In this document: in pieces, positions 1 to 57,034 of the stretch
How positions within the stretch are numbered: the first letter of the stretch is position 1
Layout of the letters: the number at the start of each line of letters is the position of its first letter
Source of the DNA: Chloroflexi bacterium HGW-Chloroflexi-9
Lineage (GTDB): Bacteria > Chloroflexota > Dehalococcoidia > UBA2979
Direction of reading: 5' to 3'
Assembly: GCA_002840675.1 (NCBI GenBank)
Contig: PHBR01000002.1
Coordinates: 1 to 57,034, forward strand
Length of the DNA: 57,034 bases
Translations under genes and position numbers: made by a program
The notes under the pieces: model-generated
What the model saw: only the letters and a program-made list of their open reading frames with translations
Databases searched by the model: none
What the model was told of the DNA's origin: nothing

Positions 1-550
1 GCAGCCCGCGCAGCGTCCAGAGCGGCAGCCCAATGACCGCGCACTCGCAGCCTTCGAACCGCGCGACCGGGGCGAAGGCGGGGTCCTGGATCGCGTAGCC
101 CCCGGCCTTGTCGAACGGCGAGCCCGTTGCGATGAACGCCTCGATCTCCGCGTCGATGTACGGCCGCATCGTGACGTCGGTGGCGGCGTGTGCGACGGAG
201 GCATTGCCGTCGCGCGCGAGGGCGACACCGGTGACGACCTGGTGCGTCCGGCCGCGGAGCGTCGTGAGCATCGCTCGCGCCTCCGCGGCGTCGGCGGGCT
301 TGCCGAGCATGCGGCCATCCACCGCGACCACGGTGTCGCTCCCGATCACCAGGTCGCCGGGGCGCCGCGCGGCGACGGCACGCACTTTGCGCTCCGCGAG
401 TAGCGTCGCTACGCGGACCGGGTCGGGCTCCTCCGTGCTCTCGTCCACGTCGGACACGTCCACCTCGAACGGCACGCCGAGCGCCGCGAGCAGTTCGCGA
501 CGCCGGGGCGAGCCGGAGGCCAGGACGATGGTGCGGGCCGCCTCGATCAT
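1..550 (-). CDS. maf: Maf-like nucleoside triphosphate pyrophosphatase (septum formation protein family); 5' part, 3' end runs off the window
   Basis: Hand translation of the minus strand from ATG (548-550): MIEAARTIVLASGSPRRRELLAALGVPFEVDVSDVDESTEEPD... The LASxSPRR N-terminus is the Maf signature. Absent from the ORF track because the frame is open at position 1. Confidence 0.7.
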   Translation of the reverse strand, partial: MIEAARTIVLASGSPRRRELLAALGVPFEVDVSDVDESTEEPDPVRVATLLAERKVRAVAARRPGDLVIGSDTVVAVDGRMLGKPADAAEARAMLTTLRGRTHQVVTGVALARDGNASVAHAATDVTMRPYIDAEIEAFIATGSPFDKAGGYAIQDPAFAPVARFEGCECAVIGLPLWTLRGL

Positions 551-557
551 CGCGTCG

Positions 558-1859
558 CTAGGAGAGCACGCGGTCGAGGGTGGTGACGCACTCGATGTGC
601 TGGGTGTGGGGGAACATGTCCACGGGCTGCACCTCGCGCACGGCGAAGCCGCCGTCCACGAACAGCCGCAGGTCGCGCGCCAGCGTCGCCGGGTCGCACG
701 AGACGTAGACGACGCGCCGCGCCGTCGAAGCGACGATCGCCTCAACCACACCGGGGAACAGGCCGGCCCGGGGCGGGTCGATCACCACGACGTCCGGGCT
801 GGGGGTCATGCCGGGGAGGGTGTCTTCCACCTTCCCGACGACGCGCGTGACGTTGCTGAAGTTCACGAGGTTCTTCTGCGCGTCCACGCCGGCCGCGGCC
901 GACTCCTCGATGGTGATGACGTGCTCCACCCACCGCGCGAGTTGCGCGGCGAACGTGCCCACGCCGGCGTAGGCGTCCACCACGATCCTCGGGCGGACCG
1001 CCTGCACGCGCTCGATCACCAGCGACACCAACTGCTCCGCCTGGCGGGTGTTCACCTGGAAGAACGCCGGGCCGGAGATGCGGTAGGGCACGCCGAGCAG
1101 CTTCTCGACGTAGTGCGTCTGGCCGGAGGCCAGGCCCTGCGCCCGCTGGCCGGGCCGCCACTGGAGGTGCGGCTGCAGCATCTCGTCGTCGTTGTTCTCG
1201 GCCACGCGCACCGCCAGCTGATGCGCCTGCATCGTGCGGTCCTGCGCCGCCCTCAGCACCTCGTTCACACGGGGGAGGGCGATCGCGCATTCGTCGATGC
1301 GCATGAAGTGATGCGTGCCGCGCTGCATGAAGCCAATCTCGCCGTCACGGCGCACCGTGAAGCGCATGTGGTTGCGGTAGCCCCACGGCTTGTCCATGCC
1401 AAGCATCGGCTGGACGAGCGCCTCGACCTCCTCGGCGGAGAACCGGCCGATGCGCTGCAACTGGTCGCTGACCACGCCCGTCTTCAGGCGCAACTGCTCG
1501 GCGTAGTCCACATGCTGCAACTGGCAGCCGCCGCAGCGCCCGAAGTAGCCGCAGCGCGGGGTGACGCGGTGCTCGGAGGCCTCCAGGACCAGGACGGCGG
1601 TCGCCTCCAGGTAGTCGGCGCGGTCCGTGGTGATCTCCGCGATCACGCGCTCGCCGGGCAGGGCGAACTCCACGAAGACGACGCGGCCGTCCGGATGGTG
1701 GCCGACGGCCTTGCCGCCCGAGGCGAACCCGGTCAGGGTCAGTTCAATCGGGACCAGCGGCCGGTTGTGGGCCTTCCGGTCCTTCCGGTTACGTGGGTTG
1801 GGGATCGGTTCAGGGACGATCGAGGTCGGGATGATGGGGAGAGCGAGGGGCTGAGGCAT
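558..1859 (-). CDS. 23S rRNA (uracil-C5)-methyltransferase, RumA/RlmD family (TRAM + Fe-S Cys cluster + SAM methyltransferase)
   Basis: 433-aa ORF. Family hallmarks: Cys cluster CGYFGRCGGCQLQH, SAM motif VVDAYAGVGTF, DPPRAG, YVSCDPATLARD and HIECV near the C-terminus. Confidence 0.85.
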   Translation of the reverse strand: MPQPLALPIIPTSIVPEPIPNPRNRKDRKAHNRPLVPIELTLTGFASGGKAVGHHPDGRVVFVEFALPGERVIAEITTDRADYLEATAVLVLEASEHRVTPRCGYFGRCGGCQLQHVDYAEQLRLKTGVVSDQLQRIGRFSAEEVEALVQPMLGMDKPWGYRNHMRFTVRRDGEIGFMQRGTHHFMRIDECAIALPRVNEVLRAAQDRTMQAHQLAVRVAENNDDEMLQPHLQWRPGQRAQGLASGQTHYVEKLLGVPYRISGPAFFQVNTRQAEQLVSLVIERVQAVRPRIVVDAYAGVGTFAAQLARWVEHVITIEESAAAGVDAQKNLVNFSNVTRVVGKVEDTLPGMTPSPDVVVIDPPRAGLFPGVVEAIVASTARRVVYVSCDPATLARDLRLFVDGGFAVREVQPVDMFPHTQHIECVTTLDRVLS

Positions 1860-1961
1860 CCATCCATCCTACCCCGGGCACCCGGCGACCGCTGCTGGGG
1901 CCCGTCAGACTCGATACGATGCCGCTCTCGCCGCCGATCCCGCTCCTGAGAGGACGCCCGG

Positions 1962-3101
1962 ATGCCGCCTCGTGTCTCCGCCGCCGCGCTGAAGCCGCTT
2001 GCCGCGCTCACCCGGGAGATCGTCTCGATCCCGACCGGCTCCTTCAACGAGCACCGCGTCCACGCCGCCCTCGCGCGCTTCGCCGCCGACCGAGGACTGG
2101 CGTACCGCGAGGACGCTTCCGGCAACGGCCTCATCGAGTACAAACGCGGCCGGAAGACGCGCCCACTGGTCTTGGGCGCGCACACGGACCACCCGGGGTT
2201 CGTGATCACGGAGGTGAAGGGGCGCCGTCTCGGCCTGGAGTTCCGAGGCGGAGTCTCCGCCGAGTACGGCCGTGGCGAGACACTCCGCATCTATGGCGCG
2301 GACGGGGCCACCGGCACCGCCCGCATCACCTCGATCGGCACGAACGCCGCCCCGAACCGCTGGGCGCGCCGCCTCGCCGGTGCGCACGCCACGCTCGAGG
2401 CGGGGTCGACGGCGGAGGTCGGCGATCTCGCGCTGTGGGACGTGCCGGAGTGCCGCATCACCGGCCCCCTGGTGGAGGCGCGCCAGTGCGACGACCTGAT
2501 CGGGGTGGTGAGCATCCTCTGGACGCTGGACATGCTGGTGCGGCAGCAGGTGGACGCCCACGTCATCGGCCTGTTCACCCGCGCCGAGGAGGTCGGCCTC
2601 GTCGGGGCCGCGGCGGCTGCGGTCGGCGGCGTGCTGCCGCGCGATGGCCTCATCGTCGCCGTCGAGTGCTCCTCGGCGGCCGGGGGCCGGGCGGAGCAGG
2701 GCGGCGGGCCGATCATCCGCGTCGGCGACATCGGGCACATCTTCTCGCCGCGCATGTCGATGTGGATGACGCAGGTCGCCCGCGAGATGCAGGCCGCCGA
2801 CCCCGCGTTCATCTTCCAGCGGAAGTTGATGGACGGCGGCACGACCGAGGCGACCGCATACGACCTGATGGGCTACGAGACCGGCGCCGCGTGCGTGGCG
2901 CTGGGCAACTACCACAACATGGGCGCGGACCGCCGCATCGAGGCGGAGACGGTCCACCTCGGCGACATCGATGGCCTCGCACGTCTGTTCGTCGGCATGG
3001 CGCAGAACACGCGCCGCGTCGACGAGGTCCACAAGGCTGCACAGAAGCGCTGGGCGGGCATCGGCAAAGATGCCGCCGCGCGGCTGCGTGCGGGGCGGTA
3101 G
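1962..3101 (+). CDS. M42/M20-superfamily metallopeptidase-like protein
   Basis: 379-aa ORF. Blocks LVLGAHTDHPGF, QCDDLIG, FTRAEEVGLVGA, GGTTEA and GNYHN resemble the metal-ligand blocks of M42-type aminopeptidases. Family-level call only. Confidence 0.55.
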   Translation: MPPRVSAAALKPLAALTREIVSIPTGSFNEHRVHAALARFAADRGLAYREDASGNGLIEYKRGRKTRPLVLGAHTDHPGFVITEVKGRRLGLEFRGGVSAEYGRGETLRIYGADGATGTARITSIGTNAAPNRWARRLAGAHATLEAGSTAEVGDLALWDVPECRITGPLVEARQCDDLIGVVSILWTLDMLVRQQVDAHVIGLFTRAEEVGLVGAAAAAVGGVLPRDGLIVAVECSSAAGGRAEQGGGPIIRVGDIGHIFSPRMSMWMTQVAREMQAADPAFIFQRKLMDGGTTEATAYDLMGYETGAACVALGNYHNMGADRRIEAETVHLGDIDGLARLFVGMAQNTRRVDEVHKAAQKRWAGIGKDAAARLRAGR

Positions 3102-3106
3102 CCGTC

Positions 3107-3772
3107 ATGCCGCCGGGCGAAATCGGGCTGGCCGACCTCGTCCGCAACGGGACGATGTCGCCCGAGATCGCCGCGACGCTGGCCGTCGCCGCCGCGGAGC
3201 GTCGATCGCTGCTCGTGATCGCCGTGCCGAGGGGCGCCGGGAAGACCACGTTGCTCCGTGCCGCGCTTGCGCACCGGCCCGCCGGGATGCCGGTTCACGC
3301 CCTCCAGCGCTACGACGACGGCAGCCTGGGCATCCCCGTACGCCGCGACGGCGGCTACCTCTTCCTCAACGAGATCGCGGACACCGGCTTCCTCGACTAC
3401 TTCTGGGGCGAAGAGATCCGCCGCGTGTTCTCCCGTCTGGACGGCTTCTCGCTGGCCACCGCGCTGCACGCCCCCGGCGTAGACGCGGCGTTCGAGGTGA
3501 TCGGCGGGTGGAACCAGGTGCCGGACGAGCAGGCGTCTCGCATCGACCTCGCGGTCTACATCGAGGTCGGTGGGACGGCACGGGCGCCACGCCGGCGCGT
3601 CGCCGAGGTGCGCGAGATCGACGGTGTGCGAGACCGGCGGCCGTCCGGCCGCACGCTGCACCGCTGGCTCACGGCTGACGATCGCTTCGAGACGGTGGAC
3701 GCGCCCGTGCTCATCGGCTCCGCGACACCGGGCGGCATTGCGTCCCGCATCGCGGAGTTCGCTCGCGGTTAG
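3107..3772 (+). CDS. Short P-loop NTPase resembling the ATPase core of T2SS/T4SS-E (VirB11/CpaF-like) proteins
   Basis: In-frame ATG at 3107 inside the long 1919..3772 frame, 6 nt after the upstream stop. Walker A PRGAGKTTLL and a LFLNEIAD Walker-B-like block. About 221 aa, so it lacks the usual N-terminal domain. Confidence 0.5.
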   Translation: MPPGEIGLADLVRNGTMSPEIAATLAVAAAERRSLLVIAVPRGAGKTTLLRAALAHRPAGMPVHALQRYDDGSLGIPVRRDGGYLFLNEIADTGFLDYFWGEEIRRVFSRLDGFSLATALHAPGVDAAFEVIGGWNQVPDEQASRIDLAVYIEVGGTARAPRRRVAEVREIDGVRDRRPSGRTLHRWLTADDRFETVDAPVLIGSATPGGIASRIAEFARG

Positions 3773-4533
3773 CGCGCTGGGCTCTCCTGCTCGGCCAGGG
3801 CGAGCGTCTCCAGGATCGCCGGGGCGACCTGCTCCACGGCCTCCGCCGCGCCGGCGTGGTCCTTGCCCTCGAGCGGCAGGAAGCGGATGCGCGGGTTCAG
3901 TTCCTGCGCCCGCTTCGCGCCCTCGAACGGGGCGTCGTTCGTGCCGGCGTAGATCAGGATCGGCACCTGCGCCATGCGCACGGCCTGCTCCGCGCCGCCC
4001 CAGCGGGCGCCCTCGTCACGGCACGCCTTCAGCGCGGCGAGGTCGTGCTTGCCGGCCTCGAAGGCCGCCTTCACGGCGGCGTTCCGCTTCAGCGCGCCCT
4101 GGTAGTACGCGTCGAAGTCCGCGGTCCGGTTCGCGATGCGGCCCGGGTCCTGCATCGGGTGCGCGCCGCCGACGGAGATCGAGGCGAAGCGCTGCGGGGC
4201 GTAGATGAGCGTGGAGTAGCCCATCATTCCGCCCATGGAGTAGCCCACGTAGTGCGCGCGCTGCACGCCCTCCGCCTGGAGCACGGCGACCACGTCCAGC
4301 ACGCGGGTGCGGGTCTCGTACGCCTCGGGCTCACGGGGCTTGTCCGACAGGCCGTGGCCGCGCGCGTCCATGAGCAGGATGCGGTACTGGTCGCGCAGCC
4401 GGTCGACGTACCCGCGGGCGCGCCACGACTCGAGGTCGGCGAGGAAACCGTGGTGCATGATCACCGGCGGTGCGCCGGCCGTGCCATCGGTCTCGTAGTG
4501 GATGCGGACGCCATCGTTCTCGGCGTAGGGCAT
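3769..4533 (-). CDS. alpha/beta-fold hydrolase
   Basis: Start moved to the internal ATG at 4533 (MPYAENDGVRIHYE...). HHGF oxyanion motif, GYSMGG nucleophile elbow, C-terminal KDHAG histidine. Confidence 0.8.
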   Translation of the reverse strand: MPYAENDGVRIHYETDGTAGAPPVIMHHGFLADLESWRARGYVDRLRDQYRILLMDARGHGLSDKPREPEAYETRTRVLDVVAVLQAEGVQRAHYVGYSMGGMMGYSTLIYAPQRFASISVGGAHPMQDPGRIANRTADFDAYYQGALKRNAAVKAAFEAGKHDLAALKACRDEGARWGGAEQAVRMAQVPILIYAGTNDAPFEGAKRAQELNPRIRFLPLEGKDHAGAAEAVEQVAPAILETLALAEQESPAR

Positions 4534-4577
4534 CGTTCGCCTCCCTCGGTCGTGAGCGCTCCGGTCGGGCGAGGGGG

Positions 4578-5618
4578 CTAGACCTCGCCGACCGTCGGGA
4601 TCTTCTTCAGCTCGCTGATGATGTCCGCGATCTGGGCTTCCTCGTCCGGGTTCTTCGGCTCGGCGGAGAAGGAGATCGTGGTGTTGATGCCCGCGTACTT
4701 CTCCTTCATGCGCGTCGGGAGCTCGTCCCACGTCCCGATGACGCAGAACTCCTCCATCATGTCGTCCGTGATCAGGCCGACCATGTCGTCCCACTTGCCT
4801 TCGACGGACATGCGGTGCAACTGCGCCGCCTCGTCCGCCCAGCCATGGATCTTCATGACGTTCGAGTACGATCGCGTCGAGGCGTAGAAGGAGATCTGGC
4901 GGCGGGAGCGTTCCTTCGCCTTCGCGACCTCCTCCTCCGTCTTGCCGGTGACGATGAAGCCGCCGCCGCGCACCTGCACCTGCGACAGGTCCTTACCGGC
5001 GCGCCGGGCACCCTCGTGCACTGCGGGGATCAGGACTTCCTTGATGTACTTGAAGGTGCTGAAGCCGTGGATGGCGATGCCGTCGCAGACCTCGCCGGCC
5101 AGGCGGGCGTTGAACGGGTTCACCGCGGACACCAGCACGGGGATGTTCGGGTGCTCGATCGGGCCCGGGTTGAAGAACGGGCTGGTCAGCTTGTACTGGT
5201 AGAACTCGCCCTCGTAGTTCGGCTTCGTGCCGTTCTGCCAGGAGTCCCAGATCGCGCGCATGCAGTTGATGTAGTCGCGCAGATGCGGCCCCGGCGGCTG
5301 CCACGGTACGGAGAAGCGCCGCTCGTTGTGGCCCTTCACCTGCGTGCCCAGGCCCAGGAAGAACCGCCCGCCGGAGTACCGCGCGAGGTCCCACGCGATG
5401 TTCGCGGAGATGTGCGGCACGCGCGGGAACGCGATCGCGACGGAGGTGCCGAAGTGCATCCGCTCCGTGTGCTCCGCGACCAGTGTCAGCGGCAGGAACG
5501 GGTTGTGCTGGGTCTCGCCGCAGGCGACGGCGTCGTAGCCGAGTCGCTCGTACAGGCGCGCCTTCTCGGGGATCTCGCGCAGGTCGGTCCCGATCCCGGT
5601 GCTGACGCTCATCGGCAT
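4578..5618 (-). CDS. Luciferase-like monooxygenase (LLM) class oxidoreductase, probably F420-dependent
   Basis: 367-aa ORF with a probable start at MPMSVSTGIG (5618). Sequence has the look of an LLM TIM-barrel family (LGLGTQVKGHNERRF, HGFSTFKYIKE). Confidence 0.7.
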   Translation of the reverse strand: MPMSVSTGIGTDLREIPEKARLYERLGYDAVACGETQHNPFLPLTLVAEHTERMHFGTSVAIAFPRVPHISANIAWDLARYSGGRFFLGLGTQVKGHNERRFSVPWQPPGPHLRDYINCMRAIWDSWQNGTKPNYEGEFYQYKLTSPFFNPGPIEHPNIPVLVSAVNPFNARLAGEVCDGIAIHGFSTFKYIKEVLIPAVHEGARRAGKDLSQVQVRGGGFIVTGKTEEEVAKAKERSRRQISFYASTRSYSNVMKIHGWADEAAQLHRMSVEGKWDDMVGLITDDMMEEFCVIGTWDELPTRMKEKYAGINTTISFSAEPKNPDEEAQIADIISELKKIPTVGEV

Positions 5619-5788
5619 GGGTGATGGCTCCTCGTCATGGTCGCGCCGGCTGACTGGCGCGGCGGGTGTGTGCGTGCTCACGCGCCCACGGGCGGGGCTG
5701 CGAGGCGCGCGAATGGTAGCACTGGGGACGGGGCCGGAGCGGGGCGGGCGAGGTGGTGGTAGGGCAGGCCGCGAGCGGGCCGCGCAGG

Positions 5789-6403
5789 CTACTCGGCGTG
5801 CTCCAGGACGGCCCAGACCGCCTCTTCGGTGGCGGGTTGCACGCGGCCTTCACGCAGGAGGCGGACGACGAGGCGGCTGTCGTACCCCACGTCCCGCATC
5901 CGCTCCCGGATCGCCTCTACGCGGGAGTGATAGCCGAGGCAGACCGCGAGGATCAGTTCCCACTCCAGCGGCGTGCAGAGGACGCCGGTGGCGGGGGCGC
6001 CGGGGTGCGGCGGGGGTACCTCCACGCGCGTGCGCGCGTCCCAGAGCGAGGGCACGTCCCGCGGTACCAGCGACTCGTACGGGCCGTGAAACACCGGGTC
6101 GGCGAAGACGAAGACCGGCACGCCGTGGCGCATGAAGTGCAGCCGGTTGGCAGCGAGATGCGCGCCCTGGCCCCAGTCACACGGGATCCCGAGCATTTCG
6201 CCCAGGGCCTCCAGCGCGGCCTCGGTGGTGATGAACTCCAGGTTGGGGGAGGCCGCCTGTACGCCCTGGAGGCGGGCGGCGTTCGCGCCGATGAGCGCCC
6301 ACGGCGCGTCAGAACACGCCTCCTCGATGACGCGCACGAGCGGGCCGAGGATGGCATCCTGGTGCGACTCGGGGGCGAGGCCCGGGTCGAAGGTCACAGG
6401 CAC
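5789..6403 (-). CDS. hypothetical protein
   Basis: 204-aa ORF with coding-like composition and no motif I can assign. Confidence 0.45.
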   Translation of the reverse strand: MPVTFDPGLAPESHQDAILGPLVRVIEEACSDAPWALIGANAARLQGVQAASPNLEFITTEAALEALGEMLGIPCDWGQGAHLAANRLHFMRHGVPVFVFADPVFHGPYESLVPRDVPSLWDARTRVEVPPPHPGAPATGVLCTPLEWELILAVCLGYHSRVEAIRERMRDVGYDSRLVVRLLREGRVQPATEEAVWAVLEHAE

Positions 6404-6739
6404 GCTCCGTTGCCCTGGGGAGGTCGGGACGCGACCGTCGGGCGTTCAGAACACCCGGCGAAACCGGATCATAACGGGTGCCCTCGGTACGCGCTCCCGG
6501 CTCTGCGGCCCCTCGTTACTGTCCCTGACCCCCGTCTGGTCGCTCCTGGGGGCACCCGAGGCCCATCTGACGCCACCCCCGGCTGGATCGCCGCGATAGC
6601 CCCCGAGACGACATAACCAGCCAGCCGTCTGAGATTCGTCCGGCCAGCGCCGAACGCATCCGTTCGTTCCTCGTTTGAACAGTCGGACGGGGCACCTCCT
6701 GGCGGGGTGCTGCTCCGGACCACAGACGAAGGAGGAACC

Positions 6740-7900
6740 ATGCGCTTACGAATCTCCAGCAGAGTCCTTCCCGCGGCAGTCGCCGCGGGCGTGCTCGTGT
6801 TCGGCCTCGCCGGTGTCGCCTCGGCCCAGACGTCCAATCAGGCGCCCGTGGCACAGAACGACACCGCGACGACGAACGAGGACACGCCCGTCACGATCGC
6901 CGTCCTGGCGAATGACACGGACGCGGACGGGGACACCCTGTCCGTGGCCAGCGTGACGAACGGCACGAAGGGCACCGCCGCTGTCAGCGGCACCAGCGTG
7001 GTCTACACGCCGAACGCCAACCTGAACGGCTCGGACACGTTCACATACGTCGTCTCGGACGGCACGCTGACGGCCACGGGCACCGTGACCGTCACGATCA
7101 CCCCGGTAAACGACCCGCCCGTGGCGATCTCCGACTCCGTCACCGTGACGAAGGACACCGCGCAGGTCATCGCCGTCCTGGCGAATGACACGGACGTGGA
7201 TGGCGACGCGCTGACCGTCGCCTCGGTCTCGCTGCCGGCCCACGGCACCGCCGTCATCACTGATGGCACGAAGGTCACCTACACGCCGGCCGCCGGCTAC
7301 CTGGGTACTGACGCGTTCACCTACGTCGTGAGCGATGGCAGCCTCGTGTCTGCCACCACCGTGTCGATCACGGTGCAGGCCGCCACGGCGCCGCCGTCCG
7401 GCACGTCCGACAAGGTCGCCGCGGCGTGCACCGCGTACGCCTCCATGGACCAGGGTGTGTCCGCGCTCTGCTCCCTCTACCTCGGCAACCAGTTGCCGGT
7501 GTGGGCGCAGGAGAGCATTGGCGCGGCGATCCTGAAGCGCGTCAGCCACTTCAACAAGGCGGAGGTCATCTGCGCCGCCTCCGGCAACGACGCCACCGTC
7601 ACCGCGCTGTGCGGCATCTACGCCAGCTCCAGCGCGCCGGCGTGGCTGAAGAAGGACATCGGCAAGGTCATCGAGCAGTACGTGAAGGCGACGTCCAACG
7701 TCAGCACGAGCGACGACGATGACGATGACGACCACAAGGACAAGAACAAGTCCAGGAACAAGCAGAGCAGCAACCTCAGCATCGCCACGGGCAGCCAGGG
7801 CATCACGCTCTCGCTCCTCGGCAACGCTGATGACGATGGCGACGACGACGACAACGATGACGACGATGATCGCCGCAAGGGCCGCCACGGCCGTCGTTAG
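6740..7900 (+). CDS. Secreted protein with two cadherin-like/VCBS-type Ig repeats, a duplicated Cys-containing helical motif and poly-Asp tracts
   Basis: GGAGG 6 nt upstream of the ATG at 6740. Signal peptide MRLRISSRVLPAAVAAGVLVFGLAGVASA. Two repeats of the form APVAxxDxxTTxxDTPVxIxVLANDTDxDGDxLxV...FTYVVSDG. C-terminal runs DDDDDDDH and DDDGDDDDNDDDDD. Confidence 0.75.
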   Translation: MRLRISSRVLPAAVAAGVLVFGLAGVASAQTSNQAPVAQNDTATTNEDTPVTIAVLANDTDADGDTLSVASVTNGTKGTAAVSGTSVVYTPNANLNGSDTFTYVVSDGTLTATGTVTVTITPVNDPPVAISDSVTVTKDTAQVIAVLANDTDVDGDALTVASVSLPAHGTAVITDGTKVTYTPAAGYLGTDAFTYVVSDGSLVSATTVSITVQAATAPPSGTSDKVAAACTAYASMDQGVSALCSLYLGNQLPVWAQESIGAAILKRVSHFNKAEVICAASGNDATVTALCGIYASSSAPAWLKKDIGKVIEQYVKATSNVSTSDDDDDDDHKDKNKSRNKQSSNLSIATGSQGITLSLLGNADDDGDDDDNDDDDDRRKGRHGRR

Positions 7901-7987
7901 CCCTCGATAGCACCGCCAGCAGCAGGGGCGCCTCGCAAGAGGCGCCCCTGTGGCGTGTGCCGTGATCATCATCGAACGGGTCGAGGC

Positions 7988-8884
7988 CTACTCGACGGGC
8001 TCGACGGGGGCCTGCACGGCCGGGCGGAACCAGAAGTACGGCTCCCCGCGGCCGGTGGGCTGCAGCATGTCGCCCGGGGGCGTCGGCGCGCAGCCCAGGC
8101 TGAACCACGTCACGCCCGCGCCGTCCGGCGCCACCCACACCTGTCGCGCCTCGCCGTGCTCGAACGCGAACACCACCACGAACGTCGGGTCGATCTTGTC
8201 GTCGCCGGCCGCGCCCACGACGGCGTACAGGCGGAGGGGGCCCGGGTCGCCCTCGATCACCTCGCTCGTGAAGAACGCGTCGAGCTGCTCCGCCAGGCTC
8301 GTCGCCGGCAGCACCGCGCCGGGGCAGGCGCCGGCGGGCGGGACGTTCGCCGTCTCGGACGCGGGCGCAGCGAGGCGTGCCACCGCCTCGCGGTTGCCGC
8401 CGGTGATCGCGAAGACCACCTCGTCCACCACGGGGATGTCGATGCGCGTACCCGGCGGGTGCAGCGGCCCGACGATCTCGAAGGCGCCTTCACCGGCGGC
8501 GATCGTCGGGACCACGCTCTCGTCGGCGATCTTCACCCACCCGGGGTTGTTCACGACCCAGCCGATGCCGGTGAGCGCGATCCAGTTGCCGCCGGCACCG
8601 AAGCCGGCGACCGGCACCTCGGCGCCGTTGTTGAGCCGCCCGGCCACCTGGTAACTGGACCCGGGCCCCGTGCGCACGTTCAGGTCGTCCGTCGTGATCG
8701 TCGCCGTCGTCACGCCGGGCCACGCGAGCACGGGCGTCGCCTCAGGCGTGGGCGTGGGCGTCGAGGTCGCCTCGACGGTCGCCGTCGCTTCCGGCGTGGG
8801 GGTGCCGGCTTCGTCGCCGCCGCACGCCGAGGCGAGCGCGATTGCGACGAGGCCGCTCGCTGCTGCCAGCATCAGACGTCGCAC
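7988..8884 (-). CDS. Lipoprotein with SH3b-like domain
   Basis: Lipobox LASAC. Thr/Pro-rich linker. LNVRTGPGSSYQVAGRLNNGAEVPV is a bacterial SH3 (SH3_3)-type block. Confidence 0.6.
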   Translation of the reverse strand: MRRLMLAAASGLVAIALASACGGDEAGTPTPEATATVEATSTPTPTPEATPVLAWPGVTTATITTDDLNVRTGPGSSYQVAGRLNNGAEVPVAGFGAGGNWIALTGIGWVVNNPGWVKIADESVVPTIAAGEGAFEIVGPLHPPGTRIDIPVVDEVVFAITGGNREAVARLAAPASETANVPPAGACPGAVLPATSLAEQLDAFFTSEVIEGDPGPLRLYAVVGAAGDDKIDPTFVVVFAFEHGEARQVWVAPDGAGVTWFSLGCAPTPPGDMLQPTGRGEPYFWFRPAVQAPVEPVE

Positions 8885-8959
8885 GGGTCACCTCCGAGCC
8901 TCGATGGTGGTGGAGCGTCGATGGTACAGGTCACGGTGCGCGTGACGGGGTGGCGTGGC

Positions 8960-9805
8960 CTACGGGGGCGACAGGGTCGGCGTGCTGAACGCCGGCCGGG
9001 CGGCGACCGGCGCGGTCGCGAGGTGGCGCAACATCGCCGTCAACGCCGCCACATGCTCTTTCAGCGCGGTGTCGTTGCTCTGCCGCAGTTCCACGTCGAA
9101 GGCGGGGATGCGGAGGTGGTCCAGCGACACGATGAGCTCGCCGGTGATGGTGTACGCGCGCCACACGTCCAGGTAGGGAAGGCGTGCCGCAACGCCGTAC
9201 GCCGAGGCCAGGGCCACGGCCAGCGGCATCTGGTTCGCCTCCACCAGCGCGCCGCAGCAGTGCCAGACCAGCACCGCATCGGGCCGCGTCTCCAGGATGT
9301 ACTGGTACAGGGCGCGCGTCTCCGGCTCGGAGAGCGGCTCGGCGCCGCCGCTGGCGATCCCCGTCGAGGGGTGCCAGGCGAACGGCGACCAGTTCTTCGC
9401 CACCCAGTTGCGGTTCAGGTCCACGCCTCGGAAGTTGGTGTGAGTGCCGAGCGTGATGCCGTCCGGGTTCAGCGCCGGCAGCACGCACACGCGTACACCG
9501 CGGGGGATCGCCAGGCGCCCGGTGCGCAGCTCGTCCGCGACCTGCAGCCCGAGCGTGACCGTGACCGCTTCCGGCCCGGTGTGCACGCCGCCCGCGAGCA
9601 GCGCCGTGCGCCCGCCCGTGCCAAAGCACGACACGACGAGGTCCTGCCCCATCACCGACTGCCCGATGACGATCGTCTCGACCGCCACCTTGAGCGGGCC
9701 CGTCTGCGCCGTCACGGGCGCCGGCCGGGCGAGCACGATGATGACAAGCGCCATCAGCACGCCTGCGGCGAATGCGCTCGGGATGGTGACGCGTGTGCTC
9801 TTCAC
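8960..9805 (-). CDS. M14-family zinc carboxypeptidase-like protein
   Basis: N-terminal TM/signal segment. GGVHTGPE (HxxE zinc motif), LNPDG and GVDLNRNW blocks are typical of M14 peptidases. Confidence 0.7.
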   Translation of the reverse strand: MKSTRVTIPSAFAAGVLMALVIIVLARPAPVTAQTGPLKVAVETIVIGQSVMGQDLVVSCFGTGGRTALLAGGVHTGPEAVTVTLGLQVADELRTGRLAIPRGVRVCVLPALNPDGITLGTHTNFRGVDLNRNWVAKNWSPFAWHPSTGIASGGAEPLSEPETRALYQYILETRPDAVLVWHCCGALVEANQMPLAVALASAYGVAARLPYLDVWRAYTITGELIVSLDHLRIPAFDVELRQSNDTALKEHVAALTAMLRHLATAPVAARPAFSTPTLSPP

Positions 9806-9911
9806 GCCTCGGAGTGTGCCGAAGGAGGCGTCACACGGCCAGAACAGCCGCCGCTACGCGAGCTCATCGCGGGGCGCCCGCCGCCGCTCGTCATGCCGCG
9901 CTCCAGCGCGA

Positions 9912-11264
9912 CTAGCGCGTGCCCTGGACCAGCGTCTCGCGGTAACGCTGCCACTCGGCGTCCGGCACGTCGACGGTCCCGCGCGGCACCTCGGACAGGC
10001 GTCCGAAGCCACACCCGTCCGGATGCGCGTCCTGGATCGAGGAGGGTGGGGTCTGCTTCATCCCCTCGATCGAATACACCGGGCCGTCCGCGTGCCAGTG
10101 CTGCGCGTCGCAGCGGTCCGCCCCGGCGCTCCTGAACTGCTCGATCGGGTAGTGCTCGCCGCCGATCACCAGCGCTTCAGCGCGCACATGCCCGGCCGGG
10201 ACGCTGGTGCGCGGTCGCGGCGTGGGGGTTGGGCTCAGCTCCGTGACGCAGTCCACGTAGGCCGCGCGTGGCGAGGTCGGCCGGCCAGAATGGTCCCAGG
10301 TCTTGTACAGGACGTACAGGTTCACTTCCCGCCGAGGGAAGCCGAGCTCCGCGGCCGGCCCCTGCGGGATCGCCTCGACGTTGCGGTGGATGTTCGCGCT
10401 GTAGTCGATGCGTCCCTCCCCGGGGGCGATGCAGGTGAAGTACACGAAGTCCGTGGCGTACGCCGCGGCCGTCACCCTCACCGGCCCTTTCGGTGCCTCG
10501 TCGATCGCCTCCGGCGACAGAATCCCCGCGTCCGCGTCGAAGCGTCCTTGCCCCACCGTCCAGTCGCTCCCGGTGAAGCGGATGAGGTACTCCGCCCAGA
10601 CGTGCGTATCGCCCAGGTCGAGGTGGCCCGTCACCTTCCGCTCGAAGTTCGGGCGGTCCATCGTCGCGTTCACATCGAACTCCGCGCCGACGAGCGCCTC
10701 CTGCCGTGCGGGGAGCGCCTCGACCCGCACGTGGTACTCCGCCGAGGCCTGGAACTGGTAGAACTCGATCCGCACGTCGCTGAAGCCGCGCACGTCCATC
10801 GAGAGCGTCGCGTCGTCGCCCTCGATCGCTACCTCGATGTCGAGCAACTCGATCTCGCCGCGATGCACGTGGAACGCGAGCGCCATGTCGCCGAGCGTCT
10901 CCACCGGCACGGTCACTTCCAGCCGCGCGGGTTCGCCGAACTCCAGCCCGTCCGGGCCCAGTTGCACGAGGAGCGTACGGGAGGGCAGTTCCGCGTCCGG
11001 GTCCAGGTCGGGCGGCGGCGCGGGCATCGCTTCGTCGCGCACCTCCACCACGATGTCGCTCGGCGCGACGCCGTCCGGCAGCCGTGACGGGAGCAGCAGC
11101 CGCGCGCTCCCGTCGGATGAGGCGACCGTCGGCCCTCCTGCGGTCGCCTGCGCAGGCGCCGCGGCCCCGCCGGCCGGGCCTCTGACGTCTCCCCCGCACG
11201 CCACAGCGAACGCGGCGGCGCATGCGACCAGCACGAGCAGCACGACCCTGGTCGAGGTGTTCAT
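9912..11264 (-). CDS. Lipoprotein, unknown function
   Basis: 450-aa ORF with signal peptide plus lipobox (LVACAAAFAVAC); no recognisable catalytic motif. Confidence 0.55.
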   Translation of the reverse strand: MNTSTRVVLLVLVACAAAFAVACGGDVRGPAGGAAAPAQATAGGPTVASSDGSARLLLPSRLPDGVAPSDIVVEVRDEAMPAPPPDLDPDAELPSRTLLVQLGPDGLEFGEPARLEVTVPVETLGDMALAFHVHRGEIELLDIEVAIEGDDATLSMDVRGFSDVRIEFYQFQASAEYHVRVEALPARQEALVGAEFDVNATMDRPNFERKVTGHLDLGDTHVWAEYLIRFTGSDWTVGQGRFDADAGILSPEAIDEAPKGPVRVTAAAYATDFVYFTCIAPGEGRIDYSANIHRNVEAIPQGPAAELGFPRREVNLYVLYKTWDHSGRPTSPRAAYVDCVTELSPTPTPRPRTSVPAGHVRAEALVIGGEHYPIEQFRSAGADRCDAQHWHADGPVYSIEGMKQTPPSSIQDAHPDGCGFGRLSEVPRGTVDVPDAEWQRYRETLVQGTR

Positions 11265-11481
11265 CGCGGTTCCCTTCGGCGCAGGTCAGTGCCGGCGCCA
11301 AGATAGCGCCACGCGAGTGCGCTCGCATGGTGGCGCACGCAAGCGGCCAGAACAGCCGCGTGATGGATTGGCGGATGTGACCTTGGGCCCGCAGTGGGCG
11401 GGACGTCCTGCCTCGAACGCAAGGGACGTGGTGCCTACGCTCAGACGGCGCCACCCGGGGCGCGCAGCGGAGCGTGCCACG

Positions 11482-12762
11482 ATGAAACACACCACCACGA
11501 TCCCCGGCGCACCTCCGACCCTCCGTCACTTCCGCGCTGCGCTCATCGCTCTGGCCGTCGGTACATGGCTCCTCGTGGCCTGTGGCGGCGAGGCGACGCC
11601 GTCCGCGAGCGACGGCGCAACGGCAGGCACGACACCCGCCACGGCACCAGCGGCCACCGCTTCCGCTCCCGCATCCAGCGGCACGACTGACGGCGAGTTC
11701 GGCAGCACGCTGTACGTCGGTGGGGCGTTCCGGAGCACGAGCGCCGGCCGCAACTACGTCGCGCGGTGGGACTCACTCGTCGAGGAGTCGCTCATGCCCG
11801 GCGAATGGAACACGCTCGCCGGTGGACTCACCGGCAATATGACGCTCTCGGCGGTAGCCATGACCCTCGGGCCGGACGGTGACCTGTATGTGGCCGGGGG
11901 CTTCGAGGCCGCCGGCGGCGTGCCCGCGGCGAGCATCGCGCGGTGGGACGGCGAGGGGTGGCATCCGGTCGGCGACGGGCTTCAGGTCGCGCCCGGTTCC
12001 GCCCTCCAGTCGATCGTGTTCGATGGCAGCGGGGCCCTCTGGGCTGGCGGCACCTTCCAGGTCGACCCGGGCGCCCCGAACCCGTGGGGTGGGCTTGCTC
12101 GCTACCTGCATGACGAGGGCTGGACGTACGTGGTCGACGGGCCACTGGCTGGAGTCCACGCGCTCGCCGCAGTCGGCGACCGGCTCTTCGTCGCCGGTGC
12201 CCTCACGATGGATCAGCGTGTGGACGAGAACGCCGTCTGGCAGCGAGACAGCCAGGCATGGACGAACCTCGGCGCGGTGACCCACACGGTCCTGACGGGC
12301 ACTGCAGTGGACGCCATGCTGCTCGACGCCCGCGGCGACCTGGTCATCGGCGGTACGTTCACGCACGTGGACGGGGTCGAGGTGAACGGCCTCGCGCGGT
12401 GGGACGGGAACAACTGGACGGCAGTGGGCAACGGGGTCCACGGCTTCGTCACCACGCTCGCTCTCGACGCTGCCGGCAATCTCATCGTCGGTGGCGGGTT
12501 CAACGAGGTGGGTGGGCCGCTCCCGGTCGGTGACGTCACACGCGTCGAGGCGCGCAACATCGCCCGGTGGGATGGCGACTCATGGTCAGCCCTCGGTGAA
12601 GGCGTGCGCGGCGTGGTGGCGAGCGTGGCGGTCGACAACGCCGGGCAGATCTACGCGGGTGCCGACATCACCACCGTCGCCGTCTGGGACGGCAGCGCCT
12701 GGGGCGACCTGCCCTCGCTGGCGAGCGGAGGCTCCGTGCGCGTGGTGTTCGTCGCGCCCTAA
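11482..12762 (+). CDS. Lipoprotein with about seven beta-propeller-like repeats
   Basis: Internal ATG at 11482 (MKHTTTIPG...) in the 10837..12762 frame. Lipobox LLVAC. Repeated [IL]ARWDGxxWxx[LV]GxG blocks, about 7 copies. Confidence 0.6.
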   Translation: MKHTTTIPGAPPTLRHFRAALIALAVGTWLLVACGGEATPSASDGATAGTTPATAPAATASAPASSGTTDGEFGSTLYVGGAFRSTSAGRNYVARWDSLVEESLMPGEWNTLAGGLTGNMTLSAVAMTLGPDGDLYVAGGFEAAGGVPAASIARWDGEGWHPVGDGLQVAPGSALQSIVFDGSGALWAGGTFQVDPGAPNPWGGLARYLHDEGWTYVVDGPLAGVHALAAVGDRLFVAGALTMDQRVDENAVWQRDSQAWTNLGAVTHTVLTGTAVDAMLLDARGDLVIGGTFTHVDGVEVNGLARWDGNNWTAVGNGVHGFVTTLALDAAGNLIVGGGFNEVGGPLPVGDVTRVEARNIARWDGDSWSALGEGVRGVVASVAVDNAGQIYAGADITTVAVWDGSAWGDLPSLASGGSVRVVFVAP

Positions 12763-13061
12763 AGCCGCGTGCACCGTGCCGAACGCACACGCTCGATGGG
12801 AGGGTTCGCGCTCACCTCGAGCGTGTGCCCGCTGCCCCCACCTTCCCCATCGATGCGCTGCTCCAGGAGTTGGGGGGCGTGCGCATCGCCTCGAAGCAGC
12901 AGGCGCGGCGTGATCATGGATGCTCAGCCGCGGGCGCAGGACGCCCTCGACGAGATCACCCTGGGACGAGCGCCGCGCCCTTCGGAGGATCAACCGGGCC
13001 AACTTTGGGGACAAGGCGGGTCACGCCGGGACGGTGACGGGCTACCGGCCGGCCTGTGCGC

Positions 13062-13508
13062 CTACTGCGAAGCGGTGTCGGGTGGCAGCGCCTCGTCGAT
13101 CACATGACGCCGGATCGCCCGTGCGAGCAACGGGTCGTATGCGGCAAACGCGGCGCGTTCCGCTTCGTCCATGCGCTCGTAGTCGGCCGGCGCCAGGTAG
13201 TGGATCTCGCCGTCGGAGAGGCGTCGGAGCGCGACGACCTCGCCCCGTTCGACCCGCTCGATGAATCCGTCCTCCGTGGTCTCATGTCGGGTTTCCCGCC
13301 GCTCGGCCGTCAACTCCTCCGGCACGAACGCCAGCTCGGGAGGCTCGTGCTCGCGCCACTCAGTCATGGCGCGATAGAGGATCCGATCGAGGTCAGCGTC
13401 GGAAGGCAACGCCGCGCGCGCGGCACGCAGGTACTCCTGCCAGCGCTCATGGATCGTCCGGGCCTGTTCAGTTCGGGCCTGCTCACTGGTCATCGCGTGT
13501 TCCCTCAC
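13062..13508 (-). CDS. hypothetical acidic protein
   Basis: 148-aa ORF with Glu/Arg-rich, coding-like composition; no family assigned. Confidence 0.45.
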   Translation of the reverse strand: MREHAMTSEQARTEQARTIHERWQEYLRAARAALPSDADLDRILYRAMTEWREHEPPELAFVPEELTAERRETRHETTEDGFIERVERGEVVALRRLSDGEIHYLAPADYERMDEAERAAFAAYDPLLARAIRRHVIDEALPPDTASQ

Positions 13509-13968
13509 CTCGGTCCGGCGTGGCGCGGCCTGTCAACACGGACAACGATCGCCCACCGGTACCACCCCCACGCTACAGGTGTAGGCAACCCGGGCACCGG
13601 TCGGAGGCCCACGTCTCAGGGGGACTTCCGTCACCCCATCCGGCGGAGGAGCGGGGCGCCGAGGCTCCGCTGAGCCGTCCACGTCCGTTTGCTGGCGTCA
13701 CCCCCCGTCGCTGCCGCGACCCCCGCCGAGGAGTCGCGCGGTCGTCCGGTTCCCCGCCGCCGCACCCCGGGGGCCGCCCCCGACTACTTCGTCCAGGCGG
13801 GCCAGCTCCTGCCGGCGGAAGGGGACCGCCCGCTCGCGATCCGCATGCTCCCGCTGGTGAGAAGAGTGCATTGGGTAGTGCCGGCACGCGTACCAGCCTG
13901 TTTTCTGCGCATACTGCGGGGTGGTGCGGACTCCGATGGTCCATCTGTCTGGGAGGTGGTGCTGACCG

Positions 13969-14526
13969 ATGCGGACTCACTCCGGTGAGGTCTGGGCGAT
14001 GCTCACGCTGTGTGATGAGGATCGAGAGCGCCTAGCCGAGTTCTTCTCGGCACGGTTCGGTATAGGTCGCCGGAAGTTAGTGGGGAACACCCATCTGACT
14101 GTTTATCACGCACGACGAGCGATGCCCGGAGTGGTGAACTACTCAGAACCCGCGAGCATCCGTATTCCCGCAGCGGAAACGCGGTTCATGGTGATGGCTC
14201 CCGGCGGCGAGAATCCCCGGCCCAACCTCGAACCTGCCCAGCGCAAGGTTGGCGTGCGGATCCAGAGGCAGAGCACTGTCCGATCCTCCATACTCGCTTA
14301 CCGAGAGCGTCTGCTCCGGTATGAGACCACGTCAGTCCTCGGGGGACGCCAGCCGAGCACGCTGCGGACGAGCGCCTTTGGTGCTAGAAGTTATCAGCCG
14401 CACCTCGTATTCCTGCGTGCCGGAAGCGGAGTGCCCCGTGACCTAACTCAGGTCGGCCAGGCCTTCCGATCCGAATTCGACTCGATTTTGTTAGACCGCT
14501 TCACGATTCGAGTGCGCGAGTTGTAG
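13969..14526 (+). CDS. hypothetical protein, weakly 2H-phosphoesterase-like
   Basis: 185-aa ORF in a visibly lower-GC stretch. Contains HLTV (a HxTx motif) and a second, degenerate HLVF. Alternative start at 13999. Confidence 0.4.
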   Translation: MRTHSGEVWAMLTLCDEDRERLAEFFSARFGIGRRKLVGNTHLTVYHARRAMPGVVNYSEPASIRIPAAETRFMVMAPGGENPRPNLEPAQRKVGVRIQRQSTVRSSILAYRERLLRYETTSVLGGRQPSTLRTSAFGARSYQPHLVFLRAGSGVPRDLTQVGQAFRSEFDSILLDRFTIRVREL

Positions 14527-14561
14527 CCCCTCTGACCATCCGAGCCCTGCTCAACTCCGCG

Positions 14562-14933
14562 CTAGCCAAGGCTATCCGTGCCTGTGAAGCGGAGAAGGCT
14601 CCAGAGGCTCTCCGCTTCCTCTCTGACCAGTGCCGTGTGGTGAACTCGATTGGTCGAATCGAGACACCGCAGTGTGAACGAGTACTGCCCGCCGTCAAGG
14701 GCGGTCTGAAGACTGACATTGAGGCTGTCGAGTGATTGGTAACAGGTCATTTCGACGATCACCTGCTCGCCCATCGGCTCGAATCTAGTCACGGTTGCGA
14801 TGATTCGCCGCGCCAGTCGGTTGAGTCTTCCGTCGAGGTCTGACTCACGGAGCCCTTGAAGGGGCATCTGCTGTGGCGTCCGAGCACGGCGTAGTGGCGG
14901 CAGTGTGATGATCATCCGGTATTCACGAATCAT
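14562..14933 (-). CDS. hypothetical protein
   Basis: Start moved to MIREYRMIITLPP (14933), which has GGAGG 7 nt upstream. Lower-GC region, convergent with 13969..14526. Confidence 0.4.
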   Translation of the reverse strand: MIREYRMIITLPPLRRARTPQQMPLQGLRESDLDGRLNRLARRIIATVTRFEPMGEQVIVEMTCYQSLDSLNVSLQTALDGGQYSFTLRCLDSTNRVHHTALVREEAESLWSLLRFTGTDSLG

Positions 14934-15130
14934 CCCCAGCCTCCGAGGAGGATCGTGGATGGGAACGGCATGAGTACGTTGAACGGTCGCGAGACGCACC
15001 GCTGCTGAGGGACGACTATCTCGATTGGGCGCACGGCGCCCACTCCTTTCTGGTCCTGCCTGCGGCTGATTTCGCGGTCGGCGCAGGCAGGACCACTTCA
15101 ATCTATGAAGTCATTCGTGCCCCGGTTCAC

Positions 15131-15166
15131 AAATGGAAGGGGCGGCCTCGGCCGCCCCTTCCATTT
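15131..15166 (-). terminator. Strong GC-rich hairpin, probably the ancestral terminator of the ribonucleotide reductase gene
   Basis: aaatggaaggggcggcc-tc-ggccgccccttccattt forms perfect 17-nt inverted arms with a tiny loop. It lies ~33 nt downstream (minus strand) of the orphan stop at 15200-15202. Confidence 0.6.
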
Positions 15167-15196
15167 GCCCGTCGGCGTGTTGTCCGTCCGTATCCA

Positions 15197-15235
15197 TTCC
15201 TAGCTACACCCGCTCGTCGCACCGCAGTTCATGCA
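15197..15235. repeat. Left copy of a 39-bp direct repeat (att-like); orphan last 11 codons plus stop of the RNR gene
   Basis: ttcctagctacacccgctcgtcgcaccgcagttcatgca matches 56744-56782 at 36/39 positions. The minus strand reads CMNCGATSGCS-stop and is preceded by an in-frame TGA. Confidence 0.75.
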
Positions 15236-15439
15236 TCACGAGAGGGGCGTTCAGGGGCGTCAACCGACGCCATTTCAGATTCAGCGAGCCTCGCGAACCT
15301 CCACGATCGGTCATGGCCGTTCATGGAAGTGGCCTCCTAGTGGCCTCCTGCTCGGGGGTGAAGTCGCATTGGGATCTGGACGTGCGCCGAGGGCGTTCAC
15401 AGACGTTCGTTGTCGTCCACTACCGTCCATGATCATCCA

Positions 15440-15628
15440 TTATTGGCCAGGGACGGTCATGTCCTGACCGCCCCAGGTACGCATCGACACGCCGGTGTTG
15501 AAGGAAACAGTGCGAGCAACTGGATCGGAGTGCTGGATGCTGTACCCGAGTTCACTAACCGCCGCGACTGCCGCCCGGTACGCGCGTTCAGGAGTCGCTT
15601 CGACAGCAACCTCTCTCGTGTCCGCCAT
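15440..15628 (-). CDS. Short ORF, possibly a truncated gene
   Basis: 62-aa ORF (MADTREVAVEATPERAYRAAVAAVSELGY...). It ends abruptly and no family is assigned. Confidence 0.25.
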   Translation of the reverse strand: MADTREVAVEATPERAYRAAVAAVSELGYSIQHSDPVARTVSFNTGVSMRTWGGQDMTVPGQ

Positions 15629-15800
15629 CTGGTGCGCCCTAACGATGCCCTAGTGCCGCTGATTCTCACGCATGCCGTCAAGGGACGGCAGCATCGTCAG
15701 TCATGGCCTGGTATTTGCATCGTTGGGCAGGGCTGACGGTCGTCACTCAGATCGGGTTCTGCTGTTGTTTCGTGATGGGTCGAAAAGGTAGGGGCACCCC

Positions 15801-15829
15801 TGCTGCTCTATCCCCTGAGCTACAAGGGC
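15801..15829 (-). other. tRNA 5'-half-like fragment (acceptor 5' strand plus D-arm only)
   Basis: The minus strand reads GCCCTTG-TA-GCTC-AGGGGATA-GAGC-A. No pairing anticodon arm, T-arm or 3' acceptor strand follows. Confidence 0.3.
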
Positions 15830-15968
15830 GTACCCCCGGTCTACCCAACCGGCGCGTGGGGGCGATCAGACGCTCGCCATCGCGTGTCTGCGTGAGCGGC
15901 AAGCGGGGCCGGATCGGGCGGAGCCGACGCCAGCACCAGAGGTGCGCCGAGAGCGGGACAGTGGGGCC

Positions 15969-17282
15969 CTACAGGTAACCGAGCTGGCGCCCGGCGGCGG
16001 TGAGTTCGTCGCGGAAGCGCGGATGTGCGAGCCCGATGATCGCTCGTGCCCGTTCACTGACGGAAGCGCCCTTGAGGCAGGCCGTGCCGTACTCGGAGAC
16101 GAGCCAGTGGACTTCGGTACGCGGCGTTGTCACTACGGCGCCGGGTGTCAGTCTCGACACCACCCGGGACACCGCCCCGCCCCGGGCCGTGGAGTAGAAG
16201 GCGAGGATGGATCTCCCGCCACGGGAGTCGAACGCGCCCCTGGCGTAGTCCATCTGGCCACCCGTCCCACTGAATTGGGCGGTCCCGAGTGACTCCGAGC
16301 AGCACTGTCCGGTCAGGTCTACTTCCAGGGTGGAGTTCACGGAGACCAGTCCGTCGTTTCGCGCGATGTTCGGGGGGAAGTTGACGTATGACACCGGGTG
16401 CGCCTCCACGGCGAGGTTGTCGTCGAGGAAGTCATACATCCGCCGGGTCCCTGCTGCGAATGTGAACACTGCCCGGCCGGGATGGAACGTCTTCCGTGAA
16501 CCATCTGCGACCCCACTGACGATGAGATCGACCATCGACTCGACAAACATCTCGGTGTGGATGCCGAGATGACGATGTCCGGCGAGATTCGCGGCCACCG
16601 CGTTGGGCATTCCGCCGATCCCGAGTTGCACGCACGCACCGTCCGGGATCATGTCAGCGATCGTGCTACCGATGATTGAGTCTTCTTCGCGTGGGGCCGG
16701 GGAGAGCAATTCCGGCAGGGGCGTGTCCGCTTCCACGACCACGTCAACGTCGTTGAGGTGTACCCAGCCGCTTCCGTGGACGCGTGGCATATGGGTGTTC
16801 ACCTGTGCGACGACGTAGCGTGCCGACTCGATCGCCGCCGGCGCGATGTCGACGCTCACTCCGAGGCTCATGTAGCCGTTGTGGTCGGGAGGGGAGACGC
16901 TGACCAGAGCCACGTCTACATCCATGAACTCGCGGATGAGCCTGGGGATCTGATGGAAGTAGGCCGGCGTGAACGTCGCCTCACCCGCCTGGATGAGTGG
17001 GCGGTCGACAGCACTCGCAAACATGGATTCCCACCTGAGCGCGCCGCGGATCTCGGGCGCGAGGATCGTGCGCGCCATGCCTGCCATCGGGATGAGCGAG
17101 GTGGCACGGGTGCTCTGGAGGCCACCGGATCGGATGCGCTCGGCGAGCGCCTCCAGCAGCGCGGTTGGCTCGCCCGCGGCCATGCTCACGACGATGCGGG
17201 CACCGTGAGGGATCGACGCGATGGCGTCATGGGCGGAGCGTCGCTTCTGCTCGTAGTTGCTCCGCTGCCCGCCAGTCTCCAT
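15969..17282 (-). CDS. Acetyl-CoA hydrolase/transferase family protein (4-hydroxybutyrate/succinyl-CoA:acetate CoA-transferase-like)
   Basis: 446-aa ORF, start probably METGGQ (17282). Blocks GIGGMPNAV, LGIHTEMF, VNSTLEVDLTGQ and SGTGGQMDY are typical of the family. Confidence 0.8.
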   Translation of the reverse strand: METGGQRSNYEQKRRSAHDAIASIPHGARIVVSMAAGEPTALLEALAERIRSGGLQSTRATSLIPMAGMARTILAPEIRGALRWESMFASAVDRPLIQAGEATFTPAYFHQIPRLIREFMDVDVALVSVSPPDHNGYMSLGVSVDIAPAAIESARYVVAQVNTHMPRVHGSGWVHLNDVDVVVEADTPLPELLSPAPREEDSIIGSTIADMIPDGACVQLGIGGMPNAVAANLAGHRHLGIHTEMFVESMVDLIVSGVADGSRKTFHPGRAVFTFAAGTRRMYDFLDDNLAVEAHPVSYVNFPPNIARNDGLVSVNSTLEVDLTGQCCSESLGTAQFSGTGGQMDYARGAFDSRGGRSILAFYSTARGGAVSRVVSRLTPGAVVTTPRTEVHWLVSEYGTACLKGASVSERARAIIGLAHPRFRDELTAAGRQLGYL

Positions 17283-17321
17283 GGAGAGTCGCCCCTGCTC
17301 TCGGCGCACGAAGTCGATGAC

Positions 17322-18161
17322 TCAACCGTTCTGGGTTGTAAGCGGCGTGTCGTCCCGGTTCGCCCATTCGGCCATGGAGCCGTCGTATGCCCGCGCGGCG
17401 TCGTTGCCGAGGAGGCGCAGCACTAAGGCCGCGAACGAGGCACGGATCCCTGACTGGCAGTACGTGATCGTGGCAGCGACAGGGTCGATCCCCGCCTCTG
17501 AGAGGATGCTCCGCACCTCTGTAAGCGGCCGGAACCGGCGGTAAGGCGGTCCTTCCATAACGCGGATCCACTCGACGTGCCTCGCTCCCGGGACATGGCC
17601 GCCGCGCCGGTTCTCGCGCAACTCGGTGCCGTTCCACTCGCCACTGGAACGCGCATCCCAGATCTGGGCGCCGCTGTGCAGGGCAGCCTGGAGGTCATCC
17701 AGAGAGCACCGCTCGTGAGCGCGCTCCCGAGGCTCAAACGTGCCTTCGTGGCGACGTGGAGGGGCCGAGGTGAGTGGTCGGCCCTCCTCGAGCCAGGTGT
17801 TGAAGCCGCCATCGACCACGCGCACGTGGTCGTGGCCGTAGAGGTGCAACGCCCACCACACTCGTGCAGCGTGGAGCGAGGCGTTGTCGTCATAGACGAT
17901 GACTTCGCTATCCGCCGAGATGCCCAGCCGGCGCGCGAGCGCAGCGAACTCGTCCGGCGGCATCACGAACAGGTCATCGGCCTGTCCTTTGAGGTACGGG
18001 TGAGAAGGCGCCGCCGCACCCCGGATATGTGCGCGCCGGTAGGCGACCGCCTCACCCGCGTCAACGAGCACCAGATCGGGATCATCGAGATGGTCCGCCA
18101 GCCACTGCGTCGTCACGAGCAGGGGGTGCTGGGCAGTCGGATCGGCTGACTGGAGCGACAT
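17322..18161 (-). CDS. Thiosulfate/3-mercaptopyruvate sulfurtransferase (tandem rhodanese domains)
   Basis: 279 aa, two-domain layout, active-site loop CQSGIRAS in the C-terminal domain. AAGGAAG RBS upstream of the start. Confidence 0.85.
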   Translation of the reverse strand: MSLQSADPTAQHPLLVTTQWLADHLDDPDLVLVDAGEAVAYRRAHIRGAAAPSHPYLKGQADDLFVMPPDEFAALARRLGISADSEVIVYDDNASLHAARVWWALHLYGHDHVRVVDGGFNTWLEEGRPLTSAPPRRHEGTFEPRERAHERCSLDDLQAALHSGAQIWDARSSGEWNGTELRENRRGGHVPGARHVEWIRVMEGPPYRRFRPLTEVRSILSEAGIDPVAATITYCQSGIRASFAALVLRLLGNDAARAYDGSMAEWANRDDTPLTTQNG

Positions 18162-18195
18162 GGGGCTTCCTTCTTACGCGGCCCAGGGGCTGCAC

Positions 18196-18226
18196 GGTGT
18201 CGCGGTACGGGAAGCACCGCGACACC
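18196..18226. promoter_or_regulatory. Perfect 11-bp inverted repeat upstream of the rhodanese gene
   Basis: ggtgtcgcggt-acgggaagc-accgcgacacc, 35-65 nt upstream of the start codon at 18161. Confidence 0.3.
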
Positions 18227-18648
18227 GGGCGGCCACATGATACGCACCTGTCGAGCCGCCCTGCTGCCGGTAGCTCGGGATGCCTGTCACCCGTCCTCGC
18301 AACGCCGATGGGGGCCAACCTGCTGCCGTCGTCCCGTGAGCGCACCCCGGCTGCCAGCACCCACTGCCCGTGTCGGGAGCATCCCAGTACGCGAGGACTG
18401 CTTCGGCCTTCTTGTCTTCGAGCGCCGTCGACGTCTTGGGCGGTTGCGCGCCCCGACCCCGGCAAGCTGACTGATGAAGCCCGCTACAAGCGGCACGGAA
18501 GCTGCACACGAGCCGGATGACGTCCCGGAGGTTCCGGACCTGGTTCAGGTCGCCCACGACCAGGTAGTCGCGCGCGCATGTCCAAGCTCGTTTCAAGGGC
18601 CGCTCGCTTGGAATCTTCGCTGTTTCCCGGACAGTACGTGTGAGGCGA

Positions 18649-19523
18649 TCATGATGCCGCATCGGACGAGGGAGCGTGTGCTCGCTCGTAGTCGACGGGG
18701 CTCAGATCGCTGATCGAGGTGTGGCGGCGGTGGGGGTCGTACCAGGCTTCGATCCACTCGAAGATCGCAGCCGCCAACTCTGCCCGACTCGCCCAGTAGC
18801 GGCGACGGTTGAGCAGCTCCTGCTGCATGGTCGCCCAGAACGACTCCATCATCGAGTTGTCGACGGCGGAGGCGACCCGCCCCATCGACCCGAGCAGCCC
18901 CGCCGCGCGCAGCCTCTGGCCGAACGCCCAGGCCGTATATTGCGTGCCGCGATCGCTGTGCACGATCGTGCTCCGCGGGTGGCGTTGCCAGCGGGCCATC
19001 TCGAGCGCATCGACCACGAGCTCGGTGCGCAGGTGGTCGGCGATCGACCAGCCGACGATGCGTCGCGAGAACACGTCCAACACGGCGGCGCAGTAGACCT
19101 TGCCATCCCCGGTCGGGTGCTCCGTGATGTCGGTGAGCCAGAGTCGGTTCGGGGCATCAGCGACGAGCCGGCGGCGCACGAGGTCGTCGTGGACGGCGGG
19201 GGTGGGTGCCGGCGCTCTCCACGGCGTCGATAGATGCCGTGGATCTGGGCCACGCGCATCAGCCGGGCGATGCGGTGGCGGCCGCAGCGGATGCCCCGCC
19301 CGAGGCGGAGTTCCTTGTGCATCCGCGGCGCACCGTAGCTCTCCCGCGACATCGCGTGGATCTCGACGATCTGCGCGGTGAGTGTGGCGTTCGCCACGGA
19401 TCGTGCTGACGGCGCTCGGCCCCGCCATTCGTAGTACCCGGATGCTGAAACCTGAAGCACCCGGCAGGCCACCGCCACAGGCGTCCCCTGGGCGGCGAGT
19501 TCCTGGGCGAGCCGGAAGCTCAT
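18649..19523 (-). pseudogene. IS3-family transposase orfB (DDE/rve integrase core), frameshifted
   Basis: The N-terminal part (MSFRLAQELAAQG...IHGIYRRRGERR) is in the 18849..20000 frame. The remainder (PAVHDDLVRRRLVADAPNRLWLTDITEH...HSDRGTQY...DNSMMESFW) is in the 18649..19428 frame. Alignment with copy B indicates a 1-nt deletion near 19195-19215. Confidence 0.75.
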
Positions 19524-19807
19524 TTTGGGAGCACGTTCTCGCGCGCGAAGAACGCTGCTGCCTGCCGGAGGATGTGGTTCTCCATCTCCAACACCCGGTT
19601 CGCGCACCTCAGCCGAACCAGTTCCTGGTGCTCCTCGGTCGTCAGGCCCGGCCGATGGCCCCGGTCGATGTCTGCCTGTTTGACCCACCGCCGCAGACAG
19701 GACTGGGCGATCCCGAGATCCGCTGCGATCCGGGCGACTGGCTGGGCACCCTGCCGGGCCAGCTCCACGGCCCGCTGCCGAAACTCTGCTGGATATGCCT
19801 GTGGCAT
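19520..19807 (-). CDS. IS3-family transposase orfA (HTH)
   Basis: 95 aa: MPQAYPAEFRQRAVELARQG..IAADLGIAQSCLRRWVKQ...LEMENHILRQAAAFFAREN. Confidence 0.8.
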   Translation of the reverse strand: MPQAYPAEFRQRAVELARQGAQPVARIAADLGIAQSCLRRWVKQADIDRGHRPGLTTEEHQELVRLRCANRVLEMENHILRQAAAFFARENVLPK

Positions 19808-20008
19808 CTCGGACTCCTCCCTGGGCGAACAAGCGCCTCAGTCTAGGTGTCCGGGAGACCGGGGCAGGACCCCCTTCTTCGCCATCTCGTCCGAACCTGA
19901 ACTCTCGGTCAGGACACATCTGTGCCCTGACCCGTGAGGCTGAGGACAGACGCTGCTGGGGTGAGAGGCCCGGCGTCGCACTGGGCTGTGGCTGGTGCAT
20001 GGCCGTCG

Positions 20009-20030
20009 CCGAAGCGACGTACCGCTTCGG
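20009..20030 (-). terminator. Hairpin downstream of the ferredoxin gene
   Basis: ccgaagcg-acgtac-cgcttcgg (8-bp stem), 29 nt past the stop at 20059. No U-tract. Confidence 0.3.
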
Positions 20031-20058
20031 AAGTCCTGGACTCCTCGCGTCCAGCGGG

Positions 20059-20331
20059 TCAGGCGAGCAAGGCGCGGGCGGCTTGCTGGTCGCGGAAATA
20101 CAGGGCGTTGATCTCCGCGAACCGTGTCTCTCCCGGCGGGAGCTCTTCCATCAGATAGATGGCGGAGTCGGGACACGCGGGCACACACGCGCCGCAGTCA
20201 ATGCAGCCATCCGGGTCGATGAAGCACATTCGGTCGACGCCTTCTTCGACGTGGACGCATTGCACGGGACAGATGTCGAGGCACATCAGGTTCAGGTGGT
20301 CGAGGCAACGCGAGGAGATCACGTAGGGCAT
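20059..20331 (-). CDS. Ferredoxin with two Fe-S cluster motifs (7Fe/8Fe type)
   Basis: 90 aa. Contains CLDICPVQC and CIDCGACVPACP motifs. Confidence 0.85.
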   Translation of the reverse strand: MPYVISSRCLDHLNLMCLDICPVQCVHVEEGVDRMCFIDPDGCIDCGACVPACPDSAIYLMEELPPGETRFAEINALYFRDQQAARALLA

Positions 20332-20354
20332 GTGAGGTTCTTAACGGTGAGTGC

Positions 20355-21167
20355 TCACCGCAGCGGTTGGCCGTCCCCGGCCCCATTGCGATGTACGTGC
20401 TGCTGTTCCCGGTAGTAATCAGAGAACACGCCGCCGTACCGGGTGGTCTTCGCGGCGCTGACGCTGTGCACCAGTGAGTCCTGATGCGCGGCGGCAAACC
20501 GCTGCCGCTCGACCTCGGTGGCTTCGGCAATTAAGCAGTCTTCGCGAGGGACGAAGAGTACTTGCCCAATGGGGCCGCTCCCGATGACGCTGGTGATGTC
20601 TCCCTTCTCCAGGATGACGCGGAACTCGGTCTCGCAGGGGAACCAGTCTGTCTCGACGCGCGTGGTCAGGGTGCTGACGGCTGGCCGCTGCGGATCATTG
20701 AAGACGGCGGTGTAGACGGTGTCCCAGCCAGCGGGGGTGATGAAGTTGTGCGCACCGCGGAGGCCAACGGATCCGGGTGGCGAGTTGATACCCGAAGTGA
20801 CCGCTGCGACGAGGGTGACCGCTGTGGCTGCATCGAAACCGGCGTGCTCGTCCAGGATGGTGACCTGTGTGTCGTCGAGCCCGCCGGGGCCGGCGGAGCG
20901 GCGCACCTGGACCACGAAGGCGGGACTGCGGAGGCCGCGATCGCCGTTGATGAACCAGGTGATCGCGAGGACGCCGTTCCCGCGGGCCTGCAACTGGACG
21001 GACTCGTGATCGTGGAGGGGCGGGTAGACGAGGAAGCCAAGGCGGTTGGCATCCTCGATCGCCGGGAGCATGCGGGCGTGTTGGGGAAGGAAGGCACGAC
21101 GATTCTCGGGTGCGGGCGGGCGTCCAACACCGGGGCGCAGCCGGTTCGGGACGACACGGACTTCCAT
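20355..21167 (-). CDS. Protein of unknown function, single copy of an unassigned ~250-aa domain
   Basis: 270-aa ORF paralogous to both halves of 21176..22870. Shared blocks: ENRRAFLPQ, GFLVYPPL, NFITPAGWD, VETDWFP, PIGQVLFVPRE. Confidence 0.7.
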   Translation of the reverse strand: MEVRVVPNRLRPGVGRPPAPENRRAFLPQHARMLPAIEDANRLGFLVYPPLHDHESVQLQARGNGVLAITWFINGDRGLRSPAFVVQVRRSAGPGGLDDTQVTILDEHAGFDAATAVTLVAAVTSGINSPPGSVGLRGAHNFITPAGWDTVYTAVFNDPQRPAVSTLTTRVETDWFPCETEFRVILEKGDITSVIGSGPIGQVLFVPREDCLIAEATEVERQRFAAAHQDSLVHSVSAAKTTRYGGVFSDYYREQQHVHRNGAGDGQPLR

Positions 21168-21175
21168 ACCTCGCC

Positions 21176-22870
21176 TTAGTCCAGCGGCCCGCGGCGGTTG
21201 CGCTGCCGGGGGCGGTTGCCCTTCACGGCATCTGGCTCCTCGCGCTTCGGGGGGGTGCGGGCCTCGTCCTGCATGGAAGGCAGGGCATCGGCGCTCCCGT
21301 CGCGCCGTGCCTTCTGGTGGTCACGGTAGTGATAGGTGAAGGTCGCGCCGTAGCCGGTGGTCTTCGCTTTCGTGGCCCGCTCGGCCCAGTACTGCTCCTG
21401 CGTTTCGACGAATTGCTGCTCTTCAACGGGTGACGCATCGCGGGAGAGGATCTCTTCTCGCGGGAGGAAGAACGCCTGCCCAATCGGTGCATCGCCAACG
21501 ATACTGAACGTGAGGCCGGGCTTCAGCACATACCAGCAGGCCAGGACCTGGGACTCACCGTCCGTCTGGACACGCGTGGTGAGAGGCGTCACGAGCGGCC
21601 GCACGATGTCGTTGAACAACGAGGTGACGACGGTGTCGACGCCGTCCGGTGTCACGAACAGGTATGCGGAGCGGATGCCGATCACACCCGGTGGAGCGTT
21701 CGCCCCGGCAAACAGTGCGGTGAGCAGGGTGCGCGCGGACGCCTCGTCGTACGCGCCGCTGTGCTCCGTCAGCGTGATGGCGGCGCCGTCGATGTCGCCG
21801 GGCTCTCCAGCGCCGATCCGTGCCGTGAACGCGGGGAGACGTTGCCCCAGCTCATCCGCGACATAGAACGTGATGAGCATCTCACCACGGTCCCGCATCA
21901 CCACCTGAGCGGATTCCGTGGGCGCGAGGGGCGGGTAGAGCAGGGCACCGAAGCGGTGGACGTCCTCCACCACCGGGCAGAAGCGGGTCTGCTGGGGCAG
22001 CCAGGCCCGGCGATTCTCGTGGGTTGGGTGACGGCCGAGGCCACCCCGCAAACCAGCCGACACCACACCGACCTCCAGTGCCGGCGCGGCGACCGATTCG
22101 GCGGCGTGCGGCGTCCTCGGAGCGGGGAGGGTGTTGGTGCCGGGCGCCAGATCAAAGAGGCGGAGCGTGACTCGGGGCACGAACAGCACCTGGCCGAGCG
22201 GCGTGTCGTGGGTGAAGGAGATGGACTCGCCCCGCTCCAGGGGGAAGCGGAACTCTGTGTTCTGCGGGTACCAGTCGGTTTCGACCAGACAGTTGAAGGA
22301 AGGAATCCCGTCGGGACGAGCCCCGTTGGGGGGGATCATGCAGAGGGAGTCCCACCCATCCGGCGTGATGAAGTTGTACGAACTAAGGAAGCCGAACTGC
22401 CCGGCACTACCGGGCATGATGTTGGTGGTGATCGCGTCAACGATCAGCTCAGCTTCCTTGGCTGAGATGCTCGCGTGGCGGTCGAGGTAGACCACTTCCT
22501 GATTGCCGAGCCCGCCCCAGCCCGCCGATCCGCCGATGCGCACAGTGAACACGCGCATCGGGCGGGAGTCGGGACCGGCAACGAACATCGTGAACAGGAA
22601 ATCGCCGGTCTCCAGCAGCCGGGCTTCGATCGACTCGCCCGGATGCAGCGGTGGATACACCAGCACACCGCTTTCGGTTGCGGCCCGGAGCGCAGGGTGC
22701 AAGAAGGGAGGTGCCTGGATCGTGTCCGGGAGCCGGGCGCGCTCTGGGCGTCGCCCCACGTCGCGCCTTCGGTAGTTGGGGACGAGTTTGACGTGCATGC
22801 GAACCTTCGGGAATCGCACGAGGTCAAACGCAGGGCGATCCGGGCTGACCGTAGTGTCGTGGTCCGCCAT
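21176..22870 (-). CDS. Protein of unknown function, tandem duplication of the same unassigned domain
   Basis: 564-aa ORF. The N-half carries GVLVYPPL, NFITPDGWD, VETDWYP, PLGQVLFVPR. The C-half starts near 22081 and carries ENRRAWLPQ, GALLYPPL, LFVTPDGVD, PIGQAFFLPRE. An alternative start at 22798 (MHVKLVPNYRRR) aligns with the start of the 270-aa paralog. Confidence 0.7.
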   Translation of the reverse strand: MADHDTTVSPDRPAFDLVRFPKVRMHVKLVPNYRRRDVGRRPERARLPDTIQAPPFLHPALRAATESGVLVYPPLHPGESIEARLLETGDFLFTMFVAGPDSRPMRVFTVRIGGSAGWGGLGNQEVVYLDRHASISAKEAELIVDAITTNIMPGSAGQFGFLSSYNFITPDGWDSLCMIPPNGARPDGIPSFNCLVETDWYPQNTEFRFPLERGESISFTHDTPLGQVLFVPRVTLRLFDLAPGTNTLPAPRTPHAAESVAAPALEVGVVSAGLRGGLGRHPTHENRRAWLPQQTRFCPVVEDVHRFGALLYPPLAPTESAQVVMRDRGEMLITFYVADELGQRLPAFTARIGAGEPGDIDGAAITLTEHSGAYDEASARTLLTALFAGANAPPGVIGIRSAYLFVTPDGVDTVVTSLFNDIVRPLVTPLTTRVQTDGESQVLACWYVLKPGLTFSIVGDAPIGQAFFLPREEILSRDASPVEEQQFVETQEQYWAERATKAKTTGYGATFTYHYRDHQKARRDGSADALPSMQDEARTPPKREEPDAVKGNRPRQRNRRGPLD

Positions 22871-22970
22871 TGGCCAGGGGCCAAGGTCACTCCGGTGACA
22901 GGGCTAACGTCACTCATCCGGCTGCGTCGGCATCCGCCGACTGGCGACCGGACACCCGCCGTGCGCGCAG

Positions 22971-23144
22971 TCATCGCGAAGGCGAGCTGGCGTCCACGGC
23001 GACCAATTCCAGCGGGCGGGTGATCTCCAGGCGGAACCGGCCGCGGCCCATCTTCTCGATGCGCAGGTAGTCGCACCGTTCCTCGGGCCGCTTGCGAATG
23101 GCTCCGGCCGCCGAGAGTAATTCGGCGCACCGGTCTCCCAACAC
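22971..23144 (-). CDS. Possible 57-aa mini-ORF between the membrane protein and the duplicated-domain gene
   Basis: Hand translation: GTG at 23144 directly after the upstream stop, VLGDRCAELLSAAGAIRKRPEERCDYLRIEKMGRGRFRLEITRPLELVAVDASSPSR. Below the ORF-track length cutoff. Confidence 0.2.
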   Translation of the reverse strand: MLGDRCAELLSAAGAIRKRPEERCDYLRIEKMGRGRFRLEITRPLELVAVDASSPSR

Positions 23145-23600
23145 TCATGCGTTGAGAGCTTCGGAGGTCGATGCACCGAAGCACCGGTGGCGGACCCAGA
23201 CGACGCCGGCGAGCAGCGTGCCCGCAAGGATGGACACGCCACCCACGATCACAAGGATGGGCGGCAGACCGAACAGAACCTCCGCCAAGATGCCAAGAGG
23301 CATGAGCAGTCCGGCAAGCGTCAATCCGCCAATGGCAGAGCGCTGACCGACCGTCCCGGGCATGTGGGGGAGCAGGAGTCCGATGACGATGTTTACCAGC
23401 GAGAACAGCGCCCCGTGCACATGAGCGAGCCGTGTTTCGAAGTGCGTCCCTTCCGCGTAACTTGCTGCCCACTCCTCCGCATCCGGAGCGAAGTCACGCA
23501 GATAGATGAGGACGAATCCCATCACCATGAACCCGGCGAGGAAGATGAGACCGGCACCGATGTTGTGTGCACCGGTGGACAGTGAGGCACGATTACGCAT
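23145..23600 (-). CDS. Four-TM membrane protein with conserved-looking His motif
   Basis: Start at MRNRASL (23600), with GGAGA 7 nt upstream. Four hydrophobic segments; RLAHVHGALF motif. Confidence 0.6.
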   Translation of the reverse strand: MRNRASLSTGAHNIGAGLIFLAGFMVMGFVLIYLRDFAPDAEEWAASYAEGTHFETRLAHVHGALFSLVNIVIGLLLPHMPGTVGQRSAIGGLTLAGLLMPLGILAEVLFGLPPILVIVGGVSILAGTLLAGVVWVRHRCFGASTSEALNA

Positions 23601-23655
23601 CCGGCGGTCTCCGTTCTGCAGCCTCAACTTCTCCCTTTTACGTGCGGCCTCATTT

Positions 23656-23685
23656 CCCCGTCAGGGTCGAACGTCCCTGACGGGG
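23656..23685 (-). terminator. Perfect 11-bp-stem hairpin upstream of the membrane-protein gene
   Basis: ccccgtcaggg-tcgaacgt-ccctgacgggg. It sits between IS debris and the operon start. Confidence 0.3.
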
Positions 23686-23832
23686 AGAGCCCTTGGTCCT
23701 CAACCCGGCGCAGCATCGATGTCGGTATCGTGCGTGTCAGTGCGGGCTCGCCTTCGTCGATGAGGTCACCTTCGCGTGAGTCAGTCGCGTCGAAGCTTGA
23801 GGCGACGATGTTGTCCGGGAAGAAGCAATGGA

Positions 23833-23958
23833 TATCCCAATTTGCCCAAGGTAGCTTTGCTGCCACACCGTGGAGCTGCGCCGTCTGGCGATAAGCCAGT
23901 CGGCCCGATCGTCGCGGAATTCGGCATTGCGCAGTCGGCGTTGCTCCGCTGGCCGCAC
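23833..23958 (+). pseudogene. Fragment of an IS3-family orfA (HTH part only)
   Basis: YPNLPK...DKPVGPIVAEFGIAQSALLRW aligns with YPAEFRQ...AQPVARIAADLGIAQSCLRRW of the intact orfA copies, then stops. Confidence 0.35.
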
Positions 23959-24114
23959 TAGCAGGGTGCTGAAGAAGCGGAGTGTGAGGCGAGGGGGCGC
24001 GAGCATCTGACGTGCTGTCGACGTCGGGCGCTGTGTTCCCCACCGGTCTGGGCCTCCCCCCACGCCCGGTGACCGTCCCCGCCGCTGTCGATGGCGCACT
24101 GACCCGATGCGGGC

Positions 24115-24667
24115 ATCGTCTCCAGCTTCGTCATCCGCACCAGGTGGTGGGCGGCGGCGGTGAGCTTGAGGCAGAGTTCGTTCCGCGCCCGACCGAGGTA
24201 GCACAGCTTGCGCGGCCCCCGACGGTCTTTCCCCAGCCGAAGACCTCCTCCACCCGCTTGCGCCGCCGCTGGCTCACCACGTAGCCCGAGTGCCGCGTCG
24301 TGCGCCCATCGATCGCGCTGCGGCGGTTGCGGTTGTTCTGGGCAACGTGCGGGGTCACTCCGCACTCCCGCAGTCCCGTCACGAAGTCGCGCGTGTCGTA
24401 GCAGCGGTCCGTGCCCAGCGTGCTCCGCCCGCCCCCGCCCCGACCGCCGGCGCCGGCGGTCGAGCATCGCCAGCGCTGCCGTCCGCTCTGCGGTCCCGTG
24501 GCCAGCATCAGTTCCGCGTCCACCGCCAGGCCGTGGCGGTTGTCGGTGAGCACGTGCCCCAGGTAGCAGAGCTGCGTCGCCTGCCCACCCTTCTTGAAGA
24601 GCCGCGCGTCGGGGTCGGTCGCGTACGTCAATCTCGGACTTCGCTGCTCTCCTTTCGGGGGCGCCAT
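24115..24667 (-). pseudogene. IS5/IS1182-type DDE transposase remnant (C-terminal part, multiple frameshifts)
   Basis: Pieces lie in two frames: TDPDARLFKKGGQATQLCYLGHVLTDNRHGLAVDAEL, then TAERTAALAMLDRRRRR, then TLGTDRCYDTRDFVTGLRECGVTPHVAQN..RRSAIDGRTTRHSGYVVSQRRRKRVEEVFGWGKTVGG, then RKLCYLGRARNELCLKLTAAAHHLVRM. The N-terminus is missing. Confidence 0.6.
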
Positions 24668-24699
24668 CCCGGTGCACCCCCGCGCGAGTCATGTTGCAC

Positions 24700-26058
24700 T
24701 CAAATTGCCGACCCGTGGAGCCTCCGGAGCGAGCGCACGTACCGCCTCGCGGCGACGGCGTTCAACGCGGCAACGGCGGCGGCGACGAGGAGTGCGACCG
24801 CGGTGAGGATGCCTGCGGCGCCCATCAATCCCCGCGTCACCTCGCCGATGCTGTCATCGACCAGCGGCGGGAACACCCGGAACGGCCAGGCGATGATCAG
24901 GAGGACGAACGCGCCGGTCAGCCAGTTCTCACCGACGACCCGCCCGATGAGGAAGCGCTGCAGGACCACGTGCGACATCGCGATCAGCAGCGGCGCCACA
25001 AACCCCAGCGCCAGCATGTGCCGCGTGGCTCCGGTCTCGTGCAGCGTGACGGGAACGCCGCCCGTGAGGACCAGGACCGCCTGCACGGAGAGCGTGACCG
25101 CATAGACGACCAGGGCAAACCACGCCACCGGCACCAGGACCTGGGCGCGGTGTGGGCGGCGTCGCCACGACCTGACCGCTCGTGCAATGTCGAGCGCCCA
25201 CGTCGCCCAGAACAGGCCCGCGGCGAAGAGTAGGTCACCGGCGGCAGCCAGGGCCGGGAAGCCGGGCAGGCCGAACCCGGTGCTTCCGACCGCCGAGACG
25301 ACGAGGCCGACGTTGACGAGGCCCCAGAGCACACGCTGCCGTTCGACCGGCACCGGGGGCAGGCCCAGGTGCCCCACGAAGGCACGGAGCGCTACCGCGA
25401 TGGTGACGTTGATGACGAAGCCACGCAGGAAGAACTCTGCCATCAGATGTGATTCATCGAACGACGTCGCCCCCGACGAGAGGTTCCGCGAGGCGACGAG
25501 TTCGGCCAGCGCTGCCGCGACGAGCCACACGGCCCCGGTCCGGAAGAAGAGTGGATGGAGGTCGACCCGCAGCGGCCGGGCCGGCCGGATCCTCAGGACA
25601 ATGGCTACGAGCAGCAGCGCTCCGGCAACCATCGAGGCCGCACCGGCCACCACCATGACCTGCCCGGCCACATCGATGAACCGTCCTGTTGCCGACGCGA
25701 TCGCGCCCCCGCCGAGAAGGGACAGCACGAGCACACGAGAGGTGAGGGGCACGGGCGGGCGGCCGTTCAGCCGCACGATGAACTCGAAGAGGAGCACCAC
25801 GATGAAGACGGCGAACCATCCCCATAGTTGTAGTTCGCCATGCGCCTGGACGGTGGCGGACCATTGGTCTCGCGGGACGCCGGCCTCAAGTGCTGCGATC
25901 ACGCCAAGCGTGAGCCCAGCGGTTGCGGCGAGCACGAGCGAGGCGGCCATCGCCGCGGCGGGGAACCAGAGCCGCGGCGGCATGAGCCGCTCCTCCCCCG
26001 CCGGGGTCCGCACGGCCACCACCGGAAGCGGGGTCGGACCACCGCCGCTCATCATCAT
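24700..26058 (-). CDS. NnrS-like polytopic membrane protein (copy 1)
   Basis: 452 aa with about 12 hydrophobic segments. VQAHGELQLWGWF and ATRHMLALGF blocks. Paralogous to 29861..31273. NnrS assignment is from memory of the His-containing TM motifs. Confidence 0.55.
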   Translation of the reverse strand: MMMSGGGPTPLPVVAVRTPAGEERLMPPRLWFPAAAMAASLVLAATAGLTLGVIAALEAGVPRDQWSATVQAHGELQLWGWFAVFIVVLLFEFIVRLNGRPPVPLTSRVLVLSLLGGGAIASATGRFIDVAGQVMVVAGAASMVAGALLLVAIVLRIRPARPLRVDLHPLFFRTGAVWLVAAALAELVASRNLSSGATSFDESHLMAEFFLRGFVINVTIAVALRAFVGHLGLPPVPVERQRVLWGLVNVGLVVSAVGSTGFGLPGFPALAAAGDLLFAAGLFWATWALDIARAVRSWRRRPHRAQVLVPVAWFALVVYAVTLSVQAVLVLTGGVPVTLHETGATRHMLALGFVAPLLIAMSHVVLQRFLIGRVVGENWLTGAFVLLIIAWPFRVFPPLVDDSIGEVTRGLMGAAGILTAVALLVAAAVAALNAVAARRYVRSLRRLHGSAI

Positions 26059-26099
26059 CGCTCAACTCCAGCCAGGAGCGCCCGGCGACGCCCGTCGGG

Positions 26100-26480
26100 C
26101 TACTTCGCCGTCGGGTCCGCCAGCGTCAGCAATAGCGTCGAGTCCTCAACGGCCTCGACTGAGTGGCGCACGCCGGAGTCGATAGCAATAAGCCGACCGG
26201 ACTTCACGTCGAGTTCGTCACCGCGCACCCAGGCCCGGACGTGACCATCGAGGACCTGGACGGTCACCGCCCCCGGCGCGGCATGCTCCGCGAGCCGGGC
26301 GCCAGCGTGCAGATGTGTGAGTACGACACTGAGGCCGCCCTGACGGACGAGCGTCACCCCACGCCGGTCCTGACCCGGAGCCGCCGAGCCGTGCAGAGCC
26401 GTTACCGCCTCCGCGAGGTCGATTGCGAGGTGCTCGGCCGAGAGATCGTGGGTCCGCAGGTAGGTGTGTCCTTCGGGCAT
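26100..26480 (-). CDS. Cupin-domain protein (copy 1)
   Basis: Start at MPEGHTY (26480), GGGAG 7 nt upstream. Beta-barrel-type sequence (LHAGARLAEHAAPGAVTVQVLDGHV). Paralog of 48470..48886. 41 nt upstream of NnrS-like copy 1. Confidence 0.6.
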   Translation of the reverse strand: MPEGHTYLRTHDLSAEHLAIDLAEAVTALHGSAAPGQDRRGVTLVRQGGLSVVLTHLHAGARLAEHAAPGAVTVQVLDGHVRAWVRGDELDVKSGRLIAIDSGVRHSVEAVEDSTLLLTLADPTAK

Positions 26481-26557
26481 CTGTGGGCTCCCATCCACGC
26501 ACTCGGATGCACCCGAGCGAACTGTTCTCATTATCGTGCCCGCGTGCCCGCTGCCGA

Positions 26558-26573
26558 TGTAACGAAAGTCACT
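26558..26573. promoter_or_regulatory. CRP-type palindrome, box 1
   Basis: TGTAA-CGAAAG-TCACT in the divergent intergenic region, centred ~85 nt upstream of the cupin ATG. Confidence 0.4.
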
Positions 26574-26813
26574 GCTCGCGGCGGACGCATGCAGTCACCT
26601 GTGAGAGGCGAGACGCTGCGGGTAAGGCTGCTCGGGGCGACCGAGAGGACCCGGACACCACGGTCCGATCACGGTGATGCCCACGAGCATACTGATCTCC
26701 AGCACACCCGGAACAGCGTTCCCTCCCGCCGTGACATGCTCGAACGGCGAATGATGAGGGTTCCCGTTGGCCGGGTGTGTCAGCACCTTACCGGCGACAC
26801 GCGAGGTAGCGTC

Positions 26814-27386
26814 ATGTCCCTCCCGGAACCGTTCGCACACCTCCTCCGGGAGCATGAACGCATCGCCGACGCCGTGGGGCGCGCTCGCGGGATCACGGAG
26901 GCTGCCGCCGAGTACGGGCGGCCGGACCTGGTGGCGGCCATGGTCGACGAACTGCAGCAGCTGCAGAGATTCATGTCGCAGGACCTGGCCTCACACATCG
27001 CCCAGGAGGAAGAGGCCCTCTTCCCAGCCTTCCTGGAACTCACGCAGGACCGCCGCCTCATCGATGAGTTGACGGTGCAGCACGACCGCGTCGGCGTGCA
27101 GCGTGAACTCATCAGCGGCATCCTGAGCGCCCTCGACCACCATCATGACGAGGTGGAGGTCGTTCGCGTTGGCCTCGCGGACAACCTCAGCCATGCCATC
27201 GGCGGCATCACGTCCGAGGTCCAGCGATCGCTGCTGGCTGGCGTGCGTCAGCTGGACTGGCTGCTGCAGGGTCACTTTGGCGACGAGGAGGACGACCTGT
27301 TCGAGCCCGGCGCCGAGGTCTTCTCATCGGAGCGCCTCGACAGCCTCGCCGCTCAACTGGAGGTCGTCCGCCGTCGATTCACCTGA
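26814..27386 (+). CDS. Hemerythrin/HHE cation-binding domain protein (1)
   Basis: Internal ATG at 26814 (MSLPEPFAHLLREHERI...). Spaced H/E motifs (REHERI, HIAQEEEALFP, QHDRV, HHHDE, GHFGDEEDDLF). Confidence 0.7.
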   Translation: MSLPEPFAHLLREHERIADAVGRARGITEAAAEYGRPDLVAAMVDELQQLQRFMSQDLASHIAQEEEALFPAFLELTQDRRLIDELTVQHDRVGVQRELISGILSALDHHHDEVEVVRVGLADNLSHAIGGITSEVQRSLLAGVRQLDWLLQGHFGDEEDDLFEPGAEVFSSERLDSLAAQLEVVRRRFT

Positions 27387-27415
27387 GCTCCAATGCGGGG
27401 CCCGGATGGCGTACG

Positions 27416-27637
27416 GTGATCTGCATGGTGGACAGGTTGCTCACTGAACTGGAACTGAGCGCGGACGAAGAAGCCTCGGTCCGTGATGCTCTCCTCCGCA
27501 TCGAGGCCGCACGCGGTACCGCCAGCCGCGCGGATCTTCGTCGTGCCCTCACGACCTACCAGGACGCACGCCTTGCCGGGCTCTGCCGAGAGGGCGCGCT
27601 TGAACTGCTGCTCGACGCACTCCGCCGCGCAGCCTGA
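27416..27637 (+). CDS. Small helical protein, unknown function
   Basis: 73-aa ORF (or from MVDRLL at 27425). No clear RBS. Confidence 0.3.
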   Translation: MICMVDRLLTELELSADEEASVRDALLRIEAARGTASRADLRRALTTYQDARLAGLCREGALELLLDALRRAA

Positions 27638-27653
27638 GTCTCCGATGTGCGGC

Positions 27654-27669
27654 GGTGACTTTAGTCACT
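27654..27669. promoter_or_regulatory. CRP-type palindrome, box 2
   Basis: GGTGA-CTTTAG-TCACT. The core GTGAC-TTTA-GTCAC is a perfect 14-bp palindrome. Centred ~100 nt upstream of the DUF2249 ATG. Confidence 0.45.
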
Positions 27670-27762
27670 GCCGGAGACCGTCAGACCCGGGAACCTGAGG
27701 CAACGCCGCACCCCGGACACCGTGTCGCGGCGGCACGAGGCGAGCACGCAAGGGAGCAGTCC

Positions 27763-28005
27763 ATGACCGACCCGACCACCGTCGATCTTCGCGGGATGGA
27801 ACCCCGCCTGCGTCACCCGCTGGTCTTCAAGACGTTCGACGGTCTGGCGCCCGGTGAGGCGCTCCTCCTGGTCAACGACCATGACCCGAAGCCGCTGTTC
27901 TATCAGTTTCAGGCCGAACGCCCCGGTGAGGCTGAGTGGGAACCTCAGGAGGCAGGCCCGGAGCGCTGGGTCATCCGCATCGTGAAGCAGGGAGCCGGCG
28001 GGTGA
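27763..28005 (+). CDS. DUF2249-type protein
   Basis: Internal ATG at 27763 with AGGGAG RBS. VDLRGMEPRLRHPLVFKTFDGLAPGEALLLVNDHDPKPLFYQFQAERPGEAEWE...WVIRIVK matches my memory of DUF2249. Confidence 0.65.
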   Translation: MTDPTTVDLRGMEPRLRHPLVFKTFDGLAPGEALLLVNDHDPKPLFYQFQAERPGEAEWEPQEAGPERWVIRIVKQGAGG

Positions 28006-28033
28006 CCGCCCCCTCCCCGAGTGGAGTAACACC

Positions 28034-28510
28034 ATGACCACGACACGACCGACCGACCCGCTACGGGCCGAGCACGACGGGCTGCGGCCACACGTCGACC
28101 GCCTCCGTGACCTGGGTGACCAGGCAGTGCAGGGTGGCGACATGATGGAACCGCTCCAGGCCTCCGTCGAGTTCCTCCACCACCACCTCCTCGTCCATGC
28201 CACGGCCGAAGAGGCCGTGCTGTATCCCCTCGTCGCTGACGTGCTGGGCGCGCCGCGGGCAACCGCAACCATGAGCGAGGATCACGCGCGCATCAAGGTG
28301 CTGGCAGCGGAGCTTGCCGACGTCGACGCAGACGACCGCCGATCCATCGCGCGGGTTGCGTACGGCCTGCACACATTGATCACCCTGCATCTCGAGAAGG
28401 AAGAGAAGGTCTACCTGCCACTGCTCGATGCATCCCTCTCGCATGATGCGGTGGCGGCGATGTACCAGCGGATGGAAGACGCGGCGGCCACGGCGCTCGG
28501 ACACGGATAG
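28034..28510 (+). CDS. Hemerythrin/HHE cation-binding domain protein (2)
   Basis: 158 aa. Motifs LRAEHDGLRPHV, FLHHHLLVHATAEE, EDHARI, HLEKEE. Confidence 0.7.
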   Translation: MTTTRPTDPLRAEHDGLRPHVDRLRDLGDQAVQGGDMMEPLQASVEFLHHHLLVHATAEEAVLYPLVADVLGAPRATATMSEDHARIKVLAAELADVDADDRRSIARVAYGLHTLITLHLEKEEKVYLPLLDASLSHDAVAAMYQRMEDAAATALGHG

Positions 28511-28554
28511 GCAACGCGTTTGCAGCCTCTTCGATCCGGGGGTCCAGGGCTCAG

Positions 28555-29241
28555 TTACGAGAGGTCGGTGAGGCGGTCGGGCGCCAGCAGTTCGATCTTG
28601 CCATGATGAACGCGGATCGCCCCCGCCTCCTCAAGCACCTTCAGTGCCCGGGCGACGACTTCACGGCTCGTACCGGCCATCTCCGCCAGCTCCCGCTGGC
28701 TGAGCCGTCGCGTGAGGTTGATACCCGCACCGACGCCGCCGTGCGGGGTCGAGGCCTGCAGCAGGATGCGTGCCACCCGCTCAGACACGTGACGGAACGA
28801 CAGGTCCTCGACGAGTTCAACCAGGTGGCGCATACGTGCAGTGAGCACGCGGATGATCGCGTCGGCCAGCCCGGGCACGTCCTCCAGGGCGCGGCGCATC
28901 GCGTCCGGCCGAATGACCAGGAGCGCCGAGGGCTCTACGACCGTCGCCGTGGCCGGGTTGGGTCCCCCGTCGAGTACCGCGACCTCGTTGAAGGAACCTC
29001 CGGGACCAACATGTCGGAGGACCTGCTCCCGTCCTTCGACCGAGACCTTCGAGATCTTCACGAGGCCTTCCCGCACGAAGAAGAGGCCCGCGCAGGGTTC
29101 GTCCTGTACGAAGAGCACCGTCCCGGGAGCACAGTCATGGGACACGGCCTGCCGCAAGAGCTGTGTCTGAGCCTCCGCCGGTAGCGCCTCGACCAGGGCG
29201 AAGGCGTGCAGGGGGGTACGGCCGTTGGATGCCTCGGTCAT
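28555..29241 (-). CDS. Crp/Fnr-family transcriptional regulator (no N-terminal Cys cluster)
   Basis: Start at MTEASNG (29241). cNMP-binding-like barrel (GLFFVREGLVKISK). C-terminal HTH LSQRELAEMAGTSREVVARALKVLEEAGAI. Confidence 0.85.
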   Translation of the reverse strand: MTEASNGRTPLHAFALVEALPAEAQTQLLRQAVSHDCAPGTVLFVQDEPCAGLFFVREGLVKISKVSVEGREQVLRHVGPGGSFNEVAVLDGGPNPATATVVEPSALLVIRPDAMRRALEDVPGLADAIIRVLTARMRHLVELVEDLSFRHVSERVARILLQASTPHGGVGAGINLTRRLSQRELAEMAGTSREVVARALKVLEEAGAIRVHHGKIELLAPDRLTDLS

Positions 29242-29532
29242 GCGGCTCACGTTACCGCGACCCCGGCAACGACGGCGAATATCTGGCAGCTCGGCAAGCC
29301 GTGTTCGTGCGCGGCGAGGGCCTGGCGGCCGAGGACAGCGCACGGCGGATCGAGGGTGAACTGGGCGAGGTGGAGTTCCACGGGACGTGCTTTGCGGAAA
29401 TCGACGGCGGCATGTGGGAGCACTGGCCAGGGCGACTTCTTCACATCGCCCGGCCCGCCATGACTCGGCGCTGGCTCGGGGATGTGAGCGTATCGTGGGG
29501 CGAGCAACGAACGTCCAGGGAGGCGGTCAAGC

Positions 29533-29868
29533 ATGATGGTGCGCTGCGGATGGACCGAGATCCTCGACCCGCATAGTCGTCAGACCATCGCGCGCGGACT
29601 CCTGTTCGTCCGCCACACGCCCTTGCCCTACCCGATGGAGGGTTGGTGGGCCGGCGAAATCATGTTCCTCCGCGGCGAAGGGGCGCTCGACCGGCTCAGC
29701 CGCGAGATCTGGGTGCTGGGCCGACGCCAGGGCTCCAACCAGTGCTGGATCCAGGTGACCTCGGTGGAGCCCGCGTGGGTGCCTTCGGGCCTGCGCGCGA
29801 CTGCCCACATCACGAGCTATGACGAGGAGTTCCCGGCGTTCATGAGCGAACTCGGGGGCGATGGCTGA
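29533..29868 (+). CDS. hypothetical protein, unknown function
   Basis: 111-aa ORF with GGGAGG ~9 nt upstream. Trp-rich, coding-like composition. Its stop overlaps the NnrS-like copy 2 start (ATGGCTGA). Confidence 0.5.
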   Translation: MMVRCGWTEILDPHSRQTIARGLLFVRHTPLPYPMEGWWAGEIMFLRGEGALDRLSREIWVLGRRQGSNQCWIQVTSVEPAWVPSGLRATAHITSYDEEFPAFMSELGGDG

Positions 29869-31273
29869 CCCGCAGGGCCGCGGCGGACGCCAGTTGGACG
29901 GGAGTGTCATGCGAGTGTCCAGCCGCGGCGGAGCCGGGCGCGGCCCGCACGTCGCGTTTGTTGCCGCCGCGCTGCTGTTCGCACTCCTCGGTGGACTGCT
30001 CCTTGCGCTTGCCCTGCCGATTGATGCCCTGGCGCGTGGCTCGACCGGCGGCCGCTGGACCGCATACGCACAGGTGCATGGACACCTGCAGACGGTGGGG
30101 TTCGTCGGGCTCTTCATCGTCGGGATGGCGTATCGCCTGCTGCCGGGATTTGCGGGCTTCACGCGCCTTCGCTTCCCTGGCCTGGTGTGGCCCTCGTTCT
30201 GGCTGCTCACCGGCGGCGTGCTGGCGCGCACCATCGGGCAGTCGGTGGCAACCTCCGCTCCGTTCGCGGCGATGATGGCGGGCGGCGCGGCAGCGGAGGC
30301 GGCCGGCGCGGTGCTCGTCGCGGTCAATATCGCCCCGATGAGCTGGCACGCGGCACGCGCGGGTCGACCGTTCGCACTCTTTTTCCTCGCGGGCACGGGC
30401 TGGTTCGTGCTTCAGGCCGTGCTGGGCGCCATCTGGCTCGCGCAACTGGCCGCCATTCGCGGCACCGTGCTCGCACAGGACCGCGACGGCCTGCTCGTCT
30501 TCCTCCAGTTGTTCGGCTTCCACCTGATGTTCATCCTCGGCGTTGGGATCCGGTCGTTCCCGGTGCTGTTCGCGGCCCACCCCGCGACAATGCGTCGCGC
30601 GCTGGCTGCCTGGGCGCCCGTGCAGGTCGGGATCGCGATGCTCGTCATCGGTGCACTGGTCGAGGCCTGGCGAGCGGGACGCGGCTGGGTGGCCGAGGAC
30701 GCTGGGGCGGCCCTCGCGGGTGTGGGCCTGGTCATGGCCGTGTCCCTCACGGGTTGGTGGCGCGCGCCGACGCGCGTACGACCGGCTTCCCGCCCGTTCA
30801 CCTACACGCTCCAACCCGCGATGGCATGGCTCGCAGTCGCCGGTTGCCTGCTGTCGGCATTCGCACTTGACGGCCTCGTTCGAGGCGGGGCGCCCACGGC
30901 CGCGCAGTGGGACGCGGTGCGCCACGTTGTGGCGATCGGCGTCGTCCTCATGACGATCGTCGGCATGGCACAGCTGATCGTGCCGGAGCTGGCGACCGAG
31001 CGACTGGCCGGGCGGCAGGGCGCCTGGCGGGGGATCGCCTTCGGCGTCGCGCTGTCGCTCGCCGTCGTCCTGCGATCGTTCCCGCGCCTGCTCCCCGTAC
31101 AACTGCAAGGAACATGGGTCTACTGGGGAATGGCGGTGGCGGCGCTCACAGCCATCGTCGTGCTTGCGCTGCTGGCGTTCTACTTTGCGCGCGGCGTGCG
31201 GAACCTCCCGGACGGCGCGGCGACGACGGGCGAGCGGCACGAGCGCCCCGGGCCTCCGCGTGAGGACTGGTGA
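29861..31273 (+). CDS. NnrS-like polytopic membrane protein (copy 2)
   Basis: 470 aa with about 12 hydrophobic segments. AQVHGHLQTVGFVGLFIVGM and VRHVVAIGVVLMTIVGM blocks. Alternative start at 29909. Confidence 0.55.
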   Translation: MADPQGRGGRQLDGSVMRVSSRGGAGRGPHVAFVAAALLFALLGGLLLALALPIDALARGSTGGRWTAYAQVHGHLQTVGFVGLFIVGMAYRLLPGFAGFTRLRFPGLVWPSFWLLTGGVLARTIGQSVATSAPFAAMMAGGAAAEAAGAVLVAVNIAPMSWHAARAGRPFALFFLAGTGWFVLQAVLGAIWLAQLAAIRGTVLAQDRDGLLVFLQLFGFHLMFILGVGIRSFPVLFAAHPATMRRALAAWAPVQVGIAMLVIGALVEAWRAGRGWVAEDAGAALAGVGLVMAVSLTGWWRAPTRVRPASRPFTYTLQPAMAWLAVAGCLLSAFALDGLVRGGAPTAAQWDAVRHVVAIGVVLMTIVGMAQLIVPELATERLAGRQGAWRGIAFGVALSLAVVLRSFPRLLPVQLQGTWVYWGMAVAALTAIVVLALLAFYFARGVRNLPDGAATTGERHERPGPPREDW

Positions 31274-31418
31274 GCGAGTAACCGCCACGCGGGCCGCGAC
31301 TGAGCCGGCCGCTCCTTCCCAGATGTGGAGGTGAGGTCGCACGCGAAGAACTGCTCGCGACCACGCCGCCCCTCGGTCACGCGGCGTGCTCGCACGTCCA
31401 GGACGTCCGGGGCCCCGC

Positions 31419-32411
31419 TCATGGCGTCACCACCACCCGGCCGGGGCGGAATCCGCTCTCGACGAGGCGGTGGGATTCCGCCGCGTCCGCCAGCGGCAGT
31501 GTCACGCCGATGCGCACGCGCAACGCGCTGGCCGCGAGCTGCTGGTTAATCAGGCGCGCCGCCGCGGCCAGCTCCACCGTGCTGGCGCCGCCGAGGACGA
31601 AGCCGAGCATGGTCGCGTCACGCGCATAGAACGGTCCGACCGGTAGCACCGGGCGCGCCTGCCCATTCGCCATCAGGATGATCGTCCCGCGCCGGGCAAG
31701 CACCGCGGTCGCAAGCTCCAGGTCGTGATGGCCGGAGGTGTCCCAGTACATCTCCACGCCATCCGGCGCGGCCTCGCGCAGCCGCGTTCCGAGGTCGGGA
31801 TCTCGGTAGTCGAACACGGCAGCGGCCCCGATCGAACGGCACCACTCGAAGTCGTCCTCGCGGGCGGTCGCGAGGACCCGCGCGCCCGCGGCGACGGCGA
31901 GCTGCGTCACGCAGCTGCCTACGCTGCCGCCCGCGCCGCCCACCACGATCGTGCCGCCCGCCCGCAGCACCCCCCGCCCGATGAGCCCGAGGTACGCCGT
32001 GGCGCCCCCGTGGAGGACCGCGACGGCCTCCACCGCCGGCACGCCGTCGGGCAGGTGGTACAGCCGCTCCGCCGGCACCACCACGTGGCGCGCAAACGAT
32101 CCCTGAAGGCCGGCCGTTCCCATGCTGTTGCACCACACGCGGTCGCCCACCGCAAACGCATCCGCGACGGAGGCGCCGGCGGCGAGGACGCTCCCGACGA
32201 GGTCGCGACCGATCACGTAGGGGAACGGGAGCCGGGCGCGGCTTGCCCCGGCACGCACGTACGTGTCGACCGGATCGACGACGAGCGCCTCCGTCTCGAC
32301 GAGCACGTCGGTGGCGCCGAGCGGGGGGACCGGCAACTCGCCCACGTGAATACACTCGGGCGGGCCGCCTTCGGTGATGTAGGCAGCGAGGGTGTGAGTG
32401 GGCTGCGTCAC
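31419..32411 (-). CDS. Zinc-type alcohol dehydrogenase / quinone oxidoreductase family protein
   Basis: GTG start at 32411 (VTQPTHTLAAYI...), preceded by GAGAGGA. MDR-family layout with GGAGGSVG nucleotide-binding loop. Confidence 0.8.
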   Translation of the reverse strand: MTQPTHTLAAYITEGGPPECIHVGELPVPPLGATDVLVETEALVVDPVDTYVRAGASRARLPFPYVIGRDLVGSVLAAGASVADAFAVGDRVWCNSMGTAGLQGSFARHVVVPAERLYHLPDGVPAVEAVAVLHGGATAYLGLIGRGVLRAGGTIVVGGAGGSVGSCVTQLAVAAGARVLATAREDDFEWCRSIGAAAVFDYRDPDLGTRLREAAPDGVEMYWDTSGHHDLELATAVLARRGTIILMANGQARPVLPVGPFYARDATMLGFVLGGASTVELAAAARLINQQLAASALRVRIGVTLPLADAAESHRLVESGFRPGRVVVTP

Positions 32412-32442
32412 GACTGTTCCTCTCTTGCACCGGGGCCGATGT

Positions 32443-33318
32443 CTACCGCTCTGCCACTGCTGGCCAGATGCCGTAGGTCGGCGTCCAGCCGAGGGCGGTC
32501 TTCGCCGCCGCGTTCGAGCAGCGGAAGGAGCGCGCCCTCGGCATCGCGGGGTCCCGCGGCGGTGCGGGGACACCGAGCATCGCGGCGAGCCGGTCCAGGT
32601 AGTCGCCGTTCCGGACCGGCTCGTCCGTGATGTTGAAGACCGAGCCCGCTGGCGCGCTATGCAGCGCGATGAGCGTCGCCTCCGCCATGTCCTCCACGTG
32701 GATGAAGGACACCCAGTTGCGGCCATCGCCCGCGACCGCCTGCTTGCCGTCACGCAGGCGCTCGATCACCGCATCCTGCGCCGTATCCGGGCCGACGAAC
32801 GAACCACCTCGGAGGATGGACCACGCCACCTGTCCGGGGTCGAGCGCGCGCACCATCGCCTCCATCGTCACCACGGCGTGCGCGGTCGCCGCGCGCTCCT
32901 CGCTCTGGTCGAACGGCGTCTCCTCGTCTAGCCAGCGGTCGCCGCCATCCGGATAGGCCATCACAATGCTCTGCTGCACGTAGCGCCGGACACCGGCCGC
33001 AACCGCGGCGGCGAGCAGACGCCGTGTGCCGTCGATGCGGAGCGCGGCGGTGGTGTTCGTCCCGTCCACCCCGGTCGCGCCTGGACGGATCGCGGTGGCA
33101 AGGTGGGCCGCGGCGTCGCAGCCGGCCATCGCCCGGCGTAGCCGCGCGGGATCGTCATGCAGTACGTCGCCCTCGACCAGTTGGACCCCGGGCAGCGCGA
33201 TCGCGTGCGCCTGGGCCACAGACCGCGCCAGCGCCACGACCTCATCGCCGCGCGCGAGGAGTCGCGGAATCAGAGCTCGCCCGTACACGCCCGTCGCTCC
33301 GGCAATGAAGACACGCAT
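32443..33318 (-). CDS. NAD-dependent epimerase/dehydratase (extended SDR)
   Basis: 291 aa with N-terminal MRVFIAGATGVYG Rossmann motif. Confidence 0.8.
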   Translation of the reverse strand: MRVFIAGATGVYGRALIPRLLARGDEVVALARSVAQAHAIALPGVQLVEGDVLHDDPARLRRAMAGCDAAAHLATAIRPGATGVDGTNTTAALRIDGTRRLLAAAVAAGVRRYVQQSIVMAYPDGGDRWLDEETPFDQSEERAATAHAVVTMEAMVRALDPGQVAWSILRGGSFVGPDTAQDAVIERLRDGKQAVAGDGRNWVSFIHVEDMAEATLIALHSAPAGSVFNITDEPVRNGDYLDRLAAMLGVPAPPRDPAMPRARSFRCSNAAAKTALGWTPTYGIWPAVAER

Positions 33319-33372
33319 CGCAATCGCCCTTCGGTCACTCCTACCCGCTTGCCGGGGCGGCCGCCGCAGCGG

Positions 33373-33864
33373 CTACGCCGGTGTACGCAGCGCCTGGCAC
33401 GTCCAGCCAGCGTACGGTCGCATGCCCGCGAGGTGCCCGCGCATTTCATGGGCGCTCTGACCAGCCATGACGCGGTCGATCACGGGATACACGATCCGCT
33501 CCTCCTTCAGGTTGTGCTCCCCGAGCAACTCCAGCAAGACGTCAAGCGCGCCGCGGACGCGTTCCGGTGCAGCGCCACCGACGATCTGCGCCTCGACTTC
33601 GTCGAGCGCATGCCAGATGTCTCCGTGCTCACGGAACATGACTGCGACCGAGGCCACCATCCTGCCTGTACGCAGTGGCGGGAAGAGGAACTCTTCTTCG
33701 AGGTAGATGTGCCGGCGCAGTGCGGCGGCGGCCGCCGCAAACGGTGCGGCCGCCACGGTCCCGGTTGCGAGCGAGGTACCCAGTTGCTCCAGACCCGCAT
33801 CGATCTCCACATGCTCGCGTTCAAGAGCAGCACTCAGGGCGAGATCGTCTGTCATGCCTGGCAC
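33373..33864 (-). CDS. Hemerythrin/HHE cation-binding domain protein (3)
   Basis: 163 aa. Motifs LEREHVEID, HIYLEEEFLFP, FREHGDIWH, EHNLKEE. Confidence 0.7.
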   Translation of the reverse strand: MPGMTDDLALSAALEREHVEIDAGLEQLGTSLATGTVAAAPFAAAAAALRRHIYLEEEFLFPPLRTGRMVASVAVMFREHGDIWHALDEVEAQIVGGAAPERVRGALDVLLELLGEHNLKEERIVYPVIDRVMAGQSAHEMRGHLAGMRPYAGWTCQALRTPA

Positions 33865-33916
33865 CTTTCCTGCACGCGGCTCATGCCCACGATGCCCGAT
33901 GGATGGTCAGCAGGGC

Positions 33917-33932
33917 TGTGACTTCCGTCGCA
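33917..33932. promoter_or_regulatory. CRP-type palindrome, box 3
   Basis: TGTGA-CTTCCG-TCGCA, centred ~60 nt upstream of the ATG at 33864. Confidence 0.4.
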
Positions 33933-34200
33933 GGGCGGGCGAGCCCACTGATGCGAGCGGTCCTGCCTCGTTTCGTTCCTCGCGCCATCGATCCGGCCGT
34001 CCGGGCGCGGACCTTCGCGGTCAGTCGTCCGCGGCGGCACGTGCCCGGGGAAGGCATCCTGATCGCGGACGCGCCCGGCACGGAGTTCTTCGCGGGCACT
34101 CAGCGGGGGTGAAGGTGTCCACACGTCTCCCGGACGGCCGTGAGGAGGTGATCCGCCACACGCGTGTCCGGATGCAGTCTGGCCAGGCCACGCGCCGGGA

Positions 34201-34626
34201 TCATCCAGTCCTGGCGCGCTTGCGTGGGGCCGGCCGAGGACGCTGCTGCTGCTCGAGCAGGTCTTGCAGCACGACTGCTTCGTTGTGCTCGGTGTCGCGT
34301 GCGCCGTAGAGCAGGGTCATGGGCTGCGTGCGCGCCCGCGCAGCGAGGTCGTCGAGGAGCACTGCGTGCTCCGGCGCCTCCAGCTCCGCCCGGTATCGCC
34401 GCTGGAACTCCTCCCAGCGGGCGGGGTCGTGGTTGAACCACTTCCGGAGCTCCGTGCTCGGTGCCAGCTCGCGGGCCCAGAAATCGATCTGGATACGCGC
34501 CTTGCTGATCCCGCGCGGCCACAGTCGGTCGACCAGCACCCGTTGCCCGTCCTCGGCCGCCGGAGGCTCGTAGGCACGCTTGATCAGGATCCTCGGTTGC
34601 CGCCTTGGCACGCTGTCCGCCTGCAT
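34201..34626 (-). CDS. DUF488 (YeaO-like) protein (copy 1)
   Basis: Start at MQADS (34626). VLVDRLWPRGISK...FWARELAPSTELRKWFNHDPARWEEFQRRY is typical of DUF488. Confidence 0.7.
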   Translation of the reverse strand: MQADSVPRRQPRILIKRAYEPPAAEDGQRVLVDRLWPRGISKARIQIDFWARELAPSTELRKWFNHDPARWEEFQRRYRAELEAPEHAVLLDDLAARARTQPMTLLYGARDTEHNEAVVLQDLLEQQQRPRPAPRKRARTG

Positions 34627-34803
34627 CCTCGTTACAGCACGAGTCCTCTCCCCGGGGTGGGGCAGACGTGCCGGCTGGCAGAACGTTCTATAACACTGGA
34701 GTCTACGTGGGAGGTCGGGCCCGGTCGCGGACAAAAGTCACAGCGCGCGTATTGCACGACCGCGAGAATGAGTTGCGGTATGCGTACCGACTGGCTGGAG
34801 TGC

Positions 34804-34822
34804 CGTTCCGTCGTACGGAACG
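34804..34822. promoter_or_regulatory. Perfect 8-bp-arm palindrome in a divergent promoter region
   Basis: CGTTCCGT-CGT-ACGGAACG between DUF488 (minus strand) and the PAS gene (plus strand), ~50 nt upstream of the PAS ATG. Confidence 0.3.
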
Positions 34823-34869
34823 CGTCACCTTGACCGGATGGAACGCGGGGGCAGGAGAGCAGGGCTGGG

Positions 34870-35349
34870 ATGACGGAAGACCTTGCGGAACTGATCTTCG
34901 AGCAAGCACCGGATGCAATTATTTTCGCGGATCTCGCCGGGGCGATACGCGCGTGGAACGCCGGGGCTGAACGGGTGTTCGGACACACCGCCGCGGAGGC
35001 GATCGGCCAACACCTCGATCTCATCATCCCGGAACAGTTTCGAGAGGCGCACTGGCGGGGCTACAGCCGGGCGCTTGCTGCGGGAGAGACGAAGTACCAG
35101 GGACAGGTCCTGCCCACCCGAGCGGTGCGTCGTGACGGTGAGACGATTTATGTAGAGTTGAGCTTCGCGATTATCCACGGTCGGGAGGGTGGTGGTGTGA
35201 TCGGCGCCCTTGCGCATGCGCGTGACATCACCGAGCGGTGGATTCGCGAACGCGAACAGCGGCGCGAGCTTCGAGACCTCCAGCAGCGTGCATCCGGTGA
35301 TACTCGGGCGACACCGCAGACAACCCATACGGGACAACCTCATTCCTGA
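34870..35349 (+). CDS. Stand-alone PAS-domain protein
   Basis: 159 aa. FEQAPDAIIFADLAGAIRAWNAGAERVFGHTAAEAIGQHLDLIIP...DGETIYVELSF is a canonical PAS layout. Confidence 0.75.
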   Translation: MTEDLAELIFEQAPDAIIFADLAGAIRAWNAGAERVFGHTAAEAIGQHLDLIIPEQFREAHWRGYSRALAAGETKYQGQVLPTRAVRRDGETIYVELSFAIIHGREGGGVIGALAHARDITERWIREREQRRELRDLQQRASGDTRATPQTTHTGQPHS

Positions 35350-35492
35350 TGCTCGTCACCTGCGCGGGCGAAGGTGGGGAAGGGTCACGTTGGTGGCGTC
35401 GTGGCATCACAGCGGGACCTGCATGCGCCGCCTGACACGATCCAATAGGCTCTTGCTGTACTCCTCGCGATACGGGATATGGAGGCCACGGG

Positions 35493-35984
35493 ATGTTCAC
35501 GCAGATTCTCACGACGCTCGACGGCTCGGAGTACGCCGAGCGAGCACTCACCTATACCCGTGACCTCGCGAAGATCGCGGGCGCGCAGGTCAACCTGCTT
35601 GCGGTGATCCCAACGGTGCATTCCGCGGGTGCTCCGGCCGCCACGCAACCCGAGGAGCACCGCGCGCAGGCTGCGCTCGCCTACCTGAAAGAGAAGGCCG
35701 AGGCACTGCATGACGCCGGAGTCCCGGATGTCGCAATGCAGATCCGCCACGGTGATCCTGCTGGTCTGATCACCCAGGCGGCGCGGGACCTGGGCGCCGA
35801 CCTCATCGTGATGAGCACGCAGGGCATTGGAGCCGACGGACGTTATGCGCTGGGCAGCGTGGCGCTCAAAGTGCTGATGACGGCGCCGTGTCCGATCTTC
35901 CTCGTGCGCATCAACAAGCCCGAGCCGCCGCGGTCGACCATCGAGGAGCGCTGGCAGGGAGAAGGCGGCGCGAACGTCGGCTAG
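35493..35984 (+). CDS. Universal stress protein (UspA family)
   Basis: 163 aa. ILTTLDGSEYAERAL at the N-terminus, and DLIVMSTQGIG...GSVALKVL at the C-terminus. Confidence 0.85.
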   Translation: MFTQILTTLDGSEYAERALTYTRDLAKIAGAQVNLLAVIPTVHSAGAPAATQPEEHRAQAALAYLKEKAEALHDAGVPDVAMQIRHGDPAGLITQAARDLGADLIVMSTQGIGADGRYALGSVALKVLMTAPCPIFLVRINKPEPPRSTIEERWQGEGGANVG

Positions 35985-36056
35985 GACAAGCGGGCGCGGA
36001 GTGCCCGCCCCACCTCGGCGTCGCGTGTCCGCCTGGATGATCCGGCTGGACAGCAG

Positions 36057-36350
36057 GTGGTGCGCATGAGCCCAGAAGTCACGAACGACGAGGCTGAGGA
36101 ACGCTACGAGCTCCATGTCGGGGGCTCGGTAGCCACCCTGCGGTACCACCTGCAGGGGAGCGAAATCGTCCTGGTCCACACCGAAGTGCCGCCGGCACTC
36201 GGCGGGCAGGGCGTCGGCACGCGGCTGATCCGCGCCGCGCTCGCCGACGCACGCGAGCGCGGTTTGCGGGTGGTGCCCGTCTGCCCGTTCGTGAAGGCGC
36301 ACCTGGCGAAGTACCCGGAGGAAGCGTCGTCGGTTGAGTCCGCAAGCTGA
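36057..36350 (+). CDS. Small GNAT-like N-acetyltransferase (YjdJ/Acetyltransf_CG type)
   Basis: 97 aa: ERYELHVGG..ATLRYHLQGSEIVLVHTEVPPALGGQGVGTRLIRAALADARERGLRVVPVCPFV. Confidence 0.65.
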   Translation: MVRMSPEVTNDEAEERYELHVGGSVATLRYHLQGSEIVLVHTEVPPALGGQGVGTRLIRAALADARERGLRVVPVCPFVKAHLAKYPEEASSVESAS

Positions 36351-36450
36351 GGTGGCCCGGACAGTGCGGTGACTCGCCCTCTCGGCTGGCCCGCACACGG
36401 ACCCGCGGCACCTCGTTGCCTGCGTCGGCCCGGCCGATGGACGGCCGCCT

Positions 36451-38013
36451 TCAACTGGTGGGCGGGATCAGCGCCTGCAGCGCCGCTTCATCGCGGCGTT
36501 CCATCGCCAGTTCGGCCTGCAGCGAACCCACGTCGCGGTAGATCGAGGCGACCGCCAGGGTGCGCCCGCCTGCACGGAAGGCGACCAGGCAGTCGCGGTC
36601 TTCGATGCTGCCGGCGACGTCGATCTGCTCCCACTGCTCGGCATGGCCCACGTAGTTGATGGGCACGTCGTAGTGCTGGGACCAGAAGAACGGGACCGCG
36701 TCAAACGGCTCCCCACGGCCGAGCATGTTTCGCGCCGCCGTCTGTCCCTGGCGTTCTGCCACCACCCAGTGCTCTACGCGGATCGAGGCGCCGCTGTGGG
36801 CGTCCGGCCAACGCGCGATATCGCCGGCCGCCCAGATCCCCGGCGTGCTGGCCTGCAGGTACTGGTCCACGACCACCCCTCGGTCCACGGCGAGCCCGGC
36901 CTCCTGCGCAAGCCCGACCCCCGGCCGCACGCCGACCCCGAAGACAACGAGACCGGCCTCGATGCGAGTGCCATCGTCCAGCGTGACCGACCGCTCGTCG
37001 ATGCGCGCGACCGTGTGGCCCAGGTGAAAGCGGACCCCGTGTTCCTCGTGCAGCGCGCGCACGAACGCGCCGAGCCGGGGCCCCAGGACGCGCTCCATGG
37101 GTATCGCTTCAGGGGCGACGACATGCGTTTCGATGTTGCGAGCGCGCAGCGACGCCGCGACCTCGAGGCCGATGAAGCTCGTGCCCACGACGACCGCCGT
37201 GGTCGCGTCCGCGGTGCCTTCGACGATCGCGCGACTGTCGTCCAGCGTCCGCAGGTAGTGGACGTGTGGGAGGTCGCCGCCGGGCGTGTCCAGCCGGACA
37301 GCATCGGCGCCGGTCGCCAGCAGCAGCGCACCGTAGCGGAGCTCACGCCCGTCCTCGAGGATGACCCGCCGGTCGGCGGCATCGACGCGTGTGACGCGGT
37401 GCCCGAGCAGGAGATCGATCTGCCGGTCCGCGTAGAACTCTGGTGACCGGAGCGGAATCCAGTCCTCGGGGGCAGTACCCGCAAGGTAATCCTTCGACAG
37501 GTTTGGCCGGTCGTACGGGACGCTGGCGTCCGCGCCCACCATCGTGATCGGGCCGGCGTAGCCTTCGCGCCGGAGCGTCTCCGCGGCAGCGTTGCCGGCC
37601 GCCCCCGCGCCCACGATCACCACCGACTCGGGCGGCGCCGCCAGCGGAGCCGCGGCCGGCGGAGCGGCGAGCGGCGTCCCGACGAACAGCCTGCCGTCGT
37701 GCTCCTCCACGGCGTATGCCGTAATCGGGTCCAGCGCCGGGGGACGGGCCGCCGCGCCCGTACGCACGTCAAAGCAGGCGTGGTGCCACGGGCAGCGGAT
37801 GAGGCCGCCATCGAACACCCCCTCGGCCAGAGCGCCGCCGTAGTGGGTGCATGTCGCACCGACGGCGAACACGTCTGACCCTTGCCGCGCGAGGATCACC
37901 GGTTCGCCGTTCGCGTGCCCGAGAAGCATCGCGCCATCGGCGAGGTCGGTGGAGGGGGCGCCGTCCCTCGTGAGATCTGGACCGGTCAACCCGGCCGGTT
38001 GGTCGCTCATCAC
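36451..38013 (-). CDS. Rieske [2Fe-2S] domain fused to FAD/NAD(P)-dependent pyridine nucleotide-disulfide oxidoreductase (ferredoxin-reductase/AIF-like)
   Basis: 520 aa. Rieske motifs CTHYGG and CPWHHACF. VVIVGAGAAGNAAA and VVVGTSFIGLEVA dinucleotide folds. Confidence 0.85.
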   Translation of the reverse strand: MMSDQPAGLTGPDLTRDGAPSTDLADGAMLLGHANGEPVILARQGSDVFAVGATCTHYGGALAEGVFDGGLIRCPWHHACFDVRTGAAARPPALDPITAYAVEEHDGRLFVGTPLAAPPAAAPLAAPPESVVIVGAGAAGNAAAETLRREGYAGPITMVGADASVPYDRPNLSKDYLAGTAPEDWIPLRSPEFYADRQIDLLLGHRVTRVDAADRRVILEDGRELRYGALLLATGADAVRLDTPGGDLPHVHYLRTLDDSRAIVEGTADATTAVVVGTSFIGLEVAASLRARNIETHVVAPEAIPMERVLGPRLGAFVRALHEEHGVRFHLGHTVARIDERSVTLDDGTRIEAGLVVFGVGVRPGVGLAQEAGLAVDRGVVVDQYLQASTPGIWAAGDIARWPDAHSGASIRVEHWVVAERQGQTAARNMLGRGEPFDAVPFFWSQHYDVPINYVGHAEQWEQIDVAGSIEDRDCLVAFRAGGRTLAVASIYRDVGSLQAELAMERRDEAALQALIPPTS

Positions 38014-38124
38014 TTCCCCCTGCTGGTCGCCCTGGCGATCGTCGCTGTCGTGTAAACGTTACACCCTGGTGCGTGCCGCCCCAACGCCGTGGATGGCCGT
38101 GCTCCCTCAGCGGACGCGGGGCAC

Positions 38125-38850
38125 CTATGCGGCCGCGAGTTCTCGCGCACGCGTAAAGATGGCGTCGAACATCGACTCGGTGAGTCGGCCGGTGAAGGTG
38201 TTCCGCTGGCTGGGGTGATAGGAACAGAGCAGCGTCCGGTGGTCTTCCAGCTCCCACTCCGCTCCGTGCGCGAACTTCGGTCGTGGCGAGCCGGCCGCAC
38301 TCGCTGCAAAGCGTGCGGCGGCGAAGGCGCCCAGTGCGACCACCACGCGGATGCGTGGCAGCAGCGCCAGCTCCCGGTCCAGGTACGGCGAACAGTTGTC
38401 TCGTTCAGATGGCGTCGGCTTGTTCGCGGGCGGGGCACAGCGCACGGCGGCGGTCACGTACGCTCCGGACAGGCGCAAGCCGTCTTCACGGTGCTCGCTG
38501 GTCGGCTGGTTTGCGAACCCGGCACGATGCAACGCGCGGTACAGCCAGTCGCCAGAGCGGTCACCGGTGAAGATCCGCCCGGTGCGGTTCCCGCCGTGTG
38601 CCGCCGGGGCCAACCCGACGACCAGCACCCGTGCGTCCGGATCGCCGAAGCCCGGTACCGGCCTGCCCCAGTAGGTCTGGTCGGAGAAGCTCGAGCGCTT
38701 CTCCCGGGCGACCTGCTCACGCCAGGCGACAAGCCTCGGACAGCGGCGGCACGCGATCACCTGGTCGTGCAGGCGCTCAAGCGAATCGGGAGACACGCGT
38801 TTCGTCCATTCATTCCGATCGGTGCTGTATCTCGGTGTCGTTGTTGCCAT
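38125..38850 (-). CDS. Uracil-DNA glycosylase, family 5-like (UdgB type)
   Basis: 241 aa. CRRCPRL Cys motif; VVGLAPAAHGGNRTGRIFTGD (a GLAPA-HG motif rather than the family-4 GEAPG); HPS motif near the C-terminus. Confidence 0.8.
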   Translation of the reverse strand: MATTTPRYSTDRNEWTKRVSPDSLERLHDQVIACRRCPRLVAWREQVAREKRSSFSDQTYWGRPVPGFGDPDARVLVVGLAPAAHGGNRTGRIFTGDRSGDWLYRALHRAGFANQPTSEHREDGLRLSGAYVTAAVRCAPPANKPTPSERDNCSPYLDRELALLPRIRVVVALGAFAAARFAASAAGSPRPKFAHGAEWELEDHRTLLCSYHPSQRNTFTGRLTESMFDAIFTRARELAAA

Positions 38851-39552
38851 CAGGTTCCGTACTTGCGTCCCCCGCTATCACGACGCAACAACGTCCTGGA
38901 GTTGGATCGAAGCGAGAGGCTGTCGCGGCCATGCCGGCACCGGCGAGCAGCCCCCGCAACAGTGCGACGTTCATTCCGCAGGTCAGCTGGCGGTGATGCT
39001 GTGCGAGTTCATGAAATGGGCGGTTGAGGAGATGGATCTCGCCATCATGGCGAAACGGAACGTAGCCTACATCATGCAACACGGACGCGACCGCTACAGG
39101 CAGGTGGTCGGGGCTCGTCTCGCTTCCAGCGCTTCTCCGCGTGTCAAGCCCAAGTTCCCGGCCATAGATCTCGGCAGCGGTGTTCAGCGCCTCTGGACCT
39201 GCGTTGGGGTGGTGAGCGCCTCGGCAAAGAGTTCGGAGGTCACCTCATAGCGCCGCTCAGGCAGGGCTGCACGCACCACCCGCCCCGAGGAGTGATACAG
39301 CATCGACGGCCGTCCGGCGCCTGGCCCCACGCGTCCGCTCAGCCGCCGCTACTCCGCCACCAGCAGGCCTGCCTCCACCAGACGATCGAGGTGGAAGGCC
39401 GCGAGCGCACGGGTCACCCCCGTTGCAGCTGCAGCTGCGTCACGGCTGACAGGTTCCGGCTGTTCGAGGACGTGGATGCTAGTTGCCTGGTGTGCTGTGC
39501 TCCGGGCGGTGCGATGTTCCGTGGTCCTCCGAAGCATCCGCCGACGCACCAC
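38810..39552 (-). pseudogene. HTH transcriptional regulator (ArsR/HTH_20-like), disrupted by an in-frame TAG and at least one frameshift
   Basis: The N-terminal frame reads ...VSRDAAAAATGVTRALAAFHLDRLVEAGLLVAE-TAG(39349-39351)-RRLSGRVGPGAGRPSMLY, where homologues I recall have Tyr/Phe at that position. The C-terminal piece VLHDVGYVPFRHDGEIHLLNRPFHELAQHHRQLTCGMNVALLRGLL is in another frame. Confidence 0.55.
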
Positions 39553-39559
39553 GACTACT

Positions 39560-40846
39560 TCAGGGCTCGGGCGCCAACCTGGGGGGTGGCTCGCGGGAGA
39601 CGAGGACGATCACCGCGACGAGCGCGTACACGATGGTCATCGCTACGAATGCGCCGTTGTATGAACCGGCGACGTCGAACCAGACAGCGACCAGCAGTGG
39701 CCCGGCTGCCGTCGCCCCGACGCTGAACGGAGTGCTGGCGCTGCGAACGGCGCCAAGGTGACGGCGTCCGAAGTAACCCGCCCACATAAACTCACTCAGG
39801 GGGGTCACGCTGCCGAACCCAAAGCCCCACAGCAAGCAGGCAACTAGCGCGACAGGCAGCGACCGATTGGCAGTCGCAACGACCATGAGCAGAGTGCTGG
39901 CTCCGGCGCACAGCGCGGCCAGTGCGGAGAACTGGCGTGCGCCGAAACGGTGCATGCCTTGCAGCGCGGCACCCCAGACGAACTTCGCGACTAACCCGGA
40001 GATCCCTGTCGTCGCAAGCGCGAAGCCAGCCTGTGTCGACGTGAAGCCAGCGCCGGTCATGTACGGGATCGCGTGGAACAGCATCGCGATGTTCGCACCC
40101 ACAAACACACCGAAGGTGAGGGTGAGCATCCAGAACGCCGGCGTGCGCAGCGCGTCGTGGCGCGTATACGACTCGTCGAGATCGCGCCGCACACGCTCCA
40201 CCTGCTGGCGCTCGGCTTCGGTGCGAGCCTCTCCCGGGTGCTGGCCGTCAGGCAGGAGGCCGTAATCCTCGGGTTCGCGTCGCATGATGAGGGCGGCAGG
40301 CAGCATCAGGGCCCAGAAGAACATCGCCAGAATGACGTAGGCACCCCGCCAGCCGAACGCAGTGACGGCAGCGGTGCCCGCCACGGGCATGATCATCGTT
40401 GCGAACGAGAAGCCACTGCTCGAGAGTGAAATCGCCCAGCCCCGGCGGCGGACGAACCACTTCGATACCGAGACGTTGACGACAACGCCGGCGATCAGCG
40501 GGCCGGCGAGCACGCCGGCAACCAGCCGCAGTGCGACAAACTGCCACAGCTCCGTGACAAGCGCGGTGGCCAGCAGCGTCACGCCAAAGACCAGCGAACC
40601 AAACAACATCAGCGGTCGAGCACCGCGACGGTCGACCATGGGCCCGACCACCAGCCCGGAGAAGGCAGCAAGGATGGAGGCAATCGTATTGGCGAACGTG
40701 AACTCCGAGCGCGTCCAACCGAATTCGTCGGTCATCGGCCGGAGCACCACCGACTGGAGCACGCCACCGAAGGCGGAAGAGACGAACGTCGCCACGCCGG
40801 CCGCGAGCACGATCCACCAGCCATAGAAGAAGCGCGGCCGGATCAT
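39560..40846 (-). CDS. MFS transporter
   Basis: Start at MIRPRFFYGWWIV (40846). About 12 TM segments and a GPMVDRRGARP loop motif. Confidence 0.8.
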   Translation of the reverse strand: MIRPRFFYGWWIVLAAGVATFVSSAFGGVLQSVVLRPMTDEFGWTRSEFTFANTIASILAAFSGLVVGPMVDRRGARPLMLFGSLVFGVTLLATALVTELWQFVALRLVAGVLAGPLIAGVVVNVSVSKWFVRRRGWAISLSSSGFSFATMIMPVAGTAAVTAFGWRGAYVILAMFFWALMLPAALIMRREPEDYGLLPDGQHPGEARTEAERQQVERVRRDLDESYTRHDALRTPAFWMLTLTFGVFVGANIAMLFHAIPYMTGAGFTSTQAGFALATTGISGLVAKFVWGAALQGMHRFGARQFSALAALCAGASTLLMVVATANRSLPVALVACLLWGFGFGSVTPLSEFMWAGYFGRRHLGAVRSASTPFSVGATAAGPLLVAVWFDVAGSYNGAFVAMTIVYALVAVIVLVSREPPPRLAPEP

Positions 40847-40994
40847 GCTGAGCACTGGCACGTCGCCGCCTCGGTTTCCAGCAGTACACCCGCACACAAG
40901 GGCTACTAGGACGTAGCCTTGGGCGGTTCCTCGCGCCGCCGCAGGCCCCTACTTGCGGAGTGCGGGGTCGGGTCGTCGCGTCTCGATGGTGTCG

Positions 40995-41858
40995 TTAGTC
41001 GTAGGAACGCCGCAGCTCGTCAAGACTCGTCCAGCTCCCGTGACCGAGCACATCCAGCCGCAACCCCCTGGCTTGCAGTGCCTTGCCCGGCTCCGGCGGC
41101 CTCACCTGCACCGAGGGCGACCGCCTGACCACTATCACATTGCTGTCGCCTACGACCTCGGCGTCGCCACCCGGGTAGACCACGAGCGCGGTGCGCTCGT
41201 CCAGACCGATCCACGTGAGGTCGGGGCGCAATGCCCCCATGAGCAGCAGGTGCCCGTAGCGGTTCCATTCGGCGAGGTGAGCGTCGAGCCCGAAGCCCGG
41301 CATCCAGTTGAAGCCCGGCCAGACCTGGAGAACTGTCTTCTGATCGAGCGGCAGTCCGTCACTCGCGCGTGGAGGACCCTCGTCCAGTCCTCCGCGTAGC
41401 CCCACCGGTCCGTTCGCCGGGGCGATGACGAGCTCCCCTGCGACGCGTGCTCCGGCGCTCGTTCCCGCGAGGACCGCACCGTCGCGGTAGGCCTCTTCGA
41501 TTGCCGTATGGACGGGTGTGTTCGTAATCACCTGCTGTATACGGGTGTCGCTGCCCCAGCCGATGTAGATGAGCCCGGCGTCCCTGAGCAGTCGGGCGTT
41601 CTTCTCGTTGTTGGCGTCCTCCGGTTCGTAGACAGGCGCGACCCGGACGTTGCGCGCTCCGAGCGACTGGTAGTACTCGGTGAATCTCTCGCCCATGCGA
41701 ATAGATGGACGCGCCGTGGGCAGGAAGACGACCGGTGTGTCAGGCCCACCCGCAAGGTCAAGCAGGAACCGATCGACCCGCTCGGACGCCTCGTAGTCCC
41801 CTCCGCCGATCAGCGCCAGCGTTCCTGTTGCATCGTCAGCGGTCACGCGCTCGTGCAC
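40995..41858 (-). CDS. Peptidase S51 family (cyanophycinase/dipeptidase E-like)
   Basis: 287 aa. LALIGGGD at the N-terminus and a GTSAGA nucleophile motif. Confidence 0.65.
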   Translation of the reverse strand: MHERVTADDATGTLALIGGGDYEASERVDRFLLDLAGGPDTPVVFLPTARPSIRMGERFTEYYQSLGARNVRVAPVYEPEDANNEKNARLLRDAGLIYIGWGSDTRIQQVITNTPVHTAIEEAYRDGAVLAGTSAGARVAGELVIAPANGPVGLRGGLDEGPPRASDGLPLDQKTVLQVWPGFNWMPGFGLDAHLAEWNRYGHLLLMGALRPDLTWIGLDERTALVVYPGGDAEVVGDSNVIVVRRSPSVQVRPPEPGKALQARGLRLDVLGHGSWTSLDELRRSYD

Positions 41859-42135
41859 TGAATCGTCCCCTCAGTTCGGCTCACGCCTGCGGCCATCCGA
41901 TGCCGGAACCACGCAAACCCCGGGACACGGTAACCCGCGCGCCGTCCCGCGCTGTCGCAGCATCGGTTTGCTCATCCTCCGGTCGCTGTCGCTGGTTCAC
42001 CCTCCGGGCTCAGAGGAGTGAGAATAGTTCTTGGCCAAAATTGCCGTCACGACAGATCCGGACAAGTTCCGGCACACTCTGCAGGGATGTCCGAAACTGT
42101 CCGATCGCTCGAGCCCTGAGGCGTACATTTGGAAC

Positions 42136-43545
42136 ATGAGCACCCCCACCGACGCCTACTCCGCCGTCGTCACCACTGGGATCTATTGCCGCCCAGGCTG
42201 CACCGCCAGGCCCACCGCCGCGAACGTTCGCCGTTACTGGGTCGCTGCGGCTGCCGAAGCCGCCGGCTTCCGCGCCTGCCTGCGCTGCCGCCCGTACCGG
42301 CGCCGCCAGCTCGTGAGATGGGACGGCCCCGAGCTTATTTGCCGCGCCGTACAACTCATCCTCGAGGGTGCCCTCGAAGGTCAAACCGAGGACGCCCTCG
42401 CGTCGCGACTCAACATGTCTGCCCGCAACCTTCGTCGTCTTTTCAATCAGCACGTCGGCGTCACCCCAGCACAATTGGCTCGCTCCAGCCGTACCCATTT
42501 CGCACGTCGCCTTCTGGATGACACCGACCTCTCCGTCACCGATATCGCCTTCGCTGCCGGGTTCGGAAGCACCCGCCAGTTCAATCGCGCCGTGCGGGAC
42601 ATCTTCCGCGCCACTCCTGGCGAGCTGCGCGCCCGCCGCCGCAAGGCCGACCGCCTCGTCGCCGACGGCGGCCTCCTGCTGCGGCTGCCCTATGACCGCC
42701 CGCTCGACTGGCCCCACACGCTCGCCTATCTCGCGGCCCGCGCCACCCCCGGTGTCGAGTCCGTCGCGAACGGTGTCTACCGCCGCACGGTTGTCATCGA
42801 CGGCGATCCCGGTGTGATCGAGCTCTTCGAGGGTGATCGGGAACGCGGCGTGGCTGCTGGCAGCCACCTGCTCCTCCGCGCTCACCTCCCGCACTGGGGA
42901 GGACTCATCCACTTCGTCGAACGCGTCCGCCGCATCGCCGCGCTGGACTTCCCGATCGCCGAAGCGAATGCAGCCCTCTCGAGTGACCCGCTCATCGGCC
43001 CGATCATCGTCGCCCGCCCTGGTGTCAGCCAGCCTGGCGCCTGGGACCCCTTCGAGGTCGGCGTCCGCACCATCCTCGGCCAACAGGCCTCCGTCGCCAG
43101 CGCCTCCACGACATCTGGCCGCCTTGTTCGGGCCCTCGGGATCCCCGTGCGCGGACTCACTGCATTCGGTCTTACCCACACCTTCCCTACAGCCGAGACT
43201 CTTGCATTTGCCGATCTGTCCGACCTCGGCCTCACCCGTGCTCGGGCCGCCGCCGTGCAGTCCTTCGCGAGCGCTGTCGCCGAGGGGCGGCTACCGCTCG
43301 ACAATAGTCAGCCGCTCGATGATTTCGCTACCGCTGTCATGGCCCTGCCCGGTCTGGGCCCCTGGACTGCCCACGTCCTCGCATTCCGCCTCGGCGAACG
43401 CGACGCCTTCCCTTCCTCCGACCTCGGCCTTCGTCGCGCTTACGAGCGTCTCAAGTCCGGGCCAACCCCTTCCCTTGAGGAGCGATCGGAAGCCTGGCGT
43501 CCGTGGCGCGCGCACGCTGCGGCACACCTCTGGGCTGCAAACTGA
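42136..43545 (+). CDS. Ada-type Zn-binding/AraC HTH regulator fused to DNA-3-methyladenine glycosylase II (AlkA, HhH-GPD)
   Basis: Start at MSTPTD (42136). YCRPGCTARP...CLRCRP (Ada Zn site). AraC HTH (DIAFAAGFGSTRQFNRAVR). HhH-GPD block (LPGLGPWTAHVLAFR...FPSSDLGLRRA). Confidence 0.85.
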   Translation: MSTPTDAYSAVVTTGIYCRPGCTARPTAANVRRYWVAAAAEAAGFRACLRCRPYRRRQLVRWDGPELICRAVQLILEGALEGQTEDALASRLNMSARNLRRLFNQHVGVTPAQLARSSRTHFARRLLDDTDLSVTDIAFAAGFGSTRQFNRAVRDIFRATPGELRARRRKADRLVADGGLLLRLPYDRPLDWPHTLAYLAARATPGVESVANGVYRRTVVIDGDPGVIELFEGDRERGVAAGSHLLLRAHLPHWGGLIHFVERVRRIAALDFPIAEANAALSSDPLIGPIIVARPGVSQPGAWDPFEVGVRTILGQQASVASASTTSGRLVRALGIPVRGLTAFGLTHTFPTAETLAFADLSDLGLTRARAAAVQSFASAVAEGRLPLDNSQPLDDFATAVMALPGLGPWTAHVLAFRLGERDAFPSSDLGLRRAYERLKSGPTPSLEERSEAWRPWRAHAAAHLWAAN

Positions 43546-43711
43546 CAGCCAGGCTCACGACACCACCGATGAGCAGACTGGGCAGGCAGAGCGGCCCGGC
43601 GTGCCTTCCCCAGCGCTTGGGGCTGTGCTCGTGCTGGCGAGGAAGCGACGGCGCATGAGGTTTCGGGAAAGGAAAGGACGAGGCGGCGTGGTAATCGACG
43701 TTCGTCGCGGG

Positions 43712-44785
43712 ATCAGCCTCGAGTGAGGCCGCAATGTGCGGGACGCCCTCATCGATGCGCGAACGGCAGGCTGAGCACGCTGTTGAACGAGAAGGCCGCG
43801 TCCGCCTGGTCGCCGAGCAGGAAGTGCCGGCCCTCCTGTGCGACGGGCAGTGTCGAGTAGCTTGGGTGCTGAAGGATGGCGCCTGCGCCGCCCGCGTAGA
43901 GCACCTGCATCCACGCGACCACGTCGCCCGAGTCCAGCAGGTCGATCTGTTCGGCGCTGATGTTCGCGCAGGAGGAATCACCGAAGAGGCCGGCAAGTTC
44001 GTCAGGCAACTCGAAGCTGAGTTTCGTGAAGAAGCACACGCGCCCGTCCTGCTCCGCGAAGAGGCCAACCTGCCCATCCGCGCGCAGCGCGGCAAGGATC
44101 AACGCCTTGCCGGCGAACTCGGGATACGCTGCCGCCGCCTCCTCGAACTTCTCCTCCACGCGAGCAATGATCTCCTCCATCGCATCGACCTCGCCGAACG
44201 CCTGCGCCCCCGGGGCATACCGTAGTCGATGTTAGTCCGGGGACTGGGCTACGACCGGCGCGATCACAGAGAGCAAGGCGTACTCGTTCCTCAGCCGTGA
44301 TGCCGGAGTAGATGCCGACGATGAGGTCGGGCTGCAGAGCGGTGATCTTCTCGAAGTCAAGTTCGCCGGGGGCCGTTCCAGGACCTCGGGGGCTCGCCCG
44401 CGAGGTTGTCGCTCGTCCACGCCCCCGGCTTCTCACCGAACCAGTACCGCGTAGTGATGGGGGTTACGCCCAGCACCAGGATGGCGTTCTGGTCGTTGGA
44501 GGCCAGCGAAAGCACGCGCTCCGGCTTCGAGGCGATATCGGTGGCGCCGTACTTGTGCTCGATGGTGACCGGGAAGGCCGCCGTAGATGCCGGCGTGCTC
44601 CCACCAGTAGCCGTGCCAGTGGACGTTACCGTGCCGGTCGCGGCGGTCGCCGTCGCCGGATCCTCGCTGCCGTCGCCGCAGGCGGGGAGGAACACGCCAG
44701 TAAAGGCGGCTGATCCGAGACCTCCCAGGAAGGGGCGGCGACTGACCTGGCTGACCGCAAATATAACGTGGTGTGGTTCATTCAT
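43712..44785 (-). pseudogene. Iron-siderophore-type ABC substrate-binding lipoprotein, at least 3 frameshifts
   Basis: Consecutive pieces in different frames: Tat/lipobox N-terminus (SRRPFLGGLGSAAFTGVFLPAC...FPVTIEHKYGAT), then GELDFEKITALQPDLIVGIYSGIT, then EYALLSVIAPVVAQ, then MEEIIARVEE...ISAEQIDLLDSGDVVAW...LPVAQEGRHFLL...SVLSLPFA, then IDEGVPHIAASLEAD. No permease or ATPase genes nearby. Confidence 0.65.
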
Positions 44786-45070
44786 GCGTGTTCCCCATCG
44801 GTACGACATCACCCGGTGGCCCAATGCTGATGTCGACCCGGTCCCGTGCGCAATTTTGGCCGAGGAGCACTGGCAGGCCAAGGGCAGCCCGAACGTCGAC
44901 GTTCACGCGATGTTCACGCAGGCGGACGTCAATGGCCGCCGCCGGTCACTATGATCAGGTCGTACGTAATACCCCTCCTGACGGGCTTGCCCCGCACCAC
45001 GTCACAGCCAACGCACCTCTGCCCTGACGGGGCAAACCGATCCGTGCGTTCCCTTGAAAGGGGGACGGTT

Positions 45071-45547
45071 ATGTCTTCGCAGCCTCGTGAAGCCGCCCGC
45101 CAGGACGTCACTACCCCACCCCGCCCCGTGCCCATGCAGGCGCAGGTGTACGTGCGCCTGCGCCACCGCCTCCGCGAGATCGAGGCGATCCTGAGTAAGT
45201 TGCGCGCTGACAGCCTGGATGAGGACGGCGAGCCGAGGCACGTTGCGGAGCATGCCGTGCTGAAAGCCCAGGCGGCGAGCCTCCGGGCGATCATCGATGT
45301 GGCCGAGGTCGTCCCGATCGGCTCGCGCGTCATCGTCGGCAGCACGGTGCACGTACGCACGGAGGATCAGTCGATCGAGTGCTACGAGATCGTGATCCCC
45401 ACCGAGGCCGATCCCGCCGCCGGTAAGGTGTCGTTCGACTCACCCATCGGGGCAGCGCTGCTGGGCGACGAGGTGGGCGACGTCGCCGTTGTCGCGACGC
45501 CTCGTGGGGATCGCCGGCTACGCGTTATGGTGGTTCGACACGGCTGA
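45071..45547 (+). CDS. GreA/GreB-family (Rnk-like) transcription factor
   Basis: Start at MSSQPRE (45071) with AAGGGGGA RBS. The C-terminal block VGSTVHV...YEIV...EADPAAGKVSFDSPIGAALLGDEVGDV is the GreA C-terminal domain. The N-terminal coiled coil is short. Confidence 0.7.
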   Translation: MSSQPREAARQDVTTPPRPVPMQAQVYVRLRHRLREIEAILSKLRADSLDEDGEPRHVAEHAVLKAQAASLRAIIDVAEVVPIGSRVIVGSTVHVRTEDQSIECYEIVIPTEADPAAGKVSFDSPIGAALLGDEVGDVAVVATPRGDRRLRVMVVRHG

Positions 45548-45588
45548 TCACCTGCACACTGCAGGGTCAGGGCGGAGGCCGCCGCACT

Positions 45589-46641
45589 ATGACAACGAAA
45601 TCGACTACACCGGGTGCCGGTACGGGGGCCGGCACTGCCACCGGTGCTGACACCGGATCGAGCGCTAACCGGGATCTGCAGCAAGTGCTCGCATTATGGC
45701 TCGTGGAGGGACACTCCTCCGCCACGGATCTCGTCGGGCGCCTCCGAAGTGTGGCCGACTCTTTCGACCACGATGCTGCCGAGGGCGCCCTGCGGGATCT
45801 CGCGGACGCCGGGTTGGTGCGCGCCACGTCTCGCAGTGGAGGTGAACTGGACTACGTGCGGACCTCGCTTGGGCACGAATACGTCGCGCACGAGTTTGCC
45901 TCGGACTCCCCGGTTGCCGCGCGGCTCGCGGAATTGGAGCGTCTGCGTACGGACTTCGTGGCCACGATCGCGCATGAACTTAAGACCCCACTGACCGCTA
46001 TCCGTACCTGCGTGGGCCTCCTCGTCGACTCGGAAGCCCATGCGGACGCGGAGGTGCGTCAGCGGCTGCTCACCCGCGTGGCAAGCAGTACGGACACGAT
46101 GCAGCACCTGATCGCCAATCTGTTGGATCTGGCGCGCTATCGGTCGGGAACGGTGCAACTAGAACTTCGATGGGTGGACGCGGCGCAACTCGCTCGCGAG
46201 GCCGCCCAGCAACTGGCCCCCCTCGCCGAGCAGCGCCAGCAAGAGGTCCGCTTCGCTGAGCCGGCCGAACCCCTGCTGGCCTACGTCGACCGACGGCGGC
46301 TTGAGCACGCGCTTAGCAACGTACTGTCGAACGCCCTCAAGTTCTCGCCCAGCGGCGCCGTGGTAGCGGTGACGGTCAGGCGGGACGGTGACCACGCCGC
46401 CTGGGATATCCGGGACGAGGGTAAAGGGATCGGCGAGTCTGATCAGCGACACCTATTCGAGCGGTTCTTCCGCGGCCGTGGCGACCAGGAGGGCGGTACG
46501 GGCCTGGGGCTCCCCATCGCGCTCGCGGCCGTGCAGGCACACGGCGGGTCCATCGCCGTCCAGAGCGAACCCGGGCGTGGAAGCACCTTCACCGTGCTCG
46601 TGCCCCTCTCCGGCCCAGACGAGCCGCAGGACCAGGCGTGA
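45589..46641 (+). CDS. Soluble sensor histidine kinase (no TM segments)
   Basis: H-box FVATIAHELKTPLTAI; N-box LSNALKFSP; G1 DEGKGI; G2 GGTGLGLPIA. The N-terminal ~110 aa look like a winged-helix-type domain. Confidence 0.85.
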   Translation: MTTKSTTPGAGTGAGTATGADTGSSANRDLQQVLALWLVEGHSSATDLVGRLRSVADSFDHDAAEGALRDLADAGLVRATSRSGGELDYVRTSLGHEYVAHEFASDSPVAARLAELERLRTDFVATIAHELKTPLTAIRTCVGLLVDSEAHADAEVRQRLLTRVASSTDTMQHLIANLLDLARYRSGTVQLELRWVDAAQLAREAAQQLAPLAEQRQQEVRFAEPAEPLLAYVDRRRLEHALSNVLSNALKFSPSGAVVAVTVRRDGDHAAWDIRDEGKGIGESDQRHLFERFFRGRGDQEGGTGLGLPIALAAVQAHGGSIAVQSEPGRGSTFTVLVPLSGPDEPQDQA

Positions 46642-47339
46642 GATTGCTCATCGTCGACGACGCGCCTGAGGTGGTGGAGTCCGTCCAACTGGACTTCATG
46701 CTGATGTGGCCCGGAACGGAGGTCCTCTCCGCAGGGGACGGCCAGACGGCACTCGACCTGGTGCGACGGGAGTTGGTCGACCTCGTCATGCTCGACATTG
46801 GGCTGCCAGAGATGGATGGGTTCGAGGTGCTCCAGCGCATTCGTGATGTATCGAGTGTCCCCGTCGTGATGTTGACCGCCCGCGATGCAACCGACGAGAA
46901 GATCCGTGGCCTCCAGTTGGGTGCAGACGACTATGTCACGAAGCCGTTCAACCACCTGGAATTGATCGAGCGGGTCCGCGCCGTGCTTCGCCGCGTCGAG
47001 TTCACACGCTCCGGCGGCCCCACCGTACGCTTCCAGGACTTCGCGATGGACTTCGAACGGCAGGAGGTGAGGATTGCTGGCAACCTCATCCACCTCACGC
47101 CCACGGAATACAACGTCCTCCACTACCTCGTCTCCCACCGGGGCGTCGTGCAGGGGCACGAGACCCTGCTGAAGCATGTCTGGGGCCCGGAGTACCGCGA
47201 TGAAGTGGAGTACCTGCGTGTCTACGTCCGGCGGCTCCGCGAGAAACTGGGGGACGATCCGGAGCGACCGCGCTACATCGCGACGGTCCGTGGTTACGGC
47301 TATTGCTTTGATCCACCAAAGTCAGTAGTGGTCACCTGA
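46638..47339 (+). CDS. OmpR-family response regulator
   Basis: Start overlaps the kinase stop by 4 nt. REC domain (LIVDDAPE, LVMLDIGLPEMDG, KP) plus winged helix (LTPTEYNVLHYL...YIATVRGYGY). Confidence 0.9.
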   Translation: MRLLIVDDAPEVVESVQLDFMLMWPGTEVLSAGDGQTALDLVRRELVDLVMLDIGLPEMDGFEVLQRIRDVSSVPVVMLTARDATDEKIRGLQLGADDYVTKPFNHLELIERVRAVLRRVEFTRSGGPTVRFQDFAMDFERQEVRIAGNLIHLTPTEYNVLHYLVSHRGVVQGHETLLKHVWGPEYRDEVEYLRVYVRRLREKLGDDPERPRYIATVRGYGYCFDPPKSVVVT

Positions 47340-47512
47340 TCCCCAGAGTGTGGGTATATGTCCGGGTCACGACCGACGGTGGGCACGCCGTGGATGGTCG
47401 CGGAGGGACCGCGAGTGAGCCCTCGCTCTCAGCAGGTTTCTTGCGACGTGAACACCGGAGGTCCGAACGTGGTAGCAGCCGCAAGCACCGTACGTGGCGT
47501 TGTGCGTCCTCG

Positions 47513-47775
47513 GCTGAGGCCGCCCAATTGATCCAGGAGAAAGACGACATCACTGGCGGAGACCTTCGCCGCGTGATCCGCCTGCTTAAATTCTTGCGTG
47601 ACGGCCGAGGCACCTTCGCAATCAAGTCCATCCTGCTCACAACGCTTGTCGGACAGGTCGTGGAGTCGTGGAAATCTGATTCGAGTGGCTCTCATTTACC
47701 GGGACGTTCCGACAACGTTGCTGAATGTTATTGACGATGTCGACGCTTGGCTGCAACTTCGACCGTTGAAACCCC
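47513..47775 (+). pseudogene. Fragment of a nucleotidyltransferase (SMODS/MNT-like C-terminal helical part), frameshifted and truncated
   Basis: ...[36 protein letters not shown] in one frame continues as [20 protein letters not shown] in another. No catalytic N-terminus present. Confidence 0.3.
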
Positions 47776-47794
47776 TCCTTCTCGCCGGCTCCCG

Positions 47795-48110
47795 AGACGT
47801 GCCGGCGCTCCGTGTCGACGGTGGTGACCTCGCCGAGCAGGACGCGCACGTTCTGCTGACGGCGCAAGAGGCCACGCAGCGGTGCCGCGATATTGGCAGG
47901 CGACAGCAGACCGGTCGCGACCTGGTACAACAACGGCTGAAAGAGGTGGTGGTTGAGACGGTCGACCAGAGTGATGCGGACCGGCGCACCGCGGAGTGCA
48001 CGCACTGCCGCCAGCCCCCCGAACCCGCCACCAATGACCACCACGTGTGGCAGCGTTGGATGCGCACGACGCGCGGCATCGCTCTCTGCTGGTGTCGGAG
48101 GGCGCATCAT
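47795..48110 (-). pseudogene. ndh: N-terminal fragment of a type II NADH dehydrogenase / FAD-dependent oxidoreductase
   Basis: [62 protein letters not shown]...[12 protein letters not shown], after which the similarity ends. About 100 of an expected ~400+ aa. Confidence 0.6.
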
Positions 48111-48469
48111 AACGGGGGCCAGCGAGTTGAGTTGGAGCAGTGGGCACCCACTTTGATCCACATCAGCGTGTTGTGAATCTAGACGAGCGCGTGCCGCTGT
48201 GCCCGGCGATGACCTATCGATTGCATCGAGTGCGTCTCGCGTCGCGCCCGCTTCTGCCGTCGCACAACGGGCAGCTGTCAGCACGGCTCGCCAGCGCGTG
48301 TTCTTGCATATTCGTAGCGATTCGCCGAGGTGGGCGCATGGCCCCGCGGCGATGCCTATCATCGGATCAGTGATCGGACAGCCATTGTGCCTCCCGATCA
48401 TCGAAGCCACCTGCACGGCAGTCGGGGAACGATCTGCCCCGCGAAGCCAGGTGGACTGAGGAGCTTGAG

Positions 48470-48886
48470 ATGACCACAGAGCACCCGTCGACGTATGCGC
48501 GTACGCACGAATTGCAGGCTGACGTCCTGCCCTTTGTCCTTGGGCCGGAGGTCGACGCAGTGCTTAAGCACGCGCGCGCTGCCAGTGATGGACACGCAGC
48601 AAAGACGCTCGTAAAGGATGGGCCGTTACGCGTCACGCTCGTCGGGCTACGTGCTGGTGCCCAGCTCGAGGAGCATGAGGTGGCCGGTCCGGTGCTCGTG
48701 CAGGGGTTGAGCGGAGTCGCTCGACTCATGGCGAGCGAGCATGAGGTGGACCTGGGCCCGGGGGCGCTCGTGGCGCTCAACCTGGGTGTCGCGCATGTCG
48801 TGCAGGCGGTTCAAGACTGTGCCTTCCTCATCACTATCGCTCTGACTCCGGTCGCCGAGGAGTCGCCACGTCAGGAAGCTCAGTGA
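48470..48886 (+). CDS. Cupin-domain protein (copy 2)
   Basis: 138 aa with GAGGAG RBS. Paralogous to 26100..26480 ([13 protein letters not shown] vs TYLRTHDLSAEHL; [23 protein letters not shown] vs LHAGARLAEHAAPGAVTVQVLDG). Confidence 0.6.
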
Positions 48887-49671
48887 ATCCGACTGTCAAC
48901 AATGCCAGCAACACGCTCGATCAGACGCCTCGAGTCCCCTGCCTGCAGGCGTTAGCGGTCGGCGAATCCGTCGTCCTCGCCGGAGACACGATCTACTGCC
49001 GCGCCTGCTATGACCATCTGGCTTCGTCGCGACCCACGCTGGTGAGCGCGGTGAGCCCGTTCACGCTTCAACGCGGCGTGACCTGCGGTGGGGGCTACGC
49101 GAAGGACTGATCACGGAGGTGAAGGGGTGACGACACCCACCGCCGAGGCTCACCCATCGAGCTTAAATGAGATCGGCACAAAAGCGAGGGGACCGTGTTC
49201 AGAAACGTGCTGCTGGCGCTCACCAGGGAACGCACGCGCACCACGCCTGCACAGGATCGACGGTAAGGGCATGACAAACCGCTCACACAACGTGGTCCAA
49301 CAGGAGTTGGCGGAGGCGCGCGGTGACTTATCGCGCCTTCAAGCGAAGGGGCCGAGCAACGCTCTGGATGCGCGTGCCGCGCTGGAACGCGTGATCGCAT
49401 TGCAGAAGGAACTGGACGGCCTGAGCAACGCAGAAAGCTAGGTTCTCTGGAACGAGACTCTTTGTCGAAATCAGCATCAAGGGTGGCGAAGCCCTAACTT
49501 CACGTCGTCCCACGTCGCGGCGGCGAGCTAGGCGGAAGGCGTGCAGGATGGCGAGCCCCTCGTCTGGGTCGTCCCGGTGTGTTCGACGCTGATCTGGAAA
49601 CGTACCTCGTCCACTTCACCCGCAACATGGTCTTCGTCGCGATCGCTCGCGGCGTGCAGAGCCTGCCACCG

Positions 49672-50169
49672 ATGCTGATCTGCACAGTGGGGCACTCCAT
49701 TCGGACGCTCGAAGTCTTCGTGGAGATCCTACGGACGGCCGAGGTCACGCTGCTCGTCGATATCCGGTCCGTGCCGCGCTCCAGGCGGATGCCACAGTTC
49801 AACGCAGAAGCACTTGAAGTGAGCCTCCCGTCATACGGGATCCGCTACGTGCGAGAACCACGGCTTGGCGGATTTCGTCGGGCGACGTCCGAGCGCTCCC
49901 CGAACATCGGATGGCGTCACAAGAGCTTCCGCGCGTACGCGGACTACATGCAGACGGCACCCTTCCGGGCTGCGATCAATGACCTGATGGACCTGGCGAT
50001 CTCCGATCGCGTGGTGCTGATGTGCGCGGAAGCTGTGCCATGGCGCTGCCATCGCACACTCGTCGCTGACGCGTTAACCGTGCGTGGGGTCGAGGTTCGT
50101 GATCTGATGGACCGCGATCGTTGGCAGTTGCACCACTTGACCCCCTTTCGCTCACGCCGAAGGCAATGA
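49672..50169 (+). CDS. DUF488 protein (copy 2)
   Basis: Start at MLICTVGHS (49672). TLLVDIRSVPRSRRMPQFN...LMCAEAVPWRCHRTLVAD is typical of DUF488. Confidence 0.7.
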   Translation: MLICTVGHSIRTLEVFVEILRTAEVTLLVDIRSVPRSRRMPQFNAEALEVSLPSYGIRYVREPRLGGFRRATSERSPNIGWRHKSFRAYADYMQTAPFRAAINDLMDLAISDRVVLMCAEAVPWRCHRTLVADALTVRGVEVRDLMDRDRWQLHHLTPFRSRRRQ

Positions 50170-50171
50170 GC

Positions 50172-50462
50172 TCACCTACCCGGCCTATGCACCGCCCTCA
50201 CAGTAGTGCCGCGTGCTCGCGCACACACACCAATGTGACTTCCGGCCAGGTCCTGAAAGCGGTGTGGTGCGAAGTTGACCTTGGCCTCTACAGCAGAGCA
50301 GAACCGACACTCGAAAGTGATCGGTACCCACGCCGGTGACTCGTCTGACTCCAGCAGATCCAGGAAGTAGTTGAAGTGGTCGATGAACTCGGTGTCGATT
50401 GCCGATGAACGGATCGTGGATGAAGTCCCGTCCTCGTATCGCACCTGCCCGCTGACCTTCAT
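50172..50462 (-). CDS. hypothetical small protein
   Basis: 96-aa ORF in a lower-GC patch. It overlaps the 5' end of the opposite-strand ORF 50371..51249, so at most one of the two is real there. Confidence 0.25.
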   Translation of the reverse strand: MKVSGQVRYEDGTSSTIRSSAIDTEFIDHFNYFLDLLESDESPAWVPITFECRFCSAVEAKVNFAPHRFQDLAGSHIGVCARARGTTVRAVHRPGR

Positions 50463-51249
50463 ATTCTGGAGTGGCGGAAGCGCACGGGGGCCGATACTTG
50501 CACCATCGAAGCTCTCGCGGGGAGCGACGCGCCGCCAATTTGTTCAGCAAGCACTCGACGCTGACGAAGAACTGTCAGCAGAGACACGGGCACGGCTGCT
50601 CGTCCTCCTCGCCGGATACGAATCAACGCCCGACGCTACGGCAGCGGCACGCCTCGCACGACAGCTTGCCGTGAGACACCGGCTTTCCGAACTGTGTATC
50701 GGCGTCCCGGACCACGACCATTACGAAGCAGTGGCGGCGGGCGATCTCGAACTAGCCCGATCGGTCGCTGAGTGGGCCGCTAATCTCGCTACGCGGGCGG
50801 GAGACCGTGTCGCCGAGACGCGCTTCATGAACCGTGGAGGGGAACTGGCCGGTCGCACCGGACACCTCGGCGAGGAGTGGGGTATTGCGGAACAGTCGCT
50901 CGCGCTCGTGGAGCGGTCCCACGTGCTGGGCATGGCGGATCACGCCCGTTTCACCCTCATAGCGATCACGCTGGTGCAAGGTCGCTTCGACGAGTTCGAC
51001 TGGCTCTCCCGCGAGGTCGCCGACTCGCCATTCGCGTGGCAAGTACGTGCACGCCGGTCGGAGCTGATGGGCGATCACGAGGTCGTGCTGCGACGGCTGA
51101 TGGCGTCCGATGGACTCCGGACGGGGCATCCGCGTGTTGCGTGGGACTTGCACGGGGATGCGCCACGGAGACGCAGCCCTTGCTCGCGCGGATGTTGCGG
51201 CGACGGGCGTTGGGGTTTGGGAGCGGGCCGCGCTCACCCATCGGAGTAG
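50371..51249 (+). CDS. Helical-repeat protein, possibly the C-terminal fragment of a large regulator
   Basis: 292-aa ORF. The stretch from ~50520 (RRQFVQQALDADEELSAETRARLLVLLAGY...) looks like TPR/helical-repeat sequence. No N-terminal domain and an uncertain start. Confidence 0.3.
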   Translation: MKWSMNSVSIADERIVDEVPSSYRTCPLTFIFWSGGSARGPILAPSKLSRGATRRQFVQQALDADEELSAETRARLLVLLAGYESTPDATAAARLARQLAVRHRLSELCIGVPDHDHYEAVAAGDLELARSVAEWAANLATRAGDRVAETRFMNRGGELAGRTGHLGEEWGIAEQSLALVERSHVLGMADHARFTLIAITLVQGRFDEFDWLSREVADSPFAWQVRARRSELMGDHEVVLRRLMASDGLRTGHPRVAWDLHGDAPRRRSPCSRGCCGDGRWGLGAGRAHPSE

Positions 51250-51259
51250 CTCACAGTCG

Positions 51260-51625
51260 CTAGGCGGGGCGGCAGAGCCGTTCGGCGTTCGCGGCGTGGT
51301 GCTCCAGCTGCTTCTCGGCCACGAAGCTCTTGCCGCAGGCGTCGCACTTGGGCCGCGCGGCCTTCGCCGCGGTCTGCTTCTCCGGCTTTGCAGTGGGGCT
51401 CGCACCGGCGACGCTCCAGAAGCGCCAGCCGTTGCAGGCGGTCCCGCCCATCACCGCGCTGCCCGCCGATGAGGGCGACTTGAACTCGCGCCCGTCTGCG
51501 AGGCGGAAGCGGCGCTTGCCGTCCTCGCCGGTCACCACCTCGCAGCGGTGCTCGGTGCCTTTGTACTTGGCGACAAACTCCGTGCCCGTCGCCAGCTTGT
51601 CCCGCAGTCCTGCGTCGATCGGCAT
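51260..51625 (-). CDS. RAMA/DUF4357-like (methylase-associated) domain protein with C-terminal C2H2-like motif
   Basis: Start at MPIDAG (51625). GTEFVAKYKGTEHRCEVVTGEDGKRRFRLADGREFKSPSSAGSAVMGGTACNGWRFWSV resembles the restriction/methylase-associated domain (SPS.A...v.g....NGW.FW). CDACGKSFVAEKQLEHH lies near the C-terminus. Confidence 0.5.
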   Translation of the reverse strand: MPIDAGLRDKLATGTEFVAKYKGTEHRCEVVTGEDGKRRFRLADGREFKSPSSAGSAVMGGTACNGWRFWSVAGASPTAKPEKQTAAKAARPKCDACGKSFVAEKQLEHHAANAERLCRPA

Positions 51626-51726
51626 CGTGAATATTCCTTTCGTGCCGTTCCTGGTGGACTGCATCACTCACTCTGGGCGCGCACGAAGTCAACGACTCGG
51701 CGGGGTGAGTCGATCCGAGAAGCACC

Positions 51727-52975
51727 TCAGTCCTCCCGCTCGGCCTTGAGGCCGGTGAACGCTTCCCATCGCTCGATCGCGACCTGCACGAACTTCGGCT
51801 CAATCTCCATCGCGAAGCAGCGGCGGCCCTGTTGCTCGGCGGCGATGATCTGGGTGCCGCTGCCTGAGAAGGGCTCGGCGCAGATCCCGCCCGGGCCGGT
51901 GTGGTACTGGATCGGCCGCGCGAAGATCTCGACCGGCTTCTGGGTGGGGTGGATGCCGTCCTGCTCGCCCTGCTGATTGATCTCCCAGACCGTCGAGGCG
52001 TTGGCGGGCGGCTTCCGCGCGGGTACGGTGACCTTCGGGCCACCCGTAGAAGCAGGGCTCGTGCTGCCACATGTAGTCGGAGCGCGTCAGGGACGGGCGG
52101 GCCTTCACCCAGATGACCGTCTGGTGGACGAGCAGTCCGTTCTTGCGCCACGCGTCCTCGACGAGCGCCTGGCGGCGCGTGGCGTGCCACTGGTAGACCG
52201 GCACGCCCTCGACGGAGTGCGCGAGCCAGACGCGGAGGAAGTCGGTAAAGAACCCCGAGGCCGCGTCCGGGTCGCGGTAATCGTCCCAGTGCTTGTCCTT
52301 CACGTCCGGCTTGTTGTGCCATGACTGCGGGTGGTTGCCGCCCTGGTAGTCCACGAGGTACGGCGGGTCCGTCGCCAGGAGCGTCGCGCGCTCGCCGACC
52401 ATCAGCCGGGCCACGTCGTCGGGACTCGTAGAGTCGCCGCACATTAACCGGTGCTCGCCGAGGACGTAGACCTCGCCGCGCTGGACGGTGGACTGCTCCG
52501 GCACGTCGGGGACGGCATCGGGGTCGGTGTTGCCGCCGTTCCGATTGCCCGGCGAGACCTTCTCGAACATCGCGAGCAGCGCGTCGTCGTCGACGCTGAT
52601 CTCGGCCAAGAGCTCGCGGATCGCGTCATGGTCGGTGGCGGCCATCGCTGACAGCGGGTCGAGCGACGCGAGGATCAGCCGCTCCTCATCCTCGTCGAGG
52701 TCGACGTAGACGACGGGGATGCCCGGCTCCTGCTTCGAGATGGCGAGGGCGATACGAGCGTGGCCGTCGACGACGTGGCCAGTGCGCTGGTTGACGATGA
52801 CGTCCTGAACCCAGCCGACCTGGTCCAGGACGGCGGCGAGGGCGTCTTGCTGCGCCCTCGGATGCACCCGCCAGTTGCGCGGGTTGGCGAGGGGCTGGTC
52901 GGGGACTTCCTCGCCGTGCGCGGTGACGCGGTTACGCCATTCGGAGGTGTGCTGGGTCCTGTCGTTGCGGCTCAT
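51727..52975 (-). pseudogene. ParB-like nuclease domain fused to N4/N6 DNA methyltransferase, frameshifted
   Basis: ParB-N block (NPRNWRVHP...VIVNQRTGHVVDGHARI), DPPY motif and ...CFYGWPEG lie in the 51800..52975 frame. The C-terminal SAM-binding part (VTVPARKPPANASTVWEINQQGEQDGIHPTQKPVEIF...AEPFSGSGTQIIAAEQQGRRCFAMEIEPKFVQVAIERWE) is in another frame ending at 51727. The break is near 52030-52045. Confidence 0.75.
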
Positions 52976-53168
52976 GGCTCCATCGTGGAGAACCGACGGC
53001 GCCTCGGGTAAGGCTTCCTGTTAGCGTCGAACCGAGTGTTGGCCGTCGCTGCACAGAGGTGCCGGTCGAGCGAGTGCCACCCCGGCGGTCATCCACTGCT
53101 CCGGAGATGCGCCAACGAGAATGCCAGACAGACTATGACGGTCACCCTCGTCCTGCAGCAACAAGCAG

Positions 53169-53945
53169 CTACGCGAGCGGCACCGCGACCGTCATAGCCC
53201 AAGTGTGTGTGAGCATCAGCGTGCCGTCGTCGGCATGGAATGGATACAGGCCCGTAGGTGTTCCCCCTGCCAGCTCTGCGGCGAAGCGGCCTCGGATCTC
53301 ATTTCGCACGGCCGGTGGGGTGGCCGTGCGCTCCATCCAGTCCTCTACATCGACCGGTTGTTCCCGGCTCACGCGGTGGATGACACGGGCGCCTGCCTCC
53401 GTCAGTAATTCCTCGGTCTCCGCGAGTGTCAGCGTGCGACCGTGACTGGGGTCACGCAGTCGTTCGAGGCGGTTCATCTCCGCCGCGACCGGCGGCGCAT
53501 CAACGGCCACCATGTCGATGATCGCGATCCGACCGTCTATCCGCGTCACTCGCACCATCTCGCGCACGACGGCACGTGGGTCAGCGACCTGGTGCAGGGT
53601 GAGTCGACAGGCCGTCAGGTCGAACTGCCGGTCGATCCACGGCAGAGACATCGCGTCACCCTGCAGGAATATGATGTTGCGTAGCCCGTTGGCCGTGGCG
53701 AGCCGCTGGCCCTGCGCGAGCATCTCCGGCGTCAGGTCCAGGGCGCTCACGTGCGCAACCCGCGGGGCTAGCGCCCGTCCAAGGTGTGCCGCACCGGCCG
53801 CGACATCCAGGACCTGGTCCGTGGCCGCCGGGGCCAACTCCGCCACGATCCAGTCGAGGCCGCGGACAGCAAATCCGCTCTCGGAAAAGCTGGCCGCCTG
53901 CAGCCGGAACTGCTCGCGAACCGCGTCGTTATGCTCGCTGACCAT
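53169..53945 (-). CDS. Class I SAM-dependent methyltransferase (UbiE/COQ5-like)
   Basis: 258 aa with motif I VLDVAAGAAHLG and post-I/II blocks (ALDLTPEML, FLQGDAMSLP). Confidence 0.85.
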   Translation of the reverse strand: MVSEHNDAVREQFRLQAASFSESGFAVRGLDWIVAELAPAATDQVLDVAAGAAHLGRALAPRVAHVSALDLTPEMLAQGQRLATANGLRNIIFLQGDAMSLPWIDRQFDLTACRLTLHQVADPRAVVREMVRVTRIDGRIAIIDMVAVDAPPVAAEMNRLERLRDPSHGRTLTLAETEELLTEAGARVIHRVSREQPVDVEDWMERTATPPAVRNEIRGRFAAELAGGTPTGLYPFHADDGTLMLTHTWAMTVAVPLA

Positions 53946-54248
53946 ATCTCGCCTCCCTCGACCTGTGGGGAGTGCCAGTGTAGTTGTGGCACCACACCTT
54001 CTTAGGGGCCGGAACAGGCGACGGTCGCTAGGACTTGGGTGGCCTCCTCGGATCGGATTGTTCCTGCCGCCGAACTACTCGACGATTCGCCGGGCTGGCC
54101 TGGTAGCGTGAATTGCAGTCAGCCTGCAGACGATCGGCGTACTCGGAATGACAGGATGCGGGCTTCACAGCCCGCCTCTCACTAGGTCGTCGATGCTGGT
54201 GCTCTTGAGCCTGCCCCGGTTTCCCGGAGTGGTTGGGTGTAGAGGGCA

Positions 54249-55123
54249 TCATGCCGCATTGGTCGTCGGGACGGGCCTCCTCTCGTAGTCGACGGGGCTG
54301 AGGTTGCCGATCGAGGTGTGCCGTCGCGCGGGTTGTACCAGCCCTCGATCCACTCGAAGATCGCCCGCGCCAGCTCGGCCCGCGTCGTTCAGGGCTGCCG
54401 GTCCAGCAGCTCGAGCTGCAGCGTCCCGAAAAACGACTCCATCATGGAGTTGTCGAGCGCCGAGGCGACGCGCCCCATCGAGCCCAGCAGTCCCGCCGAA
54501 CGCAGCCGCTGACCAAACGCCCACGCCGTGTATTGCGAGCCCTGGTCCGAGTGGACGACGGTCTGCCCGGGCTGCGGCCGGCGACGCCAGCGGGCCATCT
54601 CGATCGCGTCCACGACGAGCTCGGCGCGCAGGTGGTCGGCGATCGACCACCCGACGATGCGCCGCGAGTACACGTCGAGCACCGCGGCGCAGTACACCTT
54701 CCCCTCGCGGGTCGGGTGCTCGGTGATGTCGGTGAGCCACAGCCGGTCAGGGGCGTCGGCGACGAAGTGACGACGCACGAGGTCGTCGTGCACCGCGGGC
54801 GCTGGACGGCGATGCTTCCCGTGCCGGCGGTAGATCCCGTGCAGTCGAGCGGCGCGCATCAGCCGCGCGACGCGCTTGCGACCGCAGCGGACGCCGCGTC
54901 CCAACCGGAGTTCGGCGTGCACCCGCGGCACACCGTAGGTCCCGAGCGACATGGCGTGGATCTCGACGATCTGCGCGCTGAGCGATGCATCGACGACGGC
55001 GCGCGCCGAGAACGGGCGACCCCGCCACTCGTAGTACCCGGACTCCGACACACCCAGCACCCGGCAGGCCACCGCGACGGATGTCCCGTCAGCGGCAAGC
55101 TCGTGGACCAGCCGGTTCTTCAT
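54249..55123 (-). pseudogene. IS3-family transposase orfB, nonsense mutation plus frameshift
   Basis: The 54389..55123 frame ends ...LQLELLDRQP-TGA, where copy A has Trp. It is followed in frame by TTRAELARAIFEWIEGWYNPR, and the last part (RRHTSIGNLSPVDYE) is in a third frame ending at 54249. Confidence 0.75.
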
Positions 55124-55410
55124 GTTGGGAGCACGTTCTCGCGAGCGAAGAAGGCAGCCGCACGCTTGAGGATCTCGTTCTCCAGCTCGAGCACGCGGTT
55201 GGCACGGCGCAGGCGCACTAGCTCGGCGTGCTCGTCGGTCGTCAGGCCGTCGTGCCGCTGGCCGGCGTCGATATCGGCCTGCCTGACCCAGCGGTTCAGC
55301 ACCGACTGGGCGATGCCGAGGTCAGCGGCGATCTGGCTGACGGGTTTCGCACGCTGCCGTGCGAGCTCGACGGCTCGCTGACGGAACTCCTCGGGGTAGG
55401 CGCGGGGCAT
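55120..55410 (-). CDS. IS3-family transposase orfA (HTH)
   Basis: MPRAYPEEFRQRAVELARQRAKPVSQIAADLGIAQSVLNRWVRQ...LELENEILKRAAAFFAREN. Start chosen by alignment with copy A. Confidence 0.8.
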   Translation of the reverse strand: MPRAYPEEFRQRAVELARQRAKPVSQIAADLGIAQSVLNRWVRQADIDAGQRHDGLTTDEHAELVRLRRANRVLELENEILKRAAAFFARENVLPT

Positions 55411-55579
55411 CCTGGACTCCTTCCGGGGCGACATCGTCGCCTCAGGCTAGGACTCCGGGAAAGTGGGGCAGGCTCACAACAGCGATATCACCATCGCCGC
55501 GAATGCACCGACATCACTGATGGACACACGGGCCCCCTTTTGTCCCAATCTTCCGATTGGACTCACAGATGTGGCTCAC

Positions 55580-57034: not shown

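Follow-up and report, generated by a model that had tools for sequence, protein, structure and literature searches.

A conserved Dehalococcoidia cassette of three DUF6065-like paralogs and a dedicated ferredoxin suggests an undescribed multi-subunit redox enzyme

In predicted fold, the closest described systems to the proteins reported here are the dUTPases and dCTP deaminases. Trimeric dUTPases build their active sites from several subunits. The homotrimeric dUTPases and dCTP deaminases share with our proteins a motif-IV-like (I/L)GQV(L/F)FVP block, and the motif V arm of homotrimeric dUTPases finds an analogously positioned counterpart in a C-terminal tail following the predicted barrel. Homotrimeric dUTPases are, however, about half the size, whereas the proteins considered here contain a beta-meander/helix subdomain as an insertion and, at the N-terminus, a basic arm that is conserved; moreover, dUTPases have no ferredoxin association. 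Precedents for duplicated or fused domains replacing the homotrimer, with fewer and asymmetric active sites, are the EBV dUTPase and a tandem-domain dCTP deaminase (2bsy, 2r9q), from which the present system differs in having a third paralog encoded separately, and orthologues of all three that are sometimes unfused. We know of no redox chemistry on the dUTPase beta-barrel scaffold.

Two further families serve as reference. DUF6065 is a Pfam family without known function, of which no mention was found in the literature searched; its ETDW and PxGQ blocks also occur in the branch described here, most members of which, including gene C (see below), score below the Pfam threshold. The FdxA 7Fe ferredoxins of the Azotobacter/Mycobacterium/Thermus type have a Cys spacing identical to that of the cassette ferredoxin, which aligns with the NCBIfam models FdxA_Actino and FdxA_Protbact from the N-terminus; unlike FdxA, it belongs to a distinct subfamily of 90–103 aa, in which a characteristic (A/P/T)LYF...AAR segment is conserved at the C-terminus.

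A three-paralog cassette with its own ferredoxin

The locus lies on the minus strand of the window, that is, the whole stretch of 57,034 nucleotides analysed. A preliminary description had recognised five tightly packed open reading frames on one strand, and an ORF check found all five where it had placed them. The features discussed in this study are as follows.

22151–22798, minus strand: domain A of the AB fusion, residues 1–216 (orthologues, Pfam DUF6065 match)
22082–22150, minus strand: A/B linker, residues 217–239 of the AB fusion (alignment A2, AB model)
21176–22081, minus strand: domain B, residues 240–540 of the AB fusion, plus stop codon (orthologues, bootstraps)
20355–21167, minus strand: gene C, 270 aa (orthologues, AlphaFold2 model)
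20059–20331, minus strand: dedicated ferredoxin, 90 aa (Pfam Fer4_7, NCBIfam FdxA_Actino)
23145–23600, minus strand: 4-TM protein gene, 151 aa, HVHG motif, outside the conserved module (homologue distribution)
22971–23144, minus strand: mini-ORF, 57 aa, outside the conserved module (no homologues)
20009–20030, minus strand: hairpin with 8-bp stem and 6-nt loop, a possible though doubtful terminator (sequence reading)
18622–19859, minus strand: IS3-family element neighbouring the cassette (inverted repeats, orfA and orfB)
24131–24667, minus strand: DDE_Tnp_1-type transposase fragment, 178 aa, neighbouring the cassette (Pfam DDE_Tnp_1)

Since all AB homologues begin at a Met equivalent, in the alignment, to residue 25 of the 564-aa reading frame, we moved the AB start to 22798, and the gene most likely spans 21176–22798 and encodes 540 aa. 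The gaps of 0, 100, 8 and 23 nt noted previously hold for the starts used then; with the corrected start, the one between the mini-ORF and AB becomes 172 nt. The second half of the long frame begins near 22081, in agreement with the earlier reading.

The same order, A, B, C and ferredoxin, was found in seven Chloroflexota loci including the present one, A and B being separate genes in some and fused in others; the other six are a Dehalococcoidia locus (D227–D279), L010/L106, L089, L090, L107 and, partially, L009. The conserved unit is therefore the AB fusion, gene C and the ferredoxin, or four genes where A and B are separate, and it is rare, in Dehalococcoidia. In none of the loci examined did A, B or C occur without its partners. 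Specifically, comparison with one of these loci paired the N-terminal half of the long frame with D227 (50% identity), the C-terminal half with D274 (48%) and gene C with D279 (56%), and its ferredoxin was 53% identical to ours. In all seven cassettes the ferredoxin follows directly 3' of gene C, with 52–68% identity between copies, and in four of the other loci the C stop and ferredoxin start codons overlap by 4 nt, which suggests translational coupling. These data uphold the description of the ferredoxin as dedicated. That homologues might never occur with a ferredoxin, a possibility raised at the outset, is borne out for most homologues, namely the singletons; every three-paralog cassette, instead, has one.

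The ferredoxin itself is well supported, with a Fer4_7 match at E 4e-10. Its NCBIfam scores fall under the equivalog cutoffs (FdxA_Actino, 78.2 bits against 125; FdxA_Protbact, 62.7 against 135). The Cys pattern, C9-x7-C17-x3-C21-P ... C43-x2-C46-x2-C49-x3-C53-P, would correspond to a 7Fe ([3Fe-4S]+[4Fe-4S]) protein of the FdxA type, and eight residues (C9, C17, C21, C25, C43, C46, C49 and C53) are invariant in six cassette ferredoxins. Among the loci examined, ferredoxins of this subfamily adjoin a family gene only in cassettes.

Divergence and predicted fold of A, B and C

The three-way paralogy proposed for these domains was confirmed by BLASTP: gene C is 42% identical to the second half of the long frame (E 2e-73) and 40% to the first (E 8e-39), and the two halves are 30% identical to each other (E 2e-20). 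The same alignments contain the shared sequence blocks quoted previously and the tail confined to gene C and the second half. Identities to orthologues are 50–64% for domain A, whether stand-alone or fused, 48–55% for B and 56–60% for C. In neighbour-joining trees, each of A, B and C came out as a monophyletic group in 50 of 50 bootstraps, with B and C as sisters in 45 of 50. In conclusion, the paralogy is ancient and each copy forms an orthologous group of its own; AB fusions occur naturally in at least six protein clusters.

The resemblance to DUF6065-type proteins suggested previously proved correct for the 564-aa frame (PF19541, 49.3 bits, E 5.8e-13, gathering threshold 26.6), where the best-matching stretch is domain A, but not for the 270-aa protein, gene C, which alone reaches only 12.4 bits (E 0.11). 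Weak matches were obtained for 37 of 45 relatives (best E 3.6e-7). Searched with a profile, 1.84 billion cluster representatives gave only 231 matches, and for this reason we regard the group as a compact, outlying subfamily; on profile evidence, we place the domain in DUF6065, as a divergent branch. Of 80 relatives in GTDB genomes, about 75 occur as single genes without a ferredoxin; the single-copy members carry every conserved residue. A 45-sequence alignment of such singletons with B- and C-type members contains 28 columns invariant across phyla, charged residues included, with many invariant Arg and an E-T-D-W acidic/aromatic block. Some cassette genomes also hold a singleton copy (L014, L021 and L024), which indicates that the cassette is an addition rather than a replacement.

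Conservation of at least 95% among 101 singletons defines 55 reference columns, of which 18 are lost in A, 9 in B and 5 in C; gene C, with 50 of 55 retained, resembles the single-copy members more closely than the other two paralogs do. In domain A the W148/ETDW/TEFR/PxGQVxFxPR core persists, but the ENRRAxLPQxxR motif of the N-terminal arm is gone, as are R137, R170 and the C-terminal tail; all of these are present in domain B, which has lost W148, W175, T180, E181 and R183 (the last replaced by W). The losses of A and of B affect separate stretches of the sequence and have only two positions in common, against about three expected, with no departure from independence (Fisher p = 0.49); their 'complementary' nature is a description and not a demonstrated constraint. 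In addition, some features are cassette-specific: an invariant GGSAGWGGLG loop and two invariant Cys in A, and a C-terminal (L/M)QD motif present in 11 of 11 B sequences and in none of the 101 singletons. No invariant Cys/His cluster common to A, B and C, of the kind that would point to a bound redox cofactor, was found.

AlphaFold2 modelled gene C with pLDDT 86.8 and pTM 0.85, and the AlphaFold model of the AB fusion (pLDDT 87.8, pTM 0.86) indicates a confidently predicted A–B packing; the linker between the two domains is not conserved in sequence (alignment A2) and has a pLDDT of 64–79. When the gene C model was searched with Foldseek, the top 50 PDB matches were all dUTPases, the leading ones trimeric (best match E 2.4e-4, probability 1.0, TM 0.67 normalised to target), and the same superfamily was returned for the AB model and from BFVD. 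Overall, matches in PDB and BFVD were only to proteins of the dUTPase/dCTP-deaminase fold, at probability 0.99–1.0 and with E down to 2e-4 and 3e-5, respectively; TM-scores normalised to dUTPase reach 0.71, as fold-level matches with high RMSD. The predicted fold is thus a dUTPase/dCTP-deaminase-type beta-barrel. For AB, the top match is the two-domain monomeric EBV dUTPase (2bsy, E 9.6e-4), with TM-scores to two-domain dUTPase relatives that are low (at most 0.39). The structure search suggested earlier for placing the domain therefore gave a dUTPase-like fold, but no confident enzyme family.

A proposed hetero-oligomer and its alternatives

We propose that AB and C form an obligate hetero-oligomer, probably a pseudo-trimer, with the ferredoxin as its private electron carrier, a proposal whose chances we judge to be evenly balanced. 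It draws on the analogy with trimeric dUTPases and their multi-subunit active sites. The assembly would contain A, B and C in one copy each, here supplied by one AB polypeptide and one C. With the arm, the tail and two arginines missing from A, the aromatic/acidic core hairpin missing from B, and C nearly intact, only some inter-subunit sites would stay complete. The putative 7Fe ferredoxin, apparently co-translated, would serve the complex in a role that we infer from gene adjacency alone, and the cassette might derive, by redox coupling, from an enzyme that ancestrally worked without a ferredoxin. All together, the paralogs and the ferredoxin suggest an undescribed multi-subunit redox enzyme. 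A more specific version, conceivable but on the doubtful side, is a ferredoxin-dependent enzyme of a new kind, in which an asymmetric A–B–C pseudo-trimer on the dUTPase beta-barrel keeps one or two composite sites after the partial disabling of two paralogs, and the ferredoxin docks through the freed interface or the (L)LQD tails. If true, the dUTPase fold would acquire a role in electron transfer, and there would be a first clue to the function of the DUF6065-type proteins that soil and marine Chloroflexota, Acidobacteriota and Gemmatimonadota encode.

Alternatively, A–B and C could be independent, homo-oligomeric isozymes acting on related substrates within one catabolic cluster, with the ferredoxin serving only one of them, or another pathway. 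Genomes of the Dehalococcoidia/SAR202 type commonly carry arrays of paralogs for related substrates, the single-copy relatives evidently function alone, and C keeps almost all conserved residues. On the other hand, A has shed a third of the near-invariant positions including the whole tail and B its core hairpin residues, A and B have been fused repeatedly, the gene order is fixed, and none of the three was met without the others; we consequently hold this alternative to be improbable.

The fold itself raises the possibility of a non-redox nucleotide enzyme, in which the paralogs would be diverged dUTPase/dCTP-deaminase-like hydrolases or binders and the ferredoxin a partner with a structural or regulatory role, or else a conserved neighbour unrelated to them. 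The sole fold match is to dUTPase-superfamily proteins, the PIGQVxFVP block can be aligned with motif IV of dUTPases (ERIAQMIFVP), the invariant arginines and the E-T-D-W block would fit, and one member has a weak DCD_C match (E 0.18). However, among 45 members no significant dUTPase or DCD Pfam match was obtained, and hhalign comparison of alignment A1 gave a non-significant probability of 8.7% with a single dUTPase and 1.8% with an eight-sequence dUTPase profile, over a motif-IV-like stretch of only 19–22 columns. Forced alignments to dUTPases gave two conflicting registers for motif III, and neither the motif I Asp nor the glycine-rich motif V is recognisable in these proteins. At the sequence level, homology to dUTPases is not established by profile–profile comparison. 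Moreover, the Dehalococcoidia singletons lie in Opp/Dpp-type ABC importer loci and not in nucleotide-metabolism loci, and a translationally coupled ferredoxin would be unexpected for a hydrolase. We regard such a function as unlikely, to about the same degree as independent isozymes.

Less probable still is a non-enzymatic role, with dUTPase-fold proteins as regulators or scaffolds and the ferredoxin as redox sensor. Herpesvirus dUTPase-related proteins and phage dUTPases act in signalling, Foldseek matches include HCMV pp71 and further dUTPase-related proteins that are not catalytic, and A and B have lost conserved residues; yet the 28 cross-phylum invariant columns form a typical active-site pattern, and the singletons associate with transporter genes.

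Neighbouring genes and insertion sequences

The cassette had been described as part of a five-gene unit, led by a His-bearing 4-TM protein and including the mini-ORF, that is bracketed by IS debris and travels as a whole. Downstream, the 'debris' turned out to be a bounded IS3-family element (rve and HTH_Tnp_1; orfA at 19520–19807, orfB at 18649–19428) with 26-nt imperfect inverted repeats at 18622–18647 and 19834–19859; its orfB is broken by an extra frameshift, in a decayed copy. The upstream transposase fragment has a weak DDE_Tnp_1 match (E 9.8e-4), below the Pfam gathering cutoff. No direct repeat or target-site duplication was seen at the IS3 ends; the second and only other IS3 copy (54247–55460) is 77% identical. 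Because the IS sequences on the two sides come from different families, we see no sign of a mobile unit. A composite transposon was rejected, as the flanking copies are not of the same family and the same flanks do not recur in other genomes: the other six cassette loci have unrelated flanking genes, with no transposases among the called genes.

Although all five frames lie on one strand with short gaps and IS-related sequence on either side, the five-gene mobile operon is highly improbable given the differing IS families and decayed IS3 copy, the 172 nt ahead of AB, and the distribution of its first two genes.

The hairpin said to end the operon lies 28 nt past the ferredoxin stop codon and does have an 8-bp stem, but it has no U-tract, was missed by a terminator scan and folds unexceptionally (z = -1.1; 23 of 200 shuffles fold as well). 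The mini-ORF has a coding-like codon-position GC content (0.67/0.53/0.83); no homologue was found in any fetched locus, and no Pfam, PADLOC or PHROGs match, at variance with its inclusion in the operon. Nor does the 4-TM gene, with four transmembrane segments by hydropathy analysis and no Pfam model, lead cassettes elsewhere: tblastn found no homologue in 88 fetched loci, the other six cassette loci included, and in Chloroflexota AMX-MBFR-23 a 76%-identical orthologue lies on BTUI01000009, with the cassette on BTUI01000001. Like the mini-ORF and the IS elements, it is an incidental neighbour; its family is widespread and unrelated to the cassette, with at least 1360 homologous clusters that are 55–82% identical across phyla. 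Its closest relatives adjoin a Crp/Fnr regulator, and other neighbourhoods of the family contain a Crp/Fnr regulator, thioredoxin or rubrerythrin.

The cassette at the window locus and in other genomes

The contig belongs to a high-GC bacterium of the Dehalococcoidia (Chloroflexota); an actinomycete origin was rejected because the RlmD protein of the contig falls into one cluster (90% identity or more) with proteins of Dehalococcoidia MAGs. The locus comprises five open reading frames, which are listed below.

Open reading frames of the window locus, as given in the ORF list (coordinates, strand, description)
23145-23627, minus strand, membrane protein ORF; an ATG at 23600 behind GGAGA gives 151 aa
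22971-23144, minus strand, mini-ORF of 57 aa
21176-22870, minus strand, long ORF (AB), 564 aa as read
20355-21167, minus strand, 270-aa ORF (C)
20059-20331, minus strand, 90-aa ORF (Fd, the ferredoxin)

In BLASTP comparisons, the long ORF matched the 270-aa protein twice, once in its C-terminal half (268 aligned residues, 42% identity, E 2e-73) and once in its N-terminal half (40% identity, E 8e-39), and its two halves matched each other at 30% identity (E 2e-20). These data bear out the three-way paralogy proposed in the preliminary description, and the same alignments show both the shared sequence blocks it had listed and the C-terminal tail, which the second half of the long ORF and the 270-aa protein possess but the N-terminal half lacks. 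We refer to the N-terminal half, the C-terminal half and the 270-aa protein as A, B and C, respectively, and to the succession of A, B, C and Fd, about 2.8 kb in size, as the cassette. The intergenic gaps quoted earlier are right for the starts then used. Since all homologues begin at a methionine whose counterpart in the long ORF is residue 25, the AB gene, as judged from sequence comparison, most likely spans 21176-22798 and encodes 540 aa. In the public annotation the gene (P0121, 496 aa) begins later still, at V69 of the long ORF, and loses the conserved N-terminus. A hairpin at 20009-20030, previously thought to end the operon, is indeed present, but it has no U-tract and folds no better than shuffled sequence (z = -1.1). 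The promoter and terminator scan returned nothing above chance, Rfam detected no cis-regulatory RNA either here or ahead of the other cassettes, and searches for a defence or phage link gave 0 matches in PADLOC and PHROGs.

The tightly packed cassette is conserved, with A, B and C each forming an orthologous group and with A and B repeatedly fused. Specifically, the Dehalococcoidia MAG Fu_MAG_70 carries separate genes of 227, 274 and 279 aa followed by a 90-aa ferredoxin, and the three pair off with the window domains as specific orthologues, at identities of 50% for A, 48% for B and 56% for C; the two ferredoxins are 53% identical.

Loci carrying the cassette A, B, C, Fd (locus, state of A and B)
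L090/L091, A and B split
Chloroflexota AMX-MBFR-23, AB fused, 527 aa
L089, AB fused, 532 aa
L107, AB fused, 508 aa
L009, partial, at contig end

Two more AB-fused proteins lie on short contigs. The ferredoxin was always present in the cassettes examined, and in four cassette loci the stop codon of C and the start codon of Fd overlap by 4 nt. The genes flanking the cassette vary between loci. In AMX-MBFR-23 (L106), two tRNA genes (7488-7558 and 7624-7695) lie directly upstream of the cassette, a site that may, in this single instance, be an integration hotspot.

Among the 340 relatives in GTDB species genomes, the cassette was found in only 3 of the best 80 loci, about 75 of which hold a single gene with no same-strand ferredoxin within 7 kb, and an A-type profile run against metagenomes returned only previously known cassettes. 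The cassette is therefore rare. The association with a ferredoxin, from which redox chemistry had been argued in the preliminary description, holds for every three-paralog cassette but not for these single-copy relatives, hereafter singletons. The cassette genomes retain a singleton copy as well (L014, L021, L024).

In Dehalococcoidia, the singleton is the first gene before two Opp/Dpp-type ABC permease genes at about a dozen loci (L005, L014, L018-L027, L029), on the same strand and 21-331 nt from them, and a gene for a family-5 solute-binding protein (SBP_bac_5) often lies divergently upstream. Clustering of neighbours from greedy ORF calls was noisy in high-GC loci, with spurious antisense ORFs; the ABC-transporter association was confirmed by Pfam. 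This context, the only recurring hint at a substrate, points to a protein that acts on an imported small molecule and away from nucleotide housekeeping. Gemmatimonadota singletons adjoin a TonB receptor gene and cob (cobalamin-salvage) genes. A link with cobalamin was rejected, because a cobalamin riboswitch (L003, 8935-9069; L031, 7912-8049) stands between the singleton and the downstream TonB/cob operon, and the adjacency is therefore not an operon link. The metagenome singletons P0127-P0132 (313-346 aa) carry, after the tail, a C-terminal SEC-C zinc-binding motif (PF02810; ...CPCGSGRKYKKCHG).

Family and predicted fold of the domain

The long protein belongs to DUF6065 (PF19541), scoring 49.3 bits against a Pfam cutoff of 26.6, with the best stretch in its N-terminal domain, whereas the 270-aa protein falls under the Pfam threshold; the likeness to DUF6065 noted in the preliminary description is borne out for the former. 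NCBIfam has no model for either protein, and no mention of DUF6065 or PF19541 was found in the searchable literature. The family search gathered at least 899 clusters (90% identity) at E 1e-3 or better, mostly from Dehalococcoidia/Chloroflexota, Acidobacteriota (Vicinamibacterales) and Gemmatimonadota, and none of the 899 has an annotation other than hypothetical or DUF6065. Among 1.84 billion representatives at 50% identity, a profile search returned only 231 matches, many of them fragments, which indicates a compact and sharply bounded subfamily.

When the AlphaFold2 model of the 270-aa protein (pLDDT 86.8, pTM 0.85) was searched against PDB folds, all of the top 50 matches were trimeric dUTPases, with E from 2.4e-4, a probability of 1.0 and a TM of about 0.67 when normalised to the dUTPase. 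For the model of the 540-aa fusion (pLDDT 87.8, pTM 0.86), the top match was the monomeric two-domain dUTPase of Epstein-Barr virus (EBV; E 9.6e-4, target-normalised TM 0.39), and further matches were a tandem-domain dCTP deaminase and HCMV pp71. The viral structure library BFVD again yielded dUTPases, together with uncharacterised phage proteins of about 230-250 aa (A0A6J7WVD9, A0A6J5LC89 and, from Synechococcus phage S-CAM3, A0A1D8KKM2), which match the C model almost end to end (TM 0.55-0.58) and better than canonical dUTPases do. On the basis of these models, the extended fold may be present in phages too.

At the sequence level, the family alignment, used as a profile against PDB sequences, had 0 matches even at E 10, and hhalign comparisons were not significant, either with E. 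coli Dut (probability 8.7%) or with an eight-member profile of E. coli Dut and seven phage dUTPases (probability 1.8%); the PIGQVxFVP block alone was aligned, with dUTPase motif IV (ERIAQMIFVP). Forced alignments (global, low-mact) conflict over the register of motif III, and a residue-by-residue mapping onto the dUTPase catalytic motifs was dropped because of the non-significant hhalign results and these conflicting registers. Hence the domain, which the preliminary description could not place in any characterised family, is predicted by structure to have a dUTPase-like fold, but profile comparison does not establish homology to dUTPases, and for this reason we file it by fold and not as a member of the dUTPase family. 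This assignment appears to be new for the DUF6065-type family, while the cataloguing of the family as a DUF and the fold itself were already known; it supplies a predicted dUTPase-like barrel for proteins that uncultured bacteria of soils and the sea commonly encode.

Both the fold and the motif-IV-like block would suit a nucleotide enzyme without redox chemistry, to which the ferredoxin is incidental or regulatory. We regard this explanation as unlikely: the profile comparison with dUTPases failed, motifs I and V are missing, singletons sit beside transporter genes, and the overlap of C with Fd suggests translational coupling.

Divergence of A, B and C and a proposed complex

Neighbour-joining trees recover each of A, B and C as monophyletic (50/50 bootstraps) and B as sister to C (45/50); the triplication is therefore older than the split of the cassette-bearing lineages. 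Residue loss was scored at 55 alignment columns conserved at 95% or more in 101 singletons. C keeps 50 of these columns. A has lost 18, in the N-terminal arm motif (E21, R24, L27, P28, R32, C34, V36), at S41, R137/G138, D149/T150, Y152, P162 and R170, and across the whole C-terminal tail (T242, G245, Y252), and it retains W148 and the E-T-D-W, T-E-F-R and P-x-G-Q-V-x-F-x-P-R blocks. B has lost nine (G93, W148, W175, T180, E181, R183, replaced by W, and V203, besides S41 and Y152), and retains the arm, the arginines and the tail. Losses common to A and B are confined to two positions, S41 and Y152; as about three would be expected by chance, the complementarity of A and B is descriptive rather than statistically demonstrated (Fisher test non-significant, p = 0.49).

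Specific to A are a GGSAGWGGLG loop and two cysteines, all of them invariant. A C-terminal (L/M)QD motif, placed 8-12 residues past the RDHQKARR tail (in the 21176-21260 region of the window for B), occurs in 11/11 B, 5/13 C and 0/101 singleton sequences, and is a candidate docking peptide. The cysteine spacing of the ferredoxin is of the 7Fe FdxA type and invariant across six cassettes. A conserved cassette of three paralogs and a ferredoxin with differential residue loss appears to be new.

In trimeric dUTPases, the active sites combine motifs of all three subunits, and in the EBV enzyme duplication and fusion left one active site. By analogy with these enzymes, A, B and C would be obligate partners in a hetero-oligomer, in the simplest case a pseudo-trimer made from one AB and one C polypeptide. 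With different residues lost in A and in B, one or two composite sites would stay complete, and the 7Fe FdxA-type ferredoxin would act as the private electron carrier of the complex; the cassette would have acquired redox coupling secondarily, since the singletons have no ferredoxin. Taken as a whole, we give this heteromer-plus-ferredoxin model an even chance. That A, B and C are instead independent isozymes is improbable, given how many residues A and B have lost, the AB fusions and the strict co-occurrence of the three; a non-enzymatic role for a dUTPase-related protein is considered very unlikely.

In a few Dehalococcoidia, a natural experiment has turned one gene into three interdependent-looking paralogs with a private ferredoxin. 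If both the heteromer and the redox coupling are true, the dUTPase fold would gain its first redox-linked member, and the cassette would clearly exemplify subfunctionalisation of an oligomeric enzyme. As the cassette is small and self-contained, heterologous expression and structure determination should be straightforward, making it a well-defined and experimentally tractable candidate for new enzymology, whose key mechanistic steps we infer here.

Flanking genes and insertion sequences

The five-gene, IS-bracketed operon of the preliminary description is contradicted by the comparative data and we consider it hardly credible. The 4-TM protein (23145-23600), assumed to lead that operon, lies outside the conserved unit: it has 0 homologues in any cassette locus, and in AMX-MBFR-23 its orthologue (76% identity) and the cassette lie on different contigs. 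Its family is highly conserved, has no Pfam model and comprises at least 1360 clusters, with members of about 135-155 aa and 55-82% identity across Chloroflexota, Myxococcota, Proteobacteria and Gemmatimonadota. The closest relatives adjoin a Crp/Fnr regulator and for remoter ones the genes nearby encode thioredoxin/AhpC, rubrerythrin or protoglobin, a context that suggests a role in redox or oxidative stress. The mini-ORF has a coding-like codon-position GC, and no homologues were found in Pfam, PADLOC, PHROGs or the fetched loci.

IS sequence does occur on both sides: downstream there is a bounded IS3-family element, and upstream a different family is represented by a weak DDE_Tnp_1 fragment.

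Bounded element downstream of the cassette
18622-19859, IS3-family element with 26-nt inverted repeats; orfB requires an extra frameshift

Because of this frameshift, the copy looks decayed from its sequence. A second IS3-family copy, 77% identical to it, lies at 54247-55460. The idea that the module travels as a unit finds no support, given the different IS families of the flanks, the lack of any visible target-site duplication and the lack of IS elements flanking any other cassette.

Further along the contig, no confident genes are called at about 13500-15969, and GC is 0.60-0.64 at 14001-17000 against about 0.68-0.72 elsewhere. On the other side lie a 452-aa polytopic membrane protein (24700-26058, minus strand; 0 Pfam or NCBIfam matches), a divergent, adjoining gene for a 407-aa hemerythrin-domain protein (26163-27386, plus strand) and a weak COX1-like membrane protein (29861-31273). 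Together with the 4-TM gene, these may constitute a neighbourhood with a redox or gas-sensing role that the IS fragment has divided.

Follow-up and report, generated by a model that had tools for sequence, protein, structure and literature searches.

Organization of the locus

Genes for hemerythrins, a DUF2249 protein, a cupin and two 12-helix membrane proteins (copy 1 and copy 2) are packed around one Crp/Fnr-family regulator in the window, the whole 57,034-nt stretch of DNA analysed here. Whether they form a functional unit, and which metabolism such a unit would serve, is the question raised by this locus. All ten ORFs listed in the earlier note were found at their coordinates, and no nir, nor, nos or nar gene occurs in the window. 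The source is probably a high-G+C, Chloroflexota-like bacterium. Three co-oriented groups lie around the regulator gene: cupin–copy 1, DUF2249–hemerythrin 2, and hemerythrin 3–SDR–ADH. The cupin–copy 1 group is divergent from hemerythrin 1–orf73.

The left edge is cut by the remnant of a transposase, a 5′-truncated IS5-type DDE ORF (24131–24667, minus strand) with a weak match to DDE_Tnp_1 (E 1e-3). Homology with L074, the closest relative, ends at 24621. Nt 24621–24641 (minus strand) are a remnant of a second DUF2249 gene, with the ribosome binding site and about 7 codons, the start ATG being mutated to AAG; in L074 the DUF2249 is a separate gene 59 nt downstream of copy 1. The transposase remnant marks the left breakpoint of the locus. 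It eliminated a third paralogue as well as the DUF2249 that had partnered copy 1, leaving the copy in the window partly decayed. This remnant is the sole sign of a mobile element, and the earlier description of the locus as island-borne is weak, since the locus is collinear with the contig of a relative at 94% identity, shares the right flank DUF488–PAS–USP with an 84%-identical relative, and does not deviate in G+C.

The two 12-helix membrane proteins

Copy 1 (24700–26058, minus strand) has 452 residues. An ATG is open at 29861, where copy 2 had been taken to start, but 29909 is most likely the translation start, giving a protein of 454 residues (29909–31273, plus strand) that agrees with its homologues. 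The two are paralogues as proposed: BLASTP aligns them with 27% identity over 417 residues (E 3e-9), and their family profiles match with 99.9% probability (E 8.6e-35).

Both had also been called NnrS-like, and failure in an HMM test had been named beforehand as what would refute the call. With Pfam NnrS, copy 1 reaches only 6.6 bits (E 5.7), below the cut-off of 28, and it falls in no Pfam family; copy 2 does not match NnrS, and its sole Pfam signal is COX1 at 21 bits. The NnrS assignment thus falls for both, and the term NnrS-like is valid at the superfamily level only. Among family members, 19 of 26 for copy 2 match NnrS and 13 of the 26 match COX1, while 2 of 17 copy 1 relatives match the NnrS model.

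No sequence-level match of the 12-helix proteins to any solved chain was found. The predicted structure of copy 1 (AF2; pLDDT 85.8, pTM 0.87) has the heme-copper-oxidase fold. All 41 Foldseek matches of the model at E ≤ 1e-3 are oxidase or NOR subunit I, the best being cbb3 CcoN with a TM-score of 0.71 (NorB, 0.60). Copy 1 and copy 2 belong to divergent sister families, both with this 12-helix fold, within the wider heme-copper-oxidase-homology superfamily.

The family alignments give four invariant histidines in copy 1 (H73, H230, H347 and H363) and two in copy 2 (H57 and H339). The six-His metal site set of oxidases is absent from both proteins, with the CuB/FeB His triad missing. Each protein keeps one His in helix 2 and another where helix 10 begins (copy 1, H73/H347; copy 2, H57/H339). 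As in oxidases, this pair would bind a single low-spin heme b close to the outer face; a low-spin heme b on the helix-2/helix-10 His pair has also been proposed for NnrS. In copy 1, H230 is at the cytoplasmic end of helix 6 and H363 within the cytoplasmic half of helix 10, and together they may provide another metal or heme site, on the inner side of the membrane.

Proposed soluble partners

The cupin (26100–26480, minus strand, 126 residues; also given as 26100–26531) scores 33 bits against Cupin_2 (cut-off 27.2), and its position 41 nt upstream of copy 1 is as described. The two genes are probably in one operon. Cupin orthologues stand directly beside 12-helix genes in about 9 loci, and the nearest solved relatives are the uncharacterised cupins 5j4g/5j4f.

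The DUF2249 gene (27763–28005, plus strand, 80 residues) scores 100 bits in Pfam against a cut-off of 29.5, bearing out its label. It lies 28 nt upstream of hemerythrin 2, and DUF2249 adjoins a hemerythrin also in L002 and L074. Five copy 1 orthologues of 63–74% identity carry a C-terminal DUF2249 fusion. A cytoplasmic DUF2249 partner is proposed to dock at the inner face of copy 1. Heme binding, the second site of copy 1 and this docking are what we infer from conserved residues and topology.

Copy 2 is directly preceded by orf111 (29533–29868, plus strand), a conserved small all-beta protein with a third-position G+C of 0.84 and invariant residues C5, C71 and H92. The family is very rare, with only 5 clusters in 5.8e9 proteins, and homologues lie upstream of 12-helix genes in L001, L028, L053 and L074. 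The cupin and orf111 may be equivalent soluble partners, each for its own gene pair. Together with orf111, a helical ORF of about 70 residues had been coupled to copy 2. The coupling stands for orf111; the helical one, orf73 (27416–27637, plus strand, 73 residues), sits between hemerythrin 1 and DUF2249. It has no Pfam match. It is conserved, and its homologues in L074 (70 residues), L001, L053 and L062 frequently have a Crp or Rrf2 gene as a neighbor.

Hemerythrin 1 (26814–27386, plus strand, 190 residues), hemerythrin 2 (28034–28510, plus strand, 158 residues) and hemerythrin 3 (33373–33864, minus strand, 163 residues) earn their labels with 45, 60 and 64 bits, above the Pfam cut-off of 25.3. 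The H-HxxxE-H-HxxxE ligands are complete in all three; in hemerythrin 1 the invariant ligands are H14, H61, E65, H90, H154 and E158. These di-iron proteins would bind or turn over O2 or NO, or shield Fe centres. The hemerythrin 3 group also contains an NAD-dependent epimerase/NmrA-like SDR (32443–33318, minus strand) and, as its last gene, a Zn-dependent alcohol dehydrogenase/quinone oxidoreductase-type protein (31419–32411, minus strand; ADH_N and ADH_zinc_N), with an orthologue of 330 residues in L074.

The regulator and its candidate box

The regulator (28555–29241, minus strand, 228 residues) matches cNMP_binding with 76 bits and HTH_Crp_2 with 60 bits, as expected for Crp/Fnr. The Fnr Cys cluster is missing, as had been noticed, and no Cys at all is conserved. 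The cNMP pocket is degenerate: the Arg that binds the cAMP phosphate is replaced (FNEV...PNPATA), a change conserved in the subfamily. Thus cAMP is unlikely to be the signal. Lacking the usual cAMP binding and Fe-S cysteines, the regulator may sense a gas or redox signal, and it would switch on its units in response to N-oxides or to a drop in oxygen.

The recognition helix SREVVAR keeps the DNA-contact residues of CRP and so fits a TGTGA-type box, by the rule of Rodionov 2005 (PMC1274295). A box GTGAC-N4-GTCAC occurs in three promoters of the locus and precedes each of the three co-oriented groups. Box 1, GTAACGAAAGTCAC (26559–26572), is in the divergent cupin/hemerythrin-1 promoter region. 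A sigma-70-like promoter is found there on the minus strand (-35, 26557–26552; -10, 26535–26530), and the center of the box is about 42 nt upstream of the start site that this promoter implies. Box 2, GTGACTTTAGTCAC (27655–27668), has perfect palindrome arms and lies about 95 nt upstream of DUF2249. Box 3, GTGACTTCCGTCGC (33918–33931), is 54–67 nt upstream of hemerythrin 3.

The whole window has 11 sites versus 3.9 expected, 0 of 100 shuffles reach 11, and three sites fall within 2.5 kb of cluster intergenic DNA. The box ranks 1 of 4096 palindromes, with a p of 1e-4 that is uncorrected and becomes modest once all 4096 patterns are counted. In L002 it stands before cupin–12TM, in the DUF2249/hemerythrin divergent region and before nosZ; elsewhere it precedes DUF2249 (L001) and a hemerythrin (L053). 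The Crp-type regulator appears to control the genes of the cluster. No box was found upstream of orf111–copy 2, so the membership of copy 2 in the regulon is without support from the box.

Conserved neighborhoods in relatives

The search for conserved neighborhoods that the earlier note had suggested showed that the same gene families recur around homologues in Dehalococcoidia/Chloroflexota MAGs. The clustering goes beyond chance because the families recur in other genomes and one pair, copy 1–DUF2249, occurs fused. By this comparison of sequences the cluster is real and conserved.

The neighborhoods often include Rrf2 regulators, which contain Cys, cupredoxins and clade II nosZ operons. L002, with a copy 2 homologue, reads Crp–cupin–12TM / 385-residue membrane protein–DUF2249 / hemerythrin / cupredoxin–Rrf2–nosYFDL–nosZ, and its NosZ is of the clade II Sec type (766 bits). 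In L007 a copy 1-type gene begins 4 nt after nosY, as the last of a cupredoxin–nosZLDFY operon, and is followed by a gene of the epimerase/NmrA-like SDR family; a member of the same family lies between two hemerythrin genes in L001. Other copy 1 homologues are near Rrf2, hemerythrin, peroxiredoxin or Nar-type molybdoenzyme genes, and one is near a DtxR-type iron repressor. AhbC/AhbD-like radical-SAM heme genes adjoin the cluster in L074.

A census of 68 non-redundant loci counted Rrf2 in about 18, cupredoxin or multicopper proteins in about 14, cupin in 9, hemerythrin in 7, DUF2249 in 6, Crp in 5 and nos in 5. Many homologous loci are without any partner family, and in L005 the fused copy 1–DUF2249 orthologue lies among unrelated neighbors. 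The multicopper neighbors score 61–79 bits, far below the nitrite-reductase cut-off of 296.

Possible functions of the cluster

The earlier view of these genes as a functional unit tied to nitrogen-oxide biology gains support from the nosZ, Rrf2 and cupredoxin neighbors of relatives and from the box shared by three promoters. As the cluster in relatives lies beside nitrous-oxide reductase genes, it is probably an accessory module of N-oxide metabolism or defence. That the whole stretch is one regulon serving such a module of NO/N2O metabolism or defence is the reading towards which we lean, if only somewhat.

A general oxygen/hypoxia or oxidative-stress module is an unlikely competitor. The hemerythrins would bind or sense O2, the oxidase-fold proteins would scavenge O2 or peroxide, and the regulator, which is nearest to mycobacterial Crp/GlxR, would answer hypoxia or energy state rather than N-oxides. 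Hemerythrins are classically O2 binders, and USP, PAS and Rieske/FAD reductase are encoded in the flanks. AhpC/peroxiredoxin and iron regulators stand beside copy 1 homologues (L075 and L076). Among solved structures the regulator matches M. tuberculosis Crp best (E 3e-27), with DNR far behind (2.7e-15); yet the cAMP pocket is degenerate. The lack of N-oxide reductases in the window also suits a stress module, but in relatives these genes are repeatedly tied, physically and by the box, to nosZ operons, cupredoxins and Rrf2 regulators with Cys, and experiments on DUF2249 have dealt only with nitrate respiration and denitrification.

Rather less likely is a direct respiratory role, with the four-His copy 1 type as a transmembrane cytochrome b. 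By electron transfer it would connect the cytoplasm or quinol pool with copper enzymes of the periplasm (NosZ, cupredoxins, multicopper oxidases), replacing NosR/NosGH-type modules in Chloroflexota, or would be an unrecognised NO reductase. The position of the copy 1-type gene 4 nt after nosY at the end of its operon, the helix positions of the two invariant His pairs, which put them on opposite sides of the membrane, the oxidase/NOR fold, the cupredoxin/multicopper neighbors and the heme genes by the L074 cluster all speak for it. However, the CuB/FeB site lacks all three of its His, the window is without nos or nir genes, only 5 of the 68 loci have nos genes, and the cupin, DUF2249 and hemerythrin partners encoded here are cytoplasmic. 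Moreover, Vibrio cholerae NnrS reportedly does not itself remove NO (Stern et al. 2013).

A role in Fe-centre repair or iron-pool protection only, with hemerythrins acting like RIC/YtfE/DnrN and membrane proteins like Vibrio NnrS to limit iron-nitrosyl damage without catalysis or electron transfer, we consider improbable. Neither the fusion with DUF2249, nor the additional His pair of copy 1, nor the nos-operon placement would be explained by it. All three hemerythrins do match the RIC/YtfE/DnrN NCBIfam models, but weakly, at 17–31 bits against cut-offs of 205–300, and no N-terminal ScdA/RIC-type domain was matched in the Pfam scan. The DtxR-type repressor near a copy 1 homologue and the co-regulation of nnrS with dnrN in NO regulons (PMC1274295) are in its favor.

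Comparison with known systems

The suggestion that this is not a described system was too strong. Rodionov 2005 (PMC1274295) described how NO sensors control nnrS together with dnrN, a di-iron gene, and a link of DUF2249 to the heme-copper oxidase superfamily is given in a DUF2249 review citing Pei et al. 2014 (PMC11218638). The probable N-oxide-related regulon is a variant of an association already partly described.

NnrS (PF05940), a membrane protein which contains heme and copper and belongs to the NO-responsive regulons of Rhodobacter and Vibrio, likewise has about 12 transmembrane helices and is associated with NO-type regulators and di-iron proteins. Family-level homology to it is detectable in relatives of copy 1 and copy 2, and both share the conserved His pair of helices 2 and 10. 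They differ in failing its model, in being 60–80 residues longer than its 371 positions and, for copy 1, in two extra invariant His and a fused or adjacent DUF2249. Neither cupin nor orf111 was found as an NnrS partner in the NnrS literature searched. Pei, Li, Kinch and Grishin (2014, Protein Sci 23:1220) are said to have defined NnrS-containing families of 'HCO homology' proteins with three evolutionary units, which may include the two families here. These proteins reportedly have an oxidase fold of 12 helices but not all six His; most would keep two conserved His, which points to one heme, and their genomic context is said to be denitrification and NO detoxification. The same fold without the six-His set, N-oxide context and DUF2249 association are seen here. 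CcoN and NorB are alike in overall fold (TM-scores 0.60–0.71 over about 460 aligned columns) and, as inferred, in the placement of the low-spin heme ligands. Identity is only 9–14%, however; the CuB/FeB His triad is absent from the 12-helix proteins, and no subunit II, NorC or CcoO partner gene is present here.

The Cys-less, NO-responsive regulators DNR, NnrR and HcpR, as well as actinobacterial Crp/GlxR, share the Crp/Fnr architecture without the Fnr Cys cluster. M. tuberculosis Crp is the closest solved relative, but the cAMP-phosphate Arg is replaced here. The 5-N4-5 box is similar to TTGAC-N4-GTCAA and GTAAC-N4-GTTAC, the boxes of HcpR, and to the TGTGA-N6-TCACA core (PMC1274295), and differs from the Fnr/DNR box TTGAT-N4-ATCAA. 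The regulon predicted here contains hemerythrins, which are also noted for HcpR (PMC1274295); no hcp gene was found among the window ORFs scanned.

In Haloferax and Thermus, denitrification control involves DUF2249 proteins that are induced in it or needed for it. DrpA/DrpB of the Thermus thermophilus nitrate-respiration element, whose expression depends on the Crp-family regulator DnrT, share the DUF2249 domain and the link to N-oxide respiration. However, DrpA is reported to be periplasmic, whereas the fused DUF2249 follows a C-terminus predicted to be cytoplasmic, and DrpA/DrpB partner DUF1858 instead of oxidase-fold proteins and hemerythrins. RIC/YtfE/DnrN have a similar hemerythrin-like di-iron four-helix domain and likewise co-occur with NnrS-type genes under NO regulators; the hemerythrins here differ in being single-domain and far below the model cut-offs. 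Against the literature covered here, several features appear to be new: a subtype with four His, the evidence from fusions, a Crp subfamily and the box that goes with it, cupin and orf111 as partners, and a distribution restricted to Chloroflexota.

Gene families of the cluster

All ten ORFs named in the earlier note are present in the window, and its calls of three hemerythrins, a DUF2249 protein, a cupin and a Crp/Fnr regulator are borne out by Pfam above the gathering score. Hemerythrins 1, 2 and 3 (26814-27386, 28034-28510 and 33373-33864) score 45, 60 and 64 bits against PF01814, for which the cut-off is 25.3. The DUF2249 gene (27763-28005) reaches 100.4 bits versus 29.5 for PF10006 and covers the full model length. 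The Cupin_2 gene (26100-26480) reaches 33 bits versus a cut-off of 27.2 for PF07883, and its product is matched by solved cupins at E 8e-9. The regulator (28555-29241) contains cNMP_binding (76 bits) and HTH_Crp_2 (60 bits) domains.

Alignment of the three window hemerythrins with three from related loci demonstrates a complete and invariant di-iron ligand set, H-HxxxE-H-HxxxE; residues H14, H61, E65, H90, H154 and E158 are identical across the six proteins. Identification of these hemerythrins as RIC/YtfE/DnrN is rejected, with 17-31 bits against NCBIfam equivalog cut-offs of 205-300.

Two small ORFs accompany these genes. The helical ORF of about 70 residues exists and is conserved (27416-27637, plus strand, 73 residues), yet it sits between hemerythrin 1 and DUF2249, and not beside the second NnrS-like gene where it had been placed. 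The 111-residue orf111 (29533-29868, plus strand), a small all-beta protein, has conserved homologues and a third-position G+C of 0.84, a coding-type composition; G+C is high in the window, 0.62-0.73. Its predicted model is weak (pLDDT 64), and Foldseek gave no significant match for it (best E 0.11).

Family and fold of the 12-helix proteins

The two 12-helix membrane proteins, copy 1 (24700-26058, minus strand, 452 residues) and copy 2 (29909-31273, plus strand, 454 residues), had been labeled NnrS-like. The label fails at the Pfam level, where neither protein reaches the PF05940 threshold of 28 bits; copy 1 scores 6.6 bits (E 5.7) and copy 2 shows no match. Against Pfam COX1, copy 2 scores 21.4 bits, below the gathering threshold of 34.8, and copy 1 shows no match. 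The two proteins are paralogous (27% identity, E 3e-9), and their family profiles match each other (99.9%, E 8.6e-35). With family members scanned singly, NnrS is matched by 19 of 26 in the copy 2 family (best E 2.7e-12) and by 2 of 17 in the copy 1 family (1.7e-8), and COX1 is matched by 13 of the 26. Judged by these profile matches, the NnrS homology of the window proteins is detectable via their relatives.

The AlphaFold (AF2) model of copy 1 is confident (pLDDT 85.8, pTM 0.87) and contains thirteen helices, twelve of membrane-spanning length and one short. Compared with the PDB by Foldseek, it gives TM scores of 0.60-0.71 to CcoN, COX1 and NorB, with 0.71 to cbb3 CcoN and 0.60 to NorB, and all 41 matches at E<=1e-3 are subunit I of heme-copper oxidases or NO reductases. 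Given the fold of copy 1 and the family-level NnrS and COX1 matches, "NnrS-like" is correct for the oxidase-homology superfamily as a whole and not more narrowly. That superfamily, NnrS included, was reportedly defined by Pei et al. in 2014. The window contains no gene for a COX2, NorC or CcoO partner.

Conserved histidines and proposed sites

The six-His set for two hemes and CuB/FeB is absent from both proteins. Two His are invariant in the copy 2 family, H57 and H339 (numbered from the start at 29909), and four in the copy 1 family, H73, H230, H347 and H363; these invariant residues include no adjacent His-His pair of the helix-7 type. In the copy 1 model, H73 is residue 10 into helix 2 and H347 is residue 8 into helix 10, and by helix position and the positive-inside rule both would lie near the outer face. 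In oxidases the low-spin heme is held near the outer face. H230 at the end of helix 6 and H363 in the inner half of helix 10 are predicted, by the same reasoning, to be near the cytoplasmic face. Copy 1 and copy 2 may each hold one bis-His heme, and copy 1 could have a second site. For the heme and copper binding that marks NnrS, the counterpart here would be these conserved His positions. Because the copy 2 family profile matches no PDB chain even at E 10, this assignment of His to ligands rests on topology.

DUF2249 fusion and the closest relative

In five orthologues of copy 1 (63-74% identity) a C-terminal DUF2249 domain is fused to the 12-helix protein. The fusion points to DUF2249 as a physical partner of an oxidase-fold protein, and DUF2249 may dock at the inner face of copy 1. 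ENA sample ERZ27247358 contains relatives with 84-96% identity. The closest related locus, L074, matches window 32632-24621 collinearly, with 94.3% identity. There, a DUF2249 of the fused subtype stands as a gene of its own 59 nt downstream of copy 1. Next come a third oxidase-fold paralogue of 397 residues (98.6%, E 8e-16 with the copy 2 profile) and then two radical-SAM/SPASM genes, one matching TIGR04053 (432 bits, AhbD-like) and the other AhbC/NirJ1-like. Being of the AhbC/AhbD/NirJ kind, these genes link heme-modifying enzymes to the cluster. The part missing from the window, L074 8188-11838, comprises the third paralogue and both radical-SAM genes.

The window carries a decayed version of this larger locus, since homology with L074 ends at 24621 and leaves a remnant of the second DUF2249 gene, of which the RBS and some 7 codons survive, the ATG having become AAG, abutted by a 5'-truncated IS5-type transposase ORF (24131-24667). 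Beyond this transposase remnant at the left edge, nothing was found to sustain the description of the cluster as island-borne; the locus is collinear with its relatives and its G+C is unremarkable. Two IS3-type elements with HTH_Tnp_1 and an rve integrase core are located elsewhere in the window, at 18649-19837 and 54389-55446, both on the minus strand.

The regulator and its candidate box

The best solved relatives of the regulator are M. tuberculosis Crp and Corynebacterium GlxR (E 3e-27), with DNR weaker at 2.7e-15. As had been noted, it lacks the Cys cluster of Fnr; it has two Cys only, neither conserved. In CRP the phosphate-binding cassette contains an Arg, R82 in E. coli and that of "PRTSSA" in M. 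tuberculosis. Alignment with the solved relatives shows that the cAMP phosphate cassette FGEL...PRTSSA has become FNEV...PNPATA, a change invariant in five regulator orthologues, and the loss of this Arg makes cAMP an unlikely effector. The recognition helix, (S/T)REVV(A/G)RAL, is also invariant in the five orthologues and keeps the R-E-R DNA contacts. Because the regulator retains the CRP contact residues, a TGTGA-type box is expected under the rule relating the two (Rodionov 2005, PMC1274295).

The Fnr/DNR box (TTGAN6TCAA) was rejected as a candidate, with 8 matches versus 5.7 expected in the window and none in the locus; the Fnr box TTGAT-N4-ATCAA is also absent from the locus. An initial asymmetric box, with 3 mismatches allowed, gave 289 matches versus 336 expected. 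The palindrome GTGAC-N4-GTCAC occurs at 11 sites in the window versus 3.9 expected, a number reached by none of 100 shuffles. Three of these boxes fall within 2.5 kb of cluster intergenic DNA, at 26559 between the cupin and hemerythrin 1, at 27655 before DUF2249 with perfect arms, and at 33918 before hemerythrin 3. The center of the box at 26559 is about 42 nt upstream of the start site implied by a sigma-70-like promoter on the minus strand, the position of a class II activator. No box was found upstream of orf111 and copy 2.

Boxes are also present in related loci: in L002 before the cupin-12TM unit, between DUF2249 and hemerythrin, and before nosZ; in L001 before a DUF2249; and in L053 before a hemerythrin. 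When 4096 palindromes were enumerated blind over 46 intergenic regions of three genomes, the box ranked first, with 7 matches versus 1.03 expected (p 1e-4, uncorrected).

Away from the cluster, a box-like site with a single mismatch (13621-13634) lies about 100 nt upstream of a 156-residue acidic ORF (13062-13532) without a Pfam family, and an exact box (53442-53455) lies inside a methyltransferase gene.

The neighbourhood in other genomes

Scanning of the GTDB species representatives yielded 65 loci, almost all from Dehalococcoidia/Chloroflexota MAGs; the best match stood at 62%. A census of 68 non-redundant loci with home-made HMMs counted Rrf2 in about 18, cupredoxin/multicopper proteins in about 14, cupin in 9, hemerythrin in 7, DUF2249 in 6, Crp in 5 and nos genes in 5, all of them minimum counts given the shortness of many contigs. 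The gene set, which the earlier note proposed to seek in other genomes, does recur. L002 has the order Crp, cupin, 12TM / 385-residue membrane protein, DUF2249 / hemerythrin / cupredoxin, Rrf2, nosYFDL, nosZ; its NosZ is of the Sec-dependent clade II type, and the C-x6-C-x5-C motif of its Rrf2 is characteristic of members that bind a cluster. A copy 1-type gene of L007 begins 4 nt after nosY, within a cupredoxin-nosZLDFY operon, and is followed by a gene of the same SDR family as in the window. Further copy 1 homologues are near Rrf2, hemerythrin, peroxiredoxin, an iron repressor or a Nar-type molybdoenzyme, and some have unrelated neighbours.

Six Dehalococcoidia loci (L026, L030, L031, L035, L025 and L058) pair a 12-helix gene and Rrf2 with multicopper proteins of 435-490 residues, built of an N-terminal cupredoxin and a two-domain multicopper oxidase. 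Their identity as NirK is not established, at 61-79 bits against a copper nitrite reductase cut-off of 296. A multi-helix protein of 380-385 residues without a Pfam family is found beside the 12-helix gene and DUF2249 in L002 (11361-12518), L001 (15111-16253), L053, L024, L028 and L062, and is absent from the window. It has the invariant motifs "RHGGLMVVGF" and "YDAV.HAFFIGF"; its homology to oxidases is suggestive at most (70% probability, E 4e-5, helices 9-12 of the copy 2 family only).

To the right of the cluster, 34201-38013 encodes DUF488, a stand-alone PAS protein, a universal stress protein (USP), a small GNAT and a Rieske-plus-FAD reductase. Since DUF488-PAS-USP is syntenic with L001, this flank may belong to the same stress context as the cluster. 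A second DUF488 gene is at 49579-50169, and a second, clearly paralogous cupin sharing the "YxRTHxL...EH..xGP" pattern is at 48470-48886 on the plus strand, far from the cluster.

On the left, 23145-23627 (minus strand) encodes a 160-residue four-helix membrane protein that belongs to no Pfam family and contains an "RLAHVHGNLF" motif. In an exhaustive search 143 representatives came to light, mainly stand-alone and of 135-160 residues; in L019 a homologue is directly upstream of a 12-helix gene. Its "HVHG" recalls helix 2, but a single-unit oxidase homologue is not supported, at profile-profile probabilities of 1% and 0.4% with the 12-helix families. Just left of this gene is a co-oriented run (20059-22870, minus strand) of a 4Fe-4S ferredoxin (20059-20340), a 270-residue protein and a 564-residue protein with DUF6065 matches. 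A ferredoxin gene also adjoins the second Crp gene of L001 and, in L068, a 12-helix gene.

Proposed function and alternatives

Beside the observed gene families, fold, paralogy, fusion, conserved neighbourhood and box placement stands the reading that we consider the most likely, namely that the stretch forms a regulon whose products are accessory to nitrogen-oxide metabolism or defence, and whose regulator would activate the cluster units on a gas or redox signal. No nir, nor, nos or nar gene is present in the window, which counts against this reading and for an oxygen/hypoxia or oxidative-stress module. The latter also fits the USP, PAS and Rieske/FAD reductase of the flanks, and we regard it as unlikely on the whole. 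A role as electron conduit or NO reductase is improbable, and Fe-centre repair alone appears the least probable of these functions.

In a bolder proposal, to which we give only a small chance, the four-His copy 1 type and its DUF2249 partner would represent a functional class new to the heme-copper-oxidase superfamily. As a transmembrane redox protein with two sites, it would serve periplasmic copper enzymes of Chloroflexota, supplying electrons to clade II NosZ in place of NosR/NosGH or itself reducing NO; in the cytoplasm, the cupin, orf111 and hemerythrins would assist it in redox reactions or in the handling of ligands. Clade II nosZ is found in Dehalococcoidia and other Chloroflexota, which are regarded as N2O sinks. 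For the electron route to their NosZ, and for NO handling, the gene 4 nt after nosY is an obvious candidate. NnrS-type proteins and DUF2249 rank with the commonest "unknowns" of denitrification and NO-stress regulons. The locus and its relatives offer testable handles in the DUF2249 fusion, the second His pair at the putative inner face, the dedicated cupin and orf111, and the Crp subfamily with its predicted box.

Comparison with known systems

The regulator differs from Fnr proper in having no conserved Cys cluster, and the Fnr box is missing from the locus. With CRP proper it shares the R-E-R contacts and a box of the TGTGA type, but it lacks the phosphate-binding Arg. A heme-based response to NO, as in the DNR/NnrR/HcpR class, would have its contextual hint in the nosZ of L002, which has the box ahead of it. 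Copy 1 shares the 12-helix fold of the catalytic subunit of heme-copper oxidases and NORs, whereas both copies are without the six-His set and a partner subunit gene.

Co-regulation of nnrS and the di-iron dnrN by NO sensors was established by comparative genomics (Rodionov 2005, PMC1274295), and DUF2249 proteins have been tied to denitrification in Thermus (DrpA/DrpB) and in Haloferax. PMC11218638, citing Pei et al. 2014, connects DUF2249 with the oxidase superfamily. In the literature searched we found no description of this gene set, nor of the two Chloroflexota families, the subtype with four His, the partnership with the cupin and orf111, the fusion, or the Crp subfamily and its box.
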